Below are positions 1 to 64,000 of a stretch of DNA of 64,000 nucleotides, piece by piece. The DNA is taken from assembly GCA_045635585.1 (NCBI GenBank), contig JAZTWA010000005.1:13101-77100 (forward strand). Reading direction: 5' to 3'. The stretch is from Candidatus Enterousia sp. GTDB taxonomy: Bacteria; Pseudomonadota; Alphaproteobacteria; Rs-D84. Below the pieces are notes generated by a model. The model saw only the letters and a program-made list of their open reading frames with translations, made no database searches and had not been told where the DNA came from. A program made the translations under genes and the position numbers. Each line of letters opens with the position of its first letter. Positions within the stretch are counted from its first letter, which is position 1.

Positions 1-777
1 GTTGATAAAGGTAAATGGACACGTGAAGCCTTTGGGTACATCGAATCAAAAACATATGGCCGATTGGAATTCGGATTTACAGATTCTGTGGCACGAAAAT
101 TAGGTGTTGGATTACCCGATGTTGGGGGACTGCGTATAAATGACCGACCGCTGTTTAATGAAAAAATTATACCAGACGGCCCAGTTATTGCTGACACAAC
201 GTTAACAACAGGTCGTAGCGCATTAAGAATTAATACGGTCAGCGCACCAACAAATGGTGTACAATACGGCCTGTCGGTTGCAGGAATAACTGATGATTAT
301 GATTGGGCAATGGATGCGGGATTAAAAATACGAAAACCTGTGGGCAAGATAAAAACCGCATATTCTGTTGGTGCATCTTTTATGTCGCACCCAGATAACT
401 TTGATAACGAAGTTTATACGCCAGGGGTTACCGCCGATTGGCGCGCGCAATTATCTGCCGGTATGAATTTACAGTACAACAGCTGGATATGGGGGTTAAC
501 TGCGCGCGTTATTTATGACCAGAATCCTGTTGGACCGATTTCTGATGGATTTGTTGCAGGCACAGGTATCAGTTACGATTTATTAAAATACAGCGTATCT
601 TTGACATACATGTTTTCTGATACAGGAATTTGGCAAAATGATGTTACAGACTTTCAAGACAACATGTTAATTGCATCTTTTAGATATAAGTATAGCGAAT
701 TTGTTGATGGTTGGATGTCGGGTGGCGTTACATCAAAAACTCCGTTTATATCCGCAGGACTGCGCGTAACGTTTTAG
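1..777 (+). CDS. Outer-membrane porin (5'-truncated by the window edge)
   Basis: Frame +1 is open from base 1 (VDKGKWTREAFGYIESKTYGRLEFG...). It has alternating beta-strand pattern and a C-terminal ...SAGLRVTF beta-signal ending in Phe. Confidence 0.75.
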   Translation, partial: VDKGKWTREAFGYIESKTYGRLEFGFTDSVARKLGVGLPDVGGLRINDRPLFNEKIIPDGPVIADTTLTTGRSALRINTVSAPTNGVQYGLSVAGITDDYDWAMDAGLKIRKPVGKIKTAYSVGASFMSHPDNFDNEVYTPGVTADWRAQLSAGMNLQYNSWIWGLTARVIYDQNPVGPISDGFVAGTGISYDLLKYSVSLTYMFSDTGIWQNDVTDFQDNMLIASFRYKYSEFVDGWMSGGVTSKTPFISAGLRVTF

Positions 778-778
778 T

Positions 779-806
779 AAAAAACCGCCATTGGCGGTTT
801 TATTTT
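779..806. terminator. Bidirectional intrinsic terminator
   Basis: aaaaccgcc-att-ggcggtttt hairpin between convergent genes. Confidence 0.8.
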
Positions 807-1149
807 ATCGTGTCTTGATTGTGTGTGTTTTTGGTAACATACGCCACAATTCCGTTACATCTGGATACAAAGGATCACCTTTATGAAATTCTTTTTTATT
901 TATAATCTTTACTATTCGATATTGTGGCACAAAAATCAAATCCATTGGTCCATAAATTCTAGGTTCTTCGGGATAAATACTGATACGAACATTATCCAAT
1001 TGAACAAAATTATATCCAACAGTTATGCTATATTTTTCAAAATTATCTTTTAGGTATTTGATATTTTTTGCAAGTGTAGCATTAGATAATTTCGACCAAT
1101 CATCTGGAAATTTTCTTTTATCAAAATTAAATACGTTTTGCCAATCCAT
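805..1149 (-). CDS. Hypothetical protein (ORFan, about 114 aa)
   Basis: Co-oriented just downstream of yidC. ATG at 1149 (MDWQNVF...) is preferred over GTG at 1164. No motif recognised. Confidence 0.65.
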   Translation of the reverse strand: MDWQNVFNFDKRKFPDDWSKLSNATLAKNIKYLKDNFEKYSITVGYNFVQLDNVRISIYPEEPRIYGPMDLIFVPQYRIVKIINKKEFHKGDPLYPDVTELWRMLPKTHTIKTR

Positions 1150-1170
1150 ATCAAATACCCACACTTTATA

Positions 1171-2733
1171 TTACTTGGAACGTTTTTTTATTATCTGCAT
1201 TTGAACAATTCCAAAGATATTTGACACCGTCCAATACAGAACCAAACCTGCAGGCATCCACGCAAACATTACCGTAAACAATAATGGCATCCACAACATC
1301 ATCTTTTGTGTTTGAGCAACCATATCATTACCAGAAGTATTTTTATTAGACGCTGATTGCAAGCGCTGTTGTAACCACATTGTTATACCCATTAATACAG
1401 GCAGAATAAATGTTGGGTCCATTGCAGACAAATCAGACACCCACAAAAAGTGCGCGTTTCGCATTTGCACAGAAACCAATAACGCCTTGTACAACGCAAA
1501 GAAAATCGGAATCTGAATCAACATTGGTAAACAGCCAGACATTGGCGATGTTTTGTGTGTTTGATACAGTTTCATCATTTCCATCTGAAGACGCATTTTA
1601 TCATTCGCATATAATTTTTGAATACGCTGCATTTCTGGTTGCATCTTTTGCATTGCGACCATCGATGTATATGATTTGCGTGTCAATGGCCACATCAACA
1701 TGCGCAATAATATTGTCATGATAATAATCGCGACACCATAATTCATAACAAATGCATGAATCATATTTAACAACCACAACATTGGACGTGCCAAAAATCC
1801 AAACCAACCATAATCAATTGTATCTGCGATGCCTGCAATTTTACTTTCTGCAACATCTAATACACCTTGTTCACGCGGTCCCGCAAACACATTTGTTGTG
1901 ATTGTACGACTTGCATTCGGTGCAATTGATACGGCACCCGCTGCAACATCTGCCGTATATTTATCACCAGTTTTTTTCATACGAATTGTTTGATCCGCAC
2001 TGTCCACAGAAACAATCGTTTCCCAATACTGGTCCGCAAAACCAGTAAAACCATTTATCGTCGAATACGCATATGATTTTTTATCTAGTTTTGACCATGC
2101 TTGTTCTTCAATATCCGAATTCACATACGCAATTGCACCATTGTTTACACCCGCCGCAGACTTTACATTATTATCACGAACAATTCGCGCGTATGGCGCA
2201 AAAGCAATATCATGATTTGTCGTATTCTTAATTGTATCTGTTATTGTTAATACATATCCATCCGCAGTGATTGCACGTGTAAATTCAACACCGTCTGGAT
2301 TACGCCACACATATGCACCATTTGATTCGCGCCATATCGTATTTGCAACAGGCGCCGCAGATCCTGTTGACATCAAACCAACTTCGACAAAATTATTATC
2401 TGCATCCAACAAGGTAACAACTTCTTCTGATTCAGGCGAAACATTGTATTTAGATAATTTAATATCTGATATACGCAACCCCTGAACAGACGCATCAATA
2501 ACATCAGACGAAACATGGGATACAGGAACAGATGACACATCAATTATACCCGTCGTTTCTGCAACAGTCTGTGTCTGATTTTTCGGTCCCATAATAAAGC
2601 CAATTGCCCACCATGCCGCCAAAAACAAAACAACCCACCATAAAAAACCAGAAAATGTAGGCTTTTTCTGAGACGCATTTTTATTCGCATTCCACATATT
2701 AAACCCAGAATTTTTATCCATATACTGAACCAT
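1171..2733 (-). CDS. yidC: Membrane protein insertase YidC
   Basis: N-terminal TM, periplasmic domain, DYGWF, NYGVAII, GCLPMLIQIPIFFALY and PAGLVLYWTVSN motifs. Confidence 0.97.
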   Translation of the reverse strand: MVQYMDKNSGFNMWNANKNASQKKPTFSGFLWWVVLFLAAWWAIGFIMGPKNQTQTVAETTGIIDVSSVPVSHVSSDVIDASVQGLRISDIKLSKYNVSPESEEVVTLLDADNNFVEVGLMSTGSAAPVANTIWRESNGAYVWRNPDGVEFTRAITADGYVLTITDTIKNTTNHDIAFAPYARIVRDNNVKSAAGVNNGAIAYVNSDIEEQAWSKLDKKSYAYSTINGFTGFADQYWETIVSVDSADQTIRMKKTGDKYTADVAAGAVSIAPNASRTITTNVFAGPREQGVLDVAESKIAGIADTIDYGWFGFLARPMLWLLNMIHAFVMNYGVAIIIMTILLRMLMWPLTRKSYTSMVAMQKMQPEMQRIQKLYANDKMRLQMEMMKLYQTHKTSPMSGCLPMLIQIPIFFALYKALLVSVQMRNAHFLWVSDLSAMDPTFILPVLMGITMWLQQRLQSASNKNTSGNDMVAQTQKMMLWMPLLFTVMFAWMPAGLVLYWTVSNIFGIVQMQIIKKRSK

Positions 2734-2735
2734 AT

Positions 2736-3272
2736 TTATTTACCACCCTTTATGTTTTTTATACATGCACGACGTGCACAATACCAATTCAATAGATATA
2801 AACCAACACCAACAACAATGCAAATATCTGCAACATTAAATGCCGGCCAATGGTATCCGCCAATATGAAAATCCAAGAAATCAACAACCGCACCAAAACG
2901 TATTCTATCAATCAGATTACCAATTGCACCACCCGCAATCAATGCCAATGGCACACGTTCATAACGCGCGGCACGTACAAACAGGTAATACAAGATACAA
3001 CCAATAACCGCACCCGTCGCAGTAACAATAACCAACGGTGCAGATTCACCCAATGCACGAAACAAGGAAAATGACGCACCAGGATTCCATGTGAATACAA
3101 TATTAAAACAATCCAGCACATGTGTCATCAAATATGGCACAGGCACAACTTCCCATGCGGCCCCAAACAATGGCACAGTTCCGGTTATCAAGTATAACAA
3201 TATAGATTTAGTTATTTGGTCAAACAGAATCGAACCAAATATGATTGATAAAATTAATGTGGTCTTTTTCAT
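2736..3272 (-). CDS. lspA: Lipoprotein signal peptidase II
   Basis: DQITK, NPGASFS, GAIGNLIDRIRFGAVVDFL and PAFNVADICI motifs. Confidence 0.96.
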   Translation of the reverse strand: MKKTTLILSIIFGSILFDQITKSILLYLITGTVPLFGAAWEVVPVPYLMTHVLDCFNIVFTWNPGASFSLFRALGESAPLVIVTATGAVIGCILYYLFVRAARYERVPLALIAGGAIGNLIDRIRFGAVVDFLDFHIGGYHWPAFNVADICIVVGVGLYLLNWYCARRACIKNIKGGK

Positions 3273-3356
3273 TTTGTCTTTCCCATGGATAGACTGTTAA
3301 TATAACAATACATAAAAATAAAAGCAAATAAAATGTCCCCAAAATGAGGACGATTA

Positions 3357-5066
3357 TTAATCACGTTTATCAGAAATTACAGTTGCCAATGCAGCATAAT
3401 TATCGGCGCGCATTTCCGATAACAAATCTTCAACATCGTGATCTGGAACACCCAAACAAGACAAAACAGCATACCCCAAAAAGAAAGATGATTCTATGGT
3501 TTCTGGCATTGATGCATTTATTCCTTCGCGCAGTAACATCTGAGAATCGGCCAAATTACGCGCACGTGCAAAAATCTTGACGCGTGGCGCAATAGACTTT
3601 ATCGCCAATATCGATTTACGTGCCGTATTGGCATTGTCCAGCGCAACAACAACAGCACGATTTTTTCGTGGACGAACACCAAATTCATACAAAACATCAC
3701 GATTTGTTGAATCACCATAAACAACATTAAAGCCTTGTTCGCGCCCCATCATTACCGTATTAACATCCATATCAATTGCAACATACGATATATTTTGCGC
3801 ATCCAGCATTTGACATATAATTTGACCAACACGACCAAATCCACAGACGACAACATCTGTTGGTTTGCGCGATTCCGACTTTTCCATCGCCTTTGTCATA
3901 CGCTGGGACATCAACCAACCATGTTTACGCATAAAATCATATACACACAACAAAAGTGGCGTCATCATAATAGATAAAACGATTATCGCCGTTAAAATTT
4001 CTTCGTGCCCCGATGGTATTGCGCGAATACCAGACGTCTTCATTGTCTGTAACATTAACAATGCAAATTCACCGCCTTGGGCCAACAACAACGCAATTAT
4101 AGCAGATTCAGGTGCGGATATACCGCGAACACGTGCAACCATAAATATTGCGGCAAACTTTATTACTATTAACCCGACAACACCCGCCAACACAAAATAC
4201 CAATTATCCATCAGTAATGGTAAATTTAATCCCATGCCCAACGATATAAAGAACATCGCCAAGAACAATATAGAATATGGCATAATTTCAGCCGTAATCT
4301 GGTGACGATAAATCGTTTCAGACATTAACATACCAGCCAAGAATGCACCTAATCCCGCCGGCAATCCCATAAAATTCAACAATACCGCCCAGATAACGAT
4401 ATTCAACATAATCGCCAACAAAAAAGCTTCTTTGGATTTTACCTTTGCAACAAAACGCAATAACGGCGTCATAATAAAACGACCAACCAATATCACAGAA
4501 AGAATTAGCGCCACAGATATAACCACAACATCTATTGCGGTTGCGCCCAAATTAAAACTTTTTCCGGCAAATACAGGTAACATCGCCAATAACGGAATTG
4601 ATAATAAATCTTGGAATAATAAAATCGAAAATGTCTGACGACCCATTTCGGTATTTAACTGATTCCGGTCGGTCAATAGTTGCATATCCGCAGACGTACT
4701 GGACATTGCTAACATTAACGACACCATTATACAACCCATAATTGACCAGCCTGTAAAACCAAACAACAATGGGAACAACATCATGACAACCATCATTACC
4801 TGGGCTGCACCAAAACCAAAAATATTATGCTTCATACGCCACAGACGTTTGATATTTATTTCCAGACCAATTGTGAACCACAAAAACATTATTCCCAAAT
4901 CGCCCAAAAACGTCCATGTATCGGTCAATTTGAACAAATCAAATACATATGGGCCAGATAATACACCCGCCAACAAAAACGCAACCAATGCACCAATACG
5001 CGCAGTACGCATTATATAAACCAAAACAAATACGACGGCAAAAAATGCCAATAATGACATGGACAT
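3357..5066 (-). CDS. Kef-type K+/H+ antiporter (CPA2 family with KTN domain)
   Basis: Multi-TM N-terminus (LFTIGLE-like, LLFQDL, LGAFLAGMLMSE, QGGEFA) and C-terminal Rossmann motif VCGFGRVGQ. Confidence 0.92.
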   Translation of the reverse strand: MSMSLLAFFAVVFVLVYIMRTARIGALVAFLLAGVLSGPYVFDLFKLTDTWTFLGDLGIMFLWFTIGLEINIKRLWRMKHNIFGFGAAQVMMVVMMLFPLLFGFTGWSIMGCIMVSLMLAMSSTSADMQLLTDRNQLNTEMGRQTFSILLFQDLLSIPLLAMLPVFAGKSFNLGATAIDVVVISVALILSVILVGRFIMTPLLRFVAKVKSKEAFLLAIMLNIVIWAVLLNFMGLPAGLGAFLAGMLMSETIYRHQITAEIMPYSILFLAMFFISLGMGLNLPLLMDNWYFVLAGVVGLIVIKFAAIFMVARVRGISAPESAIIALLLAQGGEFALLMLQTMKTSGIRAIPSGHEEILTAIIVLSIMMTPLLLCVYDFMRKHGWLMSQRMTKAMEKSESRKPTDVVVCGFGRVGQIICQMLDAQNISYVAIDMDVNTVMMGREQGFNVVYGDSTNRDVLYEFGVRPRKNRAVVVALDNANTARKSILAIKSIAPRVKIFARARNLADSQMLLREGINASMPETIESSFFLGYAVLSCLGVPDHDVEDLLSEMRADNYAALATVISDKRD

Positions 5067-5102
5067 ATGTATTCTCTCTCTTGCTGTATGTATACAGTTT
5101 TA

Positions 5103-5927
5103 TTATAACAAATTTTCCGCCAATAACGCAAACATTTCTGGAGATAAATTTTCGGCGCGTTCCGTACCCGTTAATCCAAAGCACGCCCAATCAACATTCG
5201 GTATAATACCACGTATCATTTTACGGCGCATCCCAAACAAGCGGGCCGTTATTTGTTCAATTTTTTCCAGACTTTTTATTTGCGATATTTTTTCAGGATT
5301 TGGAATTATTTGAACAACCGCAGACTGGACACGTGGTCGTGGAAAGAATGCAGTATTTGGCACATCAAACAAAATACGCGAATCCGTCAGCAAAGATACC
5401 AAAACCGCCAAGCGACCATACTGGGCATCACCACAACGTGCGGTTATGCGTTCGGCAACTTCGCGTTGAAACATTAATGTTAATGATTTTATCTGTTCAC
5501 CATGTGCAATTTTTTGCAACCATGATATTAACAATTCTGTACCAACATTATATGGCAGATTTGCACATATCGAATATTCATCGAATCCCAATTCGGAAAA
5601 GTTTACACGCAACGCATCATCATAAATTACCGTCAAACGACCATCAGATGCATCAACGACGCGCGATAAAATCGGTTCTGTTGTTTTGTCTTTTTCAATT
5701 GCAACAACACGTTTTGCACCCGCCATCAACAGCGCACGCGTCAATCCCGCAGGCCCAGGACCAACTTCGACCACAGGAATCGTATCAATATTGGGAACAC
5801 TGTGTGCGATGCGACCCGTCAGATTCAAGTCAAACAAGAAATTTTGTCCGAACTGTTTTTTGGGTTCCAACCCACATTCACGCATCATTGCGGATACAGG
5901 TGGCAAATTTGCAATCATATCTGTCAT
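5103..5927 (-). CDS. rsmA: 16S rRNA m6,2A dimethyltransferase KsgA
   Basis: KKQFGQNFL, VEVGPGPAGLT, ANLPYNV and MFQREVAERI motifs. Confidence 0.97.
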   Translation of the reverse strand: MTDMIANLPPVSAMMRECGLEPKKQFGQNFLFDLNLTGRIAHSVPNIDTIPVVEVGPGPAGLTRALLMAGAKRVVAIEKDKTTEPILSRVVDASDGRLTVIYDDALRVNFSELGFDEYSICANLPYNVGTELLISWLQKIAHGEQIKSLTLMFQREVAERITARCGDAQYGRLAVLVSLLTDSRILFDVPNTAFFPRPRVQSAVVQIIPNPEKISQIKSLEKIEQITARLFGMRRKMIRGIIPNVDWACFGLTGTERAENLSPEMFALLAENLL

Positions 5928-6517
5928 AATGTTTTACGCCCCCCAAACGCCAATGTTAATGTACCATCATCCAAATAATCTAAATCACCACCCAATGGTA
6001 CACCAGATGCCAATTCCGAAAAGAGAATATCTGATTTACCAATCATAGACATAATATAATGCTGGGTTGTTTTGCCTTCGACCGTATTGGGCAGTGCGAA
6101 AATGATTTCAGATACAGATTCTGAATCTATGCGATCGCGCAATGTACTTAAATTCAAATCTTGGGGCAATGTGCCGGTTGCACCAGACAACAAACCACCA
6201 ATTATATGATATCGACCATGGAAAACAGATGATTTTTCCAACACCCAAACATCGGACAAATCACGCACAATACACAATTGACCATTTGCACGATTTACAT
6301 CACGACAAAATTCACATGCACATCCACGTGCCGTTAAAACACCACAATTGGTACATGGGGCAATATTTTCGACCGCATCGCTTATTGCATCGGCCAATGC
6401 CATTGCACGTCCTGTTTTATCCTGTAATAATGCCAGTGCAATACGTTGTCCGCCACGCGAACCAACACGTGGCAATTTTGCAAACAACTTTATTAATTTT
6501 TCAATCTTTGGATTCAT
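5924..6517 (-). CDS. recR: Recombination mediator RecR
   Basis: HhH motif LPRVG, C4 zinc finger, and Toprim domain (TVEGKTT; GVPLGGDLDYLDDGTL). Confidence 0.96.
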   Translation of the reverse strand: MNPKIEKLIKLFAKLPRVGSRGGQRIALALLQDKTGRAMALADAISDAVENIAPCTNCGVLTARGCACEFCRDVNRANGQLCIVRDLSDVWVLEKSSVFHGRYHIIGGLLSGATGTLPQDLNLSTLRDRIDSESVSEIIFALPNTVEGKTTQHYIMSMIGKSDILFSELASGVPLGGDLDYLDDGTLTLAFGGRKTL

Positions 6518-6532
6518 AGTTTTAATAAAATA

Positions 6533-7717
6533 CTAGTGAAAAACGTAACTGTCAATACCGTTTGATGTAGCGGCAGATTTTATTTGCTGGGCCGCGGTTT
6601 CAGTTAACCCATATGCACGAACACGATACAATCCATTTCCCGTTGGTTCAACAGTCGCAACCACACCCAATTTTGATTTTATATTTGCAGCGTGTCTGTT
6701 GGCGGCATCAATTGAACCAAAGGCCCCAAACTGAACCCCCGCATTGCCAGATGACGTTTTTGGTGTGGTATTGTATGTGGGCGCCACATTCTGTTGTGCA
6801 ACCGCCCCCGTTGCCGCGTTATACGCCGCAGAAAATGTTGTTGGCGCGTTATCATTCACAACGGGTGCAGAACCCGCCCCCACAACCGGCGGCACAGGTG
6901 TATTCTTTACCACAGGTGCAGAACCCGAGTTTAACATTTCAAAACCACGATTTAACATTTGAACAGAAACATTTGCGCGCACATCTTTGGATTCGGCACC
7001 CAAAACAACCGACATCAAACGTTTATCCCCACGGTGCGCTGTTGCAACCAATGAATATTTTGATTTTTTTGTATATCCTGTTTTCATACCATCACAGCCA
7101 TTATATGACGTCAGCAATCGATTCCCATTTGTATATGTTTTTCCATCATAGACCCATGATTTAATCCCAAAAAAGTGCCAATATTGTGGAAAATGTTTAT
7201 AAACCGCCATGGATAACAATGCAATATCACGTGCAGTTGACATATGGTCATCATTTGGCAGACCAGACGAATTTTCAAAATTTGTATTCGTTAAACCAAT
7301 TTCACGCGCAACACGTGTCATCAAATCGGCAAAAGTTTCTTCTTGGCCCCCTTTTAGGTTTTCAGCCAACACGCGTGCAACGTCATTTGCACTGTACACC
7401 GCCAATGCCTTTATTGCATCTTCGACGCGAATTTTTGAACCCGCTGCCAATCCCAACTTTACCGGTTCGGCATTGGCCGCCGCGCGCGAAACAATCAAAT
7501 AATCATTTAATGTTAAACGCCCATGTTCCAACGCATCAAACGTCAGATATAGTGTCATTATTTTTGTTAAACTGGCCGGATAATTGGGTTCATTTGCGTT
7601 TTCTTGGTACAGGACACGCCCCGTTTCCATATCCGCGACCAATGCCGCACGATATTGTGCCGCGAATAGATTTGAAGATATTAATATTGTAAATAAAAAT
7701 GAAAAAATCCGTCCCAT
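6533..7717 (-). CDS. D-alanyl-D-alanine carboxypeptidase (S11) with C-terminal SPOR domain
   Basis: PASLTK (SxxK), SAN (SxN) and KTG motifs, a P/A-rich linker, and an SPOR-like VQFGAF...YRVR tail. Start refined to ATG 7717. Confidence 0.92.
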   Translation of the reverse strand: MGRIFSFLFTILISSNLFAAQYRAALVADMETGRVLYQENANEPNYPASLTKIMTLYLTFDALEHGRLTLNDYLIVSRAAANAEPVKLGLAAGSKIRVEDAIKALAVYSANDVARVLAENLKGGQEETFADLMTRVAREIGLTNTNFENSSGLPNDDHMSTARDIALLSMAVYKHFPQYWHFFGIKSWVYDGKTYTNGNRLLTSYNGCDGMKTGYTKKSKYSLVATAHRGDKRLMSVVLGAESKDVRANVSVQMLNRGFEMLNSGSAPVVKNTPVPPVVGAGSAPVVNDNAPTTFSAAYNAATGAVAQQNVAPTYNTTPKTSSGNAGVQFGAFGSIDAANRHAANIKSKLGVVATVEPTGNGLYRVRAYGLTETAAQQIKSAATSNGIDSYVFH

Positions 7718-7724
7718 ATGTGAA

Positions 7725-7754
7725 ATGATAATAAAAAAACACACATCTGGTCAA
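7725..7754 (-). promoter_or_regulatory. Putative sigma70 promoter (leaderless transcript)
   Basis: TTGACC-18-TATCAT, then 7 nt to ATG 7717. No Shine-Dalgarno sequence. Confidence 0.55.
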
Positions 7755-7768
7755 TAGTTAATAAAAAT

Positions 7769-7797
7769 AAAAAATCCCCCGTTTGGGGGATTTTTTT
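7769..7797. terminator. Intrinsic terminator, ATCCCC family
   Basis: aaaaaatccccc-gttt-gggggattttttt at the end of the 1061-aa gene. Confidence 0.85.
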
Positions 7798-10700
7798 AAT
7801 CCAATGTAATCGTGAAGACTCCGCCATATGTTCCGACGGGTTCGCCACCAACATAACATTCGATTTTGGAACCGACGTTATCCATAAATTCTTGGATGGC
7901 TTCTTGTTCGGCTTTATCCAATTCGGCGTCTTGAACAGCCTTGGTTATACCGTAACCCAATCCAGCACCGGCACCAGCACTGATAACACCGCCCAACAGT
8001 TTACCACCGTTTTTATCCCACCATTCGCCAGCCTGTGACTTTTCTTTTTCAATAGACTGGGCATTTTCATACATTTCTGTGGTCAAATCATCACATTGTG
8101 TTTTCATATCTTCAATTTGCTCAAAGAATGCGCTTGCAGTATTAGTATTAGTATTAGTATTATAGTTTGCACGTGCCGAATCATATGCGGATGTTGTTAC
8201 GACATCGAATTTTTCAAATATCTTTAACACACGATTTTCGTATTTTTGGTATCCGGCTTCTTTCGGCGTTGCGCTACTTTTAAATAAATTCGCAAAAGCA
8301 TCAACCATTTTATTACACTGATTTTTTTGTGCCTTTAATTCCGTATTTGACATAACGGCGGTGTTTTTCTTTTGATTCAAGCCACCCAATACGCCATCAC
8401 CTTTATTCTTGGAACCATTTTGGATATAATCACCCAAGAATACGCCACCGGTCCCCAGACCCAATGCACCAACCGCGGCCATCCAACCAGCAATCTTTGG
8501 CTGTGATGCTTCTTTGGTGTCGCGTGCGTCTTGACCCGCCTTTTCTGACAATTCTTTTAATTTATCAGATGGAATCCATGAACCACATACGAATGCGTCA
8601 CCAACCGCAAAGTATGTTGTCGCCCAATCTGCACCCGCATTGATTGCATCTTGGATATATTTATCATCGGAATGCAACGTTACACGTGCACGACAGAAGG
8701 AACCATACAAATCGTTACTGGCCACCATTTGATTTGCTTTTAATCCGTTTCCAGTATATCCATTTGGAACCTTGTTCGATTTCAATTTTACCCACATATA
8801 TGTTGAACCATTATCTTTGGCCCCCATGATGCCGCCATTGTTCATGGCAAAGCAACGATTTTGTTCTTGGGTTAATTTTGCATTATATTTCGCCTGGGCT
8901 TCGATTTCCAAATCGTAAATCAGGTCGCGGAACAATGTGCTGGCCGCCTGGGTTTCGGCATATGTCGTATATGAAATCATAACAGGTTTATCATATACTG
9001 CACCATTTGCATCAACATTGAAACATACCCCTTGGTCGCCAGACGCATTTGAACACAGCTGATTACCATATTCATCTGTTGCCTGAACTTCTTCGGTTGT
9101 GGCGGTCATCTTGGACGCACCACCCGCATCAATCCATCCACCACGTACCGTTGTGGAATTACCCCAACTGGACGCACCGACACTCTTGTCTTGGATTTTC
9201 ATTTTATTTGTTTCGATTGCCAAGTGTTCTTCACAAACAGATGCGTTTTTAACCGTATCAACACACAATCCCAATACGATTGTATAATCCAAAACACCAC
9301 CAACCTTGTTCATTGATTTATCAAACGATGCATCACCACTGTTGGTTAATGTTGAATACATATCTGTACGATTGCGATAGCAATTTACATAATCTGTACC
9401 ACACAATGACTTAACACAAGATGTCGCAACAGATTGACATTGTTTCTTCATCTGGGCAATTGCGGCATCACTATAATTTGTTGCCAATGATGCATTTAAT
9501 GATGCAATTACACCAATTGGGTCCGCTTCTGCGCCAGAATCATATTCTGGGAACAATGTATCAAATGCATCACCCATATTAAATGAATATGTGTATGTAC
9601 CCGTTGCATTTGGATTTTGGGCCGCATATTTACAATTCGCGTCGGTATTTACAATAGATGCACAACCCGTTCTGATTTCTTCACGTGTGTATTCGTTGTT
9701 AATTGTTTTGTCGCCATTACCAAAAACCTGGGAATAACATGCCGCACCAGAACCAGAACCACAAACACGCATTGCACATGACGATAATGTTTGCGCACAT
9801 TTTTCTTTGGCACGCGTATCAAACTTTTCAACCAATTCGGTTACACGCGCCTTCATGCCAGAATTGTAACGCGCACTGTATGCCGCATCAAAGATTTCTT
9901 CTTGGTTATCTTCGTCACGCAACTGGGACGCGGTTGGCATCATGCCATCGCCCAAGAATGTTGCATAACAATATTTGTTTGAACCAATTGTATCCAAACA
10001 TGAATTCTTGATATAGGCAGATATATTTGATTTATCGACCGTCGTCATCGTTTCCGCCAATTCTGTGACTGATGTACCGTTATTAATAGCATCAACCAAA
10101 CTGATTGTGCCAGCAGTTGCATTTTCATAACATTTGTATGGATTGGCCGTACATGCACCCAAGAAACATTGGTCAACAACCTTGTAACATGTGGATACCG
10201 CGTTTACCGCCGCCAATGCGCCACCTTCGGCAATTAATTCACCAACACGACTGGACGCGGTTGGATTTGCCGTCAAAGATGATGAACCCAACAATTCTGT
10301 TACACCTTCGCCCTGACAACGCGCCAAGGTAGAATCACAATAAACGCGCTGTTTCTTGAATTCAGCATTCGTTGTACATAATTCAAATTCAGAACCACAA
10401 ACACTGTCTTTTTTCAAGCATGATGTATAACGTTTTACACATGTCGATGTATCGTATTTGTTCGAAATCGCCGCCGCAGTAATCAATTGTTCCAGAACAC
10501 TGCCAGTCGCAGGATATTTATAACTGGCCACTTCGCCATAAGAATTTGTTGTCGCAACATCAGACAACGCCGCAACGTTAGATGTACCAAACAAACTTTT
10601 TATACCATCAGATGAACACTGGGCCAATGTGGACAAACATTGTGGCATTTTTGCGTGAAACAAGATACCAGTTGTACATTCTTCGAAATTTGGCCCACAG

Positions 10701-10981
10701 ATGTCCGCACCCTTGATACATTCGGAATATGCATCAATACAGTCAGTATTATTCAACAAAGACGATGTAGATGTCGTTGCCGCCGCAGCCACAGATGCAG
10801 TTGCAGTTCCGCCCTTGGCCCCAGTGACGTATGACGTCATAGTTGGCATACGACGAACCGCACCATTTGCAGACATCGCGGTCGCAGTGTTCATAACACT
10901 GGGGCGCGCAGTAACCGCATAGGCCGCAGGTATCACACTGAACAAAGCAATAAAACTTACCGTATTTTTGAGAAAAGACAT
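7796..10981 (-). CDS. Large exported cysteine-repeat protein (1061 aa), function unknown
   Basis: Signal peptide (...IPAAYA), 38 Cys by my count including five 6-Cys modules, and two Gly-rich hydrophobic segments near the C-terminus. SD GGAG upstream. Confidence 0.85.
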   Translation of the reverse strand: MSFLKNTVSFIALFSVIPAAYAVTARPSVMNTATAMSANGAVRRMPTMTSYVTGAKGGTATASVAAAATTSTSSLLNNTDCIDAYSECIKGADICGPNFEECTTGILFHAKMPQCLSTLAQCSSDGIKSLFGTSNVAALSDVATTNSYGEVASYKYPATGSVLEQLITAAAISNKYDTSTCVKRYTSCLKKDSVCGSEFELCTTNAEFKKQRVYCDSTLARCQGEGVTELLGSSSLTANPTASSRVGELIAEGGALAAVNAVSTCYKVVDQCFLGACTANPYKCYENATAGTISLVDAINNGTSVTELAETMTTVDKSNISAYIKNSCLDTIGSNKYCYATFLGDGMMPTASQLRDEDNQEEIFDAAYSARYNSGMKARVTELVEKFDTRAKEKCAQTLSSCAMRVCGSGSGAACYSQVFGNGDKTINNEYTREEIRTGCASIVNTDANCKYAAQNPNATGTYTYSFNMGDAFDTLFPEYDSGAEADPIGVIASLNASLATNYSDAAIAQMKKQCQSVATSCVKSLCGTDYVNCYRNRTDMYSTLTNSGDASFDKSMNKVGGVLDYTIVLGLCVDTVKNASVCEEHLAIETNKMKIQDKSVGASSWGNSTTVRGGWIDAGGASKMTATTEEVQATDEYGNQLCSNASGDQGVCFNVDANGAVYDKPVMISYTTYAETQAASTLFRDLIYDLEIEAQAKYNAKLTQEQNRCFAMNNGGIMGAKDNGSTYMWVKLKSNKVPNGYTGNGLKANQMVASNDLYGSFCRARVTLHSDDKYIQDAINAGADWATTYFAVGDAFVCGSWIPSDKLKELSEKAGQDARDTKEASQPKIAGWMAAVGALGLGTGGVFLGDYIQNGSKNKGDGVLGGLNQKKNTAVMSNTELKAQKNQCNKMVDAFANLFKSSATPKEAGYQKYENRVLKIFEKFDVVTTSAYDSARANYNTNTNTNTASAFFEQIEDMKTQCDDLTTEMYENAQSIEKEKSQAGEWWDKNGGKLLGGVISAGAGAGLGYGITKAVQDAELDKAEQEAIQEFMDNVGSKIECYVGGEPVGTYGGVFTITLD
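8139..8162. repeat. In-frame hexanucleotide tandem repeat (GTATTA)x4 encoding (NT)n
   Basis: Seen directly; translates as ...YNTNTNTNTAS... Confidence 0.9.
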
Positions 10982-11068
10982 CCCCTGACTCCATTTTTTA
11001 TTACTTTATTCTATCATATTTTCAGGGGATTGAAAAGTGAAAAAATATACTTTTCGCAGTTTTATACG

Positions 11069-12028
11069 TTATACATATTCCAAAATTTCTTTCAGTTCCA
11101 TCATGTCATCTGGCAAACGTGATTTAAAGTGCATCTTTTGCCCAGTTACAGGATGAACAAAGTCCAAAACCGCCGCGTGTAACATCTGGCCATCATGGGC
11201 GCGCAAAAATTCCAATAATTCCGGATCACGCACACTGCCCAAACGGGTGGTACCACGACCATACAAAGGATCACACAGAACCGGAAAACCATGCGCCGAT
11301 AAATGCACACGTATCTGGTGCGTACGACCAGTAAACAATGTACAACGCATTTGAGATACACCCGCACGCGACCAGGCGTTCATAACCGCCACTTCGGTAT
11401 GCGATGGTTTACCACCGGTTTTTACCATTGTCATTTTCTGGCGATTACGCGATGAACGCGCAATATTACCGGTGATATCTGCAACTTCCCAATTTGGAAC
11501 ACCCCAAACAAACGCAATATATTGACGGGTCAAATCATGTTCCGAAAAGATTTTCACCAACCCACGAAATGCCGCATCAGATTTTGCAAATACCATTACA
11601 CCACTGGTATCCTTGTCCAGACGATGAACAACCCCAGGACGCGTATCACCACCCAATGCAGACAAATGTGTATGCGCCAAAATATTCTGGACCAATGTGC
11701 CAGTCTTGTTACCCGCAGATGGATACATCACGACACCACGTGGTTTATTTACAACGATTATATCGTCATCTTCGAACAAAATTTCCAAATCAAAATCAGA
11801 TGATATATTTTCGGTCGCAACATCTGTTTGAGGCACAGGAACAATAACACGAAAGACATCACCAGAACGTATCTTTTCCGAAAACTTTACCGATGAACCA
11901 TCAGCACGCGTTACGTCAAAACGTTGAATCTCGCTGCGTGAAAATTCAGGCATCTGGGCCGACAAATACTTATCAATACGAACAACTTCGTCTGTATCAT
12001 TAACAATAAATTCACGAATATCTTGCAT
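11069..12028 (-). CDS. rluD: RluA/RluD-family 23S rRNA pseudouridine synthase
   Basis: S4-like N-terminus (RIDKYLS), NKPRG, HRLDKDTSG and TGRTHQIRVH motifs. Start refined to MQDIREF (12028). Confidence 0.92.
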   Translation of the reverse strand: MQDIREFIVNDTDEVVRIDKYLSAQMPEFSRSEIQRFDVTRADGSSVKFSEKIRSGDVFRVIVPVPQTDVATENISSDFDLEILFEDDDIIVVNKPRGVVMYPSAGNKTGTLVQNILAHTHLSALGGDTRPGVVHRLDKDTSGVMVFAKSDAAFRGLVKIFSEHDLTRQYIAFVWGVPNWEVADITGNIARSSRNRQKMTMVKTGGKPSHTEVAVMNAWSRAGVSQMRCTLFTGRTHQIRVHLSAHGFPVLCDPLYGRGTTRLGSVRDPELLEFLRAHDGQMLHAAVLDFVHPVTGQKMHFKSRLPDDMMELKEILEYV

Positions 12029-12038
12029 AACAAAAAAC

Positions 12039-12500
12039 CTATTTATAATCTTGCCAATCTGGGCCAACAGTACAATCAGACAAATCAATCTTTAATTCGC
12101 GACCAGAATCAGATACCGGACATGTCAATAATCCCGTTGTTGTTGCCTGGTCTGCGTCACGCGTTGCATTACGATACGCAAAATGTATTTCACGCGGCGC
12201 CGCAACACACGCAATTCGCAAATGTTCATGATTTTGACCATTTGGACCAATCCAAACGCGAACACCATCACCCAAACCATAACATGGAAAGCCATCCAAA
12301 TAATACAAAACCAGACCACGACCAACCAAGCGCGCATCTGGGATAAACGTTCCGCGATATTCAGATAAATTTAATCCTGTTACAGCCTGCCAATCTGTGC
12401 TGGTGGAAAAAATACTAATCCTTGGGGCGGGCGCAGATGAATCTGCAGCATTCGCAACAGACGTTATCAAGAACAAAAACAATGCAATTATTTTTTTCAT
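12039..12500 (-). CDS. Exported hypothetical protein (153 aa, 4 Cys)
   Basis: Classic signal peptide MKKIIALFLFLITSVANA. Four-base overlap with the upstream gene. Confidence 0.75.
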   Translation of the reverse strand: MKKIIALFLFLITSVANAADSSAPAPRISIFSTSTDWQAVTGLNLSEYRGTFIPDARLVGRGLVLYYLDGFPCYGLGDGVRVWIGPNGQNHEHLRIACVAAPREIHFAYRNATRDADQATTTGLLTCPVSDSGRELKIDLSDCTVGPDWQDYK

Positions 12501-13021
12501 TTATCCCCCTGTGGCACATCTAAATCAGCCAACTTTGCAACAATCTTGGTTACACCTTTGGGCAACGGCGCCAAAACATGACTGAAATCCACACTAGCCC
12601 CAGCATCAAGTAGCGTCGCAGACGGCATAAACTTTTGACGCGCCAAAATGTTATTTCTATCGTCCAACGAAACAATTATTAAATCAGGAACGCCATATAT
12701 ATCCGATGAAATATTTGAAATCGTACCAGACACAATATAACGAACCGCCCCCGTATCATCAGTTGTCGTTTCAACCCCAGAAACAGACGCAACCAATGGT
12801 CCCACAGGGCGATGTGAAGCCTGATGATGCGTAATAACCGCAATCGCAAAAACAACCGCAGACAACAACGCACAAACAGACGCAAAAAACATCAACCATG
12901 TATTCTTGCGGGGACGTGCAGGAACACGCCATACATGACCACAAACCGCACACTTAACAGGACATGTTGGCATAGAAGACAAAGCATATTCTGTTTTACA
13001 AAAATCACATTTCGTTTTCAT
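12497..13021 (-). CDS. Zinc-ribbon / TM / DUF3426 protein (ZitP-like)
   Basis: CDFC...CAVCGHVW zinc ribbon, one TM helix, and a C-terminal Ig-like domain (VSGTISN...VPDLIIVSLD). Confidence 0.8.
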   Translation of the reverse strand: MKTKCDFCKTEYALSSMPTCPVKCAVCGHVWRVPARPRKNTWLMFFASVCALLSAVVFAIAVITHHQASHRPVGPLVASVSGVETTTDDTGAVRYIVSGTISNISSDIYGVPDLIIVSLDDRNNILARQKFMPSATLLDAGASVDFSHVLAPLPKGVTKIVAKLADLDVPQGDK

Positions 13022-13041
13022 ATTTTTATATATACCACAAA

Positions 13042-14358
13042 TTATTCTAAATTCAACTGGCGATATTTGGCACGAACACGTGTCTGAATTTCGGATATCG
13101 CATTCATATAATCTGCAACTGTCGCATTCTTGTTTGCAGAAACAGCCGCAAAAATACGACCAGATTCTGTCGCAGAATCACCATAATGATATGTCGCCAA
13201 TGACGCCATACGATTTAACTCAACAAAAGATGCGTCTGCAAAATTCGCCACCTTGTTTGACAAGTCCCAATAATAATCCGATTGCTGTGAATCCGCAATT
13301 TTCTTTGATACAGCCAGACGTGGCGTCATGGACCCCGTAAAACCAACGGTTACAAACATTGCACTGATACGACCCGCAGTCATGTCCAGCGACTGATTTA
13401 TCTTTAGAAAAGAAAAATTATCTTCGGTACTAATCGACAAACCGCCCAGAGTCAAATTTGATACCCACAAATTCTGTGCGGTTACCGATGAAAACTTGCC
13501 CAACTCGGACAATAATAAACCACGCGACACTTCCATGGACTTTGCATCCGACGACATCATACCAGAAACCGTTGCTGATGCAACTTTGAATGCATTATCA
13601 ATAGTTGTGCGATTTTGAAAAATCAAATCATTTGTCGCAATCTGTAATGCTTTTAGCCCTTCGGTAAATTCGGCAAATTCTGCATTCACAAATGCCGAAT
13701 TCACAATATCATGCCCACCAAGATTTAATGCAGACATCATTTTTGCATCATCTGCATTCCCAGAAGGCACACGCCATAAATACAGTGAACTATCGCGATT
13801 TACATTCGTCGTTTCAACAATTGCATTTTTTACATCAATCCCCAAATCAACACTGTCTGTATGCCAAACACCAAAGGTACCGTACGCATGTTTATCTTCG
13901 ACAAAGCCCATCGTACCACCAGACAAATTTACAATTTCACGTGTACGTAATGGCGATATATCATCAGATACGCGTATAACCACACCCTGTAATGTTGAAT
14001 GCCCTGCGGCATCACTGGACTTTAAAATACGCAACTGGTACAAATCTGCATCTGATTCCAATATCGCATCCGGAATTCCATATTCAACCAACTGAGCCAA
14101 CTTTACGCGGGTAATATTTTTACCAACCGTCTTTAATAAATCTTCACGATGCGCAACAATGTATCGTTCCAGCGCAGATTGAATAATAGACATTTGATTT
14201 GTTATGGCGATATTTTGTGCACGTGTAACCGACCCTTGTTGTAAACGAAATGCAAACGGTATAACAATCGCCGCCAATGCAACACACAACAGCAATTCAA
14301 CCAGCATGTTTCCACGCATTTCATTTTTTCGCCCAAATAGTTTTATATATTTTTTCAT
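13042..14358 (-). CDS. PilV/Shufflon_N-like type IVb minor pilin, paralogue 1
   Basis: Prepilin site RG|NMLVE followed by a hydrophobic helix; GGTMGFV...YGTFGVW; YLWR...MMSALNLGGHDIVN block. Confidence 0.7.
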   Translation of the reverse strand: MKKYIKLFGRKNEMRGNMLVELLLCVALAAIVIPFAFRLQQGSVTRAQNIAITNQMSIIQSALERYIVAHREDLLKTVGKNITRVKLAQLVEYGIPDAILESDADLYQLRILKSSDAAGHSTLQGVVIRVSDDISPLRTREIVNLSGGTMGFVEDKHAYGTFGVWHTDSVDLGIDVKNAIVETTNVNRDSSLYLWRVPSGNADDAKMMSALNLGGHDIVNSAFVNAEFAEFTEGLKALQIATNDLIFQNRTTIDNAFKVASATVSGMMSSDAKSMEVSRGLLLSELGKFSSVTAQNLWVSNLTLGGLSISTEDNFSFLKINQSLDMTAGRISAMFVTVGFTGSMTPRLAVSKKIADSQQSDYYWDLSNKVANFADASFVELNRMASLATYHYGDSATESGRIFAAVSANKNATVADYMNAISEIQTRVRAKYRQLNLE

Positions 14359-14359
14359 C

Positions 14360-15577
14360 TTAGTTTATCGTAAATATTTGTGGTTGTATTGATCCCTGCC
14401 ATCCGTCACGCATCAAAGAATCAAATTCTGATACGACTGGTGCATCCGGTAATTTAGCGCGCGACAAATTAAATTCCGAAAATGCAGGCGGTCGATTTGA
14501 TGGGAATGTCCATGCACCTAATTTTAACGGAGGTGTTGTTGACATCAATAATTCACCAGATACCGTCAGACCAAAATTATTATAAAACATCATTTCATCA
14601 GCAGAAACAAATGGCGTTACAACCGAACTGGCACTGATACCGGTAAAACCACTGATTGTACGAGTAGAATCTGATTTCAAAACGAATTTGTTACCGATAT
14701 TTATATCGCCCAATATCTTGATTCTGTCCGCAATTATATGTCCAGTTGTTGTAAAACCACGACCATTTATATTGTCTGCAAATACATTACGAAATCCCGA
14801 CACGTCACCAGATACACGAATATTACCAATCGACACATCTTGACCGTCCATATTCGCACCAGATTTAAAATAAACACTGCGCGCAGAAAGATTTGGCGCT
14901 TCGACAAAGGTTACATTTGCATTGCGGGCCCGCAAGGACTTTCCCGACAATGTCGCAACATTATACACATTATGATATGCCATATTCAAATCACGCTCCA
15001 TGACATTCAAATTATCTTCACCAGATGTGGCGCGATGCAAAAAACGCGATGTGTCTTGCCCAGAAAATTCACGCGATATGCGATATATCAAATCCCCCGT
15101 TACAAAATCAGGCGCCATAACCGCCCATGTTGAACCATACGCAACACCATCTGCACCAACAACCGCAGCATCACCACCAATATGTCGCGCAATTTTGTTT
15201 GTACGTAATTCATTGTCGTTCGACGAAAATGCCAAATATACATCTGTTACCATTGCGCCATTTATTGCATATTTATCAATAAAACCCGCCACCGCATCGG
15301 GTGATATAGACGACAATTCTTCGGGGGTTAATTGTATCTGAACAATATCAGGCCATTTATCTTGATTCATACGAACAAAATTCAACACACCATCACGCGA
15401 AGAAATTATCTTGCGCGAAACAGCAATATCATGAATTGTATGATTTGTTTGGGCAATTTGATTATAAACAAACGGCGTTGCCATACCAACAATCGCCAGT
15501 GCCAGTAACACTTCGACAACACTGGCACCCGACATAGAATTTGAAAAAAATTTGTTATTTAACACAGTCACTGCCAC
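14360..15577 (-). CDS. PilV/Shufflon_N-like type IVb minor pilin, paralogue 2
   Basis: SG|ASVVE prepilin site; GGDAAVV...AYGSTW; FLHR...LNVMERDLNMAYHNVYN block. Confidence 0.7.
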   Translation of the reverse strand: MAVTVLNNKFFSNSMSGASVVEVLLALAIVGMATPFVYNQIAQTNHTIHDIAVSRKIISSRDGVLNFVRMNQDKWPDIVQIQLTPEELSSISPDAVAGFIDKYAINGAMVTDVYLAFSSNDNELRTNKIARHIGGDAAVVGADGVAYGSTWAVMAPDFVTGDLIYRISREFSGQDTSRFLHRATSGEDNLNVMERDLNMAYHNVYNVATLSGKSLRARNANVTFVEAPNLSARSVYFKSGANMDGQDVSIGNIRVSGDVSGFRNVFADNINGRGFTTTGHIIADRIKILGDINIGNKFVLKSDSTRTISGFTGISASSVVTPFVSADEMMFYNNFGLTVSGELLMSTTPPLKLGAWTFPSNRPPAFSEFNLSRAKLPDAPVVSEFDSLMRDGWQGSIQPQIFTIN

Positions 15578-16913
15578 CCGCCATTAAACATTTTTTTATA
15601 TCGATTCTTTTTTCTAGATTTTGCCAAAACAAATACTGACAAATCAAATATTGGGACAAAGATTGTTTGTTATAAACACCTTCGAATTCTTCAATTATTT
15701 TTTTACATGCAATTGTTTTTTTATCATCAGACTTTGCATCTTCAATAATACTAAAAACATCATTATTAATTCCTGCAACTAGGGCATCTGGCAACATTGA
15801 TGTTCCCGCCGGACGAATATCCAAAATAACCGCACCAGACGCACCCTGATTTAATGCAATTGATGTCTGGTCACGAAGCGTTATATTTGACGTATAAATA
15901 ACACCCGTTTCAATCCCAGATTTAGTACTATAATCCAATGTCTCTTCATCAATATAAACATCTTGACCACGTGTCGCACTTAGATACGAAGATATATCCA
16001 AACGTTCAACACTGAATGATACATTGTCCGACATCAGATTACCATGAACCGTCCATGACGCCCCACCCGTAAATGACGTACGACCCGCAGTCATTGACAT
16101 ATCATAGATAGACACATCGTTTGCTTCGATATTACCTGTATCACCAAACATAGACACCGTTCGAAAATTTGCGCTATCCACAAACAACGTTCCGCGATTT
16201 AACGACAAGGCCGCTTCACCAGTCGCACTTTGAAACACCGCCTTTTCCGCAGAAATATCTTCGATTTTATTTCTGACCTTGCGCCCAGATTCAAGCCCTG
16301 TTATAGACAAGGTTGTAAACTGGGCCGTATCAAATTCGCCACGAACACCAAATAAATTCCCAACATTATTCAAGACAAACCTTCCCATATCCAAGTCTGT
16401 CAAAAAGCCACTATTATCAATATCAGGCTCATCACGTCGAACAATATCCGAATACACATCTTGTAATTCAATACCAATATTTACCCCAACATCAGTATAC
16501 GTTGCATAAAAACCAATTCGACGTGCCAATTCAGCACGTTCAACTTCACTTAAATCGCCACCCAACAATTCCAAATACGCAGACACAGCCATGGGCGTTT
16601 TATGTATAACTAATGATATATTTTGCCCCAATGCCGTTCGCGGCACATACCCCAACGGCAAACCATATGGTTCCAACAAGTCAACAAAATCATCCCCAGA
16701 AACAACGGTTGTGTTATACATTAAATTTTTTGCGTTTTCGCGTATAAAAATTCGCGCGGCCGTTTGGGCTGTTTCAACCTGATGAGTGGTCGCATACATC
16801 CTAGAATCTGTATTACGGCGCGCCATTTGACGCGACAGAAACGGGATAAAAGCAAACATCAATCCCATTGCCAACAATGCTTGTAATAAAAAACTGCCAC
16901 GTTGCTGATGCAA
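15555..16913 (-). CDS. PilV-like type IVb minor pilin, paralogue 3 (E5 replaced by Q)
   Basis: RG|SFLLQ prepilin site and IVRR...FLTDLDMGRFVLNN block. Start refined to TTG 16913 (SD AGGGGG upstream), giving leader MHQQRG. Confidence 0.65.
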   Translation of the reverse strand: MHQQRGSFLLQALLAMGLMFAFIPFLSRQMARRNTDSRMYATTHQVETAQTAARIFIRENAKNLMYNTTVVSGDDFVDLLEPYGLPLGYVPRTALGQNISLVIHKTPMAVSAYLELLGGDLSEVERAELARRIGFYATYTDVGVNIGIELQDVYSDIVRRDEPDIDNSGFLTDLDMGRFVLNNVGNLFGVRGEFDTAQFTTLSITGLESGRKVRNKIEDISAEKAVFQSATGEAALSLNRGTLFVDSANFRTVSMFGDTGNIEANDVSIYDMSMTAGRTSFTGGASWTVHGNLMSDNVSFSVERLDISSYLSATRGQDVYIDEETLDYSTKSGIETGVIYTSNITLRDQTSIALNQGASGAVILDIRPAGTSMLPDALVAGINNDVFSIIEDAKSDDKKTIACKKIIEEFEGVYNKQSLSQYLICQYLFWQNLEKRIDIKKCLMAGGSDCVK

Positions 16914-16938
16914 AAAAATCCCCCTACTTGACATCATC

Positions 16939-16967
16939 AGCATAGCAATACAAAAAAAATATTGCAA
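16939..16967 (-). promoter_or_regulatory. Putative sigma70 promoter of the pilV-like operon
   Basis: TTGCAA-17-TATGCT, with a T8 run inside the spacer. Confidence 0.55.
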
Positions 16968-17070
16968 TTGCTTTTAAGATGTTTTAGTATCCTTTTTGTT
17001 AAACATAGACAACAATGTTTTGTTGCATGGGATAAATTCCTGATATACATATTTAAAAAAAGAAATAATT

Positions 17071-17397
17071 ATGCAAAATAAAAAAAATCAATCAAACGTA
17101 ACTCAGATGATTCAACGTTGCCATAAATGGCGCCAAAAAAGAAAACAACTGATTGACCAGGCACGACAAATATCAGACGAAATTGAACGCGAACGTGTCT
17201 TGCAAACCGCAGAACACTATGGTCGAATTGTTAATAGCGAACAAATCAAAATCGATTCTATGCGCGACCCAAAAGATAAAAACACAACACCAGAAGTCGT
17301 GGCGGATACAAACGAAACAAACGACACATCTGAAACATCAGAAACAACCGATGATGACGAAGTAAGTTTTCCTGACTTTATTACGAATTTAAATTAA
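17071..17397 (+). CDS. DUF4167-like protein
   Basis: ...ERERVLQTAEHYGRIV resembles the alphaproteobacterial DUF4167 core; acidic disordered tail. Confidence 0.7.
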   Translation: MQNKKNQSNVTQMIQRCHKWRQKRKQLIDQARQISDEIERERVLQTAEHYGRIVNSEQIKIDSMRDPKDKNTTPEVVADTNETNDTSETSETTDDDEVSFPDFITNLN

Positions 17398-17398
17398 T

Positions 17399-17428
17399 AA
17401 AAACGCGCCAAACTGGCGCGTTTTATTT
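17399..17428 (+). terminator. Intrinsic terminator
   Basis: aaaacgcgcca-aac-tggcgcgtttt. Confidence 0.8.
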
Positions 17429-17429
17429 G

Positions 17430-17457
17430 TTGAAATTTCACACTGTTTTGCTATGCT
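17430..17457 (+). promoter_or_regulatory. Putative sigma70 promoter of the dnaX operon
   Basis: TTGAAA-16-TATGCT, followed by SD AAGGA and ATG 17480. Confidence 0.55.
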
Positions 17458-17479
17458 GGGGCAAAAGGAAGTTTACATT

Positions 17480-19045
17480 ATGAATAACAACTATACTGTT
17501 TTGGCACGCAAATATCGCAGTCAGGATTTCAAAACACTTATTGGCCAAGATGTTCTGGTAAAAACATTGACCACCGCAATTAATACATCACGTATTGCAC
17601 ATGCATATATTTTCACCGGTATTCGTGGAACAGGAAAAACCAGTACGGCACGTATATTGGCCAAGGCATTAAACTGTCAGTCATGTGAAAACGCAACACC
17701 AAATCCATGTGGGGTTTGCGAAAACTGTCGTGCAATTGCAGCCGGTCAACATATTGACGTTATGGAAATTGACGCGGCGTCACATACAGGCGTGGACAAC
17801 ATGCGTGATATTATGGATGCGGCACAATATCGCCCAACAAATGGTCGATACAAGGTTTATATAATTGACGAAGTTCATATGCTATCTACTTCGGCATTTA
17901 ATGCGTTGTTAAAAACACTGGAAGAACCGCCTGCACATGTTATATTTATTTTGGCAACAACAGAAATTCGCAAGGTTCCTGTTACTATTTTATCACGATG
18001 CCAAAGATTTGATTTGGTTCGTGTGCCGGTTGACACACTAAAAAAACATTTCGCATGGATTGCAGAACAGGAAAACATTCAATTATCCGATGAAGCAAAT
18101 GAATTATTGGCACGTGCGGCCGATGGTTCTGTGCGCGACGGACTATCATTACTAGACCAAGCCATCGCGCAAACCGGCGGAAACGTTACTGCGGATGCGG
18201 TTTTGGATATGTTAAAACGTGCGGACCGCGGCGTGGTTGTTGACTTTATGAAAACATTATTATCCGGCGATACCGCCGCAGCATTGGACAAAGTTGATAC
18301 AATTTATAACAACGGTGCCGATCTTGCGATGTTGTTGACCGATATGATGGAATGGACACACTGGGCCACCAGAATGCACCCTGCACTGCGTGCAGGCGAA
18401 ACACAAAATTCACCATATACCGCCGACCAACGCGATCAAATACACGACATTAATTCGCGTATATCTGTAAACACTTTATCACGCATATGGCAGGTTATGG
18501 TTGCCGCTGTTCCTGAAATGCAGGCCGCAGGGAATCAAAAACAATGCTTTGATATGCTGGTCATTCGTATGATGCACATCGCAGATATGCCATCTGTTCC
18601 CGAAATATTAAAACAACAAGAATCCGAAAATCGGGTACGTGATGTAAAAAACATCTTGGCCGACAGAATGGCAAAGTCAACTGATGAAAAAACAGAATCA
18701 AAACCACAATTCAAAAATATCACAAGTGCATCAGAATTGGCAGAAACACTGCAAGAAACCAAAGAAATACTGTTGTATTCATATTATAGCAACAATATAG
18801 AAATCACAGAATTTTCGGACGGAAATATAAAATACTTTGACCGCAAAGGAGATGCCGATTTTGCACATAAATTATCGAAATGGTTAATGGACAAAACGGG
18901 TCATGCATGGACACTGGTACGCGAAACCCAATCAGCAAACACACAAACAATATCTGAACAAAAACAAGAAGAATTAGAGGCAGACCCATTGGTTGCCAGT
19001 GCAATGAGTTTATTTGAAAATGCAGAAATCGTAGGAGTAAAATAA
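17480..19045 (+). CDS. dnaX: DNA polymerase III subunit gamma/tau
   Basis: LARKYR, Walker A GIRGTGKT, C4 zinc motif, IIDEVHMLS, LKTLEEPP and SRCQRF. Confidence 0.97.
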   Translation: MNNNYTVLARKYRSQDFKTLIGQDVLVKTLTTAINTSRIAHAYIFTGIRGTGKTSTARILAKALNCQSCENATPNPCGVCENCRAIAAGQHIDVMEIDAASHTGVDNMRDIMDAAQYRPTNGRYKVYIIDEVHMLSTSAFNALLKTLEEPPAHVIFILATTEIRKVPVTILSRCQRFDLVRVPVDTLKKHFAWIAEQENIQLSDEANELLARAADGSVRDGLSLLDQAIAQTGGNVTADAVLDMLKRADRGVVVDFMKTLLSGDTAAALDKVDTIYNNGADLAMLLTDMMEWTHWATRMHPALRAGETQNSPYTADQRDQIHDINSRISVNTLSRIWQVMVAAVPEMQAAGNQKQCFDMLVIRMMHIADMPSVPEILKQQESENRVRDVKNILADRMAKSTDEKTESKPQFKNITSASELAETLQETKEILLYSYYSNNIEITEFSDGNIKYFDRKGDADFAHKLSKWLMDKTGHAWTLVRETQSANTQTISEQKQEELEADPLVASAMSLFENAEIVGVK

Positions 19046-19503
19046 TGAAAATGGAATCTGGACGTTCTTTGATTGAAGTTATTGGCGTAATGGCAATTGC
19101 AGGATTAATGACGATATCCGCATTAGGTGCGTATAAAATGATACGCGCAAATCAGACACGAAATATCGCAGACGCCGAATTAAAACAAATTGTACAGAAT
19201 GTAAAAATACTGATGGAAATGCGCGGTTCGTACGAAGGGGTCAGCGTTGATTATTTAATCAAGGCAGGCGCTTTACAATCCAATCGCGCGCCAATTGGTG
19301 GTGAAAACTGGTCTATTTATGCAAGCGCGGATGGCAAATCTTTTTCAATTAATTTAATTGATTTAACAAACGGCGAATGTGAATACTTTGCAAACAAAAA
19401 GCACAATTGGGCATCCGCAATGTTAATCAACGGATTTGAATCAGGGTTAACCAACAACTGTTTCGATTCTGATACAAATCAGATTTCTTTTATTGTTGAA
19501 TAA
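19045..19503 (+). CDS. Type IV pilin (PilS-like) / pseudopilin, 152 aa
   Basis: MKMESG|RSLIEVIGVMAIAGL prepilin motif with E5, and a C-terminal Cys pair. TAATG overlap with dnaX. Confidence 0.8.
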   Translation: MKMESGRSLIEVIGVMAIAGLMTISALGAYKMIRANQTRNIADAELKQIVQNVKILMEMRGSYEGVSVDYLIKAGALQSNRAPIGGENWSIYASADGKSFSINLIDLTNGECEYFANKKHNWASAMLINGFESGLTNNCFDSDTNQISFIVE

Positions 19504-20189
19504 TGAATGTATTAAAAAATATATTTTTATTATCTTTTTGCTGCGCATTTGTTTCGGGATGCGCAACATATACCAGCCCAGAACGAAGCACATGGTTTTC
19601 ATATTTGAACGGCGCCAGCTTTACAGACATGACCGAAATGTCGCGTGTCGCAAAACGTCCCGTATATTTGGGCGCAGCCGGCAAACTGATAAACAATGCG
19701 GTTAGTACACCTGATTCAATGGAATACGGAAACAAGGTTGAAAATGACAACATTATTGCCAAACAATATATGTCACAATTGGAATACGAACTGTATGATG
19801 CATTGCGCAAACCTGGGATATCCGTTCAACGCGCAGGAACAGATGTTGTTATAATCCTTGTGCGTGATGCAATTATGGAAATGAACGTTGCAGATATTTC
19901 ACAAACTGGTGATGACACATTAAAAACAATTGAAAAAATCTTAAACAAGTATAACGCTACTTTTATTGAAATCGCGGGCTATACAGATGCGATGCGTAAT
20001 ACAGATGCGGCATCGGCACTATCTTTGGACATGGCACAACGTGTCGGTGTACATATGGCCCAACACAAGATAAATACTGCACGTTTATTTATTGTGGGAC
20101 GCGGCGCAACACGACCAATTGCCGCACAAGATGATATCGGCCGTTTAACTAACAGACGCGTTGAAATTCGTCTTAGTCCCGCCAGATAA
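19503..20189 (+). CDS. OmpA-family lipoprotein
   Basis: Lipobox FVSG|C and OmpA C-domain motifs IAGYTD and NRRVEI. TAATG overlap with the pilin gene. Confidence 0.85.
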   Translation: MNVLKNIFLLSFCCAFVSGCATYTSPERSTWFSYLNGASFTDMTEMSRVAKRPVYLGAAGKLINNAVSTPDSMEYGNKVENDNIIAKQYMSQLEYELYDALRKPGISVQRAGTDVVIILVRDAIMEMNVADISQTGDDTLKTIEKILNKYNATFIEIAGYTDAMRNTDAASALSLDMAQRVGVHMAQHKINTARLFIVGRGATRPIAAQDDIGRLTNRRVEIRLSPAR

Positions 20190-20258
20190 CTTTCCCTTTT
20201 CATTTTAATTTTTTGTTGTTATAGTGTGGGCATAACAAGCAAAAAAAAGGAAGAAAAC

Positions 20259-20924
20259 ATGGTTAAAAAATCATCTGAAAATTCAGTTGTAAAAAACTAT
20301 AAAAAAACTGGCTTGGTTGCGGCGGCGGTTGTTGCTGTGGCTGTATTGGGGGCAATGGCAGTTTCTGCATTGAATTCAAATAACACAACGTCTGTTCAAG
20401 ATGCAATGGAAGTCGTTACAACAGATGCCGCAAATGGCGCACAATTGCGTATCGCAGTTGTTCGTATGGATGAAATCCAAGGCGAAGCCGTTGCATTAAA
20501 AAAATTGCGTGAACAAAAAGAATCTTATGAAACAAAATTGCGCGACGAATTGACCAAAGAACAAAAAGATTTGGAAAAAGAAAAAGCAGAAATTGAAAAA
20601 TCACAAGATGTTTTATCACGTGAAGCTTTGCAACGTCGTGTTGTCGATTATCAAAACAAAGTTACAAAATTACAACGCGATTTGACAGAACGTGCACAAA
20701 GTATCGAAATGGCATACCAAAAAGCATTAAATGATGTTCAAACAAAACATTTGGACCCAATTATCGAAGGTATTATCGACAAGAAAAACTTGTCATTGGT
20801 TATCGACGGACGTATGGCACGCACAGGCAAAAATGTCGAAGGTTTAGACATCACAAACGAAGTTGTTCAAGCACTGAACAAAAAAGTTTCGAATGTAAAA
20901 ATGGATAAACCAATGGGTTTCTAA
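20259..20924 (+). CDS. OmpH/Skp-family periplasmic chaperone
   Basis: N-terminal hydrophobic segment, IAVVRMD, long coiled coil, LDITNEVVQALN. Start refined to ATG 20259 after SD AAGGA. Confidence 0.8.
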   Translation: MVKKSSENSVVKNYKKTGLVAAAVVAVAVLGAMAVSALNSNNTTSVQDAMEVVTTDAANGAQLRIAVVRMDEIQGEAVALKKLREQKESYETKLRDELTKEQKDLEKEKAEIEKSQDVLSREALQRRVVDYQNKVTKLQRDLTERAQSIEMAYQKALNDVQTKHLDPIIEGIIDKKNLSLVIDGRMARTGKNVEGLDITNEVVQALNKKVSNVKMDKPMGF

Positions 20925-20942
20925 AAACAAAACACTAACAAC

Positions 20943-20971
20943 AAAAAAATCCCCAAAACGGGGATTTTTTT
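20943..20971. terminator. Bidirectional terminator, ATCCCC family
   Basis: aaaaaaatccc-caaaac-gggattttttt between convergent genes. Confidence 0.8.
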
Positions 20972-21242
20972 ATTTACGCAGACCCAATTTTTTAATCAGT
21001 TCTTCGTAGTCAGCAACATTACGTTTTTTGATGTATGCCAACAATTTTTTACGGCGATTAACCATCATCAACAAACCACGTTTTGAATGTTGGTCTTTGT
21101 GATTGTTTTTCATGTGTTCTGTCAAATTACGGATACGTTCTGTTAAAACAGCAACCTGTGATTCAACGGAACCACCATTATCTTTGTCAGATGATTTATA
21201 TGCCTGAATTAATTCAGTCTTTTTTGCCTTTGTAATGGACAT
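20970..21242 (-). CDS. rpsO: 30S ribosomal protein S15
   Basis: [36 protein letters not shown] and LGLRK. Confidence 0.98.
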
Positions 21243-21260
21243 TGTTTTCCCTTTTGGTTT

Positions 21261-22133
21261 TTATATTGTTCGTTTTGGGCGCAGCACACCATCTGATACG
21301 CATCCAATACCAATGAAATTTTCACCAGTATAAACACGATACAAACCATCCGCCACACCAATCCGGATAAAACCACCGTTTTTATAATATTCGGCATCTT
21401 TATCCGCCAGATTATGAACCGGAATGTCCCCCAGTCCAAAATCAACAGGTTTTAGATATTCACCAAAACCACCTGTATTATTAAACAGATTTTCCAAAAA
21501 ATCAAGTTGTACAGCATTTTTTATATCAAATCCATTTGTAAACGTGCGACGTATCATATCAACCGTCGCAATCGCACCACACTGTTTTGCAATATCACGC
21601 CCCAGCGAACGTACGTATGTACCACGTCCGCAACGCGTACGAAAATGCCATGAATTATCGCGCACACCAAGAAATTCTAATTCATAAATATCAACCGGTC
21701 TGGGTAACATTTCAATCGCGATGCCACGACGTGCCACATCATATGCACGCGCACCCGCAACATGAACCGCAGAATAAATTGGCGGAATCTGTTCAATCTT
21801 GCCAATTAAATTTGGCAAAACAGATACAACATCAGAAACTTCTGGGACAAAATTATTTCGTGCAATTTCACGCCCTGTGATATCCAATGTGTCTGTTTCA
21901 AAGCCAAACTGTAATGAAAACAAATATTCTTTCAGATTGTCGTTCTGGTCTTCTATGAATGGTATCATCTTTGTTGCATCACCAATTGCAATCGGCAAAA
22001 CCCCAGATGCCATCGGATCCAATGTACCAATATGTCCAAACTTTTTTGTCCCCAACATACGTGCAATACGACCACCCGCCGTTCGTGAGAACAGACCACT
22101 GGATTTATCCAAAATAACCCAACCAGATTTCAT
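21261..22133 (-). CDS. truB: tRNA pseudouridine(55) synthase
   Basis: LDK, KFGHIGTLDPMASGVL, PPIYSA and GTYVRSL. Confidence 0.96.
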   Translation of the reverse strand: MKSGWVILDKSSGLFSRTAGGRIARMLGTKKFGHIGTLDPMASGVLPIAIGDATKMIPFIEDQNDNLKEYLFSLQFGFETDTLDITGREIARNNFVPEVSDVVSVLPNLIGKIEQIPPIYSAVHVAGARAYDVARRGIAIEMLPRPVDIYELEFLGVRDNSWHFRTRCGRGTYVRSLGRDIAKQCGAIATVDMIRRTFTNGFDIKNAVQLDFLENLFNNTGGFGEYLKPVDFGLGDIPVHNLADKDAEYYKNGGFIRIGVADGLYRVYTGENFIGIGCVSDGVLRPKRTI

Positions 22134-22607
22134 TTACTTTACTTTTTCAATTTTATATACAGACTGTTTTACCTGATTTATGCAACGTTCAAATTCTGAA
22201 ACTGAACCATTATGTGGTGGATAAACCTGAACCAGTTTTTCATTATCAAAAACTTTCAAATCCTTGGAATCAAAACGCTGTCTGAATTTATCATATTGTT
22301 TTGCACGATATGGTGTCGCCATTTCTGGCATATCAATTTCAAATACACCATCAGGTAATTCAGACACAGAACGACCAACGTAAAATTTTGGCCCCCATAA
22401 TACATTTGACTGGACCATAAAATCATCAATATTAAAGGCAATTCTGTGCCCCAACCTGAAATACTTTTTATCCGCATCCAAAGAAAGACCCGTTCTGGCA
22501 TCGCGTCTGAAATCATACTTTTTTAAATAATTCAACAATTCCACATCCGTAGAACATTCAAACGTATCATAAAACGTATCCAAAATATAGGTTGTTTTTA
22601 TAATCAT
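22134..22607 (-). CDS. Hypothetical protein (ORFan, 157 aa)
   Basis: Fills the gap between mutS and truB, with SD AAGG and a stop abutting the truB ATG. No motif recognised. Confidence 0.7.
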   Translation of the reverse strand: MIIKTTYILDTFYDTFECSTDVELLNYLKKYDFRRDARTGLSLDADKKYFRLGHRIAFNIDDFMVQSNVLWGPKFYVGRSVSELPDGVFEIDMPEMATPYRAKQYDKFRQRFDSKDLKVFDNEKLVQVYPPHNGSVSEFERCINQVKQSVYKIEKVK

Positions 22608-22622
22608 ATATTAACCTTTTAT

Positions 22623-25136
22623 TTATCCAAATAAATTTAACTGGGGCGCATCACCATCACATACAACCGTCTTTTTGCGTGGTGTGGCGCGGTGCGATTG
22701 AACAGGTGCCGCCACTTCATTAGATTCCAATGCGTTTAATACACATTCTGCACGCGCAATCACAGTTGATGGCATTCCAGCCATTTTCGCAACATGGATA
22801 CCATAGGACCGATTTGCAACACCTGCAACAATTTTGTGCATAAAGATTATTTCATTATTATGTTCGCGAACATCAATCGTTAAACACGATACATTTGATA
22901 ATCCACTGTCCCCAACTAAACGTGTCAATTCATGATAATGCGTTGCAAACAAAGTACGCGAATGTAACCCATCAAGATATTCTAAAACAGCCTGGGCAAT
23001 GGCCATACCATCATATGTCGCAGTACCACGACCGATTTCATCAAATATAATAAATGAATGGCATGTTGCACGATTTAAAATGTTTGCCGTTTCGGACATT
23101 TCAACCATAAATGTCGATTGACCCGCCGCCAGATTATCCGATGCACCAACACGACTGAACAATTGATCACATATACCAATCGTGGCAGATGTTGCCGGAA
23201 CAAAAGAACCCAAATGCGCCAAAACCACAATTAATGCATTCTGACGCAGATATGTCGATTTACCCGCCATATTTGGACCGGTCAATAACGCAATTGCGTG
23301 CGTATTTAAATCACAATCATTTTTTACAAAATTGTCCCCACGCGAACGTAAAACAGATTCAATCACAGGATGACGACCACCAACAACATTAAAGGCGCAA
23401 TCAGATGTTATTAATGGGCATACCCATGAATACTTTTGTGCAACATTTGATAAAGACACCCAAACATCAGCATCCGCCAACAAATCTGCCGTCAATAATA
23501 AATCATCCGCAATATCACGAATTTCAGATATAAAGCGTTCGATTATTTCTGCTTCGATTGCAGCGGCCTTTTCGGCAGCACTGCGCACATCGTTATCCAA
23601 GTCAATTAAACGAGATGTGGTAAAACGCATATTACCAGACATTGTTTGGCGATGTATAAAGCCTGATTCCGGTTGTAATAATGCATCTGCGCGTGCACTG
23701 GGGATTTCGATAAAGTATCCCAACATATTGTTATATTTTATTTTCAGTGTATTAACACCCGTTTGAGAAACATATTCTGATTGTAATGCGGCAATTGTTT
23801 CGCGCGCACCATGTGATAATCCACGCATATTATCCAATGCCAAATCAAACCCATCACGAATTACACCACCATCACGAAAGAACGTTGGTAATTCATCAGC
23901 CATCGCACGCGACAATGACGAATACAAGTCAGAATGCATATGAATATTTTCAAACAATGGTGCAAAACCAGAATCCAAATATGATGACATCATCTGGGCA
24001 CGTGGCAAAATGGACAAGAATTCACAAATATGACGCATATCACGTGGTGTGCCACGTCCAGATAACAAACGCGACAAACAACGACCAACATCCGGCACAG
24101 ATGATAAAAGCATCGATACAGATGACATTACATCGGGATGTGCCGTAAAATGCATCACATGCCTTTGACGCGATTGAATTTCTGCAATATCAGACGACAA
24201 ATTACGCAAATAAGAACGCAACTTGCGCGCACCTGCCGCAGTTACCGTTTCGTCCAAAACATCCATTAAACATGTTCCACCATCGTTAATTGGTGCATCT
24301 ATTTCCAAACTTTTCCATGTGGCAGAATCAATCAACAATTGTCGGCCAGACTTAAAATTGTATGGCGCACGAAATGTGATTTTTGCATCACGTTGGGTAT
24401 TAAACAAATAACCCGCAAGTAAACAAATCGCATTATCTGTATCAAACGCAACAGATGTCGAATCAACTGCCCCACCAAAAACACGCGATACAACCATGTC
24501 AATATCTGTACGATGATATAACTTTTCATAAACAGGGGTTGATTTGAACAATCCACGCAATGTCATGATTGTTTTTTCTTCGGCAGATGAAAAAGGAAAT
24601 ATTACTTCGGCCGGATTTATTTGAACCAAATCATCAACAATATTTTTTGTATTGCCAACAAAAAATTCACCAGTCGATATATCACAACCTGCAATATCGT
24701 ATTTACCACCACCCATCGGACATACAGCAATCAAAAAATTTGAATTTTTAGGCGTTAATAAATTTTCATCTGTTAATGTGCCAGGTGTTAAAACACGAAC
24801 AACCTGACGATCAATATATTTATGACCACGTTCTTTGGCCTGGGCCGGTGTTTCCATTTGTTCGACCAGTGCAACCTTATGCCCAGAACGAACAAGCCGT
24901 CCAAAATAATTATCAGCTGCATGCCATGGGATACCGCACATCGGAATACTGTTTCCATCACCGTCAGTACCACGTGCGGTCAAGACCAATCCCAACGTAG
25001 AACTGATAACTTTGGCATCTTCAAAAAATGATTCATAAAAATCCCCCAAACGAAACATCAACAGCGCATCTGGATTTTCTGATTTCATATCCACATACTG
25101 TTGCATCACAGGTGTTAATTTACTTTTGTCTGCCAC
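22623..25136 (-). CDS. mutS: DNA mismatch repair protein MutS
   Basis: TPVMQQY, FRLGDFYESF, GPNMAGKSTYLRQ, DEIGRGT, FATHYHEL and SYGIHVA. Confidence 0.98.
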   Translation of the reverse strand: MADKSKLTPVMQQYVDMKSENPDALLMFRLGDFYESFFEDAKVISSTLGLVLTARGTDGDGNSIPMCGIPWHAADNYFGRLVRSGHKVALVEQMETPAQAKERGHKYIDRQVVRVLTPGTLTDENLLTPKNSNFLIAVCPMGGGKYDIAGCDISTGEFFVGNTKNIVDDLVQINPAEVIFPFSSAEEKTIMTLRGLFKSTPVYEKLYHRTDIDMVVSRVFGGAVDSTSVAFDTDNAICLLAGYLFNTQRDAKITFRAPYNFKSGRQLLIDSATWKSLEIDAPINDGGTCLMDVLDETVTAAGARKLRSYLRNLSSDIAEIQSRQRHVMHFTAHPDVMSSVSMLLSSVPDVGRCLSRLLSGRGTPRDMRHICEFLSILPRAQMMSSYLDSGFAPLFENIHMHSDLYSSLSRAMADELPTFFRDGGVIRDGFDLALDNMRGLSHGARETIAALQSEYVSQTGVNTLKIKYNNMLGYFIEIPSARADALLQPESGFIHRQTMSGNMRFTTSRLIDLDNDVRSAAEKAAAIEAEIIERFISEIRDIADDLLLTADLLADADVWVSLSNVAQKYSWVCPLITSDCAFNVVGGRHPVIESVLRSRGDNFVKNDCDLNTHAIALLTGPNMAGKSTYLRQNALIVVLAHLGSFVPATSATIGICDQLFSRVGASDNLAAGQSTFMVEMSETANILNRATCHSFIIFDEIGRGTATYDGMAIAQAVLEYLDGLHSRTLFATHYHELTRLVGDSGLSNVSCLTIDVREHNNEIIFMHKIVAGVANRSYGIHVAKMAGMPSTVIARAECVLNALESNEVAAPVQSHRATPRKKTVVCDGDAPQLNLFG

Positions 25137-25161
25137 GATAAATCCATTTTATTTTTAATTA

Positions 25162-25356
25162 TTATGCGCCAATTTTTAATGTTTCAATTTTCAATTCGGC
25201 TTCTTTTAATAATTGTTCACAATATGCCTTTAATTTTATTCCCTGTTCATAGGCCGCAACAGAATCCGCCAAAGGTAATTGTCCAGATTCCATTTTTTTT
25301 ACCAATTCTGTTAATTGTTTATATGCTTCTTCAAAGGATAATTTTTGTTCTTCCAT
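25162..25356 (-). CDS. xseB: Exodeoxyribonuclease VII small subunit
   Basis: LSFEEAY...LPLADSVAAYEQGIKL...C...L..AE. Confidence 0.93.
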   Translation of the reverse strand: MEEQKLSFEEAYKQLTELVKKMESGQLPLADSVAAYEQGIKLKAYCEQLLKEAELKIETLKIGA

Positions 25357-25418
25357 GTGTTTCCCCTGTTATAAAAATTGCAAATTTACGATACAAAATT
25401 AATTTCTTATTTTCAATT

Positions 25419-25445
25419 AAAAATCCCCCAATATGGGGATTTTTT
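25419..25445 (-). terminator. Intrinsic terminator, ATCCCC family
   Basis: aaaaatcccc-caatat-ggggatttttt. Confidence 0.8.
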
Positions 25446-26205
25446 ATCGCATATTCTGATGACGTTCCCAATCCAGCGCATTTTGAATATACTGACGCGC
25501 ACGCGATATATCAAATATACGTGTTTTCGGATACATTAAATTATATTCTGCATCAATCCACGTACTATAGTCATGGGGTAACAATTGCGAAATTTCATTT
25601 AAATCAAACCACACATATCGGGGTGATATACCACCTGCATACCCCATTGGATGTGTATCATAAACAGGCAATTGCCAACGTTCAGGATGCACCCCATATC
25701 CACCAGATGCATCATACAATAATGAAAAAGGCGCACCTGTTTCGTGCACAGATGAAACACGTTCACAAACACGTGCGTTATACGGCAAGATAAATTCATG
25801 TTCGGGATATTGGGATATTAATCGCGCAACAGAATCTGCATCAAAGTCAGTTGTACTATTGCCAATATTTAATTGCCATCTACGAATAGCAGGACCTGTA
25901 TTCTTATAATTTCGCATATCCAGCCAGCCTGCAATTTCAATCGGCAAATTTTTATTTTGTTTACTGCACAGAATATTACACCACTGGTAATTAACATGCA
26001 GCGCAACATTTAATGGCATATCTATATTGGTTATGAAATTCATTAAATTATTAAACCAAATATTCCGTGAATCACCATTTTTCATATTAGATGGTTGTGC
26101 CTGAATACCAATTTCAACAGATGGCGCAATTTTTAACAACCCAATTAAATCGGTTGGTTTTATATTTTCACGCGGATCAGAACATGTTATATATCGCAAG
26201 TTCAT
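25444..26205 (-). CDS. TrpF(PRAI)-like TIM-barrel protein of unknown function
   Basis: LLYDASGGYG, MGYAGGISP and TWIDAE resemble the phosphate-binding half of PRAI-type barrels. ATGA overlap with rlmN. Confidence 0.6.
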   Translation of the reverse strand: MNLRYITCSDPRENIKPTDLIGLLKIAPSVEIGIQAQPSNMKNGDSRNIWFNNLMNFITNIDMPLNVALHVNYQWCNILCSKQNKNLPIEIAGWLDMRNYKNTGPAIRRWQLNIGNSTTDFDADSVARLISQYPEHEFILPYNARVCERVSSVHETGAPFSLLYDASGGYGVHPERWQLPVYDTHPMGYAGGISPRYVWFDLNEISQLLPHDYSTWIDAEYNLMYPKTRIFDISRARQYIQNALDWERHQNMR

Positions 26206-27308
26206 TTTTTTGCCTTGGCATTATTAAGGCGTAATTGTCCACACGCAGACCCAATATCTGTCCCACGTTCACGACGAATACGTGTATGAATTCCATTTTT
26301 TATCAAGATATCTTGAAAACGATGTACCGCATTTCCAGATGGCGATGCAAAGCTGCGTTCATCAACCGCATTCCATGGAATTAAATTCACCATGCAATTT
26401 TTTCCATGTAACAGTTCTGTTAATTGTTCTGCATGTTCGGGGGTCGCATTTAACAGATGGGCATCACCATTTTCATCATATGTACCCAGTAAAATATATT
26501 CTATCATCAGTTGACGATTATGCAAATCTGTGAAACGCCACGCCGCAGACAATACTTCATCAAGTTTATATTTATTATTAATTGGCATTATTTTGCTGCG
26601 CAATTCGTCTGTGGGCGCATGTAAAGATATCGCCAAATTAATCGGACGCCCCCATTCAATCAACCTATCGATTCCAGGGACAATTCCACATGTCGATACC
26701 GTAATACGACGCCAACCAATTCCCATTTCAGAATTTGCACGTTCAATAAAACCAATTACGTTTTCTGTATTTTGTAGCGGTTCGCCCGTACCCATTATAA
26801 CAATATGCGAAACATCGCCATTGTTTGCGTCGCCATTTGCACGAATTGATTTTTCTGAATTCTTGTCAGACCGCAATTCCCATTGCGCCACCAGAATTTG
26901 TGAAAAAATCTCATTTGTCGTTAAATTGCGTTTCAACCCCAACAAGGTACTGGCACAAAAGTGACACCCCATCGCACAACCGGCCTGAGAACTGACACAT
27001 ACACTGTTGCCGTATGTTGTACGCATTAAAACACATTCAATTTGTTCCCCATCATTTAATTCCAACAAAAACTTGGTCGTTTCACCATCAGATGATTCAA
27101 GTTTTTTTATAATTCGCACAGGTAATGTATGCGCAACCGCATCCAAATCTTTGCGTAGCGTTTCAGGAATATTTTTCATAGATGCAAAATCAGGCGCACC
27201 ACGATTTAACCATTGACGAATTTGTTTAGCGCGAAATTTGGGTTGTCCCAATTCAGTCAAATACTGTTCTAGTTCGGAATCTGTAAAATTAAACAATATT
27301 GGTTTCAT
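26202..27308 (-). CDS. rlmN: Dual-specificity rRNA/tRNA methyltransferase RlmN
   Basis: CVSSQAGCAMGCHFC radical-SAM motif, MGTGEP, SLHA and SACGQL. Confidence 0.97.
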   Translation of the reverse strand: MKPILFNFTDSELEQYLTELGQPKFRAKQIRQWLNRGAPDFASMKNIPETLRKDLDAVAHTLPVRIIKKLESSDGETTKFLLELNDGEQIECVLMRTTYGNSVCVSSQAGCAMGCHFCASTLLGLKRNLTTNEIFSQILVAQWELRSDKNSEKSIRANGDANNGDVSHIVIMGTGEPLQNTENVIGFIERANSEMGIGWRRITVSTCGIVPGIDRLIEWGRPINLAISLHAPTDELRSKIMPINNKYKLDEVLSAAWRFTDLHNRQLMIEYILLGTYDENGDAHLLNATPEHAEQLTELLHGKNCMVNLIPWNAVDERSFASPSGNAVHRFQDILIKNGIHTRIRRERGTDIGSACGQLRLNNAKAKK

Positions 27309-28126
27309 AATTTATATCTATCATCGTTTATAACAATTACTGCACGACGGCGCAATTGTTTCAGTTGTTGGTCCGCCATAAACATCGCCTGTTTATAGGT
27401 GGCGTTTTGTTTGATTATTTCATCCAAATTTTTATATTCATCGGTTTTCTTGGTTGAACATATTAACAACACTGAATCATCAACACGTGGCGACCATTTT
27501 AATATTGGTAACCCAGCCAAGCGTTCACGAATATCCGCCGACAATTCATATTGAACCGCGGTAAACTTTTGCGGAACACCACCCAAATCCGATGCCATTT
27601 TCATCGCATCGTCACATGATTTTGGTGCGGTTAATTTTGATGCAACATCTGATGGAATATCGGTCAATCGCACAATTGTCATTTCAATTGGCAAGCCATG
27701 TTCACGCGACAAATTATTTTTTTCTGCGGTTATATCTTCACCAGAAATACTGACCGTTGGCAAAACAGTACGCGCAACAATTATTTGCCATGCAATTTCT
27801 GCACGTAATGCATTTCGTGCCATTTCACGTTCAGACGCAGACAAATCCGTCATGTTCATCTTTTTTAATTCTGCATCAACTGTTTTATCATCTGGGACTG
27901 CATTAAAATTTTGTGCATAAGATAGTTTTATATTGTCATCAATTATATTTTGCAACGCGATACGACGATTATCTGTTGATGTTTTTCCTTGGCGTGCCAT
28001 CAGTTTTGTTCGATTGGTTATATCGGTATCTGTGATTGGTGTACCATTAATAGTTGCAACAACACTGGCCCCAAATACAGGAATTGTGGTCATGAACAAC
28101 AATGTTGCAAACGTTATTTTTTTCAT
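27305..28126 (-). CDS. surA: SurA-like periplasmic chaperone
   Basis: Signal peptide, VVATINGTPIT, position after lptD, and a C-terminal ...LRRRAVI motif. Confidence 0.8.
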   Translation of the reverse strand: MKKITFATLLFMTTIPVFGASVVATINGTPITDTDITNRTKLMARQGKTSTDNRRIALQNIIDDNIKLSYAQNFNAVPDDKTVDAELKKMNMTDLSASEREMARNALRAEIAWQIIVARTVLPTVSISGEDITAEKNNLSREHGLPIEMTIVRLTDIPSDVASKLTAPKSCDDAMKMASDLGGVPQKFTAVQYELSADIRERLAGLPILKWSPRVDDSVLLICSTKKTDEYKNLDEIIKQNATYKQAMFMADQQLKQLRRRAVIVINDDRYKL

Positions 28127-28146
28127 TATTCCTTTCCCTTGTTTAA

Positions 28147-30159
28147 TTAATATCTTTGACCATCTATAGCCATACCAAACTTGAACTGGAATGTTGTATC
28201 ACCAACATAGTCATACTTTATCGCATTATCGTGTCGATATTCAATAGACAAATAATAACATGGATGTGCGTAATAAAATCCACCCGTATGACTTTGAAAA
28301 ACATTATATTCCAGATTATAGATACCGTTCCAGCGCGTTGACCAACGATCAGACAACTTTACACCGACACCAACAACCGCTTCGTTAATATCGGTATTTT
28401 CTGTCAAATCAATTCCCAGATTCTGGGACCATATATGTCCAACATTCAAGAAAGTACCACCACGTCCAATACGTGCAGACGTTTCCATATGACGCAATGC
28501 CAAATCATCTTGATTCAAACGAAAACGTGTCGCAACATTCAACCACTTTGCATTATTATATGAAACACGACCAACATAGTCCGAAAAACCATTATGAAAA
28601 CCACTGTTTAAATCAATCGCAGGTCTTTCTGTAAAATCATATGATTCACCCAAGAAAACTTCAAAAGTTTTTCCATCAGAATTAAACGCAGACCAACGAA
28701 CACCATAATCCGCATATGTACCATTTTCCCATAAATCAAGTCCAGAAAAACGATTATCAGAAAACAATGTAGAATCTGTTAAAATAGATCCCGCAGAATC
28801 ATTATTTAACGCAAACTCTTTGTCATCCATATGACGCATTGCGGTTATACGTACACGTGGTTCAATTATCTGGGTCCAATTATTTGATGGGCGAAATAAT
28901 GGCAATCCCCATTCAAGATAACCACTGGGCAAGAATCTATTTTTTATGCCCGAAAAAACACCACCATCAACCATTGGCGTGTTATTAAAATTGTACAAAT
29001 CATACCGTGCAGATACACTGGCCGTCAGTCTATTTCCGCCCCACAATGTCCATGGTGTTGTTAAACGCATATCCCCAATCATACGCTGGGATGATGTGCC
29101 GTCGCCAGATATCCCCAAAACATCCGCACCAAACGTCGCATATGTTTCGCCAAACAGTGGGGCCGTTTGATGAACCGCACGAATGTTTGGTAAAATATTA
29201 CCATCAGGATTTGCGTGCACGCTGCGACTGTTACGCAATTCCTGGAATATATGCGCATCTGCAACGACATAACTGCTTTGCCCAAACAATTCTATTTTTG
29301 CACCAGAATCTAAATACGGCTGACTGTTATAAAAGCCATACTTTTGCAAATACGTTTTATCTGATGTACGTTCCAAGAAAATTGTCGCACGCGCATATTC
29401 ACCCAAATCAATAACATCGTCATTAAAGATATGCCAACGATTTTCACCCAAACGATTATGTGTAAAAGATCCAGATGTACGATATTCTGAATGCGGAGCA
29501 TTTAATCTATGCTGAATCTGAAACAATGGATTTTCTTGGGTCAAATAAGAAAACGTAAATGTCATGTCGTGCGTTTCTGACAAAGACAAATAAAAAGGTA
29601 TGTTTATTTGAGTACCCATTTTATTCGTGGATCCAAAATCTGGCATCAGAAATCCAGTTTTATATTTAATACTGGGATCAGGCATTTCAAAATAAGGCAA
29701 CCACAATACAGGAATATCATATGTGCGCAATACGGGACTATAAAAATATAGCATACGTTTGTCCATATCATGAACAAGTTTACGCGTCCAAATTTTCCAC
29801 GCATCACCAAATTTATCACACTGGTCACATGCCGTAAATGTCGCACGACGCGCAATTGTCAAATCACCATCACGCGTAATTGAATCAGATTCAACATAGA
29901 CATGACTGCCCAACCACATACGGATTTCAGAACCCGACACTTCGGCACCCTGTTGCGAAATGTATGAATCAACCAGTGTCATACGCTGGCCTGATTTATT
30001 AACAATTTCCGTATTACCGCGTGTTTTTATCGTTTCGGTTTTTATATCATATTCAATTTTATCCGCAGTGATTGTACGCGGTTCGTTCAAATCAATCGAT
30101 GCCGCATATGTTGCAGCATTAATAAATATTATGACAAAGAACAAAATCATTCGTTTCAT
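28147..30159 (-). CDS. lptD: LPS assembly protein LptD
   Basis: ITADKIEY, ATFTAC, WKI, PVLWLPYF, KTGFLMP and beta-barrel C-terminus. Confidence 0.92.
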   Translation of the reverse strand: MKRMILFFVIIFINAATYAASIDLNEPRTITADKIEYDIKTETIKTRGNTEIVNKSGQRMTLVDSYISQQGAEVSGSEIRMWLGSHVYVESDSITRDGDLTIARRATFTACDQCDKFGDAWKIWTRKLVHDMDKRMLYFYSPVLRTYDIPVLWLPYFEMPDPSIKYKTGFLMPDFGSTNKMGTQINIPFYLSLSETHDMTFTFSYLTQENPLFQIQHRLNAPHSEYRTSGSFTHNRLGENRWHIFNDDVIDLGEYARATIFLERTSDKTYLQKYGFYNSQPYLDSGAKIELFGQSSYVVADAHIFQELRNSRSVHANPDGNILPNIRAVHQTAPLFGETYATFGADVLGISGDGTSSQRMIGDMRLTTPWTLWGGNRLTASVSARYDLYNFNNTPMVDGGVFSGIKNRFLPSGYLEWGLPLFRPSNNWTQIIEPRVRITAMRHMDDKEFALNNDSAGSILTDSTLFSDNRFSGLDLWENGTYADYGVRWSAFNSDGKTFEVFLGESYDFTERPAIDLNSGFHNGFSDYVGRVSYNNAKWLNVATRFRLNQDDLALRHMETSARIGRGGTFLNVGHIWSQNLGIDLTENTDINEAVVGVGVKLSDRWSTRWNGIYNLEYNVFQSHTGGFYYAHPCYYLSIEYRHDNAIKYDYVGDTTFQFKFGMAIDGQRY

Positions 30160-31214
30160 TTCTTGGACAATATGGTAAATATTACAACAAACAGCCCCAG
30201 CACACCAAATGCCAAAAGCCCCAAATCAGTCAAACTGCTAATCATATTTGATACCGCCATAAACATCGCCATAACACCCGCCATGGCCGCAACTGCAACC
30301 ATTGGCGCAAAGCTGGTCCGGCGACGCAACAGTGATGAACGCAACAAAATTGTTGCGCACAACAATGCCAATATCAGATTCATGCATGGACTGATAAAAC
30401 GATTGGACATTTCGTTTAATATCATCTTGTGTTGCTTTTTTGTATCGGCATCAAATGCAATCTTTATCAAATCCATTGTTGGCACACGACGAACACGAAA
30501 GGAATTATTTCCTTCTTTATCAACGACATTTAAATCCATATCAAATGTATCAAACGTACCCGTTACCATACGTTCACCATTTGACTGTAACGAACCATTA
30601 TTCATAACCAATGACAAACCACGCATTGTCGAAACCAGTTTTCCACGTTCTGCAAATATTGTATTTGTATTATTTTCATCACGCATATCAGACAACATAA
30701 CCTGGGACAAGTCGTGTCCAGACACACCTTCGACATAGACAACCAAGCCGTCTGATATTTCAGTAAATGCACCTTCGTGTAATTTCATGTGCGCCATACC
30801 ATATTGCAGGTTCCATTGGGTATCATAAAACATTGATTGTGAACGCGGAACAATCCAGACATTTAAAATCAGGTTTAATACTGTTAATACAATACCCAAT
30901 TTTATCGCAGGACGCGCAATTTGACGCGGAGATAAACCAGACGCCGCCATAACCGTTATTTCATTATCTGCAATTAATTTATTATAAACAAATATTACCG
31001 CAATAAAGCATACAAAAGGGATAATAATTGACGCGATAAAAGGTATCATCAACGCGGTCAACCCCAAAAAACTGCCCAAATCGACGCCATATTTTAACAG
31101 AAACTTCATCATGGACATGATTTGCATCATCCATGCCAACCCCGTCAGAACCAGCAGCAACATAATAAAAATTGCCACCAATTGTCGTGAAAAATATCTG
31201 TTTAAAATCTTCAT
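30156..31214 (-). CDS. lptF: LPS export ABC permease, LptF/LptG family
   Basis: ILNRYF, DNEITVMAASGLSP and GAFTEI; six-TM topology. Start refined to ATG 31214. Confidence 0.88.
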   Translation of the reverse strand: MKILNRYFSRQLVAIFIMLLLVLTGLAWMMQIMSMMKFLLKYGVDLGSFLGLTALMIPFIASIIIPFVCFIAVIFVYNKLIADNEITVMAASGLSPRQIARPAIKLGIVLTVLNLILNVWIVPRSQSMFYDTQWNLQYGMAHMKLHEGAFTEISDGLVVYVEGVSGHDLSQVMLSDMRDENNTNTIFAERGKLVSTMRGLSLVMNNGSLQSNGERMVTGTFDTFDMDLNVVDKEGNNSFRVRRVPTMDLIKIAFDADTKKQHKMILNEMSNRFISPCMNLILALLCATILLRSSLLRRRTSFAPMVAVAAMAGVMAMFMAVSNMISSLTDLGLLAFGVLGLFVVIFTILSKK

Positions 31215-31221
31215 ACCACGC

Positions 31222-31250
31222 AGTATAAAGCATAACTTTTCAGTTTTCAA
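31222..31250 (-). promoter_or_regulatory. Putative sigma70 promoter (leaderless lptF)
   Basis: TTGAAA-17-TATACT, then 7 nt to ATG. No SD. Confidence 0.65.
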
Positions 31251-31274
31251 GGCATAGATAGGAAATCAGATATT

Positions 31275-31301
31275 AAAAATCCCCCATTTGGGGGATTGTT
31301 T
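31275..31301 (-). terminator. Intrinsic terminator, ATCCCC family
   Basis: aatccccc-attt-gggggatt. Confidence 0.75.
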
Positions 31302-31303
31302 AA

Positions 31304-33511
31304 TTATTTTTTCGTACCGCCTTTTTGTGCACTGTCTTTTGTCCATGAACGGATGTTATAATTATCAGCACCGTCATCTGATTGGCCCCAATTTCCTTTG
31401 GACGCGCTCATATCTATTCCCATGGCTTGGCGCAGACAGTATTCACGCAACTGTGCAGAATCTTTGGTTATATTATCACCATATTCTGGGGTAAAATTCT
31501 CCAAACTTTCTACATATGCACCGTTCAAGATTTCATTTAACGTTACAACGTTACGGCATGTATTTGTTGTATAATCTCGGCTGTTTGTGCAAGAAGCAGC
31601 GTCCGCTTTGTCGATAACCGCATTAAACCCGGCACCAAATGGGATACAAATCATTTCTTCGTAACAGTGTGGAATATTTGAAATCTGGGCACAATATGTT
31701 TTTATGCGCGCAGTTGGCCAATCTTCATCTTCCTGATCTTCATAGCAATCCAGAATTTCTGTTAAACATTCATTAAGGTTTGTTCCCGCCGTCTGGGCCG
31801 CATTCAATATTGATTCTGCTTCGGCCTGGGCAAAATCAAGACGCTTTTGCTGTAATGCCTGTTGTGCCGCAACCTTTTGATAACCGATGTTTTGTGCGGT
31901 TGCACGCAACTGTTCACCATACGCATCACAGTCCGCATTCGCATCCAATGCATATTTCTGCATAATGCTGCGACGTGCATCGGCAACCGGTGTACGCAAA
32001 TTAGAATATGGGTCACCAGATGTTGAATTATAACCAAAGCATGCCGCAGAATTTGATGCCGAATAACTGCTGTTTGCTTTGACAAAATCTAATTCATACG
32101 AACCGGTATTATTTACAGTTATATGACTGTTGTAATTAAATGGACATTGGGACGCACCATTGCTGCACTTGGTGCCAGATGGTGGGGTTCCGCATGCCTC
32201 ATAAATACCGTTAAAGCATGAATCCAAAACACGTGCACAAACATTGTTATGCGCATATTCAAACAATTCATAGCCCCACGTTTCCGCCAATGAATCTTTG
32301 GTTTCTTCCGCACTGTTCAATGCGCCACCGATACCAGACATTCCGTTAACAACACTGGACAAGTTATCAAAGGCAGATGACAAACTGTTGTTATCGTCGG
32401 TCAGGATTGTAATCGTGCTTTCTTTTGCCTTGGCCCATGATTGTAAAGACGCCAAAATATCCGAACCATTACCATCTATATCATCAATATCAAACCCGAA
32501 ATCATTGCCACCTTTATCATCTGTACAATATTTTGGCTTAGTACAGGATGTAACCTCACCGCTGCCATCTTCTTTATAAATACCATGATTCGAACACCAT
32601 TCAATTGCTTCTTCTGAAGACGTCCCATATTCATTAGTCACATCTTGCCATGAAACACAATTCAAGACCTTTTCGGCGTCGGTTAATTTGAACGCTTCGG
32701 ATATATCTTTACCATTGCTGGCCACCAATAATGCCAATTCACCAGAAACCTTAATCAATTCTTCGTTGGCGGTTTCTAATGCGGCCTGCGCCTCTGCAAA
32801 GGCGCGAACACGACCCGCACATGCACAACGACGTTGGGCCGCATTACGTGCCGTACAAATTTCGTCCATACATGTATAATATGATTCCATACAATTACTG
32901 AACGCTTCTGATGAAATCAGGCCAGTTGTTGAATCAATAATATTTGAATAATTACCTGTGTACAGTTTGCTGGTCAAATATGAATATGTTGATGATGTTG
33001 TTCCCGACGCCTTGGCACCGCGTATCGCACTGCCCTGTAATGAAATGCGCGCGTTATTTGCCGCATCAGTTGTTGCAGTACGCGCACGCACCGTACGTCT
33101 TTGATTTGCCTGGGCGCGATTTGTTGCCGCCGTCTGACGCGATACAACATTACGCTTTGTCGTGGCATTGGCACGTGATGTCGCCGCACCCGTTGCACGA
33201 TTTGTTGCCGCACGCGAAACAACCGTACGTGATGCCGCACCAGTTATTGCCCCCCTATCCGCAACAGCAGTACGCGCAACCGCACGACGTGATGTTGTGG
33301 CGGTGTTACGTGGACTAACCCGGCCAGATGTGCGCGCATTTGCACGACCAGATTGTGGCCCAACAATCATATTTGAATCCATCGGCGCAATTGGGTCCGC
33401 GAATACAGAACGTATCGACAAAAATGTCGAACATACAAAAAATGCCCCCGCCAGCAAAAACACCGTACCCATGGCATTTTTCAAGGAATCTGTTATTTTT
33501 TTATCAGCCAT
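31304..33511 (-). CDS. Exported cysteine-rich protein (735 aa) with R/A/T-rich N-terminal arm
   Basis: Signal/anchor helix, about 100 aa of low-complexity basic sequence, and 24 Cys by my count including C-x6-C-x4-C. SD AGGAG. Confidence 0.85.
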   Translation of the reverse strand: MADKKITDSLKNAMGTVFLLAGAFFVCSTFLSIRSVFADPIAPMDSNMIVGPQSGRANARTSGRVSPRNTATTSRRAVARTAVADRGAITGAASRTVVSRAATNRATGAATSRANATTKRNVVSRQTAATNRAQANQRRTVRARTATTDAANNARISLQGSAIRGAKASGTTSSTYSYLTSKLYTGNYSNIIDSTTGLISSEAFSNCMESYYTCMDEICTARNAAQRRCACAGRVRAFAEAQAALETANEELIKVSGELALLVASNGKDISEAFKLTDAEKVLNCVSWQDVTNEYGTSSEEAIEWCSNHGIYKEDGSGEVTSCTKPKYCTDDKGGNDFGFDIDDIDGNGSDILASLQSWAKAKESTITILTDDNNSLSSAFDNLSSVVNGMSGIGGALNSAEETKDSLAETWGYELFEYAHNNVCARVLDSCFNGIYEACGTPPSGTKCSNGASQCPFNYNSHITVNNTGSYELDFVKANSSYSASNSAACFGYNSTSGDPYSNLRTPVADARRSIMQKYALDANADCDAYGEQLRATAQNIGYQKVAAQQALQQKRLDFAQAEAESILNAAQTAGTNLNECLTEILDCYEDQEDEDWPTARIKTYCAQISNIPHCYEEMICIPFGAGFNAVIDKADAASCTNSRDYTTNTCRNVVTLNEILNGAYVESLENFTPEYGDNITKDSAQLREYCLRQAMGIDMSASKGNWGQSDDGADNYNIRSWTKDSAQKGGTKK

Positions 33512-33671
33512 AAAATTTCTCCTTGTGTTCTGGATTTTCCCAGAATCCCAACCTTTCTATGATTTTACACCATGCATGACGCATGTTATTTATGTTTTAT
33601 TATAACAATTTTTTTCAATTCTGTAAACAATTTAGTAACAAAAAACAAATCGATTTGGGAATTGTTTCATA

Positions 33672-33700
33672 TAGATATAACGATATTAAAAACATATAAT
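33672..33700 (+). promoter_or_regulatory. Putative promoter (leaderless pagL)
   Basis: TAGATA-17-TATAAT, then 7 nt to ATG 33708. Confidence 0.55.
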
Positions 33701-33707
33701 TTTATTT

Positions 33708-34265
33708 ATGAAATTTCTTGCCATATTTTTGCCGATAATTTTATTACCAGTCTTCGCACATTCAACACAAAATCCAATGTTTGCATATGGCACACAAAAC
33801 AGCATTATGATAAGCGTCGCACAAAGTACCGGCCAGGGCAATCTGGGCAAACTGGTTGCACCATGGGAATGGGACATGACACCTGCAACCATAACAATGA
33901 TACAATACAGCCAACCAATAACAATTCTGCGATTACCCGCACGTATAAATATATCTGGGGGACAAAATTTTGCATACCACAGCATGGACGGCACATCTTT
34001 TGGCGCAATCGGTGTTTCATGGGATATATTATTGGCCGCACGCGCAGGGTTTTATTTTGGTATCGGCATCGGACCATATATGCGCGACAGTGGCGACAAA
34101 TACGTCAAAAGCCGATTGGTTTTTGGCGAAAAACTTTTTATCGGGAAAAATATTACAAACAAAATTCGTGCAGAATTTTTTACACTGCATTTTTCAAACG
34201 GCGATTTTACAAATCCAAATCATGGCTTTAACTTTACGGGTCTTGGGATAAATTATAGTTTTTAA
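33708..34265 (+). CDS. pagL: Acyloxyacyl hydrolase / lipid A 3-O-deacylase (PagL family)
   Basis: Signal peptide, small beta-barrel, catalytic LHFSNG...PNHGFN, C-terminal ...INYSF. Confidence 0.8.
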   Translation: MKFLAIFLPIILLPVFAHSTQNPMFAYGTQNSIMISVAQSTGQGNLGKLVAPWEWDMTPATITMIQYSQPITILRLPARINISGGQNFAYHSMDGTSFGAIGVSWDILLAARAGFYFGIGIGPYMRDSGDKYVKSRLVFGEKLFIGKNITNKIRAEFFTLHFSNGDFTNPNHGFNFTGLGINYSF

Positions 34266-34266
34266 T

Positions 34267-34299
34267 AAAAATCCCCCAAAAACGGGGGATTTTTATTTT
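34267..34299. terminator. Bidirectional terminator, ATCCCC family
   Basis: aaaaatccccc-aaaaac-gggggattttt between convergent pagL and ppdK. Confidence 0.85.
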
Positions 34300-34306
34300 A
34301 TGTTCA

Positions 34307-36967
<2,661 letters not shown>

Positions 36968-37031
36968 GGCTTCTCCTTTGTAGAATAAAAAATGCGAAAG
37001 GATTGTGGGGCATGATACGCATAATTGCAAG

Positions 37032-37060
37032 AAAAAAATCGGTTAAAAAACCGATTTTTT
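37032..37060 (-). terminator. Intrinsic terminator
   Basis: aaaaaaatcgg-ttaaaaaa-ccgatttttt at the end of the phosphate acyltransferase gene. Confidence 0.7.
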
Positions 37061-37952
37061 ACATAGAACACGCACAACATATCGAAAACAGTTTAGATAT
37101 ATCCGAATCTGAACGCGAATTTATAACAATTGGCGCACGCGCCCCAACAATAATTCCACCAAATATCCAATCACCAAACTGGACCATTGATTTGATTGTA
37201 TTGTTGCCCGCTTCGATATTATCAAACAACAAAATATCTGCATCGCCCGCAATTGGACCCGTTACACCCTTGGCCGCAGCTGCATCGCGCGATACCGCAA
37301 TATCAAACGCAATTGGACCAGATACGATACAATCAGAAATTTCACCACGAATATTCATTTCATGTAACGATGCCGCATCAACTGTTGCCTGCATCGCAGG
37401 GTTTAATGTTTCAACCGCACAAAGTGGTGCAACACGTGGATTTTCACACCCCATTTTTCGCGCAAATGAAACCGCATTATTAATTAACTGGATTTTTTTA
37501 TCTATATCAGGATACATTACCATCGCAATATCTGTTAAAAACAAACGTCTGTTACGTGATGGTGAATACATTACAGAAACATGCGACAAAATTCCATCGC
37601 CACGAATACCTGTGTCACGATTTAATACCGCGCGTAAAATATCTGCGGTATGAATTAAACCCTTCATCAGAATATCTGCACGATGAGTCCGAACCAATTC
37701 AACCGCCTTTGTTGCCGCAGAAAGTTCTGAATCACAATCAATTATTTCAAATTCTGAAATATCGATATTATTTTTTTCTGCAACTAATTTTATTTCATGT
37801 GCATCACCGCACAATATCGCACGTGCAAAACCCAATTTATATGCTTCAACCAATGAACGCAAACCATAAACATCAATCGCATTTGCAACCGCAACAGTAC
37901 GCATTTGTGAAGGCCGAATTGACATTAATAATTTTTTGAAATCAGTATTCAT
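37059..37952 (-). CDS. Phosphate butyryl/acetyltransferase (PTA_PTB family)
   Basis: ADILMKG, LFLTD, SGPIAFDIA, GDADILLFDNIEAGN and SRSDS. Start refined to MNTDF (37952). Confidence 0.9.
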   Translation of the reverse strand: MNTDFKKLLMSIRPSQMRTVAVANAIDVYGLRSLVEAYKLGFARAILCGDAHEIKLVAEKNNIDISEFEIIDCDSELSAATKAVELVRTHRADILMKGLIHTADILRAVLNRDTGIRGDGILSHVSVMYSPSRNRRLFLTDIAMVMYPDIDKKIQLINNAVSFARKMGCENPRVAPLCAVETLNPAMQATVDAASLHEMNIRGEISDCIVSGPIAFDIAVSRDAAAAKGVTGPIAGDADILLFDNIEAGNNTIKSMVQFGDWIFGGIIVGARAPIVINSRSDSDISKLFSICCACSM

Positions 37953-37961
37953 AAAATAAAC

Positions 37962-37981
37962 CCCTTGTCCGGCGACAAGGG
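37962..37981 (-). promoter_or_regulatory. Hairpin (ybaB terminator-like) overlapping the downstream SD
   Basis: CCCTTGTC-GCCG-GACAAGGG followed by GTTTATTTT-ATG on the minus strand. Confidence 0.55.
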
Positions 37982-38016
37982 TAAAATATTTTTTTATAAC
38001 AACGCAAGTTATTTTA

Positions 38017-38313
38017 TTATGGCAATGGTATGCCAGCAGTTGCCGCACCCATTACATTATCAATAACAACATCCGCTTTGGCCTTGGCATCACGATATGC
38101 AGACAAAACCGCATCAGCAACAGCATCAGCACCACGTGACAAAACATCAGGATTAATAACGACCTTTGACACCTCGTATTTTCCGGTCATATCAACAATG
38201 CATGCACCATTTTCTGCAACACCTTTGACCATTGTCTGGGCCAATTGTTCTTGGGCAGCATTTACCTTGTTTTGTAATTCGGCGGCTTGGGCCATTAATG
38301 TTTCCATATCCAT
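38017..38313 (-). CDS. ybaB: YbaB/EbfC nucleoid-associated protein
   Basis: LMAQAAELQ...VKG..G...V.MTG...V..NP..L, and a GIPLP C-terminus. Confidence 0.9.
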   Translation of the reverse strand: MDMETLMAQAAELQNKVNAAQEQLAQTMVKGVAENGACIVDMTGKYEVSKVVINPDVLSRGADAVADAVLSAYRDAKAKADVVIDNVMGAATAGIPLP

Positions 38314-38340
38314 TTTATAATCTCTCCTGTATATAAATGT

Positions 38341-38362
38341 GTGCGCCCCATGCGGGGCGCAT
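38341..38362 (-). terminator. Hairpin after pnp
   Basis: gtgcgcccc-atgc-ggggcgcat. Confidence 0.6.
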
Positions 38363-38369
38363 ACTTGTT

Positions 38370-40538
38370 TTATTTTTTTATTTCTTCACCTGTTTTTTGA
38401 TCAATGCCAACCATTGACATACGTGTTTTGCCACGCTTATCCGCACCCAAATAACGGACATAAACAGTATCGCCTTCTTTGATTTTTGTATCTTCGATTT
38501 TTGCGATACGTTCACCGGTGATTTCAGAAATATGTACCATGGCTTCGAATCCGTTCATAATTTTTACGAACAAACCAAAGTCTTTCATACCAGATACAGT
38601 ACCTTTATAAATTTGGCCAACTTCTGGTTCGGCAACAATTTCTTTGATTCGTGCAATTGCATTATCTGCATCTTCCTTGCTGACCGCCATGATTTTTACA
38701 GTGCCATCATCTTCCAAATCAATAATCGTGTTTGTTTCACGAACCAATGCCTGAATCACGACACCACCTTTGCCGATAACATCACGAACCTTGTCTGGAT
38801 TGATTTTCATTGTATATGCCTGTGGCGCATATTCAGAAACCGTTGCACGTGGCTTTTTGATTGCTTTTTCAATCTTGCCCAAAATGTGCATACGACCGTC
38901 TTTGGCCTGGGCCAAGGCGCGTTCCATGATTTCAAATGTGATAGACGTGATTTTAATATCCATCTGCAATGCCGTAACACCTTGGTCTGTACCAGTTACT
39001 TTAAAGTCCATATCACCCAAGTGATCTTCGTCGCCCAAAATGTCTGTCAAAATCGCATAATCATCGCCTTCTTTAATCAGACCCATCGCAATACCAGCAA
39101 CCGGACGTTTCATTGGAACACCACCGTCCATCATTGCCAATGTCGCACCACATGTGGTCGCCATGGAAGATGAACCATTTGATTCCAAGATATCTGATAC
39201 GATACGGATTACATAATCAAATTCACTGCGTGTTGGAACCATTGGATGAACCGCGCGCCATGCCAGATTACCATGACCAATTTCACGACGACCAGGTGAT
39301 TTTAAGCCTTTGCATTCGCCAACAGAATAACCTGGCAAATTATAGTTCAGGATAAAGTCGCGTTCTTCGGCGCCGTCCAAAGATTCAATTGGTAACGCAT
39401 CTTTGCCACCGCCCAATGTCAATGATACCAAAGCCTGGGTTTCACCGCGTGTAAATAACGCAGAACCATGTGCACGTGGCAATACACCCAATTCAATTTC
39501 AATTGGACGAACCGTTTTGTTATCACGACCATCAATACGTGGTTTGCCCGCCAAGATATTACCACGCATAATACGTGCAGTCAGATTTTCAATAACTTCA
39601 TCTGCCCATGATTCCAATGTTGATGTTGCACGTTCGGATTCTGGGAACAATTCTGGTATGCGTGCCTTGGCCGCAGCGTGAATTGATGCCAATGTTTCCA
39701 AACGAACCAATTTTTCTTTGATTTGCAACGCATCTTCGATTTGTGTTGCAAATTGTTCAAAATCTGATTCCATCAGAACCTGTTCTGATGTTTTTTCAGG
39801 TGTTGCCCAACGTTCTTTACCAGCCTTTTCTGCCAATTCGTTGATCGCCGCAATAACAGATTGTTGTGCATCAAAACCAAATTTTACCGCACCCAATACA
39901 GTTGCTTCGTCCAATTCACCAATTTCAGATTCAACCATCAATACACCATCTTTGGTCGCAGCAACAACCAAATCCATTTCGGATTCTTCGACAGCTTTTT
40001 TCGATGGATTCAAAATATATTTACCATCTGCATAACCGACACGCGCTGCACCAATTGGACCTTGGAATGGAACACCACTTAACGCCAATGCAGCAGACGA
40101 TGCAATCATTGCCAAGATATCAGGCTGATTCTTTTTATCGTATGAAAAAACCTGGGCAATAATTTGAACTTTGTTTTTAAATGTTTCAGGAAACAATGGA
40201 CGAATTGGACGGTCAATCAAACGTGCAGTTAATGTTTCAGCAGTTGATGCCTTGCCTTCGCGTCTATCACGTGAACCAGGAATACGTCCCGCAGATGCAA
40301 ATTTTTCTTGGTAATCAACCGTCAAAGGGAAAAAATCTTGACCTTCGACCGCAGATTTTTCGGCACATACCGTTGCCAAAACCATTGTATCACCCATCGT
40401 TGCCAAAACGGAACCGTTTGCCTGTTTCGCCATGCGACCTGTTTCCAAACGCAACGTTGTGTCACCGTATGGAATTTCAACAACAACAGGATTATTTAAT
40501 TTAGCATCTTTGTCTTTCTTAAATAAACCAAATACCAT
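38370..40538 (-). CDS. pnp: Polyribonucleotide nucleotidyltransferase
   Basis: FFPLTVDYQE, RLIDRPIRPLFP, RREIGHG, SNGSSSMA, LGDMDFKV, plus KH and S1 domains. Start at ATG 40538 after SD GGAG. Confidence 0.98.
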   Translation of the reverse strand: MVFGLFKKDKDAKLNNPVVVEIPYGDTTLRLETGRMAKQANGSVLATMGDTMVLATVCAEKSAVEGQDFFPLTVDYQEKFASAGRIPGSRDRREGKASTAETLTARLIDRPIRPLFPETFKNKVQIIAQVFSYDKKNQPDILAMIASSAALALSGVPFQGPIGAARVGYADGKYILNPSKKAVEESEMDLVVAATKDGVLMVESEIGELDEATVLGAVKFGFDAQQSVIAAINELAEKAGKERWATPEKTSEQVLMESDFEQFATQIEDALQIKEKLVRLETLASIHAAAKARIPELFPESERATSTLESWADEVIENLTARIMRGNILAGKPRIDGRDNKTVRPIEIELGVLPRAHGSALFTRGETQALVSLTLGGGKDALPIESLDGAEERDFILNYNLPGYSVGECKGLKSPGRREIGHGNLAWRAVHPMVPTRSEFDYVIRIVSDILESNGSSSMATTCGATLAMMDGGVPMKRPVAGIAMGLIKEGDDYAILTDILGDEDHLGDMDFKVTGTDQGVTALQMDIKITSITFEIMERALAQAKDGRMHILGKIEKAIKKPRATVSEYAPQAYTMKINPDKVRDVIGKGGVVIQALVRETNTIIDLEDDGTVKIMAVSKEDADNAIARIKEIVAEPEVGQIYKGTVSGMKDFGLFVKIMNGFEAMVHISEITGERIAKIEDTKIKEGDTVYVRYLGADKRGKTRMSMVGIDQKTGEEIKK

Positions 40539-40571
40539 TTTTTTCTCCATATTTTTTGTATTTTCGTCTTT

Positions 40572-40641
40572 GCGAAGAAAAATCATTCTTTTCTGCGCCC
40601 TGATTTTTTTCAGACGCACAAAGGAACAATTTAATCTTCGC
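40572..40641 (-). promoter_or_regulatory. Long 5'-UTR stem-loop of pnp
   Basis: GCGAAGA/TCTTCGC, AAATTGTTC/GAATGATTT, TGCG/CGCA and CTGA/TCAG nested pairings, directly downstream of TTGCAA-16-TATAAT (40649-40676). Confidence 0.65.
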
Positions 40642-40691
40642 CCCATGAATTATAAAGCATATTTATCGCTTTGCAATACTTTTAACAAAAT

Positions 40692-40719
40692 AAAAACCGC
40701 CCAAAAATGGGCGATTTTT
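40692..40719 (-). terminator. Intrinsic terminator
   Basis: aaaaaccgccc-aaaaat-gggcgattttt. Confidence 0.7.
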
Positions 40720-40731
40720 CATATCGATGTA

Positions 40732-41748
40732 TTAATTTGCAGATACCCCGATTTGTCCTGACAATTCTGCCAACAAGCCATTTAATCTGGCAACTGTTTC
40801 TTCGGCATTCAACGCAACCGCAATTGTGTATGCAGATTCCAAATCACTGCGTGCCGCATCAACATTACCCAAATTCAAATTCAACGCAGCAGACTTTTCA
40901 AAATATGACATCGCGTTGTTCGACAAGCTTTCGCGGTCTTCCATGCTTGGGGTACCTTGGATTTGTTCAGAAATTACGCGAATTGCAGAAGAATAATCAT
41001 TTATCGCTTCGGCATAATTACCCAATGCAGTGTATGCTTCGGCACGTTCTGCGTAAACATCTGGGTCAACAGAACCTTCGGGACGCGCCAATGAATTTGT
41101 ATAATCAGCAACCGCACCTTCCCAATTCTTTAACCATAAATTCAACTGACCACGTTTTGCATACAAATCACGCATCTGTAAAATTGGACTTGGGCGTGTG
41201 GTATTTGCCGCCAATGCATTATTAATGTCATTCATTGCGGAACCATAATCTTCCAAGCGAACATTTAACAAGTAACGATCATAATATGCAACCGCATTTG
41301 ATGGATCCTTAGATAACGCCGCACCAAAATCGGCCATCGCATCACGATAGTTGCCCGCCTGCATTTGCGCTTCGCCACGCAAGATATATGTATCAACAGA
41401 CGCGACACCGGCATCAATCGCGGCAGACAAATCTGTAATCGCTTCGTCCAAATTGCCCGCGACCAATTTTTCTTTACCGCTTTCATAATAATCCGCCGCT
41501 TGCAATAATGCTTCTTCTGTAATTTGAACATCAGAAGATACGACGTTTGGATTATGACTGCGTCCCAAGATATAGAATGTCGCAGCAATAAAGAACAAAA
41601 TTATAAACCAATAAACATAAATCGACAATGACCATGGATTAAAACATGGTTTCGCAGCACTTGTTTTAATCGTCGTCTTAGACGCCACAGGCCGCACTTT
41701 GCCGCGTGTTTTTGTTGTTGTTGTTTTCTTTGTAGATGTTGTTTTCAT
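40732..41748 (-). CDS. Membrane-anchored TPR protein
   Basis: K/T-rich N-terminus, one TM helix, and multiple TPR repeats (AITDLSAAI, AMADFGAAL, AVADYTNSL). Confidence 0.85.
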   Translation of the reverse strand: MKTTSTKKTTTTKTRGKVRPVASKTTIKTSAAKPCFNPWSLSIYVYWFIILFFIAATFYILGRSHNPNVVSSDVQITEEALLQAADYYESGKEKLVAGNLDEAITDLSAAIDAGVASVDTYILRGEAQMQAGNYRDAMADFGAALSKDPSNAVAYYDRYLLNVRLEDYGSAMNDINNALAANTTRPSPILQMRDLYAKRGQLNLWLKNWEGAVADYTNSLARPEGSVDPDVYAERAEAYTALGNYAEAINDYSSAIRVISEQIQGTPSMEDRESLSNNAMSYFEKSAALNLNLGNVDAARSDLESAYTIAVALNAEETVARLNGLLAELSGQIGVSAN

Positions 41749-41777
41749 TCAAATCTCCCTTCCTTATAATATAGATA

Positions 41778-42476
41778 TTAAAAATATTTTGACATTTCGT
41801 CAATTGTTTTCTGTGAAATTTTTATAATTTTTCCAACAGATAAATTTCCCAGTGCAATATTACCAAATGAAATACGATGTAACTTTACCACAGGACAACC
41901 ACATGCACGCAATACAATTCGAACTTCGTTCTTTTTTCCTTCGGTAATTGTAACACGTAACTGATTATCTTGGATAACATCTATTTTCATTGGCGCATAC
42001 GTTATACCGTCAACTGTTATACCACGACGCGCCATTGTCAAACCAGACAAATCTTTGCATGACACAGTCGCAATATATGTACGCGGAATCTTTGATGACG
42101 GTAATGTTAACTTACGTGCCAATTCGCCATCATTTGTTAACAACAACAATCCCGTCGTTTTATAATCCAAGCGACCGACATATTTAAGATGTCTGTACTG
42201 GGGCGGTAAACAATCATATATTGTACGACGACCATTTGGGTCACGTAATGTTGTCATGGTATTTATCGGTTTATGAAACGCAAACAACTCTGTTTCTGTG
42301 CGCAACATAACCGGATTGCCATCCAAAGTAACCACATCAGATTCTTGGACAAAAAATACGGGCGTATCAACAAGGTTACCATTAACAGACACACGTCCCG
42401 CCAAAATTAATTCTTCGGCCGCACGACGTGATGCAACACCACAATCTGATAAAAATTTTGCAATACGTGTTCCCAT
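41778..42476 (-). CDS. rluB: RsuA/RluB-family pseudouridine synthase
   Basis: RIAKFLSDCGVASRR S4 domain, VGRLDYKTTGLLLLTNDG and EGKKNEVR. Confidence 0.9.
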   Translation of the reverse strand: MGTRIAKFLSDCGVASRRAAEELILAGRVSVNGNLVDTPVFFVQESDVVTLDGNPVMLRTETELFAFHKPINTMTTLRDPNGRRTIYDCLPPQYRHLKYVGRLDYKTTGLLLLTNDGELARKLTLPSSKIPRTYIATVSCKDLSGLTMARRGITVDGITYAPMKIDVIQDNQLRVTITEGKKNEVRIVLRACGCPVVKLHRISFGNIALGNLSVGKIIKISQKTIDEMSKYF

Positions 42477-42477
42477 T

Positions 42478-43131
42478 TTATTTTAACACCCGCGCAATTG
42501 CAATTTGTGCCGCCAATTCTGCGCGCAATATTGTTTTTCCCAATGATATACCACATGCGCCCGCCGCATCCAATGCCGCAAATTCAGAATCCGAAAAGCC
42601 ACCTTCGGGACCAATTAAAACACAATCAGATGTAATTTTTTCGCACATCTGTTTACCATATGCCGCACGTTCATCTGCAAATACAACACCAGATAAATCA
42701 AGGTCCGTAAATTTTATCGGCGATAATATTTGCGGCACACTGTTACGATTAGATTGTTCCGAAGATTCAATCACAATCTTTTTCATACGTTCCCAATTAA
42801 TATGATTTGCATTTGTTCGTGCCGTAATCACAGGCAAAAAACGCGCAACCCCCATTTGGGTCGCCATGTTTAATAAATCATCTGTTCGCTTTATCGGCGA
42901 AAACATCAGTGTAATATTATTCGATGGGTCGGTATGTTCTGTTTTTTCACCAATTATCAAATGTTCAGAATTCGGGGACAAAGTTGCACTATATTCATTA
43001 CCATCACCAAAAACCAAACAGTTATTAGTCCGCATAACACGCGATAAATAATGCGCAACATCACGTGATGCAGGCACTGACTTTCCCGTTACTATTTCGC
43101 CTTCAATAAAAATTCTTGGGATATTTTTCAT
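42478..43131 (-). CDS. rsmE: 16S rRNA m3U1498 methyltransferase
   Basis: HYLSRVMR, ATQMGV, ESSEQSNR, IGPEGGFS and LGKTILRAELA. Confidence 0.95.
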   Translation of the reverse strand: MKNIPRIFIEGEIVTGKSVPASRDVAHYLSRVMRTNNCLVFGDGNEYSATLSPNSEHLIIGEKTEHTDPSNNITLMFSPIKRTDDLLNMATQMGVARFLPVITARTNANHINWERMKKIVIESSEQSNRNSVPQILSPIKFTDLDLSGVVFADERAAYGKQMCEKITSDCVLIGPEGGFSDSEFAALDAAGACGISLGKTILRAELAAQIAIARVLK

Positions 43132-43186
43132 ATTTTTATAATTCCTGATTTATAATTTGTCTTTTTTCTGATATAATCTTAGCACG

Positions 43187-45439
43187 ATGGCAACTAAATT
43201 CAACATTTTATCAGCATCTGGCAAAGGAAAAGGTTTAAATATCTTTCGGTCCAGTTCATATAAAGAACACGAACAGACACCACTGGCGCGTGAATTTTGG
43301 TCAATACGTTGGGCAATATTTATATGGCTATTGGCGGCATTTATGTTTGCAATGGCTTTTCCAATTGAACACATATGGCGATATGGCTGGTCACCTGCAA
43401 CGAAACACTGGATAATTATTTATCTACAAAACTTTTTTATGTCGGGTGGCTTGTCCGCATTGGCAGAAATTCCATCGTGGATTGCGCGTTGCGTTATGCG
43501 ACCAGATATTCCATGCATAACACCACTGCTTCCGATAATCGGTTATTACCTGTTGGCTGATTCAACAATGACTGATGAATTTAACCCACACAGCAAGGAT
43601 AAATTTGATCCAAAAACATCGCGCGTCGCGACAATCAGTGATATCAAAAAAATGTCCCAAGACCATAAAAACAAAGAAGGATTGTTAAATGGCTTTATGA
43701 TGGTGTTGGGTTTTGTCAAAGACAAAGGCAAACCAAAACCATTAAAAATGGACGAATGTATGTCTGCACTGTTACTGGCACCCGCAGGTACCGGTAAAAC
43801 CAATGGTGTCGTTATACCAACAATTTTGGGGTGCGATACTGTTTCCATGATTATCAATGACCCAAAGCCTGAATTGCGTTATTCAACATCGGGATATCGT
43901 GCAACTGTTGGCCCCGTCTTTATATTAAACTGGGGTGCACGCGACGAACCAGAAAACGGGATTTATTATCCGGCATGGAATCCATTGTCCCCAGAAAATA
44001 TGCCTGATAATGCAGAAGAAAAAAGTACATATATTCAGGTTATTGTTAATACCGTTATTGAAGAAAACGCCAAGGATCCACACTGGTCTAATACGGCACG
44101 TGCGGCACTGACCGGATTTATAAACTTTATCGTATCCAAGGTTGAACGTGCCAAAGCAAATGACTATTTTTATTCAAGATTAATGAAGGGTACCTTTGAT
44201 TCCCAAGACGCAACCGTATTGATGGATTATTATATGACAATGTCATCCGACCCAAATGCATATGCAGCAATGTCATTGTTACAACAAGGCAAATTAACCA
44301 AAGAAAATTATGTTCATGTCGGGACGTGGGCGGGATTGCCACCCGAATGGCATGGGACCGAAGCATCAATCCCAATGTTCTTGGCATGGTATGTCGAAGG
44401 TCAATTAAAAATCGGTCAAGAACTGGAAGAACGCAAGCGTCAGGGCGACCAGATGGTTATGATGGCCGATCCAATGAAAGACTTTTTAACCGAAGCTGTT
44501 AATGAAGCGCAACTGTACGCATATGATAGTGATGCAATATCTTCGTTAATCAATTTGGCAAATACACCGGACAAGGAACGCGGGTCTGTTATTTCAACGA
44601 TGAATGCGGGATTAAATATTTTCCGACACCCAGCTGTAAACAAACATACACGACATTCTGATTTACATTTTACCGATGTACGCGGTATGGTTGACCCAAC
44701 AGACGGTCAGGTTAAGCCTGTTACAATTTATTTATCTATGAATGTTGCAGATGCGCCTGCATTTAAACCAATTACCAGCATGTTTATCGAACTGTTATCG
44801 AACTTTTTGATTGCAAATAAACCAGAGCACATAAATCATGGTAAAAAAATGGGGCCATTCCCTGCCCTGTTTGTATTGGACGAAATGCCAACCATGAATA
44901 AACTGGATGCAATTATCCAAGGTCCGGCCGTTGGACGTGGACAAATGGTATCATATCTGATTGTCGGTCAGGATATCAGCCAAATCGCCGATAAATATGG
45001 CGACAAAGCAACAGAAACAATTGTTGCAAATACGGCGGCAAAAATCATCTTGCGCGTTAATGACCCTGATACCGCCGCACGCTTTTCCAGCATGATGGGC
45101 AAGAAAAAAGTTAAAAAGAAAGAACGCGCAGTCGATGGCAAAGAATACGATGTCGATAAAGAAGAAGACTTGTTCAGCCCAATGGATTTGATGACACTGG
45201 CCAAAGGAAAACAGTTGGTATTGTTCCAAGGATTTTATAATCGACCAATCGAAGCAGATGGCGAATGGTATTTCCTGCGTCAATCACCGGTGCAAATCGA
45301 AATGGCGGCCAAGGTTGATTTGGGTGAAACAACACCAATCCCAGAATACATGATTCCAAAACACCATCGTGCATTACGATATGCGGGAAATCCACGTGTA
45401 TATAACCCCAAAACAAAAGAAGTAAAAGAACTAGTATAA
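43187..45439 (+). CDS. virD4: Type IV secretion coupling protein, VirD4/TraG family
   Basis: N-terminal TM helices, Walker A APAGTGKT, NDPKPEL, WNPL, Walker B FVLDEMP, and QDISQI..KYG. Confidence 0.9.
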   Translation: MATKFNILSASGKGKGLNIFRSSSYKEHEQTPLAREFWSIRWAIFIWLLAAFMFAMAFPIEHIWRYGWSPATKHWIIIYLQNFFMSGGLSALAEIPSWIARCVMRPDIPCITPLLPIIGYYLLADSTMTDEFNPHSKDKFDPKTSRVATISDIKKMSQDHKNKEGLLNGFMMVLGFVKDKGKPKPLKMDECMSALLLAPAGTGKTNGVVIPTILGCDTVSMIINDPKPELRYSTSGYRATVGPVFILNWGARDEPENGIYYPAWNPLSPENMPDNAEEKSTYIQVIVNTVIEENAKDPHWSNTARAALTGFINFIVSKVERAKANDYFYSRLMKGTFDSQDATVLMDYYMTMSSDPNAYAAMSLLQQGKLTKENYVHVGTWAGLPPEWHGTEASIPMFLAWYVEGQLKIGQELEERKRQGDQMVMMADPMKDFLTEAVNEAQLYAYDSDAISSLINLANTPDKERGSVISTMNAGLNIFRHPAVNKHTRHSDLHFTDVRGMVDPTDGQVKPVTIYLSMNVADAPAFKPITSMFIELLSNFLIANKPEHINHGKKMGPFPALFVLDEMPTMNKLDAIIQGPAVGRGQMVSYLIVGQDISQIADKYGDKATETIVANTAAKIILRVNDPDTAARFSSMMGKKKVKKKERAVDGKEYDVDKEEDLFSPMDLMTLAKGKQLVLFQGFYNRPIEADGEWYFLRQSPVQIEMAAKVDLGETTPIPEYMIPKHHRALRYAGNPRVYNPKTKEVKELV

Positions 45440-45466
45440 AAAAAACCGACAAATCGTCGGTTTTTT
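45438..45466. terminator. Bidirectional terminator
   Basis: aaaaaaaccgac-aaatc-gtcggtttttt between virD4 and infC. Confidence 0.85.
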
Positions 45467-45468
45467 AT

Positions 45469-46017
45469 TTATTTTGCAGGCGCAATGATAATTGATTTTG
45501 TTCTTTCGTCTGGTTTGGATTTTGATTCCAACGTACCACGATCACCAATTATTTCAATTACACGTGCAAATAATTCTGGTACCGCATCCTTGCCACGTGC
45601 CAAGACACGTTTATTACCCTTGGTCATGACAGAAATTTTAACCTTGTTACCGTCGCCCAAAAATTCCAAAGCTTTTTTCATTTTGATATTCAGGTCATTT
45701 TCTTCGATAAATGGTTTGACCCAAACTTCTTTCATTTCAATGCTTTTTTGTTTCTTGCGCGCTTCGGATGCGCGTTTTTTCTGTTCATATTTGAACTTGC
45801 CATAATCCATTATCTTGGTTATTGGAGTTGCGTTGTTGGCATTAATTTCAACCAAATCCAATCCCATATCCATTGCCATCTGTAACGCCTGAGATGTTGG
45901 CATAACACCCAGATTTTGGCCATCTGTGCTGATAACTTGGACCGATTTTGCAAAGATCCGGTTGTTCATACGCGGACCTGTGTCGCGACGATTATCACGA
46001 TTTGTCATAGGTTTAAT
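45469..46017 (-). CDS. infC: Translation initiation factor IF-3 (probable AUU start)
   Basis: RMNNRI, MGLDLVEI, KIMDYGKFKYE, DLNIKMK and GNKVK. Upstream reads AAGGAG-CCTAAC-ATT-AAA-CCT-ATG. Confidence 0.95.
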   Translation of the reverse strand: MKPMTNRDNRRDTGPRMNNRIFAKSVQVISTDGQNLGVMPTSQALQMAMDMGLDLVEINANNATPITKIMDYGKFKYEQKKRASEARKKQKSIEMKEVWVKPFIEENDLNIKMKKALEFLGDGNKVKISVMTKGNKRVLARGKDAVPELFARVIEIIGDRGTLESKSKPDERTKSIIIAPAK

Positions 46018-46053
46018 GTTAGGCTCCTTTATTAAATATGTGCGAATTATTAA

Positions 46054-46839
46054 CTATTTTTCGGTACTTTTCAAGATATTTTGCACAGATTGTAATGCCG
46101 TCCATACATCACGCTTGGCCGCGGGTTTTAATATCAAATAATTTGGATGATATATCGGCACCAATGTTATATTTTCTGAATATTCAAATGAATTGCCATG
46201 CGATTTCGTCAGGTTTATTTCCATTAATTCTGATGCAGGTAACGTCCCCAATGTCAAAATTACACGTGGCGCAATTAATTCCACCACACGATTAACAAAT
46301 GGACGTGCCAAATCCAATTCCAAACGTGATGGCGCCCGCCCGCCGGGTGTACGCCAGAATATCATCGGAACAATAGATACATTTGCACGTGATAAACCAA
46401 TTGCCGCCAGCATCTTGTCCATCAATTCGCCGGATGCGCCTGATAAAATCGTACCTGTTGCGTCATCTTCACTGCTGGGGATATCTGTTATGATTAATAA
46501 ACTCCCCTGCCCCACATGTGGCAAAACAGTATTTGTTGCACATGCGCGTAACGGATGATTAAATTCGCCAATCATTCGACAAAGCGCAGACATGTCATTT
46601 GGACGCGACGCCATCGCACAAACCGTTTCAACCGATATCGACTGAGACGGCGCAATTGGCGGCACAACAGATGACGTCATACGACCAATCTCGGAAATAA
46701 GATTCCCCGATTCGCGACGCATATCTGATGCGGGCGCCATAGTTTCTGTTTTGGGCGGCGTTGGAACCATAAAAGAATTATCCGTTATTTCCCAACGTAC
46801 ACCCGCAGCAACCAAATCGCGCAACAATTTATCTGACAT
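46054..46839 (-). CDS. Uracil-DNA glycosylase family 4-like protein (diverged motif A)
   Basis: WRTPGGRAP, PRVILTLG and PIYHPNYL motifs. GE(A/G)PG is replaced by TDIPS. Start refined to ATG 46839. Confidence 0.8.
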   Translation of the reverse strand: MSDKLLRDLVAAGVRWEITDNSFMVPTPPKTETMAPASDMRRESGNLISEIGRMTSSVVPPIAPSQSISVETVCAMASRPNDMSALCRMIGEFNHPLRACATNTVLPHVGQGSLLIITDIPSSEDDATGTILSGASGELMDKMLAAIGLSRANVSIVPMIFWRTPGGRAPSRLELDLARPFVNRVVELIAPRVILTLGTLPASELMEINLTKSHGNSFEYSENITLVPIYHPNYLILKPAAKRDVWTALQSVQNILKSTEK

Positions 46840-46916
46840 CTGTGTTTTCCCTTGATTTTTCAATATTTCTATTGTACACTACACCAGGAGTAACAGAAAC
46901 TCAAGGGAGTATTTTC

Positions 46917-47333
46917 ATGAAAATAAAAAACTTTGCTTTGTTGGCGGGCGTTGCAGGCCTGTTGGCGGCATGTGGCGGTTCTGCAATCGTTGAACCTGCT
47001 GATTTGAACGATCAACGCGTATTCTTTGGTTTCAATTCTTCAGAAATCACAGAAGATGCAAAAAACAACTTGTTAGGTCAGGCTTTGTATATGAAAAACC
47101 ACGAAGATGTAAAAATCCAAATCGCTGGTAATTGCGACGAACGTGGTTCAACAGAATACAACTTGGCTTTGGGTGCACGTCGTGCAAATGCTGCGAAGAA
47201 CGTTATCGTAAAAGACGGCGTTAGCGCAAAACGTATCTCTACTATCTCTTATGGTAAAGAACGCCCATTGGTCCAAGGTACAGGCGAAAAAGTCTGGAAA
47301 TGGAATCGTAACGCAACAACAACTGTTAAATAA
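46917..47333 (+). CDS. pal: Peptidoglycan-associated lipoprotein Pal
   Basis: Lipobox LAA|C, VFFGFNS, GNCDERGSTEYNLALGARRA, SYGKERP and NR. Confidence 0.93.
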   Translation: MKIKNFALLAGVAGLLAACGGSAIVEPADLNDQRVFFGFNSSEITEDAKNNLLGQALYMKNHEDVKIQIAGNCDERGSTEYNLALGARRANAAKNVIVKDGVSAKRISTISYGKERPLVQGTGEKVWKWNRNATTTVK

Positions 47334-47349
47334 TTGTTGCAATACAGAT

Positions 47350-47378
47350 AAAAAAAGCCGGCAAATACCGGCTTTTTT
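47350..47378 (+). terminator. Terminator, CCGGC family
   Basis: aaaaaaagccgg-caaata-ccggctttttt; identical to the copy at 59179-59208. Confidence 0.85.
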
Positions 47379-47408
47379 ATTAACAAAATTACATTGATTG
47401 ATTTTATC

Positions 47409-47438
47409 AAAAAATTACCGGCAAATGCCGGCTTTTTT
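47409..47438 (-). terminator. Terminator, CCGGC family
   Basis: ccggc-aaat-gccgg with flanking A/T tracts, after parB. Confidence 0.75.
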
Positions 47439-47446
47439 ATATATTT

Positions 47447-48325
47447 TTATTTTGATAATCTTTCAACCAATTCATACATCTGGGTTCTGGTTGCAAAAGA
47501 TAATGTTATCTGCCCTGCCCCACCACGACGTTCTGACAACTTTACAGGTACGCCCAACGCCACACGAATACGCGATTCAATTTCGCGCACAGTGGCCGCA
47601 TCAATCGTTTTTTGAATGTGTTTTCGTGTTTCTTTGGAACGTGGCCCCGCCTTGACTAATTGTTCAGTCGCAGCCACAGATAACTTATTCGCAACAATCG
47701 CATGTGCCAAATCTTCCGGATTTTCCGCAACAGCAATTGTACGCGCATGCGATGCAGATATATCGCCGTTAGATACCAAATTCTGAACAGATTCAGGCAA
47801 TGATGTTATGCGTAACATATTGCGAATATAACTGGACGATTTACCAATTAAGCGCGCAACATCCGGCAATTCATAATTACAACATTCCATCAAGTTTTTA
47901 TAAGCATTCGCTTCTTCAATCGGATTCAGATTTTCACGCTGAACATTTTCAATCAATGCAATTTCCATCGCATTATTGTCATCCAGCGTTTTTATTAACG
48001 CCGGTATTTCATTCAATCCAGCCATCTGGGACGCACGATACCGACGTTCACCCGCAACAATTTCATACATATACGGACACCCCGATACCACACGTAATAA
48101 AATCGGCTGTAATACCCCCTTTTCGCGAATAGACGCCGCCAAATCAGACAATTCAGATTCTGTGAATGTCTTGCGCGGCTGGTCTGGATTGGCACCAATC
48201 TGGGCCAACGGAATCTGCTTTACAACAACACGTTCAGACGCAGACAATAAAGATATATCCGGTATCGCGCCACGCGCAGCCCCCAATTCAGATAAACCGC
48301 GACCCAACCCAAATTTATTTGCCAT
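47447..48325 (-). CDS. parB: Chromosome partitioning protein ParB
   Basis: NPDQPRKTF, GVLQPILLR, IVAGERRYRAS, LIENVQRENLNPIEEA and HTH motif. Confidence 0.97.
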   Translation of the reverse strand: MANKFGLGRGLSELGAARGAIPDISLLSASERVVVKQIPLAQIGANPDQPRKTFTESELSDLAASIREKGVLQPILLRVVSGCPYMYEIVAGERRYRASQMAGLNEIPALIKTLDDNNAMEIALIENVQRENLNPIEEANAYKNLMECCNYELPDVARLIGKSSSYIRNMLRITSLPESVQNLVSNGDISASHARTIAVAENPEDLAHAIVANKLSVAATEQLVKAGPRSKETRKHIQKTIDAATVREIESRIRVALGVPVKLSERRGGAGQITLSFATRTQMYELVERLSK

Positions 48326-49097
48326 CTATCCCCCCTGTGGTTCTTTGTACAACTTCGGTTGCCACACGCAAATATGCCTGGGCCCCAGTAGAATTAAAAT
48401 CATAAAATAATGCCGGCTTGCCATGACTTGGCGCCTCTGACACACGGACATTACGCGGAACAACCGTTTTAAATACCAATTCACCAAATGTCGAACGCAC
48501 ATCTTCTTCGACCGCACGTGTCAGACCATAACGCTTATCATACATAGTCAACAGCACACCCAACACAGACAAATCAGGATTCCACTTTTCGCGCACAATC
48601 GATATAGTATCCATTAATTGTTGAATACCTTCGAGCGCAAAAAATTCACATTGCAATGGTACAATAACACTATCCGCGGCAGTCAATGCGTTAATCGTTA
48701 AAAAACCCAATGCAGGCGGACAATCCAATAAAATATAATCATAATGGCCGGCAATCGGCACCAATGCATCACGTAAACGAAATTCACGATTTGGCATATC
48801 CAATAAATCTATATCCGCACCTGCCAAAGCCTGAGATGACGGCAACAAGTGCAACCCAGGAATCGCAGTCGTTAATATATTATCCGCAGCATTGGCGTTA
48901 CCCATAATAACACCATAAGCACTTTGATTATGTGCCGCACGCACAAAACCCAATCCAGTACCCGCATTTCCCTGTTGATCCAAATCAATTAACAAAACAC
49001 GTTTTTTTATCGATGCCAATGATGCACCAATATTTATCGCGGTCGTCGTCTTACCAACACCGCCTTTTTGATTCGCAAATGCAATTATTTGTACCAT
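48315..49097 (-). CDS. parA: Chromosome partitioning ATPase ParA/Soj
   Basis: NQKGGVGKTTT, DLDQQGN, DCPPALG, QCEFFALEG and PRNVRVSEAPSHG. Confidence 0.97.
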   Translation of the reverse strand: MVQIIAFANQKGGVGKTTTAINIGASLASIKKRVLLIDLDQQGNAGTGLGFVRAAHNQSAYGVIMGNANAADNILTTAIPGLHLLPSSQALAGADIDLLDMPNREFRLRDALVPIAGHYDYILLDCPPALGFLTINALTAADSVIVPLQCEFFALEGIQQLMDTISIVREKWNPDLSVLGVLLTMYDKRYGLTRAVEEDVRSTFGELVFKTVVPRNVRVSEAPSHGKPALFYDFNSTGAQAYLRVATEVVQRTTGGIDGK

Positions 49098-49203
49098 TTT
49101 CCCTTTCCGTTTTTATACGAACACCTTATAAAAACCGACCGATTCGGTCAAGATATTAATAACAAAACTAAAAAAATCACGTAGAACCAATATATTAAGG
49201 CGC

Positions 49204-49219
49204 AATTTCACATGAAACA
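49204..49219. other. Putative parS site (variant)
   Basis: AATTTCACATGAAACA matches the TGTTTCACGTGAAACA consensus at 13/16 and lies upstream of parA. Confidence 0.6.
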
Positions 49220-49243
49220 AAACACACATAAACAAAAAAATAT

Positions 49244-49270
49244 AAAAAAACCGGCAAAAGCCGGTTTTTT
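49244..49270 (-). terminator. Terminator, CCGGC family
   Basis: aaaaaaaccggc-aaaa-gccggtttttt, located between the two parS-like sites. Confidence 0.8.
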
Positions 49271-49313
49271 ATTAACACTTTAACTTTTCAAATTAAAACA
49301 ACGCATTATCCGA

Positions 49314-49329
49314 CATTTCACATGAAATT
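49314..49329. other. Putative parS site (variant)
   Basis: CATTTCACATGAAATT carries the same TTTCACATGAAA core, 110 bp from the first copy. Confidence 0.55.
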
Positions 49330-49888
49330 ACCGGTCAAAACGCACTAAAACAATAAAACCATCGCCCGTTTTTGATGACACCAATTCATAATCAAATTTA
49401 TACTTTTGTTTTGCAACAGATATTTCTGATTCAATTTCCCGGCCTTTTAATAAAAAAAGCCGGCATTTTTTACGCGCAACATAATCCATAATTTTTATCA
49501 TTGGCGCAAAAGCGCGAGCCGTAAACACAACATTATCGTTTTTTTCCGGCATTTTTGAAACAAAATCTTCGACACGACCATGATAAATCGTCAAATTATC
49601 CAACTGTAATGCATCTTTGACCGCCGACAAAAAAGCAACTTTTTTGCCAATCGATTCGATACAAGTAACATTCCACCCCAGTATCGCCAACACAACACCA
49701 GGAAAACCGGCCCCACTGCCCAAATCAATAACATTTACATCACGTGGTAAAACGTCCGCCAATTGGGCAGAATCCGCGAAATGACGTGTTTCAATATCGT
49801 TCAACGTACTGGGCGCAACCAAGTTCATGCGACCAGACCATTCACGCAATAACGATGCATACTGTTCAAATTTGACTTTGTTCTTCAT
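49328..49888 (-). CDS. rsmG: 16S rRNA m7G527 methyltransferase GidB
   Basis: WSGRMNLV, RHFADS, DLGSGAGFPG, ARAFA and LKG. Confidence 0.95.
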   Translation of the reverse strand: MKNKVKFEQYASLLREWSGRMNLVAPSTLNDIETRHFADSAQLADVLPRDVNVIDLGSGAGFPGVVLAILGWNVTCIESIGKKVAFLSAVKDALQLDNLTIYHGRVEDFVSKMPEKNDNVVFTARAFAPMIKIMDYVARKKCRLFLLKGREIESEISVAKQKYKFDYELVSSKTGDGFIVLVRFDR

Positions 49889-49895
49889 ACGCGCT

Positions 49896-49904
49896 ATTGT
49901 AACA
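49896..49904 (-). promoter_or_regulatory. Extended -10 element (leaderless rsmG)
   Basis: TG-T-TACAAT, then 7 nt to ATG 49888, in a 21-bp divergent spacer. Confidence 0.5.
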
Positions 49905-49909
49905 TAACT

Positions 49910-51532
49910 ATGAGAAAAATCGACATAATATTTATATCATCTGCTTTATTGGCCGCCATTGCGGTTACTGGGGCGCATTTATTGGACCCAAAAAACACTA
50001 TTTCACCGGAAAATTCGATTACATATGAATTTCCTGAAACAAAATATGGCGCTTTTTTGGCGGCACAACACGCTGTTTACGTTAATGATTTTGATGCCGC
50101 AACAAAATTTGTAAACCATCTGGGCAGTATCGATTATCCAATCGTACAAAACACAAAATATTTGGCAGAGTTTTTGGGCGGCAAAATGCCAGATAATGCA
50201 AAACTGTTAAAAAATGAAAAGAGTATGCCCGCACAAATGATTTATGATGCATACCTGGTTCAAAACGATAGCTGGAAAGAACTACATAACAGACACAAAT
50301 CTGATGAATCTGCAATTATCGCACCATTGCGCATATGGTCCGCAATCGCAAATAATTGGCGCACAAATACGTTTAAGTTTATTGACAGACTGCCAACCAA
50401 CCAATCATGGAAATCATTCGTACGTGGGCAAATATATGCCGAATTAGGCGACACAAAACAGGCCGCAGAACATTTTGAAAAAGTCAGTGCAGACTTTATG
50501 AATTTGAACGATTACTTGTATCTGATGTCCTTCTTTACACATCATGATATGATTGATAAAGCCGATAATTTACATCAAGATTTTACATCAAAACCAGGTG
50601 GAATGTTTTTGGCAGGGTACGATAAGATACCTGACTGGTCAGTGTACAGCGGATTAAAAAATGCATTAGCATTCAGTTTGGTGCAAAATGTATCACATAC
50701 ACAGATTATGATGTATTCTGATTTGTCTTTATTGATGTTGCGTTTTGCAGAATCAATCGCACCAGATTTTGCAAATAATAACAATACAGTCGATTACTAT
50801 CTGGGACAGTTTTTCTATAATAACACCGGTAAATATGAACCTTTGTTTAAGAAAATCAATCCAGAAAGTCCGTTCTTTTTATTTGCAAATCTACGTTTGG
50901 CACAAAAATCAGGGGATATTAAATCACTTGAAAAAGCATTGAAAAAATACCCATTGTTTGTTCCTGCGATTAATCAATTAATTGCGCATCATATAAAAAA
51001 TGGGAACAAGCGCGCCGCATTACGTGTAATCAATCAGGCATTAGATGATGAAAACCTGAATGATGCAGGACGCGCGTTTTTCACAAAAAGCAGGGCACAG
51101 GTATATTTTGTATTTGGCGATTTAGATGATGCACAAAAAGATATCCGAAACGCATCTGATATATTGATGGTGGATGCAGAAATTGTTTCTTTGCAGGCAA
51201 AAATATGGGCAAAACAAAATCGCGAAATCGAAGCCGCATACGAATACGCAATGACATTGGTGCGTCAAAATCCAAGCGATGTTTTGGCATGGGATACATT
51301 GGGCTATGTTGTTGCTACACGTGAAGGCGCAGATGCGGCGATAGAAATACTGGAACGTGTTGGTGAAATATCCGATACATGTTCTTCGTTGTTTGAACAA
51401 CTGGGCGATCTATATGCAGAGCAGGGCGATGTTATAAAGGCACGCAAAGCATATATGCGCGCAATTGATTTATCTGATGATGGATTGACCGTCGTACCGG
51501 TTGTCGAAAGAAAAATAAGGAAATTAAAATGA
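49910..51532 (+). CDS. Exported TPR-repeat protein
   Basis: N-terminal hydrophobic segment, YGAFLAAQHA, and C-terminal TPRs (WDTLGY, EQLGDLYAEQG). Confidence 0.85.
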   Translation: MRKIDIIFISSALLAAIAVTGAHLLDPKNTISPENSITYEFPETKYGAFLAAQHAVYVNDFDAATKFVNHLGSIDYPIVQNTKYLAEFLGGKMPDNAKLLKNEKSMPAQMIYDAYLVQNDSWKELHNRHKSDESAIIAPLRIWSAIANNWRTNTFKFIDRLPTNQSWKSFVRGQIYAELGDTKQAAEHFEKVSADFMNLNDYLYLMSFFTHHDMIDKADNLHQDFTSKPGGMFLAGYDKIPDWSVYSGLKNALAFSLVQNVSHTQIMMYSDLSLLMLRFAESIAPDFANNNNTVDYYLGQFFYNNTGKYEPLFKKINPESPFFLFANLRLAQKSGDIKSLEKALKKYPLFVPAINQLIAHHIKNGNKRAALRVINQALDDENLNDAGRAFFTKSRAQVYFVFGDLDDAQKDIRNASDILMVDAEIVSLQAKIWAKQNREIEAAYEYAMTLVRQNPSDVLAWDTLGYVVATREGADAAIEILERVGEISDTCSSLFEQLGDLYAEQGDVIKARKAYMRAIDLSDDGLTVVPVVERKIRKLK

Positions 51533-52392
51533 AAACAGGTGTTATAGGTGCCGGCGCATGGGGCACTGCTTTGGCAATTACATCGGCACACAGTGGTGCA
51601 GATGTAACACTATGGTCATATGACGGCGAATATAAACATTTTGACAATGTCGTTATGCCAGACAATATAAAAATTACTGCAAACCTACAAGATTTACACG
51701 AAATGGATGTTTGGTTAATCGTAACACCTGCGGCATATTTTCGTGAAACCGTTGCGCGCGCACGCGTGGTATATAATGGACAACCGATTATCATTTGTAC
51801 CAAAGGCGCGGAAAGCAGTACAGGGCAATTTATGTCAGAAATATTAAACACTCAATTACCAGAATGCATTGATTTTGGTGTCTTGTCGGGACCACAATTT
51901 GCAGGCGAAGTTGCAATGGGTGTTCCAACTGGTTCCACGTTGGCCGGAACAAACGCAACAATTGTGGCAGGTCAAGAAGCGTTAAGTAAACTGTATCTGA
52001 CAGCCAGCAACGATATTATCGGCACACAGATTTGTGGTGTTGGAAAGAATGCTGTCGCATTAATCTGTGGTTACAATAGTGTGGCGGCACGTGGCGAAAA
52101 CGAACGTGCACTTATACTTACACGCGCATGGAACGAAGTTGTAAAAATCGGTTTAGCCATGGGTGCGAAAATTGAAACCTTTTTGGATTTGTGTGGCATT
52201 GGTGATTTGTTCTTGTCTGCGACCAGTGAAACCAGCAGAAATTATTCGGGCGGCATGTCCATTGCACGCGACGAAAAACCCCAGGGCACAGTCGAAGGCA
52301 TTTTTGCACTGGCGGGATTGGTTGCGCGTGGCAAAGATTTGGGTATTGATACACCAATATTAAATGAAATGTATAAAAAACTAAAAATATAA
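51529..52392 (+). CDS. gpsA: NAD(P)H-dependent glycerol-3-phosphate dehydrogenase
   Basis: GAGAWGTALA, CTKG, LSGPQFAGEV, KNAVA, GIGDL and SRNY. Confidence 0.95.
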   Translation: MKTGVIGAGAWGTALAITSAHSGADVTLWSYDGEYKHFDNVVMPDNIKITANLQDLHEMDVWLIVTPAAYFRETVARARVVYNGQPIIICTKGAESSTGQFMSEILNTQLPECIDFGVLSGPQFAGEVAMGVPTGSTLAGTNATIVAGQEALSKLYLTASNDIIGTQICGVGKNAVALICGYNSVAARGENERALILTRAWNEVVKIGLAMGAKIETFLDLCGIGDLFLSATSETSRNYSGGMSIARDEKPQGTVEGIFALAGLVARGKDLGIDTPILNEMYKKLKI

Positions 52393-52393
52393 T

Positions 52394-52421
52394 AAAAAAG
52401 CCGGTAAAAACCGGTTTTTTT
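52394..52421. terminator. Bidirectional terminator, CCGG family
   Basis: aaaaaagccgg-taaaaa-ccggttttttt. Confidence 0.8.
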
Positions 52422-52432
52422 ATATCACAAAA

Positions 52433-53095
52433 TTACCATTCTATTGGATTAAATCCACGTGATACAAGATATTCATTCGCGCGCGAAAAATGATGATTTC
52501 CAAAAAAACCACGATACGCAGACAAAGGCGATGGATGTGCACTTTTCAAAATCAAGTTTTTTTCCGGATTAACAAATGCGGCTTTTTTCTGGGCATAGCC
52601 ACCCCATAACATATACACGACATTATCGCGCGTAGATACCGTACGAATAACCGCGTTTGTAAATTCTTCCCAACCACGTCCCGCATGTGATGCGGCCGCA
52701 TGTGCCCGCACTGTCAATGTCGAATTTAATAACAAAACACCCTGATTTGCCCAGTGTGTTAAATCGCCTTTTGTTACAGATTTTCGACCCAAATCCGCTT
52801 CAATTTCTTTGTATATATTTTGCAAACTTGGGGGGCAGGGGGTTGGCGGTAAGACAGAAAAACACAATCCATGCGCCTGATTTGGTTCATGATATGGATC
52901 TTGACCGATTATAACAACACGAACTTTATCCAAAGGACATAGGTTAAATGCATTAAATATATTTTTTGGGGCAGGGTATATTGCATGCCCAGACATATAT
53001 TCAGAGCGTACAAAATCCGTCAATTTAATAAAATAATCTTTATCAAATTCTGACCCAAGAGCATTCTTCCAAGACTGTTCAATTTTAACATTCAT
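52433..53095 (-). CDS. ung: Uracil-DNA glycosylase family 1
   Basis: GQDPYH, AHGLCFSV, PPSLQNI, GVLLLN and HPSPLS. Start refined to ATG 53095 (ATGA overlap). Confidence 0.97.
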   Translation of the reverse strand: MNVKIEQSWKNALGSEFDKDYFIKLTDFVRSEYMSGHAIYPAPKNIFNAFNLCPLDKVRVVIIGQDPYHEPNQAHGLCFSVLPPTPCPPSLQNIYKEIEADLGRKSVTKGDLTHWANQGVLLLNSTLTVRAHAAASHAGRGWEEFTNAVIRTVSTRDNVVYMLWGGYAQKKAAFVNPEKNLILKSAHPSPLSAYRGFFGNHHFSRANEYLVSRGFNPIEW

Positions 53096-53739
53096 AACTT
53101 TATTAACCCCTGTTGACACGATTTCCATAAAACAACATCAATATATCCACGCGGTAAATTTGTTTGTCTTACCAAATGTGCAAACATTTTATCACACGCA
53201 TCTTGGATTTCGGGACAAAGTTTACCATTATTTATCTTGTCATACAAATCCAAGCACCCAGAAAAAACACATCCCAGACGCTGAATCCAAATGTCATATT
53301 TAACAACATCTTCCCCCAAATTACGCGCCAGATGATTTGCTGTTATTTTACCAATATGCGGTAAAGATTGCAGATATTTTATTTTTTCATCAAGCAATTT
53401 TAATTCGTAATACGAATTACATAATATCTGACGTGAATGCCAAATTTTACATATCGCGTTTATTTTATTTTTATTATTAAATATCTTTATCAAGAAATCA
53501 CTATCCGCACCATTAAGCATAAGCGCATTTATAATTTTTGTGTGTATTTTTTTTGCCGTTTGTTGTGAAAAACCACCCGCCAAAATCACATATATACAAT
53601 GCGATGCAAATTCATCTGGTGAATATATTTTGTTTGATTGCAAATTTTCCAAAATTTCATCAAAACTTTGCGCATCACTGTCCATGCCACGTGCACGTAA
53701 ATCAGAATCCAAATCAAAAAACCATTTTGCAGAAAACAT
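53092..53739 (-). CDS. HhH-GPD superfamily DNA glycosylase-like protein
   Basis: YVILAGGFSQQTA, HhH motif LQSLPHIGKITA, conserved Asp in VVKYDIWI, and IDVVLWK. Confidence 0.65.
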   Translation of the reverse strand: MFSAKWFFDLDSDLRARGMDSDAQSFDEILENLQSNKIYSPDEFASHCIYVILAGGFSQQTAKKIHTKIINALMLNGADSDFLIKIFNNKNKINAICKIWHSRQILCNSYYELKLLDEKIKYLQSLPHIGKITANHLARNLGEDVVKYDIWIQRLGCVFSGCLDLYDKINNGKLCPEIQDACDKMFAHLVRQTNLPRGYIDVVLWKSCQQGLIKL

Positions 53740-53743
53740 CGAA

Positions 53744-54037
53744 CTATGACGCTTGTTTTTGTTGCATTAATTGCATCAGCTGTTCAGGTGATAATTGTGC
53801 ATCTGATTTTTCTGCCATCATATCTTGTAATTTATTTGTTCCTGCTTTGAATTTTTCCGCAGGCGAATTTAATTCAGCAATTTTTTTCTTCAGTTCTTCA
53901 ATCCTGGCCTTTTTATGCCAAATCTGACTGTCTGCGACAGACGAACCAAGGTTCATCAATTCGTCTTGTAATTTTTTCAATTCCTGTTCCATATCGTATA
54001 GTTTTGACATTCCGGGCTTTGATAATGAATCTGACAT
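53744..54037 (-). CDS. Hypothetical coiled-coil protein (about 97 aa)
   Basis: Co-oriented between gyrB and the HhH gene. ATG 54037 (MSDSLS) follows AAAGGT. Confidence 0.6.
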   Translation of the reverse strand: MSDSLSKPGMSKLYDMEQELKKLQDELMNLGSSVADSQIWHKKARIEELKKKIAELNSPAEKFKAGTNKLQDMMAEKSDAQLSPEQLMQLMQQKQAS

Positions 54038-54050
54038 AAGTATATACCTT

Positions 54051-54084
54051 TGTAAAAAAGTTATGGCGCGATAATATCGCGCCA
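54051..54084 (-). terminator. Hairpin after gyrB
   Basis: tggcgcgat-aat-atcgcgcca followed by a T-tract on the minus strand. Confidence 0.65.
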
Positions 54085-54090
54085 ATTTAT

Positions 54091-56490
<2,400 letters not shown>

Positions 56491-56564
56491 TTAACATTCC
56501 TTTCTTTTTTCTGTGTAAAACATAGCAATTTCTGGTATAATTATCAAGAAAAAAGGGGATAAAA

Positions 56565-57134
56565 ATGAAATTTAAATTGTTATATTTTGGGGATATTTTA
56601 ATTAATCCAAAAAAACGTGCACAGCATATTGCTGATATACGTATGCAATTCCATCCGCAATTAAAAAAGTTAGTAGAACATAGTCCTTGGAACAACCTGA
56701 CACAATACATGATACCAGATCCAACAAAAAGCCCAATAACAACAAAACATGTCGGCGGAATCGACTGGAACCCGATAATTACACCAAATTTGAAATTAAT
56801 CGCAGAATTAGATATACAAATGTTACATCCTGAAATTGTCGGGGTCCCACGTTCTGATATTGACAATCGTGTCAAAACAATTATGGACGGGTTACGCTGT
56901 CCACAGAACGAACATGAAATCGGAACCAATACACCACGTGATATCGGACCGATTTACACATTACTGGACGACGATCATTTGATAACAAAACTATCTGTAA
57001 ATACCAGCCACTTGTTAGACGCCAGTATATTTTCAGAACAAATTCAACGTTCACCAGATTCAATCTTTATGTTGATTGACGTTAATGTTCGTGTCGCAGA
57101 AGGCACATTGGAAAATTTACCGTTTATGGTATAA
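56565..57134 (+). CDS. RusA-like (Holliday junction resolvase fold) hypothetical protein
   Basis: SDIDNRVKTIMDGL...LLDDDHLI matches the RusA D-x-D-N-x2-K-x3-D-x-L...DD pattern. SD GGGG upstream. Confidence 0.55.
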   Translation: MKFKLLYFGDILINPKKRAQHIADIRMQFHPQLKKLVEHSPWNNLTQYMIPDPTKSPITTKHVGGIDWNPIITPNLKLIAELDIQMLHPEIVGVPRSDIDNRVKTIMDGLRCPQNEHEIGTNTPRDIGPIYTLLDDDHLITKLSVNTSHLLDASIFSEQIQRSPDSIFMLIDVNVRVAEGTLENLPFMV

Positions 57135-57142
57135 AAACATAT

Positions 57143-57169
57143 AAAAAAACCGGCATTTGCCGGTTTTTT
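57143..57169. terminator. Bidirectional terminator, CCGGC family
   Basis: aaaaaaaccggc-attt-gccggtttttt. Confidence 0.85.
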
Positions 57170-57170
57170 C

Positions 57171-57767
57171 TTATAATAAACACGTTAATGTCGCACCGGT
57201 ATTTTTTAACATAAACCATCCAATACGATAATCTGTCATATACACCGTCAACATAAACAATGCCAACACACCAATCACAATTACAACGTTGCCCTTTTTA
57301 CCACGCATGCAATACAATGATATATTATAAAACAAGAACAACACATATATATCCACCAATAAACTGATTACCCACATTGATACACAATTAAATGCCAATG
57401 CATTCAATACCAAAATTATTGGATAAATAAAGAATATCGAAGCAAGTCCCTTGATTGCAATTTCCCAATCACGTTCACCCCCCGTTATTTCAGATACCAA
57501 CATCATTAAACCGCCCATAACAAACAACAGGGCAACCGCCAAAACAGGAACAATTACAATCGCTGTAAATACCGCACCCAATGTTATTGTGGCACCGCCC
57601 AACAAACGAATTAATAAAACCAGACACCCTGCCAACAAACCATACAAGAATGCCTTTAACATAGATTCTTCCATATTGCCATCGGCAACAATTTTGGTAA
57701 AGTAACGACGCGGATTAACCACCAGATTTCGAATACGTCTTAATGCATTTGTAATTTTTTTCTTCAT
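57171..57767 (-). CDS. YIP1-family membrane protein
   Basis: LVVNPRRYF N-terminal motif followed by about five TM helices. Confidence 0.7.
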   Translation of the reverse strand: MKKKITNALRRIRNLVVNPRRYFTKIVADGNMEESMLKAFLYGLLAGCLVLLIRLLGGATITLGAVFTAIVIVPVLAVALLFVMGGLMMLVSEITGGERDWEIAIKGLASIFFIYPIILVLNALAFNCVSMWVISLLVDIYVLFLFYNISLYCMRGKKGNVVIVIGVLALFMLTVYMTDYRIGWFMLKNTGATLTCLL

Positions 57768-57836
57768 TGTTGTACCCCCAAAATTTGATTATTTCTATTT
57801 TTGCTTTATAATTACAAAAAATCAATGGAAAAAAAT

Positions 57837-59180
57837 ATGATAAAAGTAACAATTGCAGGACGCCCAAACACTGGAAAGTCCACATTATTTAATGCGCTGA
57901 CAGGTACACGTGATGCACTGGTTCATGATAGACCGGGGGTGACACGCGATACTATTTCGGGCAAATTTAAATCGCGACCATATATGCTGTATGACACAGC
58001 AGGATTGGAACGCGCCACATCCGGTATCGCACTGGATTCAACAAATATGGCAATTGATGCGGTCGCAAACGCAGATGCCGTTTTGTTTGTTGTTGACGGT
58101 CGTGTCGGATTAACCAACGAAGATATCGATTGGGCAAAACTGGTCCGTCGTAAAACACGTGCGCCGGTATTGTTGTTGATAAACAAAAGCGAATCGGCAA
58201 AACGTTTGGCAAACATACATGACTTTTATAAATTGGGATTTGGCGAACCAATTCTGGTTTCTGCGGAACACAAACGCGGATTTGATGAAATTTTTCAATG
58301 GCTGGATAAAATCGCAAATTATGATGTTCAAAACGATACAGAAGTCGCACCAGAAAAACCACAAGATACACGTATCAAGATTGCAATACTGGGACAACCA
58401 AATGTCGGAAAATCGACTTTTGTTAATCGCGTATTGGGCGAAAAAAGACAGATTGTAATGGATGCACCGGGGATTACACGTGATACAGTTAAAATCCCAA
58501 CAAAATTTTATGGACGCGATATCGTATTAATGGACACGGCCGGTTTGCGTCGCAAAGCGGGGGTTACAGACGATGTAGAAACACTGTCTGCGTTAAAATC
58601 TTTGGATGCTATCGAAAAGGCTGACGTTGTTATTTTGATGGTGGACGCAACACGCAATATTGAAAACCAGGCATTGGGGATTGCGGCACGTGTATATAAT
58701 GCCGGTAAAATACTATGCGTTGCATTAAATAAATGGGATTTGGTCGAACCAGAAATTCGTGATGAAAAATTATTAAAGTTAAAACACCAGTTTGCTAATT
58801 CTTTTCACCAGATTATTAAACCTATGATTTTGGCTGTATCCGCAGAAACAGGTACCGGTGTTCAAAATATGTTCCGCAGAATATATGAACAATGGGATAT
58901 TTCAATGGCACAGGCACCAACCAGTCTGGTTAACAGAATTGTCGAAAAATTGGTTAACGATAGACAACCACCTATGTCACGACTGAAAAGACCGATGAAA
59001 ATAAAATTCGCCCGTCAAACAGGACGCCATCCAATGAAGATAACTATTAATGTTGGGGGGGCATCTGATATTCCAGAATCATACACACGCTATTTACGGC
59101 GTGGTTTGGCAACCGCATTAAAGTGGGAACATTTACCCATTATTATCGATTATGAAAAATCAGATAATCCTTTTGATTAA
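57837..59180 (+). CDS. der: Ribosome biogenesis GTPase Der (EngA)
   Basis: Two G domains (GRPNTGKST/DTAG/NKSE and GQPNVGKST/DTAG/NKWD) plus a KH-like tail. Start refined to ATG 57837. Confidence 0.96.
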   Translation: MIKVTIAGRPNTGKSTLFNALTGTRDALVHDRPGVTRDTISGKFKSRPYMLYDTAGLERATSGIALDSTNMAIDAVANADAVLFVVDGRVGLTNEDIDWAKLVRRKTRAPVLLLINKSESAKRLANIHDFYKLGFGEPILVSAEHKRGFDEIFQWLDKIANYDVQNDTEVAPEKPQDTRIKIAILGQPNVGKSTFVNRVLGEKRQIVMDAPGITRDTVKIPTKFYGRDIVLMDTAGLRRKAGVTDDVETLSALKSLDAIEKADVVILMVDATRNIENQALGIAARVYNAGKILCVALNKWDLVEPEIRDEKLLKLKHQFANSFHQIIKPMILAVSAETGTGVQNMFRRIYEQWDISMAQAPTSLVNRIVEKLVNDRQPPMSRLKRPMKIKFARQTGRHPMKITINVGGASDIPESYTRYLRRGLATALKWEHLPIIIDYEKSDNPFD

Positions 59181-59208
59181 AAAAAAGCCGGCAAATACCG
59201 GCTTTTTT
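59179..59208 (+). terminator. Terminator, CCGGC family
   Basis: Identical to the copy at 47350-47378. Confidence 0.85.
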
Positions 59209-59272
59209 ATATATAAGTTGCGATAAGACGTACATAGTGATATAATAAAAAAATATTCAAGAGAGAGAATTT

Positions 59273-59995
59273 ATGAAAAAAAAATCGGAAAATATTATTT
59301 CACTGAAACATATTAATAAAAGTTTTCCATTAGAACTGGGGGGCGAACAACAGGTTCTGTTCGATATAAACTTTGATATCAAAGCCGGTGAATTCGTCGC
59401 AATTATGGGACCATCTGGTTCGGGCAAATCAACATGCATGAATATTATTGGGGCATTGGATACACCAACATCTGGGATATATGAATTATATAATCGCGAT
59501 GTTACAGGTTTAACATCAGATGAATTGGCCGTCGTTCGTAACGAACATATCGGTTTTGTGTTTCAACAATTTAATTTATTACCAAAACGCAGTGTATTAG
59601 ATAATGTAATGTTACCACTGATGTACCGTGGTATGCCAATGCACGAAAGAATTCGACGCGCACGTGAAATGTTAAAGCGCGTCGGACTTGAAAAATTCGA
59701 ATCTTATTTGCCAACACAGTTATCGGGCGGTATGAAACAACGTGTTGCAATTGCACGCGCATTGGCCGGTGAACCAAAATTAATTCTGGCAGATGAACCA
59801 ACCGGCGCACTGGATAGTAAAATGGGTAATGAAATTCTGAAATTCTTTAAAGAATTAAACAAAGATTTGGGCATTACAATTGTTATGATTACACACGAAT
59901 TTGATATTGCAAAATATGCAAACCGATTAATACATATTCGTGATGGGAAAATAAACTATGACGGTCCAATCCCAAAAAACGATAACAATCTTTAA
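59273..59995 (+). CDS. MacB/LolD-like ABC transporter ATPase
   Basis: GPSGSGKST, GFVFQQFNL, LSGGMKQRVAIARAL, ADEPTGALD and ITHE. Confidence 0.93.
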   Translation: MKKKSENIISLKHINKSFPLELGGEQQVLFDINFDIKAGEFVAIMGPSGSGKSTCMNIIGALDTPTSGIYELYNRDVTGLTSDELAVVRNEHIGFVFQQFNLLPKRSVLDNVMLPLMYRGMPMHERIRRAREMLKRVGLEKFESYLPTQLSGGMKQRVAIARALAGEPKLILADEPTGALDSKMGNEILKFFKELNKDLGITIVMITHEFDIAKYANRLIHIRDGKINYDGPIPKNDNNL

Positions 59996-60016
59996 CATAT
60001 ACCACAGAAGGCAAAC

Positions 60017-61234
60017 ATGACATTTAATGATATTTTAAAAGAATCTTGGTTATCAATTAGTGGTAATAAAATCCGGTCTTTTTTGACAGTTTTGGGTATT
60101 ATTATCGGTGTTTTGGCGGTGGTAATAATGGTTGCCGTTGGTGAAACCGTACAAAAAGAAATCACAGATCAATTTTCGTCACTGGGGACAAATACAATTA
60201 TGATACGTGCCGGCGCCGCACAACAGGCGGGGGTTCGTACCGGTAATAGAAATACACTGACCATACAAGATGCAGAATTTATTGGAAAATTGCCCGATGT
60301 AATGGCAGTAACCCCCGTACAAAATGGTGCCGCACAGGCAATTTATGGAAATAAAAACTGGGCCACATCAATGGTGGGCGTGTATCCCGATTATTCAACA
60401 GTGCAAAATGTGGAAATTGAATATGGTACTTTCTTTGATATGGCCGCCGTACGAAATGCATCAACATATGCAGTAATCGGTCCAGAAACCGCCGAAGAGT
60501 TAGGATTACCTAAAAATCCGGTCGGTGAAGTTATTCGTGTACAAAATACACCTTTTGTTGTAATTGGCGTAACACGCGCCAAGGGCGATTCCGCAATGGG
60601 CAGCCAAGACGATATGATTATCATTCCAATTACAACATTGAAAAAAAGATTACAAGGTTCACGATTCCCAAATTCTGTTAATATGGTTGCATTAAAACTG
60701 TTTGCGGATTCGGATAATAATTTAGCAATCGAACAAATAACCGCTTTGTTGCGTCAAAGACATAGATTAAAAGACGATGCTGATGATGACTTTCAAATTA
60801 TGGATATGAAACAAGTCATGGAAACAATGAATACGGTTACAGGATATATGAAATTATTATTAATTGCGATTGCTGCAGTATCTTTGTTGGTGGGTGCAAT
60901 TGGTATTATGAACATGATGTTGGTATCGGTTGCGGAACGTACTCGCGAAATTGGTATTCGCAAAGCAATCGGTGCGCGCGAACGCATGATTATAATTCAA
61001 TTTTTGTCTGAATCTGTATTGATTTCATTTATCGGTTCAATGATTGGTTTAATTCTGGGGGTCGGATTATCCCAAGGGGTTGGACGATTTATTTTGGGAT
61101 ATAATGTTCCATTCAGTATTTGGCCGGTGGTACTGTCCGTATCGGTTGCCATAATCGTTGGATTATCATCGGGCGTTATGCCGGCAATGAAGGCTGCAAA
61201 ATTAAACCCAATAGATAGTTTAAGATACGAATAA
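60017..61234 (+). CDS. MacB-like ABC transporter permease
   Basis: RSFLTVLGIIIGV, periplasmic domain, GIMNMMLVSVAERTREIGIRKAIGA and PIDSLRYE. Confidence 0.93.
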   Translation: MTFNDILKESWLSISGNKIRSFLTVLGIIIGVLAVVIMVAVGETVQKEITDQFSSLGTNTIMIRAGAAQQAGVRTGNRNTLTIQDAEFIGKLPDVMAVTPVQNGAAQAIYGNKNWATSMVGVYPDYSTVQNVEIEYGTFFDMAAVRNASTYAVIGPETAEELGLPKNPVGEVIRVQNTPFVVIGVTRAKGDSAMGSQDDMIIIPITTLKKRLQGSRFPNSVNMVALKLFADSDNNLAIEQITALLRQRHRLKDDADDDFQIMDMKQVMETMNTVTGYMKLLLIAIAAVSLLVGAIGIMNMMLVSVAERTREIGIRKAIGARERMIIIQFLSESVLISFIGSMIGLILGVGLSQGVGRFILGYNVPFSIWPVVLSVSVAIIVGLSSGVMPAMKAAKLNPIDSLRYE

Positions 61235-61262
61235 AAAAACCGGCAAATGCCGGCTTTTTTTT
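61233..61262. terminator. Bidirectional terminator, CCGGC family
   Basis: aaaaaaaccggc-aaat-gccggctttttttt. Confidence 0.85.
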
Positions 61263-61268
61263 AACATT

Positions 61269-62769
<1,501 letters not shown>

Positions 62770-62780
<11 letters not shown>

Positions 62781-63006
62781 TTTCAATCCCATAAAAAAGA
62801 CTGCCTTGTTTTTGATACGTATATATCAACGCGCAATTTCACCGTTTATTGGTGGACGTGCGGCATGTCGATTTGTCCCAACATGCAGTGAATATGCACG
62901 CGGGGCAATTGAAAAATACGGGGTAATACGTGGAACCGTTATGGCAATACGCAGAATATCAAAATGCAGGCCCGGTGGCGGATTCGGATATGACCCTGTA
63001 CCTTGA
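62770..63006 (+). CDS. yidD: Membrane protein insertion efficiency factor YidD
   Basis: IRIYQRAISP, CRFVPTCSEY and RISKCRPGGGFGYDPVP. Confidence 0.95.
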
Positions 63007-63073
63007 CAATTGTGGGGAATATGGTACAATTTTATATTGTTCACGACAGTTAATATAGATATAAGGATTAAAA

Positions 63074-63514
63074 ATGTCTTTTCGTGCAACCGTAGAATCT
63101 ATGTCAAAAATCATGGATGATATGGGGATTACAGAACTTAATTTAGAACGTCAGTTTTTATTTGGCGTATATCGCAAACACATTCATTTATCAAAACAAC
63201 AAGCTGCAACAACCGTTGCTGTGGCGGGAAATGCAACAAGTGATAACAAAGAACCAGTACAGGTTAAAAAATCTATTAACGCAAATGCATTAAAGTCACC
63301 AATGGTTGGGGTTGTTTATTTGGCACCTGAACCGGGCGCAGACACATTTGTATCTGAGGGCGCAACTGTCAAGGCCGGTGATACAGTCGCATTGGTCGAA
63401 GCAATGAAAACATTTAACCCAATCAAAGCAGATAAAGACGGTGTTGTTAAAGAAATTCTGGTTACAGATGGCGCAGCCGTTGAATACGATCAACCATTAA
63501 TTGTTATTGAATAA
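63074..63514 (+). CDS. accB: Acetyl-CoA carboxylase biotin carboxyl carrier protein
   Basis: SPMVGVVY and EAMKTFN biotinylation motif. Confidence 0.95.
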
Positions 63515-63515
63515 T

Positions 63516-64000
63516 ATGTCACAAATTAAAAAAGTATTGATTGCAAATCGCGGTGAAATCGCATTAAGAATTATTCGCGCATGTCGTGATATGGGAATTC
63601 GTACGGTTGCTGTATATTCAACCGCAGACCGCGATGCAATGCATGTCCAATTGGCCGATGAATCTGTTTGTATTGGCCCGGCGGCGGCACGTGATTCTTA
63701 TCTGAACGAATCCGCTATTTTAACTGCGGCATTATTAACAAATGCTGATGCAATTCACCCAGGATATGGTTTTTTATCTGAACGTGCAGACTTTGCACGC
63801 AAGGTAGAACAACATAATATGATTTGGATTGGCCCAAAACCCGACATGATTACAAAAATGGGGGACAAGGTTAATGCAAAAAAGACCGCTATTGAATGCG
63901 GATTACCTGTGGTCCCAGGGTCGGCAGGCGCATTAAAATCTTTGGATGACGCAATCACTACGGCCGAAAAAATTGGATATCCGGTTATGTTAAAAGCATC
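63516..64000 (+). CDS. accC: Biotin carboxylase (3'-truncated by the window edge)
   Basis: Not in the ORF track. ATG 63516 gives [23 protein letters not shown]...[10 protein letters not shown]...MGDK...GYPVMLKA. Confidence 0.95.

Follow-up and report, generated by a model that had tools for sequence, protein, structure and literature searches.

An exported cysteine-rich protein with a hypervariable head between two glycine zippers in Candidatus Enterousia and related gut Alphaproteobacteria

The gene, its surroundings and its distribution

The window analysed here is a 64-kb stretch of Candidatus Enterousia DNA, in which an intact gene at 7796..10981 on the minus strand (stop codon 7796-7798) encodes an exported Cys-rich protein of 1061 aa, P0001; all further features of this gene lie on the same strand. 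The reading frame and the Cys positions agree with a preliminary description of the locus, which had counted 38 Cys and given their spacings. A GGAG Shine-Dalgarno motif stands about 10 nt 5' of the ATG, and two overlapping sigma-70-like promoter candidates, recognised by consensus match only, are placed at 11008..11041 within the 87-bp gap after rluD. At the other end, a strong intrinsic terminator, AAAAAATCCCCC-AAAC-GGGGGATTTTTT (7769..7796), overlaps the stop codon. The immediate neighbours are rluD and a DD-carboxypeptidase gene and the wider surroundings consist of envelope and housekeeping genes, while relatives have other housekeeping neighbours. The upstream string of pilin-like, Zn-ribbon and rluD genes keeps its synteny in relatives of 58-94% identity, but an operon or functional link with it was rejected because distant homologues do not share the synteny and the gene is flanked by a promoter-like site and a terminator of its own. 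As these signals are combined with the lack of any conserved neighbour gene beside the family member in distant homologues, we regard it as a stand-alone gene. RNA runs yielded a few contigs of 150-350 nt on the gene and likewise on its neighbours, which demonstrate presence and give no readable level.

Members of the family were found in no fewer than 232 species genomes, which belong to Ca. Enterousia and uncultured gut Alphaproteobacteria (order Rs-D84), and the 80 loci listed gave a single match for each assembly. Its occurrence is confined to uncultured alphaproteobacteria of the gut whose genomes are < 1 Mb. This lineage is widespread in the gut of ruminants, birds and humans, has genomes < 1 Mb from which respiration and most biosynthesis are absent, and is predicted to depend on a partner cell (PMC12306168). 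At 3.2 kb, the gene represents about 0.35% of a genome of this kind, and it has been conserved throughout these species. We found no paper joining Rs-D84 with cysteine, and broader literature searching likewise returned nothing relevant.

Modular organisation of the Cys-rich body

The protein begins with a Sec signal peptide (residues 1-22; 10916..10981), read from the sequence as MSFLKNTVSFIALFSVIPAAYA followed by VT after the cut (AYA/VT), which is of the standard SPase-I type without lipobox and is conserved among homologues. The S/T/A-rich linker that had been described after it is also borne out (residues 23-78; 10748..10915); it is predicted to be disordered (AF2 pLDDT 26-34), and its residues R26, R44 and P46 are kept down to 25% identity.

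The linker is followed by five Cys-rich modules. Modules M1 (residues 79-165; 10487..10747), predicted as a helix-loop-helix with a small beta hairpin, and M2 (residues 166-255; 10217..10486) are of type A and carry six Cys each, at 81-122 and 181-222, in the spacing C-x6-C-x6-C-x6-C-x12-C-x6-C with an offset of exactly 100 residues; CG..FE.CT and C.STLA.C are common to both. Judged from their mutual match (blastp E=2e-17; hhalign 99.6%), M2 and M1 are a true duplication. The type B modules M3 (residues 256-385; 9827..10216; Cys 265, 272, 277, 284, 328, 338), M4 (residues 386-505; 9467..9826; Cys 395, 402, 407, 415, 440, 450) and M5 (residues 506-600; 9182..9466; Cys 515, 522, 527, 534, 573, 583) have the spacing C-x6-C-x4-C-x6/7-C ... 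C-x9-C at residues 265-338, 395-450 and 515-583. M5 is the most conserved part of the protein, with 83% mean identity, and profile comparison suggests that M3-M5 (hhalign 89%) and M4-M5 (82%) are probably homologous, M3-M4 (16%) being connected only via M5. A conserved beta/alpha domain (residues 601-828; 8498..9181) completes the body with an extra C-x9-C pair in a hairpin at 643/653 and single Cys at 710, 763 and 799, and further single Cys follow at 889, 963 and 1042. Cys-Cys gaps of exactly 6 occur 13 times, against a mean of 1.07 and a maximum of 7 when the protein was shuffled 20,000 times.

The spacings of the five-module repeat proposed in the preliminary description are thus exact and its first two modules are duplicated, but that duplication is specific to a clade: a single type-A module is all that about 28% of distant homologues carry, M2 being the copy found in all homologues. 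The module is therefore better seen as a building block than as part of a fixed five-fold repeat.

A second AF2 run on 125 sequences, which replaced a first run on 38 close homologues (pLDDT 58), gave a mean pLDDT of 78.7 with 518 residues at >= 90 and the body mostly > 90, and modelled the body as helical, the head as four helices and the tail as beta structure. In this model the C-x9-C pairs span helix-helix junctions and one of them closes a beta hairpin. Foldseek returned no match in PDB or BFVD with the confident model and nothing with the first, poor one, and searches of Pfam, NCBIfam, PADLOC and PDB sequences gave no family match; matches to CBD_PlyG (sub-threshold, from Pfam searched at E <= 1) and JetC were rejected as low-complexity or coiled-coil noise. 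The protein matches no characterised family or fold, in line with the earlier view that its repeat is no named domain, and no sign of cytoplasmic localisation was seen. The same window encodes a second exported Cys-rich protein, P0122 (31304-33511); homology between the two was rejected (hhalign probability 0.4%, E=0.14), since just a local C-x6-C-x4-C...P..KC motif aligns.

Cys parity, glycine zippers and the hypervariable head

All 38 Cys are invariant among 38 homologues of 59-95% identity, and about 30 core Cys are still invariant at about 25% identity. We counted Cys parity in 101 full-length homologues, across which the total ranges from 34 to 48 with even parity kept: the count is even in the mature protein in 96% and in the head in 98% (there spanning 0 to 10), odd in the body in 97%, and exactly one in the tail in 96%. 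This pattern argues for intramolecular disulfides, for a bond between body and tail and for an oxidising location of the head. About 19 disulfide bonds are predicted, and very probably form, in a map that is itself inferred. As no Dsb system gene is present within the window and the lineage of Ca. Enterousia is without a respiratory chain (PMC12306168), this reading takes no support from a Dsb system, and the formation of ~19 disulfides by a cell that has no quinone-linked Dsb pathway becomes a puzzle of its own. Of the role assigned to the protein in the preliminary description, export, a helical fold (by AF2) and, very probably, disulfide stapling (by Cys parity) hold, while a function as adhesin, coat or effector is not established.

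More informative than the Cys repeat is the succession of zipper, hypervariable recombining head, zipper and conserved tail that follows the body. The glycine zippers Z1 (residues 829-855, IAGWMAAVGALGLGTGGVFLG; 8417..8497) and Z2 (residues 991-1012, LLGGVISAGAGAGLGYGIT; 7946..8011) enclose a helical head (residues 856-990; 8012..8416) with Cys 889 and 963, and Z2 runs into the conserved tail (residues 1013-1061; 7799..7945), a helix with a three-stranded beta unit whose invariant Cys 1042 probably forms a disulfide with the body. Across 68 homologues the summed Hessa dGapp had a mean of +4.7 kcal/mol for Z1 and +4.1 kcal/mol for Z2, was never < +1, whereas genuine inner-membrane helices of the window lie between -0.7 and -4; the zippers are thus too polar for Sec stop-transfer helices. 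Residues 830-850 are flagged by a Kyte-Doolittle scan, AF2 gave pLDDT < 50 for both zippers, and no Pfam glycine-zipper family was matched at E up to 10 by the whole protein, by isolated Z1 or Z2 or by a joined Z1-Z2 construct.

The head has a mean identity to the query of 19% against 66-83% for the body, and it holds 31 of the 59 differences from a 94%-identical homologue. Its dN/dS was 0.88 against 0.10 for the body in one pair, a head value near 1 in one pair being equally expected of an unconstrained linker, and 1.63 against 0.09 in a second pair; a third pair, with dS of 0.79 in the head and 0.086 in the body, points to replacement of the head. Fisher p ranged from 2e-8 to 1e-11 in these comparisons, and body dN/dS of 0.03-0.10 denotes very strong conservation. 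Similarity of the head is also discordant with that of the body: it is 16.9% between P0058 and P0074, whose bodies are 96.7% alike, and 65% between P0074 and P0085, whose bodies are 86% alike. In four independent gut metagenomes, contigs match the body at 95-98% identity but drop out, or show a replaced sequence, across 8012-8416. Taken together, these comparisons indicate that the head changes through point substitutions as well as through recombinational exchange of cassettes, even between strains, in the manner expected of a contact site at the cell surface. It is nevertheless retained in every homologue, at a length of 33-291 aa, despite strong genome reduction, and is predicted to fold into four helices (AF2 pLDDT 70-87).

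Interpretation and comparison with known systems

The reading that we favour, at a probability of roughly 0.45, is an exported, disulfide-locked envelope scaffold displaying a diversifying recognition head. In the model that we infer, which extends to outer-membrane location, surface exposure of the head, oligomerisation, ligand and function, the protein would be exported by Sec to the cell envelope of a gut alphaproteobacterium with a reduced genome. Its residues 79-828 (five Cys-stapled modules and the beta/alpha domain) and tail 1013-1061 would form a single rigid, strongly conserved unit, held together by about 18 disulfides within the molecule, of which one would bind the tail to the body. 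The loop leaving this unit would consist of a glycine zipper, the ~135-aa helical head with its own disulfide and a second glycine zipper. The most likely arrangement of Z1 and Z2 would be an antiparallel pair, a helical hairpin that is probably oligomeric and associates with or crosses the outer membrane. The head would thereby be exposed at the cell surface, where it would recognise or attach to a partner cell or the surface of a host and would be targeted by phages, antibodies or competitors. Spanning of the outer membrane by alpha-helices is rare, which counts against this reading, as do the low AF2 confidence in both zippers, the lack of a Pfam glycine-zipper match and the absence of Dsb genes from the window. 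A bolder version, in which a disulfide-locked periplasmic scaffold sends an oligomerising zipper hairpin through the outer membrane and the turn has been expanded into a disulfide-pinned head, exchangeable by recombination, that chooses the partner or host surface, would be an undescribed mode of display and is offered tentatively, as rather unlikely.

Of the other readings, the one that survives best, though still doubtful, is a structural envelope lattice, in which the protein would mainly brace a minimal cell in the periplasm or at the outer membrane, much like the chlamydial cysteine-rich outer-membrane complex, and the variable head would be tolerated as a spacer. The very strong conservation of the body (dN/dS 0.03-0.10), the single gene per assembly among the 80 loci listed, the envelope and housekeeping surroundings and the second exported Cys-rich protein in the window are all consistent with such a brace. 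Even Cys parity, however, favours intramolecular over intermolecular bonds, and a head that is always kept (33-291 aa), predicted to be folded (pLDDT 70-87), paired in its Cys and exchanged as a cassette is unexpected of a mere spacer.

We consider it improbable that the protein is anchored in the inner membrane, with Z1 and Z2 as a cytoplasmic-membrane hairpin and a cytoplasmic head. Two hydrophobic segments of ~20 residues with charged flanks, and the Kyte-Doolittle signal at 830-850, would suit this topology, but zipper dGapp is +2 to +8 in every homologue as against the negative values of true transmembrane helices in the window, the head loop, in which K+R about equals D+E, lacks a positive-inside bias, an even head Cys number in 98% of homologues is unexpected in a reducing cytoplasm, and hypervariability with cassette exchange is atypical of cytoplasmic loops.

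We give equally little credence to a mating-pair or cell-pair stabiliser for a type IV secretion system with the head as specificity tip, which is a special case of the favoured recognition-head scaffold and not an alternative to it. TraN itself is a Cys-rich outer-membrane protein with a conserved core and a variable tip (PMC9246713), and a VirD4 coupling protein is encoded within the window; against this, no Pfam TraN match was obtained, TraN is mostly beta and our protein mostly helical, and no linkage to T4SS genes is seen here or in relatives.

The chances are slimmer still for a released membrane-inserting effector or pore-former of XaxA/YaxA type, whose C-terminal helices and hydrophobic segments would enter a target membrane. 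Residues 879-1030 weakly match the XaxA/YaxA profile, with Z2 aligned to the hydrophobic foot, and SmhA is among insignificant Foldseek matches (E > 1), but the profile match (E=0.04-0.24) is not significant, covers only the coiled coil and hydrophobic segment and is driven by coiled-coil composition. The two hydrophobic segments, moreover, are kept apart by a domain of 135 aa and do not make up a hairpin tip, the surroundings contain neither a partner subunit nor secretion genes, and these toxins have nothing comparable to the 750-aa disulfide-rich body. Binding or storage of metal by heptad-spaced Cys as thiolate ligands in helical bundles (Csp-type copper storage) in place of disulfides is highly improbable, since even parity at Cys numbers varying from 34 to 48 is a signature of pairing, no Pfam Csp/DUF326 match was found, His makes up only 3/1061 residues and modelled C-x9-C pairs cross helix-helix junctions or, in one case, close a beta hairpin, although C-x6-C spacing does place Cys along one helix face and a lineage without a respiratory chain, hence without the usual DsbB re-oxidation, shows no Dsb gene in the window.

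Among known systems, XaxA/YaxA resemble the Cys-rich protein in their long helices, which end in a hydrophobic segment rich in G/A, and in a weak profile alignment (E=0.04), but the match is not significant, has no Foldseek support and belongs to another architecture. CHCH (twin CX9C) and Helicobacter Hcp/Sel1-like proteins likewise staple antiparallel helices by helix-periodic Cys pairs (i/i+7, i/i+10); they gave no Pfam match, and the modules described here differ in having six Cys at their own spacing, five in tandem, in a bacterial exported protein. The chlamydial proteins OmcB and OmcA are exported envelope proteins with abundant Cys in a host- or partner-dependent bacterium of reduced genome and act through intermolecular cross-links, whereas parity here favours intramolecular pairs; they have no hypervariable head and gave no Pfam, PDB-sequence or Foldseek match.

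For the zippers, the nearest likeness is to SlyB/Pcp and the Rickettsia 17-kDa antigen (PF05433, PF13488, PF13441), with G/A/S-rich GxxxG-type helices of ~20 residues that are exported in diderms and too polar for the inner membrane. Members of this glycine-zipper 2TM group form oligomers that associate with the outer membrane. Differences lie in the lack of a Pfam match to the Cys-rich protein, which has no lipobox, in the tight turn of those proteins as against a folded domain of 33-291 aa between zippers here, and in the unrelated ~750-aa body. The body-to-tail disulfide would moreover close a zipper-head-zipper loop, an unusual topology in a fold unmatched in PDB or BFVD.

TraN (PF06986), in which all 22 conserved Cys are predicted in intramolecular disulfides and the variable tip determines recipient specificity (PMC9246713), shares with our protein its large size, export to the envelope and many conserved Cys predicted to pair within the molecule. 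The two have no sequence match and differ in fold, TraN being mainly beta-sheet or beta-sandwich, in setting, plasmid-borne in a tra operon as against a stand-alone chromosomal core gene, and in the glycine-zipper pair, absent from TraN. What they have in common, as a functional analogy only, is a conserved Cys-rich core with a variable, exchangeable tip (body 66-83% against head 19%), and it is this almost frozen scaffold with a recombining head that places the protein among the best candidates for a contact or recognition apparatus of Ca. Enterousia/Rs-D84.

Gene organisation and distribution

The gene for the 1061-aa exported protein (P0001, the query) lies intact at 7796-10981 on the minus strand, as seen from the ORF listing and translation. 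The 87-bp gap after rluD holds GGAG and two overlapping sigma-70-like sites, the promoters being putative as they rest on consensus match, and a 12-bp G+C stem, with a run of T behind it, overlaps the stop codon. The neighbours in the window have housekeeping and envelope functions (rluD, a DD-carboxypeptidase with a SPOR domain, recR, rsmA, dnaX, lptD, lptFG, skp and yidC). Relatives at 58-94% identity keep the string dnaX, three pilin-like genes, Zn-ribbon gene, 153-aa gene, rluD and the 1061-aa gene, but in the 25-30% identical homologues the gene instead comes after ftsQ-ftsA or ybeY-lnt. As the neighbourhood changes in distant homologues and the gene has its own promoter-like sites and terminator, it appears to be a stand-alone gene.

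Other features of the locus were also recorded. The terminator hairpin (7764-7799; AAAAAATCCCCC-AAAC-GGGGGATTTTTT) is a point where many unrelated contig ends from RNA and DNA runs gather (7764-7801, depth up to 85, X28), and therefore this terminator sequence is present at numerous other places in the communities or genomes sampled. Upstream of rluD, 12039-16967 (minus strand) encodes three tandem pilin-like proteins (438, 405 and 470 aa) with no Pfam match, a Zn-ribbon/transmembrane protein (174 aa) and the exported 153-aa protein; this string is syntenic in four related loci (L001-L003 and L086) and is not found beside the distant homologues at L004 and L005. A VirD4/TraG-type coupling protein (43187-45439, plus strand; Pfam T4SS-DNA_transf, TraG-D_C and TrwB_AAD_bind) stands alone between rsmE and infC, and no further T4SS genes were seen in the 64-kb window. 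Besides, two uracil-DNA-glycosylase-superfamily genes (46054-46863 and 52433-53128, both minus strand) lie less than 7 kb apart, in a genome expected to be below 1 Mb.

A word-indexed search returned 831 matches, every one named hypothetical and all from Alphaproteobacteria metagenome-assembled genomes (MAGs); MAGs are the source of every sequence used. Exhaustive HMMER searching of 1.84 billion cluster representatives yielded just 231 clusters at E<=1e-3, and scanning one genome per GTDB species gave 232 encoding genomes; the 80 loci listed from these each come from a separate assembly, one being a closed chromosome of 958,618 bp. The family is confined to this lineage: its carriers belong to Candidatus Enterousia spp. 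or to uncultured Alphaproteobacteria or 'Rickettsiales', with the distant branch labelled Alphaproteobacteria or Rickettsiales bacterium, and their gut hosts include cattle, yak, sheep, deer, buffalo, chicken, rabbit and humans. Bovine-gut and faecal metagenomes contain the sequence of the window itself. One 102-kb contig with a 58%-identical homologue (L023, CAVGNU010000002.1) is filed as 'Bacteroides fragilis isolate ... cleanbin'; as all other carriers are Alphaproteobacteria or Enterousia MAGs, this bin is very probably mislabelled or contaminated. Enterousia and Rs-D84, whose genomes measure about 0.75-1.0 Mb, have neither respiration nor flagella and are without most biosynthetic pathways; they are predicted to draw on partner cells for their living, and their many hypothetical membrane proteins were proposed to serve possibly in cell-cell interaction (PMC12306168). 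Among the papers searched, none joined 'Rs-D84' with 'cysteine'.

Cysteine modules, fold and probable disulfide pairing

P0001 begins with an SPase-I signal peptide of standard type that has no lipobox (AYA|VT) and with a disordered S/T/A-rich linker. A signal peptide and an S/T/A-rich linker were also named in the preliminary description, whose cysteine spacings, count of 38 and strings CG..FE.CT and C.STLA.C were likewise matched exactly by our cysteine-gap tally. Successive gaps run 6,6,6,12,6, then 58, then 6,6,6,12,6, then 42 through the two type-A modules (M1, M2), and 6,4,6,43,9; 56; 6,4,7,24,9; 64; 6,4,6,38,9; 59; 9 and then singles from the three type-B modules (M3-M5) onward. Exact 6-residue gaps number 13, whereas 20,000 shuffles averaged 1.07 and reached at most 7. 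M1 and M2, at an exact 100-residue offset (blastp E=2e-17; hhalign 99.6%), are by sequence a clear duplication, which is clade-specific since about 28% of 68 homologues are without M1. The three C-x6-C-x4-C modules seem to be connected via M5 (hhalign 89% over 71 columns for M3-M5, 82% for M4-M5 and just 16% for M3-M4), and the first type-A helix resembles that of M5 (80% over 22 columns), though cysteine-rich composition may inflate the weaker of these scores. All 38 cysteine positions are invariant in 38 homologues and 30 remain unchanged at 20-30% identity.

Searches of Pfam, NCBIfam and PADLOC gave nothing significant, and a profile of 38 homologues reached just E=0.04 against all PDB sequences, where neither of the two best matches was significant (the TBP poly-Q tract, and XaxA/YaxA over a coiled coil and a hydrophobic segment). 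The AF2 model was poor with 38 close homologues (pLDDT 58); a run on 125 diverse homologues raised the mean pLDDT to 78.7, with pTM 0.54 and 518 residues scoring at least 90 (body 78-828 mostly >90, head helices 70-87, tail 88-94, both zippers <50). Foldseek with this model gave no match (best E 0.99 in PDB, 0.14 in BFVD), so that the earlier failure to recognise a named domain held in every one of these searches.

The cysteines of 101 full-length homologues vary in number and keep their parity. The mature protein has an even number in 96%; the head counted with its zippers has 0, 2, 4, 6, 8 or 10 (even in 98%), the body (79-828) 29-41 (odd in 97%), and the tail (1013-1061) exactly one in 96%, making body plus tail even in 96%. 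As parity holds while numbers vary, cysteines appear to be gained and lost in pairs and therefore to lie in intramolecular disulfides, which leaves metal binding very improbable and speaks against cross-links between molecules. The even head count further suggests folding in an oxidising compartment, and parity would pair C1042 of the tail with an unpaired body cysteine (C710, C763 or C799), so that zipper, head and zipper would form a loop whose base is closed by a covalent body-tail bond. Of the 19 disulfides that we infer for P0001, the modules together with the 643/653 hairpin account for 16, cysteines 710, 763, 799 and 1042 for two, and the head for a single one (889-963). The earlier suggestion of a disulfide-stapled helical protein thus gains support from parity as regards intramolecular bonds, with the pairing map deduced, and from AF2, which predicts a helical body and the head as a helical bundle.

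Residues 23-78 of the linker (10748-10915, minus strand) are mostly disordered and little conserved, yet R26, R44 and P46 (TARPSV ... RRMPTMT) are retained by 90% or more of the homologues, at identities as low as 25%. A second exported cysteine-rich protein, P0122 (31304-33511, minus strand; 735 aa, 24 Cys), has similar xAR[TP][AS][VT]-like strings in its N-terminal region, and these may be a common tether or sorting motif. P0122 carries a long Arg/Ser/Thr/Ala-rich low-complexity region downstream of its signal anchor and found no match in Pfam; its homologues in this lineage number 1198. Its sole likeness to the 1061-aa protein in the cysteine-rich part is short, namely C-x6-C-x4-C (CMESYYTCMDEIC; also rendered C-x3-hydrophobic-x2-C-[ML/F/V]-x3-C) and a ...C..AC..P..KC stretch; membership of the same family was rejected (hhalign probability 0.4%), homology not being demonstrable at profile level.

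Glycine zippers and the hypervariable head

Every homologue carries a pair of hydrophobic, G/A/S-rich stretches, each some 20 residues long and in many cases with Trp just before it (in P0001 Z1, 829-855, and Z2, 991-1012). Their dGapp, a position-independent sum on the biological scale of Hessa et al. 2005, is +3.0 and +4.4 kcal/mol in P0001 and averages +4.7 and +4.1 kcal/mol in 68 homologues, none falling below +1; the window's inner-membrane helices of Kef, LspA, YidC, LptF/G and the Zn-ribbon protein give -0.7 to -4.0. It is improbable that the zippers form a hairpin in the inner membrane with the head in the cytoplasm, as the positive dGapp, the lack of positive-inside bias in the inter-zipper loop and the even head cysteine number all speak against it. 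These features argue instead for full export, followed by membrane association or oligomerisation.

Mean identity to the query is 72-83% in M1-M5, 66% in the middle domain (601-828), 53% in Z1, 19% in the head (856-990), 34% in Z2 and 52% in the tail. Head variability reaches down to strain level, and even the 94%-identical homologue P0002 has a head only 77% identical against 96-100% in the modules, with 31 of its 59 differences inside the head. Nei-Gojobori dN/dS was computed for three independent close pairs: body and head omega were 0.10 and 0.88 for the window and L086 (Fisher p 2e-8), and 0.09 and 1.63 for L087 and L088 (p 1e-11). For L089 and L001 the body had dS 0.086 and dN 0.002 and the head dS 0.79 and dN 0.37 (p 2e-12); this head is a replaced cassette, as identity picks up again exactly at the zippers. 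Across 4950 pairs head and body similarity are loosely tied and at times discordant: similarity between P0058 and P0074 is 96.7% for the body and 16.9% for the head (head lengths 146 and 301 aa), while that of the heads is 65% in P0074/P0085 (body 86%) and 58% in P0046/P0058 (body 85%). In four separate gut metagenomes there are contigs 95-98% identical to the gene that within 8012-8416 fall below threshold or are substituted. Head length in homologues ranges from 33 to 291 aa. As the head is retained in all sampled homologues despite shrinking genomes and is predicted to be helical, it looks functional and not a neutral spacer.

Proposed role and known analogues

Taken together, the results speak for a scaffold that is exported and disulfide-locked and bears, on a glycine-zipper helix pair, a head that diversifies and recombines. 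Parts that meet other organisms, for example partner or host receptors, phages or antibodies, typically diversify in this way, and for this reason we favour surface display of the head, which would act in recognition or attachment, on a zipper pair that would associate with or span the outer membrane and is probably oligomeric. Among the other roles weighed, a structural lattice is unlikely, stabilisation of T4SS mating pairs doubtful at best, and pore formation slightly less plausible still.

The zippers found no match among the Pfam glycine-zipper models, and hence their likeness to SlyB or Pcp-type proteins would be functional only. TraN may be considered the closest documentable functional analogue, although it is not a relative, as there is no Pfam match and the TraN fold is beta-rich. 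TraN is an outer-membrane protein with a conserved core and 22 conserved cysteines, all predicted in intramolecular disulfides, and its variable 'tip', swappable between variants, sets which recipient porin is engaged (PMC9246713).

Follow-up and report, generated by a model that had tools for sequence, protein, structure and literature searches.

What do three tandem genes for large pilin-like proteins build in a gut bacterium with a very small genome? Candidatus Enterousia and its order Rs-D84 are uncultured gut alphaproteobacteria with genomes of 0.75–1.0 Mb that have neither flagella nor respiration and are without the standard sugar, amino-acid and peptide transporters, and a published genome survey reports no type IV pili for the order (PMC12306168). 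In a 64-kb stretch of Enterousia DNA, which we refer to as the window, we analysed five consecutive genes, A to E, that a preliminary description had read as three PilV-like tip pilins joined to a ZitP-like polarity protein and an exported protein. Our comparisons support the pilin reading of A, B and C, and suggest that the operon probably encodes the subunits that prime or tip an attachment pilus not described before.

All five genes are present where they had been placed, on the minus strand and abutting or overlapping one another (Table 1). The upper boundary of the interval, 16967, corresponds to the TTG of the longest open reading frame of A, but the likely start is the TTG at 16913, which lies 7 bases after AGGGGGA, yields a protein of 452 aa beginning MHQQRG↓SFLLQ (arrows mark predicted cleavage) and agrees with the starts of its orthologues. 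A and B overlap by 23 nt, B and C are separated by a 1-nt spacer and C and D by 20 nt, and D and E overlap by 4 nt (ATGA), the start of E lying over the stop of D. A further 10 nt separate E from the ATG (12028) of an rluD-type gene, which is probably co-transcribed with E as a housekeeping passenger.

Table 1 Position and assignment of the genes and regions discussed (window coordinates).
Feature	Position	Strand	Basis
A, PilV-like pilin paralogue, 452 aa	15555..16913	minus	ORF and start, orthologue alignment
B, PilV-like pilin paralogue, 405 aa	14360..15577	minus	ORF
C, PilV-like pilin paralogue, 438 aa	13042..14358	minus	ORF; closest of the three to PilV
D, bitopic zinc-ribbon protein, 174 aa	12497..13021	minus	Pfam on orthologues, hhalign
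E, exported protein, 153 aa	12039..12500	minus	ORF, signal peptide
rluD-type pseudouridine synthase gene	11069..12028	minus	Pfam PseudoU_synth_2
PilS-like type IV pilin, 152 aa	19045..19503	plus	PF08805 and N_methyl on orthologues
Divergent intergenic region, A versus DUF4167-like gene	16914..17070		Sequence

Judged from its sequence, the divergent intergenic region upstream of A is the likely promoter region of the A–E operon; its matches to promoter consensus are weak. No strong minus-strand terminator was found between this region and 7796–7769, and an exported Cys-rich protein of 1061 aa encoded downstream of E may share the transcription unit. Metatranscriptome contigs of at least 98% identity fall on A, on B and on the E/rluD junction (the last spanning 11754–12101); they are short and of low depth, with DNA carry-over possible, and the RNA signal for the operon is low-level.

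The analysis confirms the prepilin sites reported for the trio (G↓S, G↓A and G↓N), in A (G↓SFLLQ), in B (leader ending ...SMSG↓ASVVE) and in C (leader ending ...EMRG↓NMLVE). They do not arise by chance, because the motifs are kept in 83–87 orthologues of each gene, as G↓NFLLQ in A, G↓ASxxE in B and G↓SMLVE in C. In the alignment of these orthologues, which covers about 85 genomes, residue +5 is Glu in B, in C and in a small PilS-like pilin encoded nearby, and Gln in A, where Gln5 extends throughout the Enterousia clade. Gly-1 is present in A, B and C; for B, C and the small pilin, both it and Glu+5 are strictly conserved.

Sequence comparison supports placing the trio among type IVb minor pilins, in the PilV (Shufflon_N) lineage. 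PilV is the minor pilin and tip adhesin of the type IVb thin pili of R64/IncI1, TP114/IncI2 and PAPI-1 (PF04917, Shufflon_N), and not every PilV gene carries a shufflon. The resemblance proposed earlier is genuine for C and B, which are truly, though distantly, homologous to PilV over its N-terminal ~240 residues. C matches PilV of a Serratia symbiotica plasmid by BLASTP (5e-14 over residues 40–237) and aligns with PilV by hhalign (97.3%, E 1.7e-11), and a tblastn search with C against 7.3 Gb of plasmids matched 23 records (best 1e-6), all 15 of those listed being annotated pilV. B aligns with PilV over columns 1–218 (hhalign 95.3%, E 2.4e-8), whereas the direct match of A is not significant and A is joined to the lineage only through B (E 7e-19). 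The block common to the trio (YLHR...LNxMxRDLxM....IxN) does align with LYRF...LNRMHTAIDMGGHNLNN of plasmid PilV. Pfam gives no match to PF04917 for the window's own A, B and C at E<=1; among C orthologues 2 of 11 match (best 5.8e-6), and one distant orthologue has a precomputed PF04917 match.

The paralogy of A, B and C likewise proved real but remote. Pairwise BLASTP gives 3e-5, 3e-5 and 5e-8, and alignment of the family profiles gives 99.1% for A–B, at the E value quoted above, and an E of 8e-23 for C–B. The triplication is ancient: all three orthologue classes occur in every sampled lineage, including distant ones of 25–57% G+C (L005, L007, L008 and L090–L092), always in the order A-B-C and with no copy missing in any locus uncut by a contig end. 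Clustered at 50% identity, the B family yields only 98 clusters in a set of 1.8 billion representatives.

The mutual similarity of A, B and C stops after about 265–300 residues; shufflon variants of PilV, too, have a common N-terminal region and differ in their C-terminus (PMC9045228). The paralogues might be alternative tips, each pilus carrying just one of them, singly or as a homotrimer, which would give three binding specificities without DNA rearrangement as a hard-wired counterpart of the shufflon. The additional Cys-rich C-terminal extension of C in lineage L008 (612 aa) would suit such a role, but we consider it unlikely. Every lineage has three copies, never in another order, Gln5 is confined to A across the Enterousia clade, and conservation is even over the whole length of the proteins (about 0.5–0.7), the C-terminal halves being conserved to much the same degree as the pilin domains; none of this is expected of interchangeable, host-tracking adhesins. 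The even conservation fits a stoichiometric complex better.

An AlphaFold2 model of B has a long helix (residues 20–74) and an alpha-beta head (pLDDT 82–93); its N-terminal 170 residues are confident and pilin-like and its C-terminal half is poor, with a mean pLDDT of 68.5 for the whole. Neither Foldseek nor a PDB profile search found a solved pilin or tip pilin resembling B, and we count this, with the poorly modelled C-terminal half, against a tip-pilus reading. The supposed likeness to CofB and TcpB also fell away: none was found by PDB profile search with the A, B and C families or by Foldseek with the B model at that mean pLDDT, and because of this the idea of a trimer drawn from those proteins is an analogy only. 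At the level of cysteines, the C-terminus of A holds four (403, 425, 442 and 450) and B has none.

What could assemble such subunits? The window is housekeeping DNA and lacks plasmid context, as had been noted, with no recombinase domain, Rci included, found among the scanned window ORFs and only chance-level short repeats in a search for shufflon-like inverted repeats across 11500–17500. No pilus ATPase, platform protein, secretin, PilO2, PilP or A24 peptidase was found in the 64-kb window, and searches with the reference ATPase, platform, secretin, PilO2, PilP, PilM, A24 peptidase and transglycosylase within ~9 kb of the trio were positive in 0 of 88 related loci. We also count the absence of assembly genes in cis against a tip pilus, together with the sub-threshold PF04917 scores of the window proteins, the missing direct match of A to PilV and the survey's silence on type IV pili in the order (PMC12306168). 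The absence of assembly genes in cis and that silence would suit proteins that form no filament at all, that is, bitopic inner-membrane proteins with a retained pilin-like anchor acting in the periplasm or envelope. We regard this as very improbable, as B, C and the small pilin strictly retain Gly-1 and Glu+5 across about 85 genomes, which would be pointless unless cleavage and packing into a filament were still important.

The only pilus-related gene close to the trio is that of the PilS-like pilin, 2.1 kb away on the opposite strand, where it follows dnaX and overlaps, by its start and stop, dnaX and a gene for an OmpA-family lipoprotein. The protein begins MKMESG↓RSLIEV, has invariant Cys112 and Cys139 and is found in 74 related loci. 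Of the 40 orthologues analysed, 33 match PF08805 (PilS; best 3.9e-5) and 38 match N_methyl, the window's own copy scoring E 0.0062 and 17 bits against PF08805, under the 22-bit cut-off; a PDB profile search returned pilins only, including TcpA (E 0.016 over residues 8–118). On these matches the 152-aa protein is a candidate for the major subunit.

D combines a cytoplasmic zinc ribbon of the MJ0042 type (C5, C8, C24, C27 and W31, in the pattern CxxC-X15-CxxC-G-x-x-W, with W31 invariant), a clear membrane segment at about residues 43–65 and a predicted periplasmic DUF3426-like beta domain. Zn_ribbon_4 is found in all 22 of the D orthologues analysed and DUF3426 in 20 of them (best E 1.9e-4), the window's D being without a DUF3426 match. 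This had been taken for the architecture of ZitP (Caulobacter crescentus CC_2215), a protein that acts on Tad (type IVc) pili by way of CpaM and whose gene does not lie with pilin genes, whereas D is encoded beside PilV-like pilins. The domain order does agree, from an MJ0042-type ribbon with a conserved Trp four residues past its last Cys, through a single membrane segment, to a periplasmic DUF3426-like domain, the last a match at family level only. The details do not: ZitP has 311 aa and a ribbon spacing of X19 (PMC5182063), against 174 aa and X15 in D, and the acidic cytoplasmic linker is missing from D. Nor is the ribbon match specific to ZitP, since AgmX (hhalign E 1.3e-7) fits about as well as ZitP residues 1–49 (E 2e-8), which makes the match generic to MJ0042-type fingers.

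Were D nevertheless a ZitP orthologue, it would bind PopZ and fix the pilus at the cell pole. ZitP is linked genetically to the making of pili (PMC5182063), needs its Trp for PopZ binding and has orthologues in reduced alphaproteobacteria such as Rickettsia (PMC5182065); in D this Trp is invariant and K23 aligns with ZitP R27, and translational coupling ties D to the pilin operon both in L092 and in the Enterousia clade. The linkage to the trio stands in 84–85 of the 88 related loci, where D and E follow it (L092 among them, with a different upstream context), but not in three distant lineages, L007, L090 and L091, in which the trio has no adjoining D and E. Within the Enterousia clade, moreover, it is no tighter than that of dnaX or of rluD, which follows E in 85 loci. 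No PopZ-like (DUF2497) or CpaM-like (deacetylase) gene was found in the 64-kb window, and neither CpaM nor the Tad pilus through which ZitP works is seen there. With the generic ribbon, its shorter spacing and the missing linker, these points make orthology and polar siting improbable in our judgement, and leave a role of D in cell polarity hypothetical.

E has a signal peptide (...VANA↓AD), four invariant Cys (73, 98, 127 and 143) and an AlphaFold2 model of an all-beta sandwich (mean pLDDT 83.4), for which Foldseek and a PDB profile search returned nothing significant; it belongs to no known family. Its export touches on another possible role of the locus, as the pseudopilus of a machine for secretion or DNA uptake in place of an adhesive pilus; a short periplasmic filament primed by A–C would then export proteins (such as E or the Cys-rich giants) or import DNA for ComEC. 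Type IVb pili secrete proteins too (TcpF and CofJ), and the sequence of E and the 1061-aa exported protein, with no strong terminator intervening, would be in keeping with this. It seems to us decidedly improbable, as the closest relatives of the trio and its neighbour, PilV and PilS, are components of cell-binding surface pili (PMC9045228, PMC5297154), E resembles no known substrate, and the tip subunits, at 405–452 aa, are large and suit an exposed binding head.

We thus favour, with moderate confidence, a reading in which A, B and C are PilV-family minor pilins that form a fixed tip or priming complex of an attachment pilus, with D and E as accessory proteins. An A24 prepilin peptidase would cut A, B and C after the conserved Gly, and the three would join in a fixed hetero-oligomeric complex. 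A, with its Gln5 and a disulfide-rich C-terminus, would be outermost and is the candidate tip-most subunit, B and C lying beneath it, in parallel with GspK, the tip pseudopilin of type II secretion, which likewise lacks Glu5. The PilS-like pilin would polymerise below the trio, powered by an R64-type machine whose genes lie at another place on the chromosome. The C-terminal halves of ~200 residues would provide the binding surface of the tip, whose likeliest use is to attach to a host surface or a partner cell; both this adhesion and the hetero-oligomer are what we infer for A–C. In the Enterousia clade, where they are translated along with the trio, D and E would be accessory envelope proteins outside the conserved core that probably assist assembly or siting of the complex.

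A bolder version of this model is tentative and, taken whole, rather doubtful. Here A (with Gln5), B and C would make up a PilV tip hard-wired as a heterotrimer, which would give the CofB/TcpB homotrimer its first heteromeric counterpart. This tip would cap a type IVb pilus with its genes spread over the ~0.9-Mb chromosome. The pilus would be the main cell-contact organelle of a partner-dependent Enterousia and would work with chromosomal VirB/VirD4 genes as the IncI thin pilus does with its conjugation channel, D and E being a new dedicated pair for assembly or placement.

A strictly conserved pilin set related to the adhesin of conjugative pili is a concrete candidate for the device by which Enterousia contacts a partner or host, and it shows that PilV-family proteins are not confined to shufflon-bearing plasmids and islands. 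With PilV the trio shares a homologous region over the first ~240 residues, including the block LYR...LNxM..(I/L)(D/N)(M/L)GGH.(L/I).N, a prepilin N-terminus with Glu5 in B and C, a size of ~430 aa and a PilS-type small pilin as partner. It differs in comprising three fixed paralogues in place of one pilV gene, in having neither shufflon nor Rci, in its chromosomal setting among housekeeping genes with no pil machinery found in the window or near the trio in related loci, and in C-terminal ~200 residues unrelated to PilV; A departs further through its Gln5 and lack of a direct match, and the window proteins stay under the Pfam threshold.

The trio is, moreover, a natural setting in which to ask how several subunits, in place of one, make up a type IVb tip. 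CofB of the ETEC CFA/III pilus and TcpB of the Vibrio toxin-coregulated pilus (TCP) are large minor pilins of modular build, believed to start assembly and to be located at the tip. The likeness to them is one of function, as large tip-type minor pilins, since each forms a homotrimer of one gene product, unlike the three distinct genes here, and neither sequence nor fold similarity was found. Tip priming complexes of several pilin-like subunits are known from type II secretion (GspK-GspI-GspJ) and from type IVa pili (FimU-PilVWX). These resemble the multi-subunit tip complex proposed here, down to an outermost subunit, GspK, that lacks Glu5 as A does; they show no homology to A–C (no Pfam or NCBIfam match), which are much larger and are paralogues of one another.

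The three tandem minus-strand genes A, B and C encode proteins with prepilin-type N-termini (A, MHQQRG/SFLLQ; B, ...SMSG/ASVVE; C, ...EMRG/NMLVE; slashes mark the prepilin sites) which, like the exported protein E, gave no useful match in direct Pfam and NCBIfam scans. A tblastn search with C against 7.3 Gb of plasmid sequence matched 23 records (best E value 1e-6), and among the 15 of these that were listed, all matches fall on annotated pilV genes. Using PilV from the pil cluster of the Serratia symbiotica plasmid pSsyis1 as the reference, BLASTP aligned C over residues 40-237 (5e-14) and B with an E value of 0.002, with nothing significant for A; within the first ~220-240 residues, the C family profile reaches PilV in hhalign at 97.3% (1.7e-11) and the B profile at 95.3% (2.4e-8), that of A remaining weak. 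Both the A family (99.1%, 7e-19) and the C family (99.5%, 8e-23) are clear paralogues of B. The block shared by the three proteins, in which the preliminary description had seen a resemblance to PilV, indeed aligns with LYRF...LNRMHTAIDMGGHNLNN of PilV, and PF04917 (Shufflon_N, the Pfam family of the PilV N-terminal region) is matched by just 2 of 11 C orthologues. The likeness to PilV and between the paralogues ends past ~240-300 residues, and the final ~150-200 residues of A, B and C have no detectable relatives. Judged by these alignments, we assign A, B and C to the PilV lineage of pilins.

An AlphaFold2 model of B, built with 25 diverse homologues, is confidently pilin-like in its N-terminal part (a helix at 20-74 and an alpha-beta head, pLDDT 82-93) and beta-rich but poorly defined in its C-terminal half, with a mean pLDDT of 68.5 over the whole model, for which Foldseek found nothing in the PDB (best E value 0.18). 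In PDB profile searches of the A, B and C families, pilin matches are weak and confined to the N-terminal helix, and the likeness to CofB or TcpB that the earlier proposal of a trimeric tip had led one to expect is not seen; the matches contain no PilV structure. A rival reading takes A, B and C for membrane proteins outside any filament.

The genes are tightly packed: A and B overlap by 23 nt, 1 nt separates B from C and 20 nt separate C from D, which encodes a zinc-ribbon membrane protein and overlaps E by 4 nt (ATGA), and E lies 10 nt from the ATG of an rluD-type gene. The upper limit of 16967 previously set for A is the TTG of the longest ORF and gives way to the TTG at 16913, which lies seven bases past AGGGGGA and agrees with the orthologue starts. 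The sole strong terminator-like hairpin on the minus strand lies past a gene for a 1061-aa exported Cys-rich protein, which has C-terminal Gly/Ala-rich hydrophobic segments, matches no Pfam family and comes after rluD in 59 related loci; since this gene ends at the region's strongest terminator, it may be transcribed together with the pilin operon. Two RNA-type gut runs contain short contigs that align to the locus, most of them with at least 95% identity; these are only a hint that the locus is transcribed, and E co-transcribed with rluD, as depth is low and the contigs may include DNA carry-over.

Features of the pilin locus and its surroundings (window coordinates)
Feature	Coordinates	Strand	Description
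A	16913..15555	-	452 aa, PilV-like pilin
B	15577..14360	-	405 aa, PilV-like pilin
C	14358..13042	-	438 aa, PilV-like pilin
D	13021..12497	-	174 aa, zinc-ribbon membrane protein
E	12500..12039	-	153 aa, exported protein
Small pilin	19045..19503	+	152 aa, PilS-like, MKMESG/RSLIEV, two invariant Cys
Cys-rich protein gene	7796-10981	-	1061 aa, exported
Terminator-like hairpin	7796-7769	-	
RNA contig, A	15815-16058		
RNA contig, A/B junction region	15336-15567		
RNA contig, B	14528-14777		
RNA contig, C	13774-13985		
RNA contig, D	12648-12991		
RNA contig, E/rluD junction	11754-12101		
VirD4/TraG-type gene	43187-45439	+	coupling protein
ORF	31304-33511	-	735 aa
Uracil-DNA glycosylase superfamily gene	46054-46863	-	
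Uracil-DNA glycosylase superfamily gene	52433-53128	-	

A chromosomal setting free of shufflons, as had been described, is borne out: genes of plasmids, integrases or pilus assembly are absent from the 64-kb window, a repeat search found no shufflon-like repeats, and the remainder is core chromosome (yidC, lspA, ksgA, recR, a PBP5-type carboxypeptidase, dnaX, truB, mutS, rlmN, lptD/F, ppdK, pnp, parAB, gidB, gyrB, der and mreB). A single gene for a VirD4/TraG-type coupling protein lies amid translation genes and, in some relatives (L001, L002, L004), directly adjoins the ompA-pilin-dnaX block. The 735-aa ORF stands alone among housekeeping genes (lptF/G, ppdK) and matches nothing in Pfam at E <= 0.1, and the two uracil-DNA glycosylase superfamily genes, less than 7 kb apart, are notable for a small genome.

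One genome per GTDB species was scanned in a search seeded with the C alignment. A C relative is encoded in 176 genomes, and the 80 with the strongest matches all belong to Candidatus Enterousia or are other alphaproteobacterial MAGs of animal-gut origin; bovine gut metagenomes contain the window's organism, and at 50% identity the B family accounts for just 98 clusters in a set of 1.8 billion representatives. Among the 88 related loci compared, essentially every one that is not truncated at a contig end has the arrangement ompH-ompA-pilin-dnaX-DUF4167 <> A-B-C-D-E-rluD-(giant Cys-rich protein), and the paralogue classes are recognisable in every lineage (E values of 1e-58 to 1e-89 to their own class versus 1e-7 or weaker to the others). 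The linkage of D to the trio, put forward earlier, holds in part: A-B-C-D-E-rluD is retained in the distant L005 (25% G+C), L008 (38%) and L092 (57%, with another upstream context), and the trio stands alone, in other contexts, in L007 (56%), L090 and L091. In L005, at 8783-9160, a stretch of N left by scaffolding interrupts the D orthologue, whose C-terminal half is readable in frame, so that its seeming absence is an assembly artefact. The loci without D and E indicate that the trio is the ancient core, to which D and E are a clade-specific addition.

The small pilin gene, part of a plus-strand block at window positions 17453-20189, is divergent from A, 2.1 kb away, and overlaps both the dnaX stop and the start of a gene for an OmpA-family lipoprotein (lipobox VSGC). 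Such translational coupling of a pilin to a replication gene is unusual, and the arrangement is conserved in 74 loci. Pfam PilS is matched by 33 of 40 family members (best 3.9e-5) and N_methyl by 38 of 40, and the PDB profile matches are exclusively pilins, including TcpA (residues 8-118), making the protein a candidate major pilin.

Across ~85 genomes, position +5 is always Glu in B, C and the small pilin, and Gln in A of the lineages with D and E (L092 and the Enterousia clade); in L007, L090 and L091, where the trio lacks adjoining D and E, A also has Glu. This link may, in so small a sample, be purely phylogenetic. The tip pseudopilin of type II secretion, GspK, lacks Glu5 because no subunit sits above it, and by this analogy A is the strongest candidate for the outermost position. 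A rival reading is that the trio belongs to a pseudopilus for secretion or DNA uptake. Eleven type IVb proteins used as references gave zero matches in the 88 related loci. Another possibility is that A, B and C are alternative tips, but conservation along them is even (0.5-0.7 per 30-residue block, save the extreme C-termini), which speaks more for a fixed complex than for adhesins that are interchangeable and evolve fast; fast-evolving adhesin heads are ruled out, as the C-terminal halves are about as conserved as the pilin domains. The C orthologue of L008 (11226-13064, 38% G+C) has 612 aa with an additional Cys-rich C-terminal extension, which suggests modular growth of a tip protein.

D had been likened to ZitP, a protein of 311 aa with CXXC-X19-CXXC and DUF3426 at 128-245 that contributes to the assembly of Tad pili by way of CpaM (PMC5182063) and binds PopZ by Trp35 and a basic patch (PMC5182065). 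In D the ribbon reads C5-x2-C8...C24-x2-C27-G-x-x-W31 and is joined by a membrane segment and a predicted periplasmic domain rich in beta structure; D orthologues match Zn_ribbon_4 (22/22) and DUF3426 (20/22), every match being under the Pfam cut-offs. Its profile aligns with ZitP residues 1-49 in hhalign (2e-8), placing W31 on W35 and K23 on R27. The finger of AgmX, which does not localise in Caulobacter, served as a control and scored nearly as well (1.3e-7). The ribbon match is thus generic, which tells against a ZitP-specific ribbon; the 64-kb window has no PopZ-like or CpaM-like gene, and the polarity role proposed for D is possible but hypothetical. E combines a signal peptide with four invariant Cys, and its AlphaFold2 model is a confident beta-sandwich (pLDDT 83.4), with nothing meaningful in the PDB by Foldseek (best E value 0.045, TM 0.22) and no significant neighbour of the family in a PDB profile search.

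Taken together, A, B and C are best read as three minor pilins of the PilV family that form a fixed complex, at the tip or for priming, of a type IVb pilus, whose major pilin would be the dnaX-linked PilS-like protein and whose machine would be encoded elsewhere in the genome. The published description reports type IV pili for another lineage only, not Rs-D84 (PMC12306168). Whereas the already known PilV of IncI plasmids, TP114 and PAPI-1 occurs as one gene, in many cases together with a shufflon (PMC9045228, PMC5297154), what is new here is a PilV-kind trio that is chromosomal, shufflon-free and strictly conserved, with one Gln5 member.

Follow-up and report, generated by a model that had tools for sequence, protein, structure and literature searches.

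A cysteine-rich, putatively exported protein confined to one family of the order Rs-D84 is a candidate structural protein of the cell envelope

The 64,000-nucleotide stretch of Candidatus Enterousia DNA that was analysed (the window) carries on its minus strand the coding sequence of a protein of 735 amino acids with 25 cysteine residues, here called P0001 (31304..33511, stop codon included). A promoter-like site, TTTACA-N17-TATAAT with a TG-extended -10 region, is located at 33599..33627 on the same strand; it shows 11/12 matches, the best in the scanned stretch, and is separated from the gene start by a leader of ~90 nt. The Shine-Dalgarno sequence AAGGAG was read from the sequence 7 nt 5′ of the ATG (33519..33524, minus strand) and bears out the original prediction that the gene has its own strong ribosome-binding signal; the promoter is near-consensus. 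Directly 3′ of the stop codon lies an intrinsic terminator with a C5/G5 hairpin, AATCCCCCaaatGGGGGATT followed by a T-run (31278..31297, minus strand). As had also been proposed, the gene sits singly among housekeeping and envelope genes, the flanking genes being those for LptF/G, LptD, PagL, PPDK, PTA, and PNPase. The gene for the PagL-family lipid A deacylase (33708..34265, plus strand; PF09411, E 1e-10) is divergent from that of P0001. An operon with LptF/G and LptD was rejected because there is a terminator between the genes.

P0001 is laid out as a signal peptide, a basic tail, and an acidic, helical body that opens with a cysteine motif termed module 1; all features of the protein described below lie on the minus strand. 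The Sec-type signal peptide comprises residues 1-38 (33398..33511) and was assigned with the help of orthologue alignments. Judged from the sequence, the hydrophobic N-terminus ends in VFA followed by DP, and cleavage after VFA is probable; the mature protein would then start with DP[IV], which is conserved in the orthologue alignments. Within the genus, A38, D39, and P40 do not vary, and in distant orthologues the signal peptide is short, of the classic type, and terminates in A-[DE]-P; signal peptides are found at the start of all P0001 orthologues and paralogues. An outer-membrane anchor, a lipobox, or a beta-barrel was not recognisable in P0001. The signal peptide is followed by a disordered tail rich in Arg, Thr, Ser, and Ala (residues 39-190, 32942..33397), which was delimited by composition, charge, pLDDT, and alignments. 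This tail of ~150 residues contains 14% Arg and has a net charge of +21 (counted over residues 31-192), and it was modelled at a pLDDT below 50. Individual Arg positions are conserved among the orthologues. The G+C content of the Arg-rich region is locally 53-56%, and a search for tandem DNA repeats in this region found none.

The body (residues 191-735, 31307..32941; delimited by composition and AF2 modelling) is mainly helical, has a net charge of -38 and a pI of 4.4 (counted from residue 192), and contains 24 Cys. The 24 Cys originally counted thus correspond to the mature protein, the remaining one, C27, being located within the signal peptide. The motifs quoted in the original prediction were likewise all present, namely CMESYYTCMDEIC...RRCAC at residues 207-231, CARVLDSCFNGIYEAC at residues 425-440, and CLTEILDC at residues 582-589, and the proposed coiled-coil-like stretches correspond to long predicted helices. 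One of them, the very long helix of residues 503-593 (31733..32005), is the best-modelled part of P0001 (H321-408 of the modelled fragment, pLDDT 83-93) and is highly conserved; this region contains the block DPY..LR.PVADARRSIMQKY.LDANADCD.YGE...QKVAAQQALQQKRLEF. Module 1 (residues 207-231, 32819..32893) has the form C-x6-C-M-D-x-I-C-x9-C-x-C and is placed on one long helix. All five of its Cys are invariant in the P0001 orthologues, and 13 Cys of the protein are invariant across orthologues down to ~31% identity. In the orthologue alignment the remaining Cys are lost in pairs (449+456 and 641+652), and the body could be braced by up to 12 disulfides.

The full-length AF2 model of P0001 was poor (pLDDT 55), and the model of residues 186-735, for which divergent orthologues had been added, was helical with a pLDDT of 73.5 and a pTM of 0.53. 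Neither model matched a fold in the PDB. Sequence searches of Pfam (E up to 1), NCBIfam, and PHROGs gave no family match, and a search of PDB sequences gave nothing significant.

The original prediction had assigned P0001 to an expanded and dispersed family, and this was confirmed by a genome-wide paralogue count: module 1 (C-x6-CMDxFC-x9-CxC) is present, once each, in nine open reading frames (ORFs) of this 0.93-Mb genome. As the family signature, the module reads C-x6-C-[ML]-D-x-[FIY]-C-x9-C-x-C, and a long helix comes after it. A module-1 HMM built from external paralogues only scored 63.6 bits on P0001 (E 1e-18), compared with 7.1 bits for the best of 500 shuffles. Six of the nine module-1 members have a basic linker and an acidic body, a polarity that is also seen in P0001. 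The module-1 Cys-rich, putatively exported proteins of Rs-D84 constitute an undescribed paralogue family with nine members here. In the paralogues, a second motif, canonical module 2 (C-x13-C-G-x-[DNE]-[FYLW]-x2-C), lies ~220-235 residues after module 1. At this place P0001 has a Cys cluster (residues 425-456, CARVLDSCFNGIYEACGTPPSGTKCSNGASQC; 32144..32239) that is not a canonical module 2: only a variant (C425...C449) was found at +218, and the module-2 HMM scored 0.1 bits. Most paralogue representatives contain module 2, but it is missing from every full-length representative (at least 600 residues) listed for the P0001 orthologues, and P0001 therefore represents a divergent subfamily.

The protein of 1061 amino acids with 38 Cys encoded at 7796..10981 (minus strand), here called P0002, had been proposed to belong to the same family on the basis of a common C-x6-C-x4-C motif. 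P0002 resembles P0001 in its signal peptide, its many Cys at C-x6-C spacings, its acidic body, and its terminator type, and its phyletic range is similar (119/121 genomes of the GTDB family described below versus 121/121 for P0001). It differs from P0001 in lacking module 1 and the long Arg-rich tail, as its linker has 35 residues and a net charge of +3, and in having two canonical module-2 copies as well as Gly-rich hydrophobic segments near the C-terminus. The bare C-x6-C-x4-C spacing occurs in 17 ORFs of the genome, and in P0001 it forms part of the longer module that is absent from P0002. Direct homology of the two proteins was rejected by BLASTP (best E 0.38), by profile-profile comparison, and by module HMMs with shuffle controls. 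Comparison of the orthologue profiles with hhalign gave a probability of 0.8% (E 0.067, 31 columns), with the sole local match at the P0001 Cys cluster of residues 425-456; in cross-scoring, the module-1 HMM gave -16 bits on P0002 and the module-2 HMM the above-mentioned 0.1 bits on P0001. An indirect link was obtained through three bridge paralogues, whose alignment with P0002 spans 280 columns (probability 85%, E 6e-6); they also match module 1 of P0001 (probability 73%, E 3e-5) and gave nothing significant in a Pfam search. Because the bridges share one module with P0002 and module 1 with P0001, the two proteins belong to one mosaic superfamily in which they are linked only through these three paralogues. 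The prediction of a common family therefore holds for this indirect link and fails for direct homology.

The genes of P0001 and P0002 do end in the same kind of terminator, as had been noted, and the P0002 gene also has a GGAG site. The terminator type that directly follows the P0001 stop codon (ATCCCCCaaatGGGGGAT plus T-run) has 16 occurrences in the genome, but stands after only 2 of 10 family genes, and was therefore rejected as a mark of the family. The further suggestion that the two proteins are subunits of one surface structure found no positive evidence, and their genes were never adjacent in the 90 loci examined. Co-occurrence with PilV-like and VirD4 genes, which had been proposed as a check, proved uninformative, as both are found across the order. 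PilV-like genes are present in 147/151 genomes from all six families, VirD4 is encoded at 43187-45439 of the window, and a DsbA-family gene is present in this genome and across Rs-D84. Since DsbA, VirD4, and PilV-like genes are all order-wide, they tell nothing about Cys-rich genes that are restricted to one family.

P0001 was found as a single-copy orthologue group in 121/121 sampled genomes of one GTDB family of the order Rs-D84, which includes nine genera besides Candidatus Enterousia, and in 0/29 genomes of five sister families, in agreement with the predicted lineage specificity of this Cys-rich and putatively exported protein. Full-length orthologues show 64-93% identity and, at the lower end, identities down to ~31-34%. 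Among 1.84 billion representative proteins scanned, only 160 related clusters were found, and the named matches came from Candidatus Enterousia and from "Alphaproteobacteria/Rickettsiales" gut MAGs of ruminants, humans, and chickens. The median within-genus identity was 64% for P0001, 60% for PagL, 68% for PTA, and 91% for PPDK. By this measure, P0001 changes at the rate of an envelope protein and not at that of a fast-changing antigen.

The neighbourhood of P0001 was compared in 80 loci of Enterousia and 10 loci from other genera and is poorly conserved overall, so that gene context says little about the protein. The adjacency to LptF/G and LptD was seen in 5/80 Enterousia loci and in 0/10 loci from other genera, which likewise speaks against an operon with these genes. 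The neighbour most often kept is PagL, which lies beside the orthologue in 47/80 Enterousia loci and also in genus g7; frequent neighbours of P0001 are envelope genes (PagL, and here also LptF/G and LptD). A tandem paralogue follows the orthologue in 6/10 loci of other genera and in ~25/80 Enterousia loci; the usual partner is the homologue of the gene at C16:73447-75954 of genome G000. As co-transcription with a second family member is suggested in many relatives, P0001 may act together with its tandem partner as a hetero-oligomer.

We favour, with moderate confidence, the view that P0001 is exported and serves as a structural protein in the cell envelope or at the cell surface, specific to one Rs-D84 family. 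The argument for this role comes from the architecture of the protein, for which the searches yielded neither a homologue of known function nor a fold match. P0001 would cross the inner membrane via Sec and lose its signal peptide, after which the periplasmic DsbA system would oxidise its 24 Cys, giving up to 12 disulfides. These would staple the acidic, mostly alpha-helical body, including the helix of ~90 residues. The basic, disordered N-terminal tail of ~150 residues is proposed to hold the body in place by binding an anionic envelope polymer, which could be LPS, peptidoglycan, or phospholipid head groups. The final compartment may be the periplasm, the outer membrane, or the cell surface.

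Alternatively, P0001 could be an accessory, cargo, or tip component of the PilV-like type IV pilus/secretin machinery that acquires its fold in the periplasm before this system exports or displays it, possibly with P0002. The substrates of secretin systems are exported after folding and disulfide formation, and a secretin gene is present in the genome. In genus g3 (genome G036, locus L013) rluD and the PilV-like operon are followed immediately on their downstream side by the orthologue with its tandem paralogue, exactly where P0002 lies in this window, and in genus g5 the pair adjoins dnaX and genes for PilS-like, OmpA-like, and Skp proteins, which here flank the PilV-like operon. In many genomes, moreover, a distance of ~3 kb between P0002 and the PilV-like gene has been kept. 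However, the PilV-like genes are order-wide and P0001 is restricted to one family, which argues that the pilus system does not need it. Within Enterousia P0001 is not beside pilus genes, the nearest in the window being 14 kb away, and the protein has no pilin-like N-terminus. We therefore regard a function in the pilus as unlikely.

Even less probable, in our estimation, is the reading of P0001 as a helical protein that is secreted as an effector or toxin, such as one that inserts into membranes, and is directed at neighbouring microbes or host cells. The long helical hairpins of the body would fit such a protein, colicin Ia was among the top, non-significant fold matches, the C-terminal part of P0002 weakly resembles the XaxA/YaxA pore-forming toxins (E 0.02), and the organism probably relies on partner cells (PMC12306168). 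The structural and sequence matches of P0001 are far from significant, though (fold E above 2, no PDB sequence match), and a single-copy gene that none of the sampled genomes of the family lacks and that changes at the ordinary rate of an envelope protein is not what this explanation would lead one to expect. Furthermore, an adjacent immunity-like gene was not kept across the loci, and a long hydrophobic hairpin was not visible in the P0001 sequence. A similarly small probability is given to a periplasmic scaffold that is joined covalently to peptidoglycan by its mature N-terminus and replaces the Lpp tether in a genome presumed to lack Lpp. The model for this reading is the L,D-transpeptidase-linked outer-membrane proteins of alphaproteobacteria, such as those of Brucella and Agrobacterium, in which an N-terminal Ala-Asp motif makes the link to peptidoglycan (PMC10787603). 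In this 0.93-Mb genome, two genes for YkuD L,D-transpeptidases have been kept, and the N-terminal region of P0001, which otherwise drifts freely, is conserved only in the A-D-P where the signal peptide ends. Against this stands the canonical signal-peptidase site, at which cleavage between VFA and DP would leave Asp-Pro and not Ala-Asp. The A-D-P motif is also not kept in the paralogues, and P0001 is mainly helical in the AF2 model and not an outer-membrane beta-barrel.

A further and rather doubtful reading would be that the family, with its nine or more members and a conserved core of P0001 and the frequent tandem partner, forms a disulfide-cross-linked helical layer or fibre in the Rs-D84 envelope, which would be tied to peptidoglycan or LPS by the Arg-rich tails or by the conserved N-terminus. 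Such a structure would represent a type of envelope scaffold new to bacteria, with a role like that of the chlamydial cysteine-rich outer-membrane complex and with an unrelated sequence and fold. In the gut of ruminants, birds, and humans, Candidatus Enterousia and its relatives are common but uncultured. Their genomes are <1 Mb, and the genome studied here spends nine or more large genes on a single family of helical proteins that are putatively exported and disulfide-stapled. These bacteria possess peptidoglycan, are rod-shaped, and are presumed to rely on other organisms (PMC12306168). A family lacking known relatives or a known fold, with P0001 in every sampled genome, suggests that the lineage has its own structure for the envelope or for attachment, and this may be central to the dependence on other cells. 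The module definition, the bridge-only link between P0001 and P0002, and the usual tandem partner make the family tractable for structural work and cryo-tomography.

Three known systems share features with P0001, and TraN, Sel1, and OmcB were each rejected as its family, as the Pfam and PDB searches gave nothing significant. TraN, which functions in mating-pair stabilisation of F-like plasmids (PF06986), is also an exported protein with about 22-24 conserved Cys, and both occur with type IV secretion genes in the genome, here VirD4. In contrast to this likeness, neither P0001 nor P0002 matched PF06986, no TraN chain appeared in the PDB sequence searches or among the fold-search matches of P0001, and VirD4 is order-wide whereas P0001 is confined to one family. 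In the Sel1-like repeat proteins, among them Helicobacter Hcp, disulfides staple pairs of alpha-helices, and the proteins are periplasmic or secreted, as is proposed for P0001. Their disulfides are regularly spaced, whereas P0001 has no repeat periodicity and a different Cys spacing in its module; it also gave no match to PF08238 (Pfam, E up to 1), is much larger, and has a basic tail. As a side observation, the genome also carries an autotransporter with Chlam_PMP repeats. A parallel in role is offered by OmcB and OmcA of the chlamydial outer-membrane complex. OmcB has no Arg-rich tail. It shows no sequence relation to P0001, which did not match the Chlam_OMP6 or DUF11 repeats (Pfam, E up to 1), and P0001 is predicted to be helical and Enterousia has peptidoglycan and rod-shape genes (PMC12306168), which sets both apart from the chlamydial case. 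Like the putatively exported P0001, OmcB and OmcA are exported, Cys-rich products of core genes in host-associated bacteria with small genomes, and for them as for P0001 the presumed role is to give the envelope stiffness or structure by means of disulfides. The likeness is an analogy of role only.

P0001, the 735-aa cysteine-rich product of the minus-strand ORF 31304..33511, was confirmed as originally observed. It contains 25 cysteines, Cys27 inside the N-terminal hydrophobic stretch and 24 after it, the latter matching the 24 claimed, and the quoted cysteine strings are all present (CMESYYTCMDEIC...RRCAC at residues 207-231, CARVLDSCFNGIYEAC at 425-440, and CLTEILDC at 582-589). As noted originally, the gene has its own SD sequence (AAGGAG, 7 nt 5′ of the ATG) and a hairpin terminator directly 3′ of the stop codon (ATCCCCCaaatGGGGGAT followed by a T-run); upstream lies a promoter-like site, TTTACA-17-TATAAT with a TG extension (11/12 matches). 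The gene of P0002, the 1061-aa Cys-rich comparator (7796..10981, minus strand), has a terminator of the same kind and a GGAG site.

This C5-loop-G5 hairpin was rejected as a family mark, as it is present behind just 2 of 10 family genes (those of P0001 and P0002) and occurs 16 times in the genome, with three copies in the window (7774-7791, 31279-31296, and 34271-34290). Other genes that it follows, annotated by eye, encode GroEL, GAPDH, SecB, DnaN, RNase E, PPDK, and three autotransporter-like proteins. The hairpin is a general strong terminator, which may mark strongly expressed stand-alone genes. Outside the window, contig C11 (7556-10696) encodes a 1046-aa autotransporter-like protein with repeats of the Chlamydia polymorphic membrane protein family (PF02415, E 3.5e-22), which one would not expect in an alphaproteobacterium.

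Starting from P0001, an iterated HMM search through the ORFs of the window's own genome converged on nine proteins. Each contains exactly one copy of module 1, C-x6-C-M-D-x-[FIY]-C-x9-C-x-C, which is preceded by a signal peptide in 9/9 and by a basic tail in 6/9. A module-1 HMM built from external paralogues only scored 63.6 bits on P0001 (E 1e-18), compared with 7.1 for the best of 500 shuffles. Most paralogues also have module 2, C-x13-C-G-x-[DNE]-[FYLW]-x2-C, about 220-235 residues past module 1. P0001 has only a variant of it (HMM, 0.1 bits) at +218 from module 1, and the full-length orthologues listed likewise have only a variant at this position, which marks P0001 as a divergent subfamily that is single-copy and occurs in all sampled genomes of the window's GTDB family.

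Three members with both modules, here called bridge paralogues, are encoded outside the window (contig C4, 16135-19041; contig C27, 18182-20794 and 15980-18181). Their C-terminus consists of a long Gly/Ala-rich hydrophobic segment and a short Cys-containing tail ending in C-[ER]-D-I-[QN]-[MF]; comparable Gly-rich segments lie close to the C-terminus of P0002 and may represent a membrane anchor or sorting signal common to these proteins. Positions 1-21000 of contig C27 are densely packed with genes for exported Cys-rich proteins, at least eight in number and three of them encoding module-1 members, the first gene being cut by the contig end.

The original prediction that P0001 and P0002 belong to one secreted family was partly right: P0001 is part of the nine-protein family, but it is linked to P0002 via the bridge paralogues only and not by direct homology. 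BLASTP of the two proteins gave a best E of 0.38, and in hhalign their orthologue profiles (40 sequences each) gave a probability of 0.8%, with a local match of 31 columns at a Cys cluster. P0002 lacks module 1 (HMM, -16 bits) and carries two canonical copies of module 2 (36.3 bits versus 9.5 for the best shuffle), the match reaching into a flanking NKYD motif. The bridge-paralogue profile gave a 280-column alignment to P0002 (probability 85%, E 6e-6) and a module-1 alignment to P0001 (probability 73%, E 3e-5), which places both in one network of mosaic Cys-rich proteins, a common domain not being demonstrable between them. The C-x6-C-x4-C spacing by itself was rejected as evidence of homology, as 17 ORFs of the genome have it. 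The helical C-terminal part of P0002 (residues ~890-1070), searched against the PDB by profile, showed a weak, nonsignificant likeness (E 0.02-0.3) to the pore-forming toxin subunits XaxA/YaxA. The gene directly downstream of P0002 (6533-7744, minus strand) encodes a D-Ala-D-Ala carboxypeptidase (Peptidase_S11) with a SPOR domain fused to its C-terminus.

The N-terminus of P0001 is long, hydrophobic, and conserved in Enterousia orthologues; in distant ones it is a short signal peptide of the classic type. In the alignments the signal-peptide region of all orthologues ends with A-[DE]-P, making cleavage after Ala likely. The tail that follows (residues ~39-190) contains 14% Arg and 19% Ala, is Thr/Ser-rich with a net charge of +21, and was modelled as disordered by AF2. 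Individual Arg positions are conserved among orthologues; its coding DNA has a local G+C content of 53-56%, and a search for tandem DNA repeats there found none. Contig C12 (77867-79156), outside the window, encodes a 429-aa exported protein without a Pfam match; its C-terminus reads ...IFQF, as expected of an outer-membrane barrel, and its N-terminal extension is Arg/Thr/Lys-rich, resembling the tails of the Cys-rich family. If this N-terminus is periplasmic, the Arg-rich tails may be periplasmic binding elements.

The body of P0001 (residues ~191-735; net charge -38, pI 4.4) was modelled as mostly helical, with one helix of ~90 residues (503-593); with divergent orthologues added, the AF2 model reached a pLDDT of 73.5 and a pTM of 0.53. 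Thirteen cysteines are invariant in orthologues down to ~31% identity, and others vanish pairwise (449 with 456, 641 with 652), the pattern expected of disulfide partners. The genome encodes a DsbA-family protein, a secretin, and two YkuD L,D-transpeptidases.

The order of genes around P0001 is MutS, RlmN, LptD, LptF/G, P0001, PagL (opposite strand), PPDK, PTA, and PNPase (Pfam). A terminator separates P0001 from LptF/G-LptD, and this adjacency, found in 5/80 Enterousia loci and 0/10 loci of other genera, is particular to this and a few other genomes. By our count, a divergent PagL gene lies beside the orthologue in 47/80 Enterousia loci. A two-module paralogue follows directly downstream on the same strand in ~25/80 Enterousia loci and in 6/10 loci of other genera, where the gaps are -1 to 67 nt. 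The claim that the gene sits singly among housekeeping genes thus holds in the window, but this singleton state is derived, given the recurrent tandem paralogue.

P0001 and P0002 had also been proposed as subunits of one surface structure. In the 90 loci examined, P0002 never lies within 6 kb of the P0001 orthologue, and the physical partner of P0001 is most likely the tandem two-module paralogue, not P0002. In genus g3 of the same GTDB family (locus L013; G036 C2:141457-155274), the orthologue and its tandem paralogue lie directly downstream of rluD and a PilV-like operon, the place of P0002 in the window, and in genus g5 (L014/L018) the pair is adjacent to dnaX and to the genes flanking the PilV-like operon in the window. 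This synteny points tentatively to an ancestral cluster close to the pilin operon that was later broken up in Enterousia. Positions 19045-19503 (plus strand), flanked by dnaX and an OmpA-like gene and divergent from the PilV-like operon, encode a 152-aa protein with a weak, below-cut-off PilS-type pilin N-terminal match (E 0.006). Co-occurrence with pilV-like and virD4 genes, suggested as a check, cannot support a link, because PilV-like (147/151 genomes) and VirD4 (150/151) genes are order-wide, as is DsbA (149/151), whereas the Cys-rich genes are found in one family only. That genomes without P0001 and P0002 proteins have pilus and type IV secretion genes counts against a functional link.

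The P0001 orthologue profile gave a full-length match in 121/121 sampled genomes of the GTDB family (ten genera) and in 0/29 genomes from the order's five other families; P0002, found in 119 of the 121, shares this phyletic range. When 1.84 billion representative proteins were scanned exhaustively with HMMER, just 160 related clusters were returned, comprising orthologues down to ~34% identity and paralogues matching residues 50-285 alone. Named relatives come from MAGs labelled Candidatus Enterousia, "Alphaproteobacteria bacterium," or "Rickettsiales bacterium" from goat, sheep, yak, deer, buffalo, chicken, and human guts, and more distant relatives from "Rickettsiales bacterium" MAGs. The median within-genus identity of P0001 (64%) lies near those of PagL (60%) and PTA (68%) and well under that of PPDK (91%); P0001 evolves at an ordinary envelope-protein rate, neither hypervariable nor unusually constrained. 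The window's genome comprises 0.93 Mb in 28 contigs (92% complete). Members of the order Rs-D84 have genomes below 1 Mb with rod-shape and peptidoglycan genes, lack the TCA cycle and respiration, and encode many hypothetical membrane proteins (PMC12306168).

P0001 had no matches in Pfam, NCBIfam, or PHROGs and no PDB sequence match. Neither of its AF2 models had a PDB fold match (best E 2.7, TM ~0.1), the matches listed being generic long-helix proteins. The gene is real, as is its family, for which no description was found in the libraries and papers searched; the definitions of modules 1 and 2, the bridge relation to P0002, the cross-genus synteny, and the negative phyletic tests are new here. 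We infer that P0001 is an envelope or surface protein that is exported, helical, and stapled by disulfides, is held by its basic tail, and probably works with a paralogue. Membership in the TraN, OmcB, or Sel1/Hcp families was tested and rejected, and P0001 would resemble OmcB or Hcp in its presumed role only.
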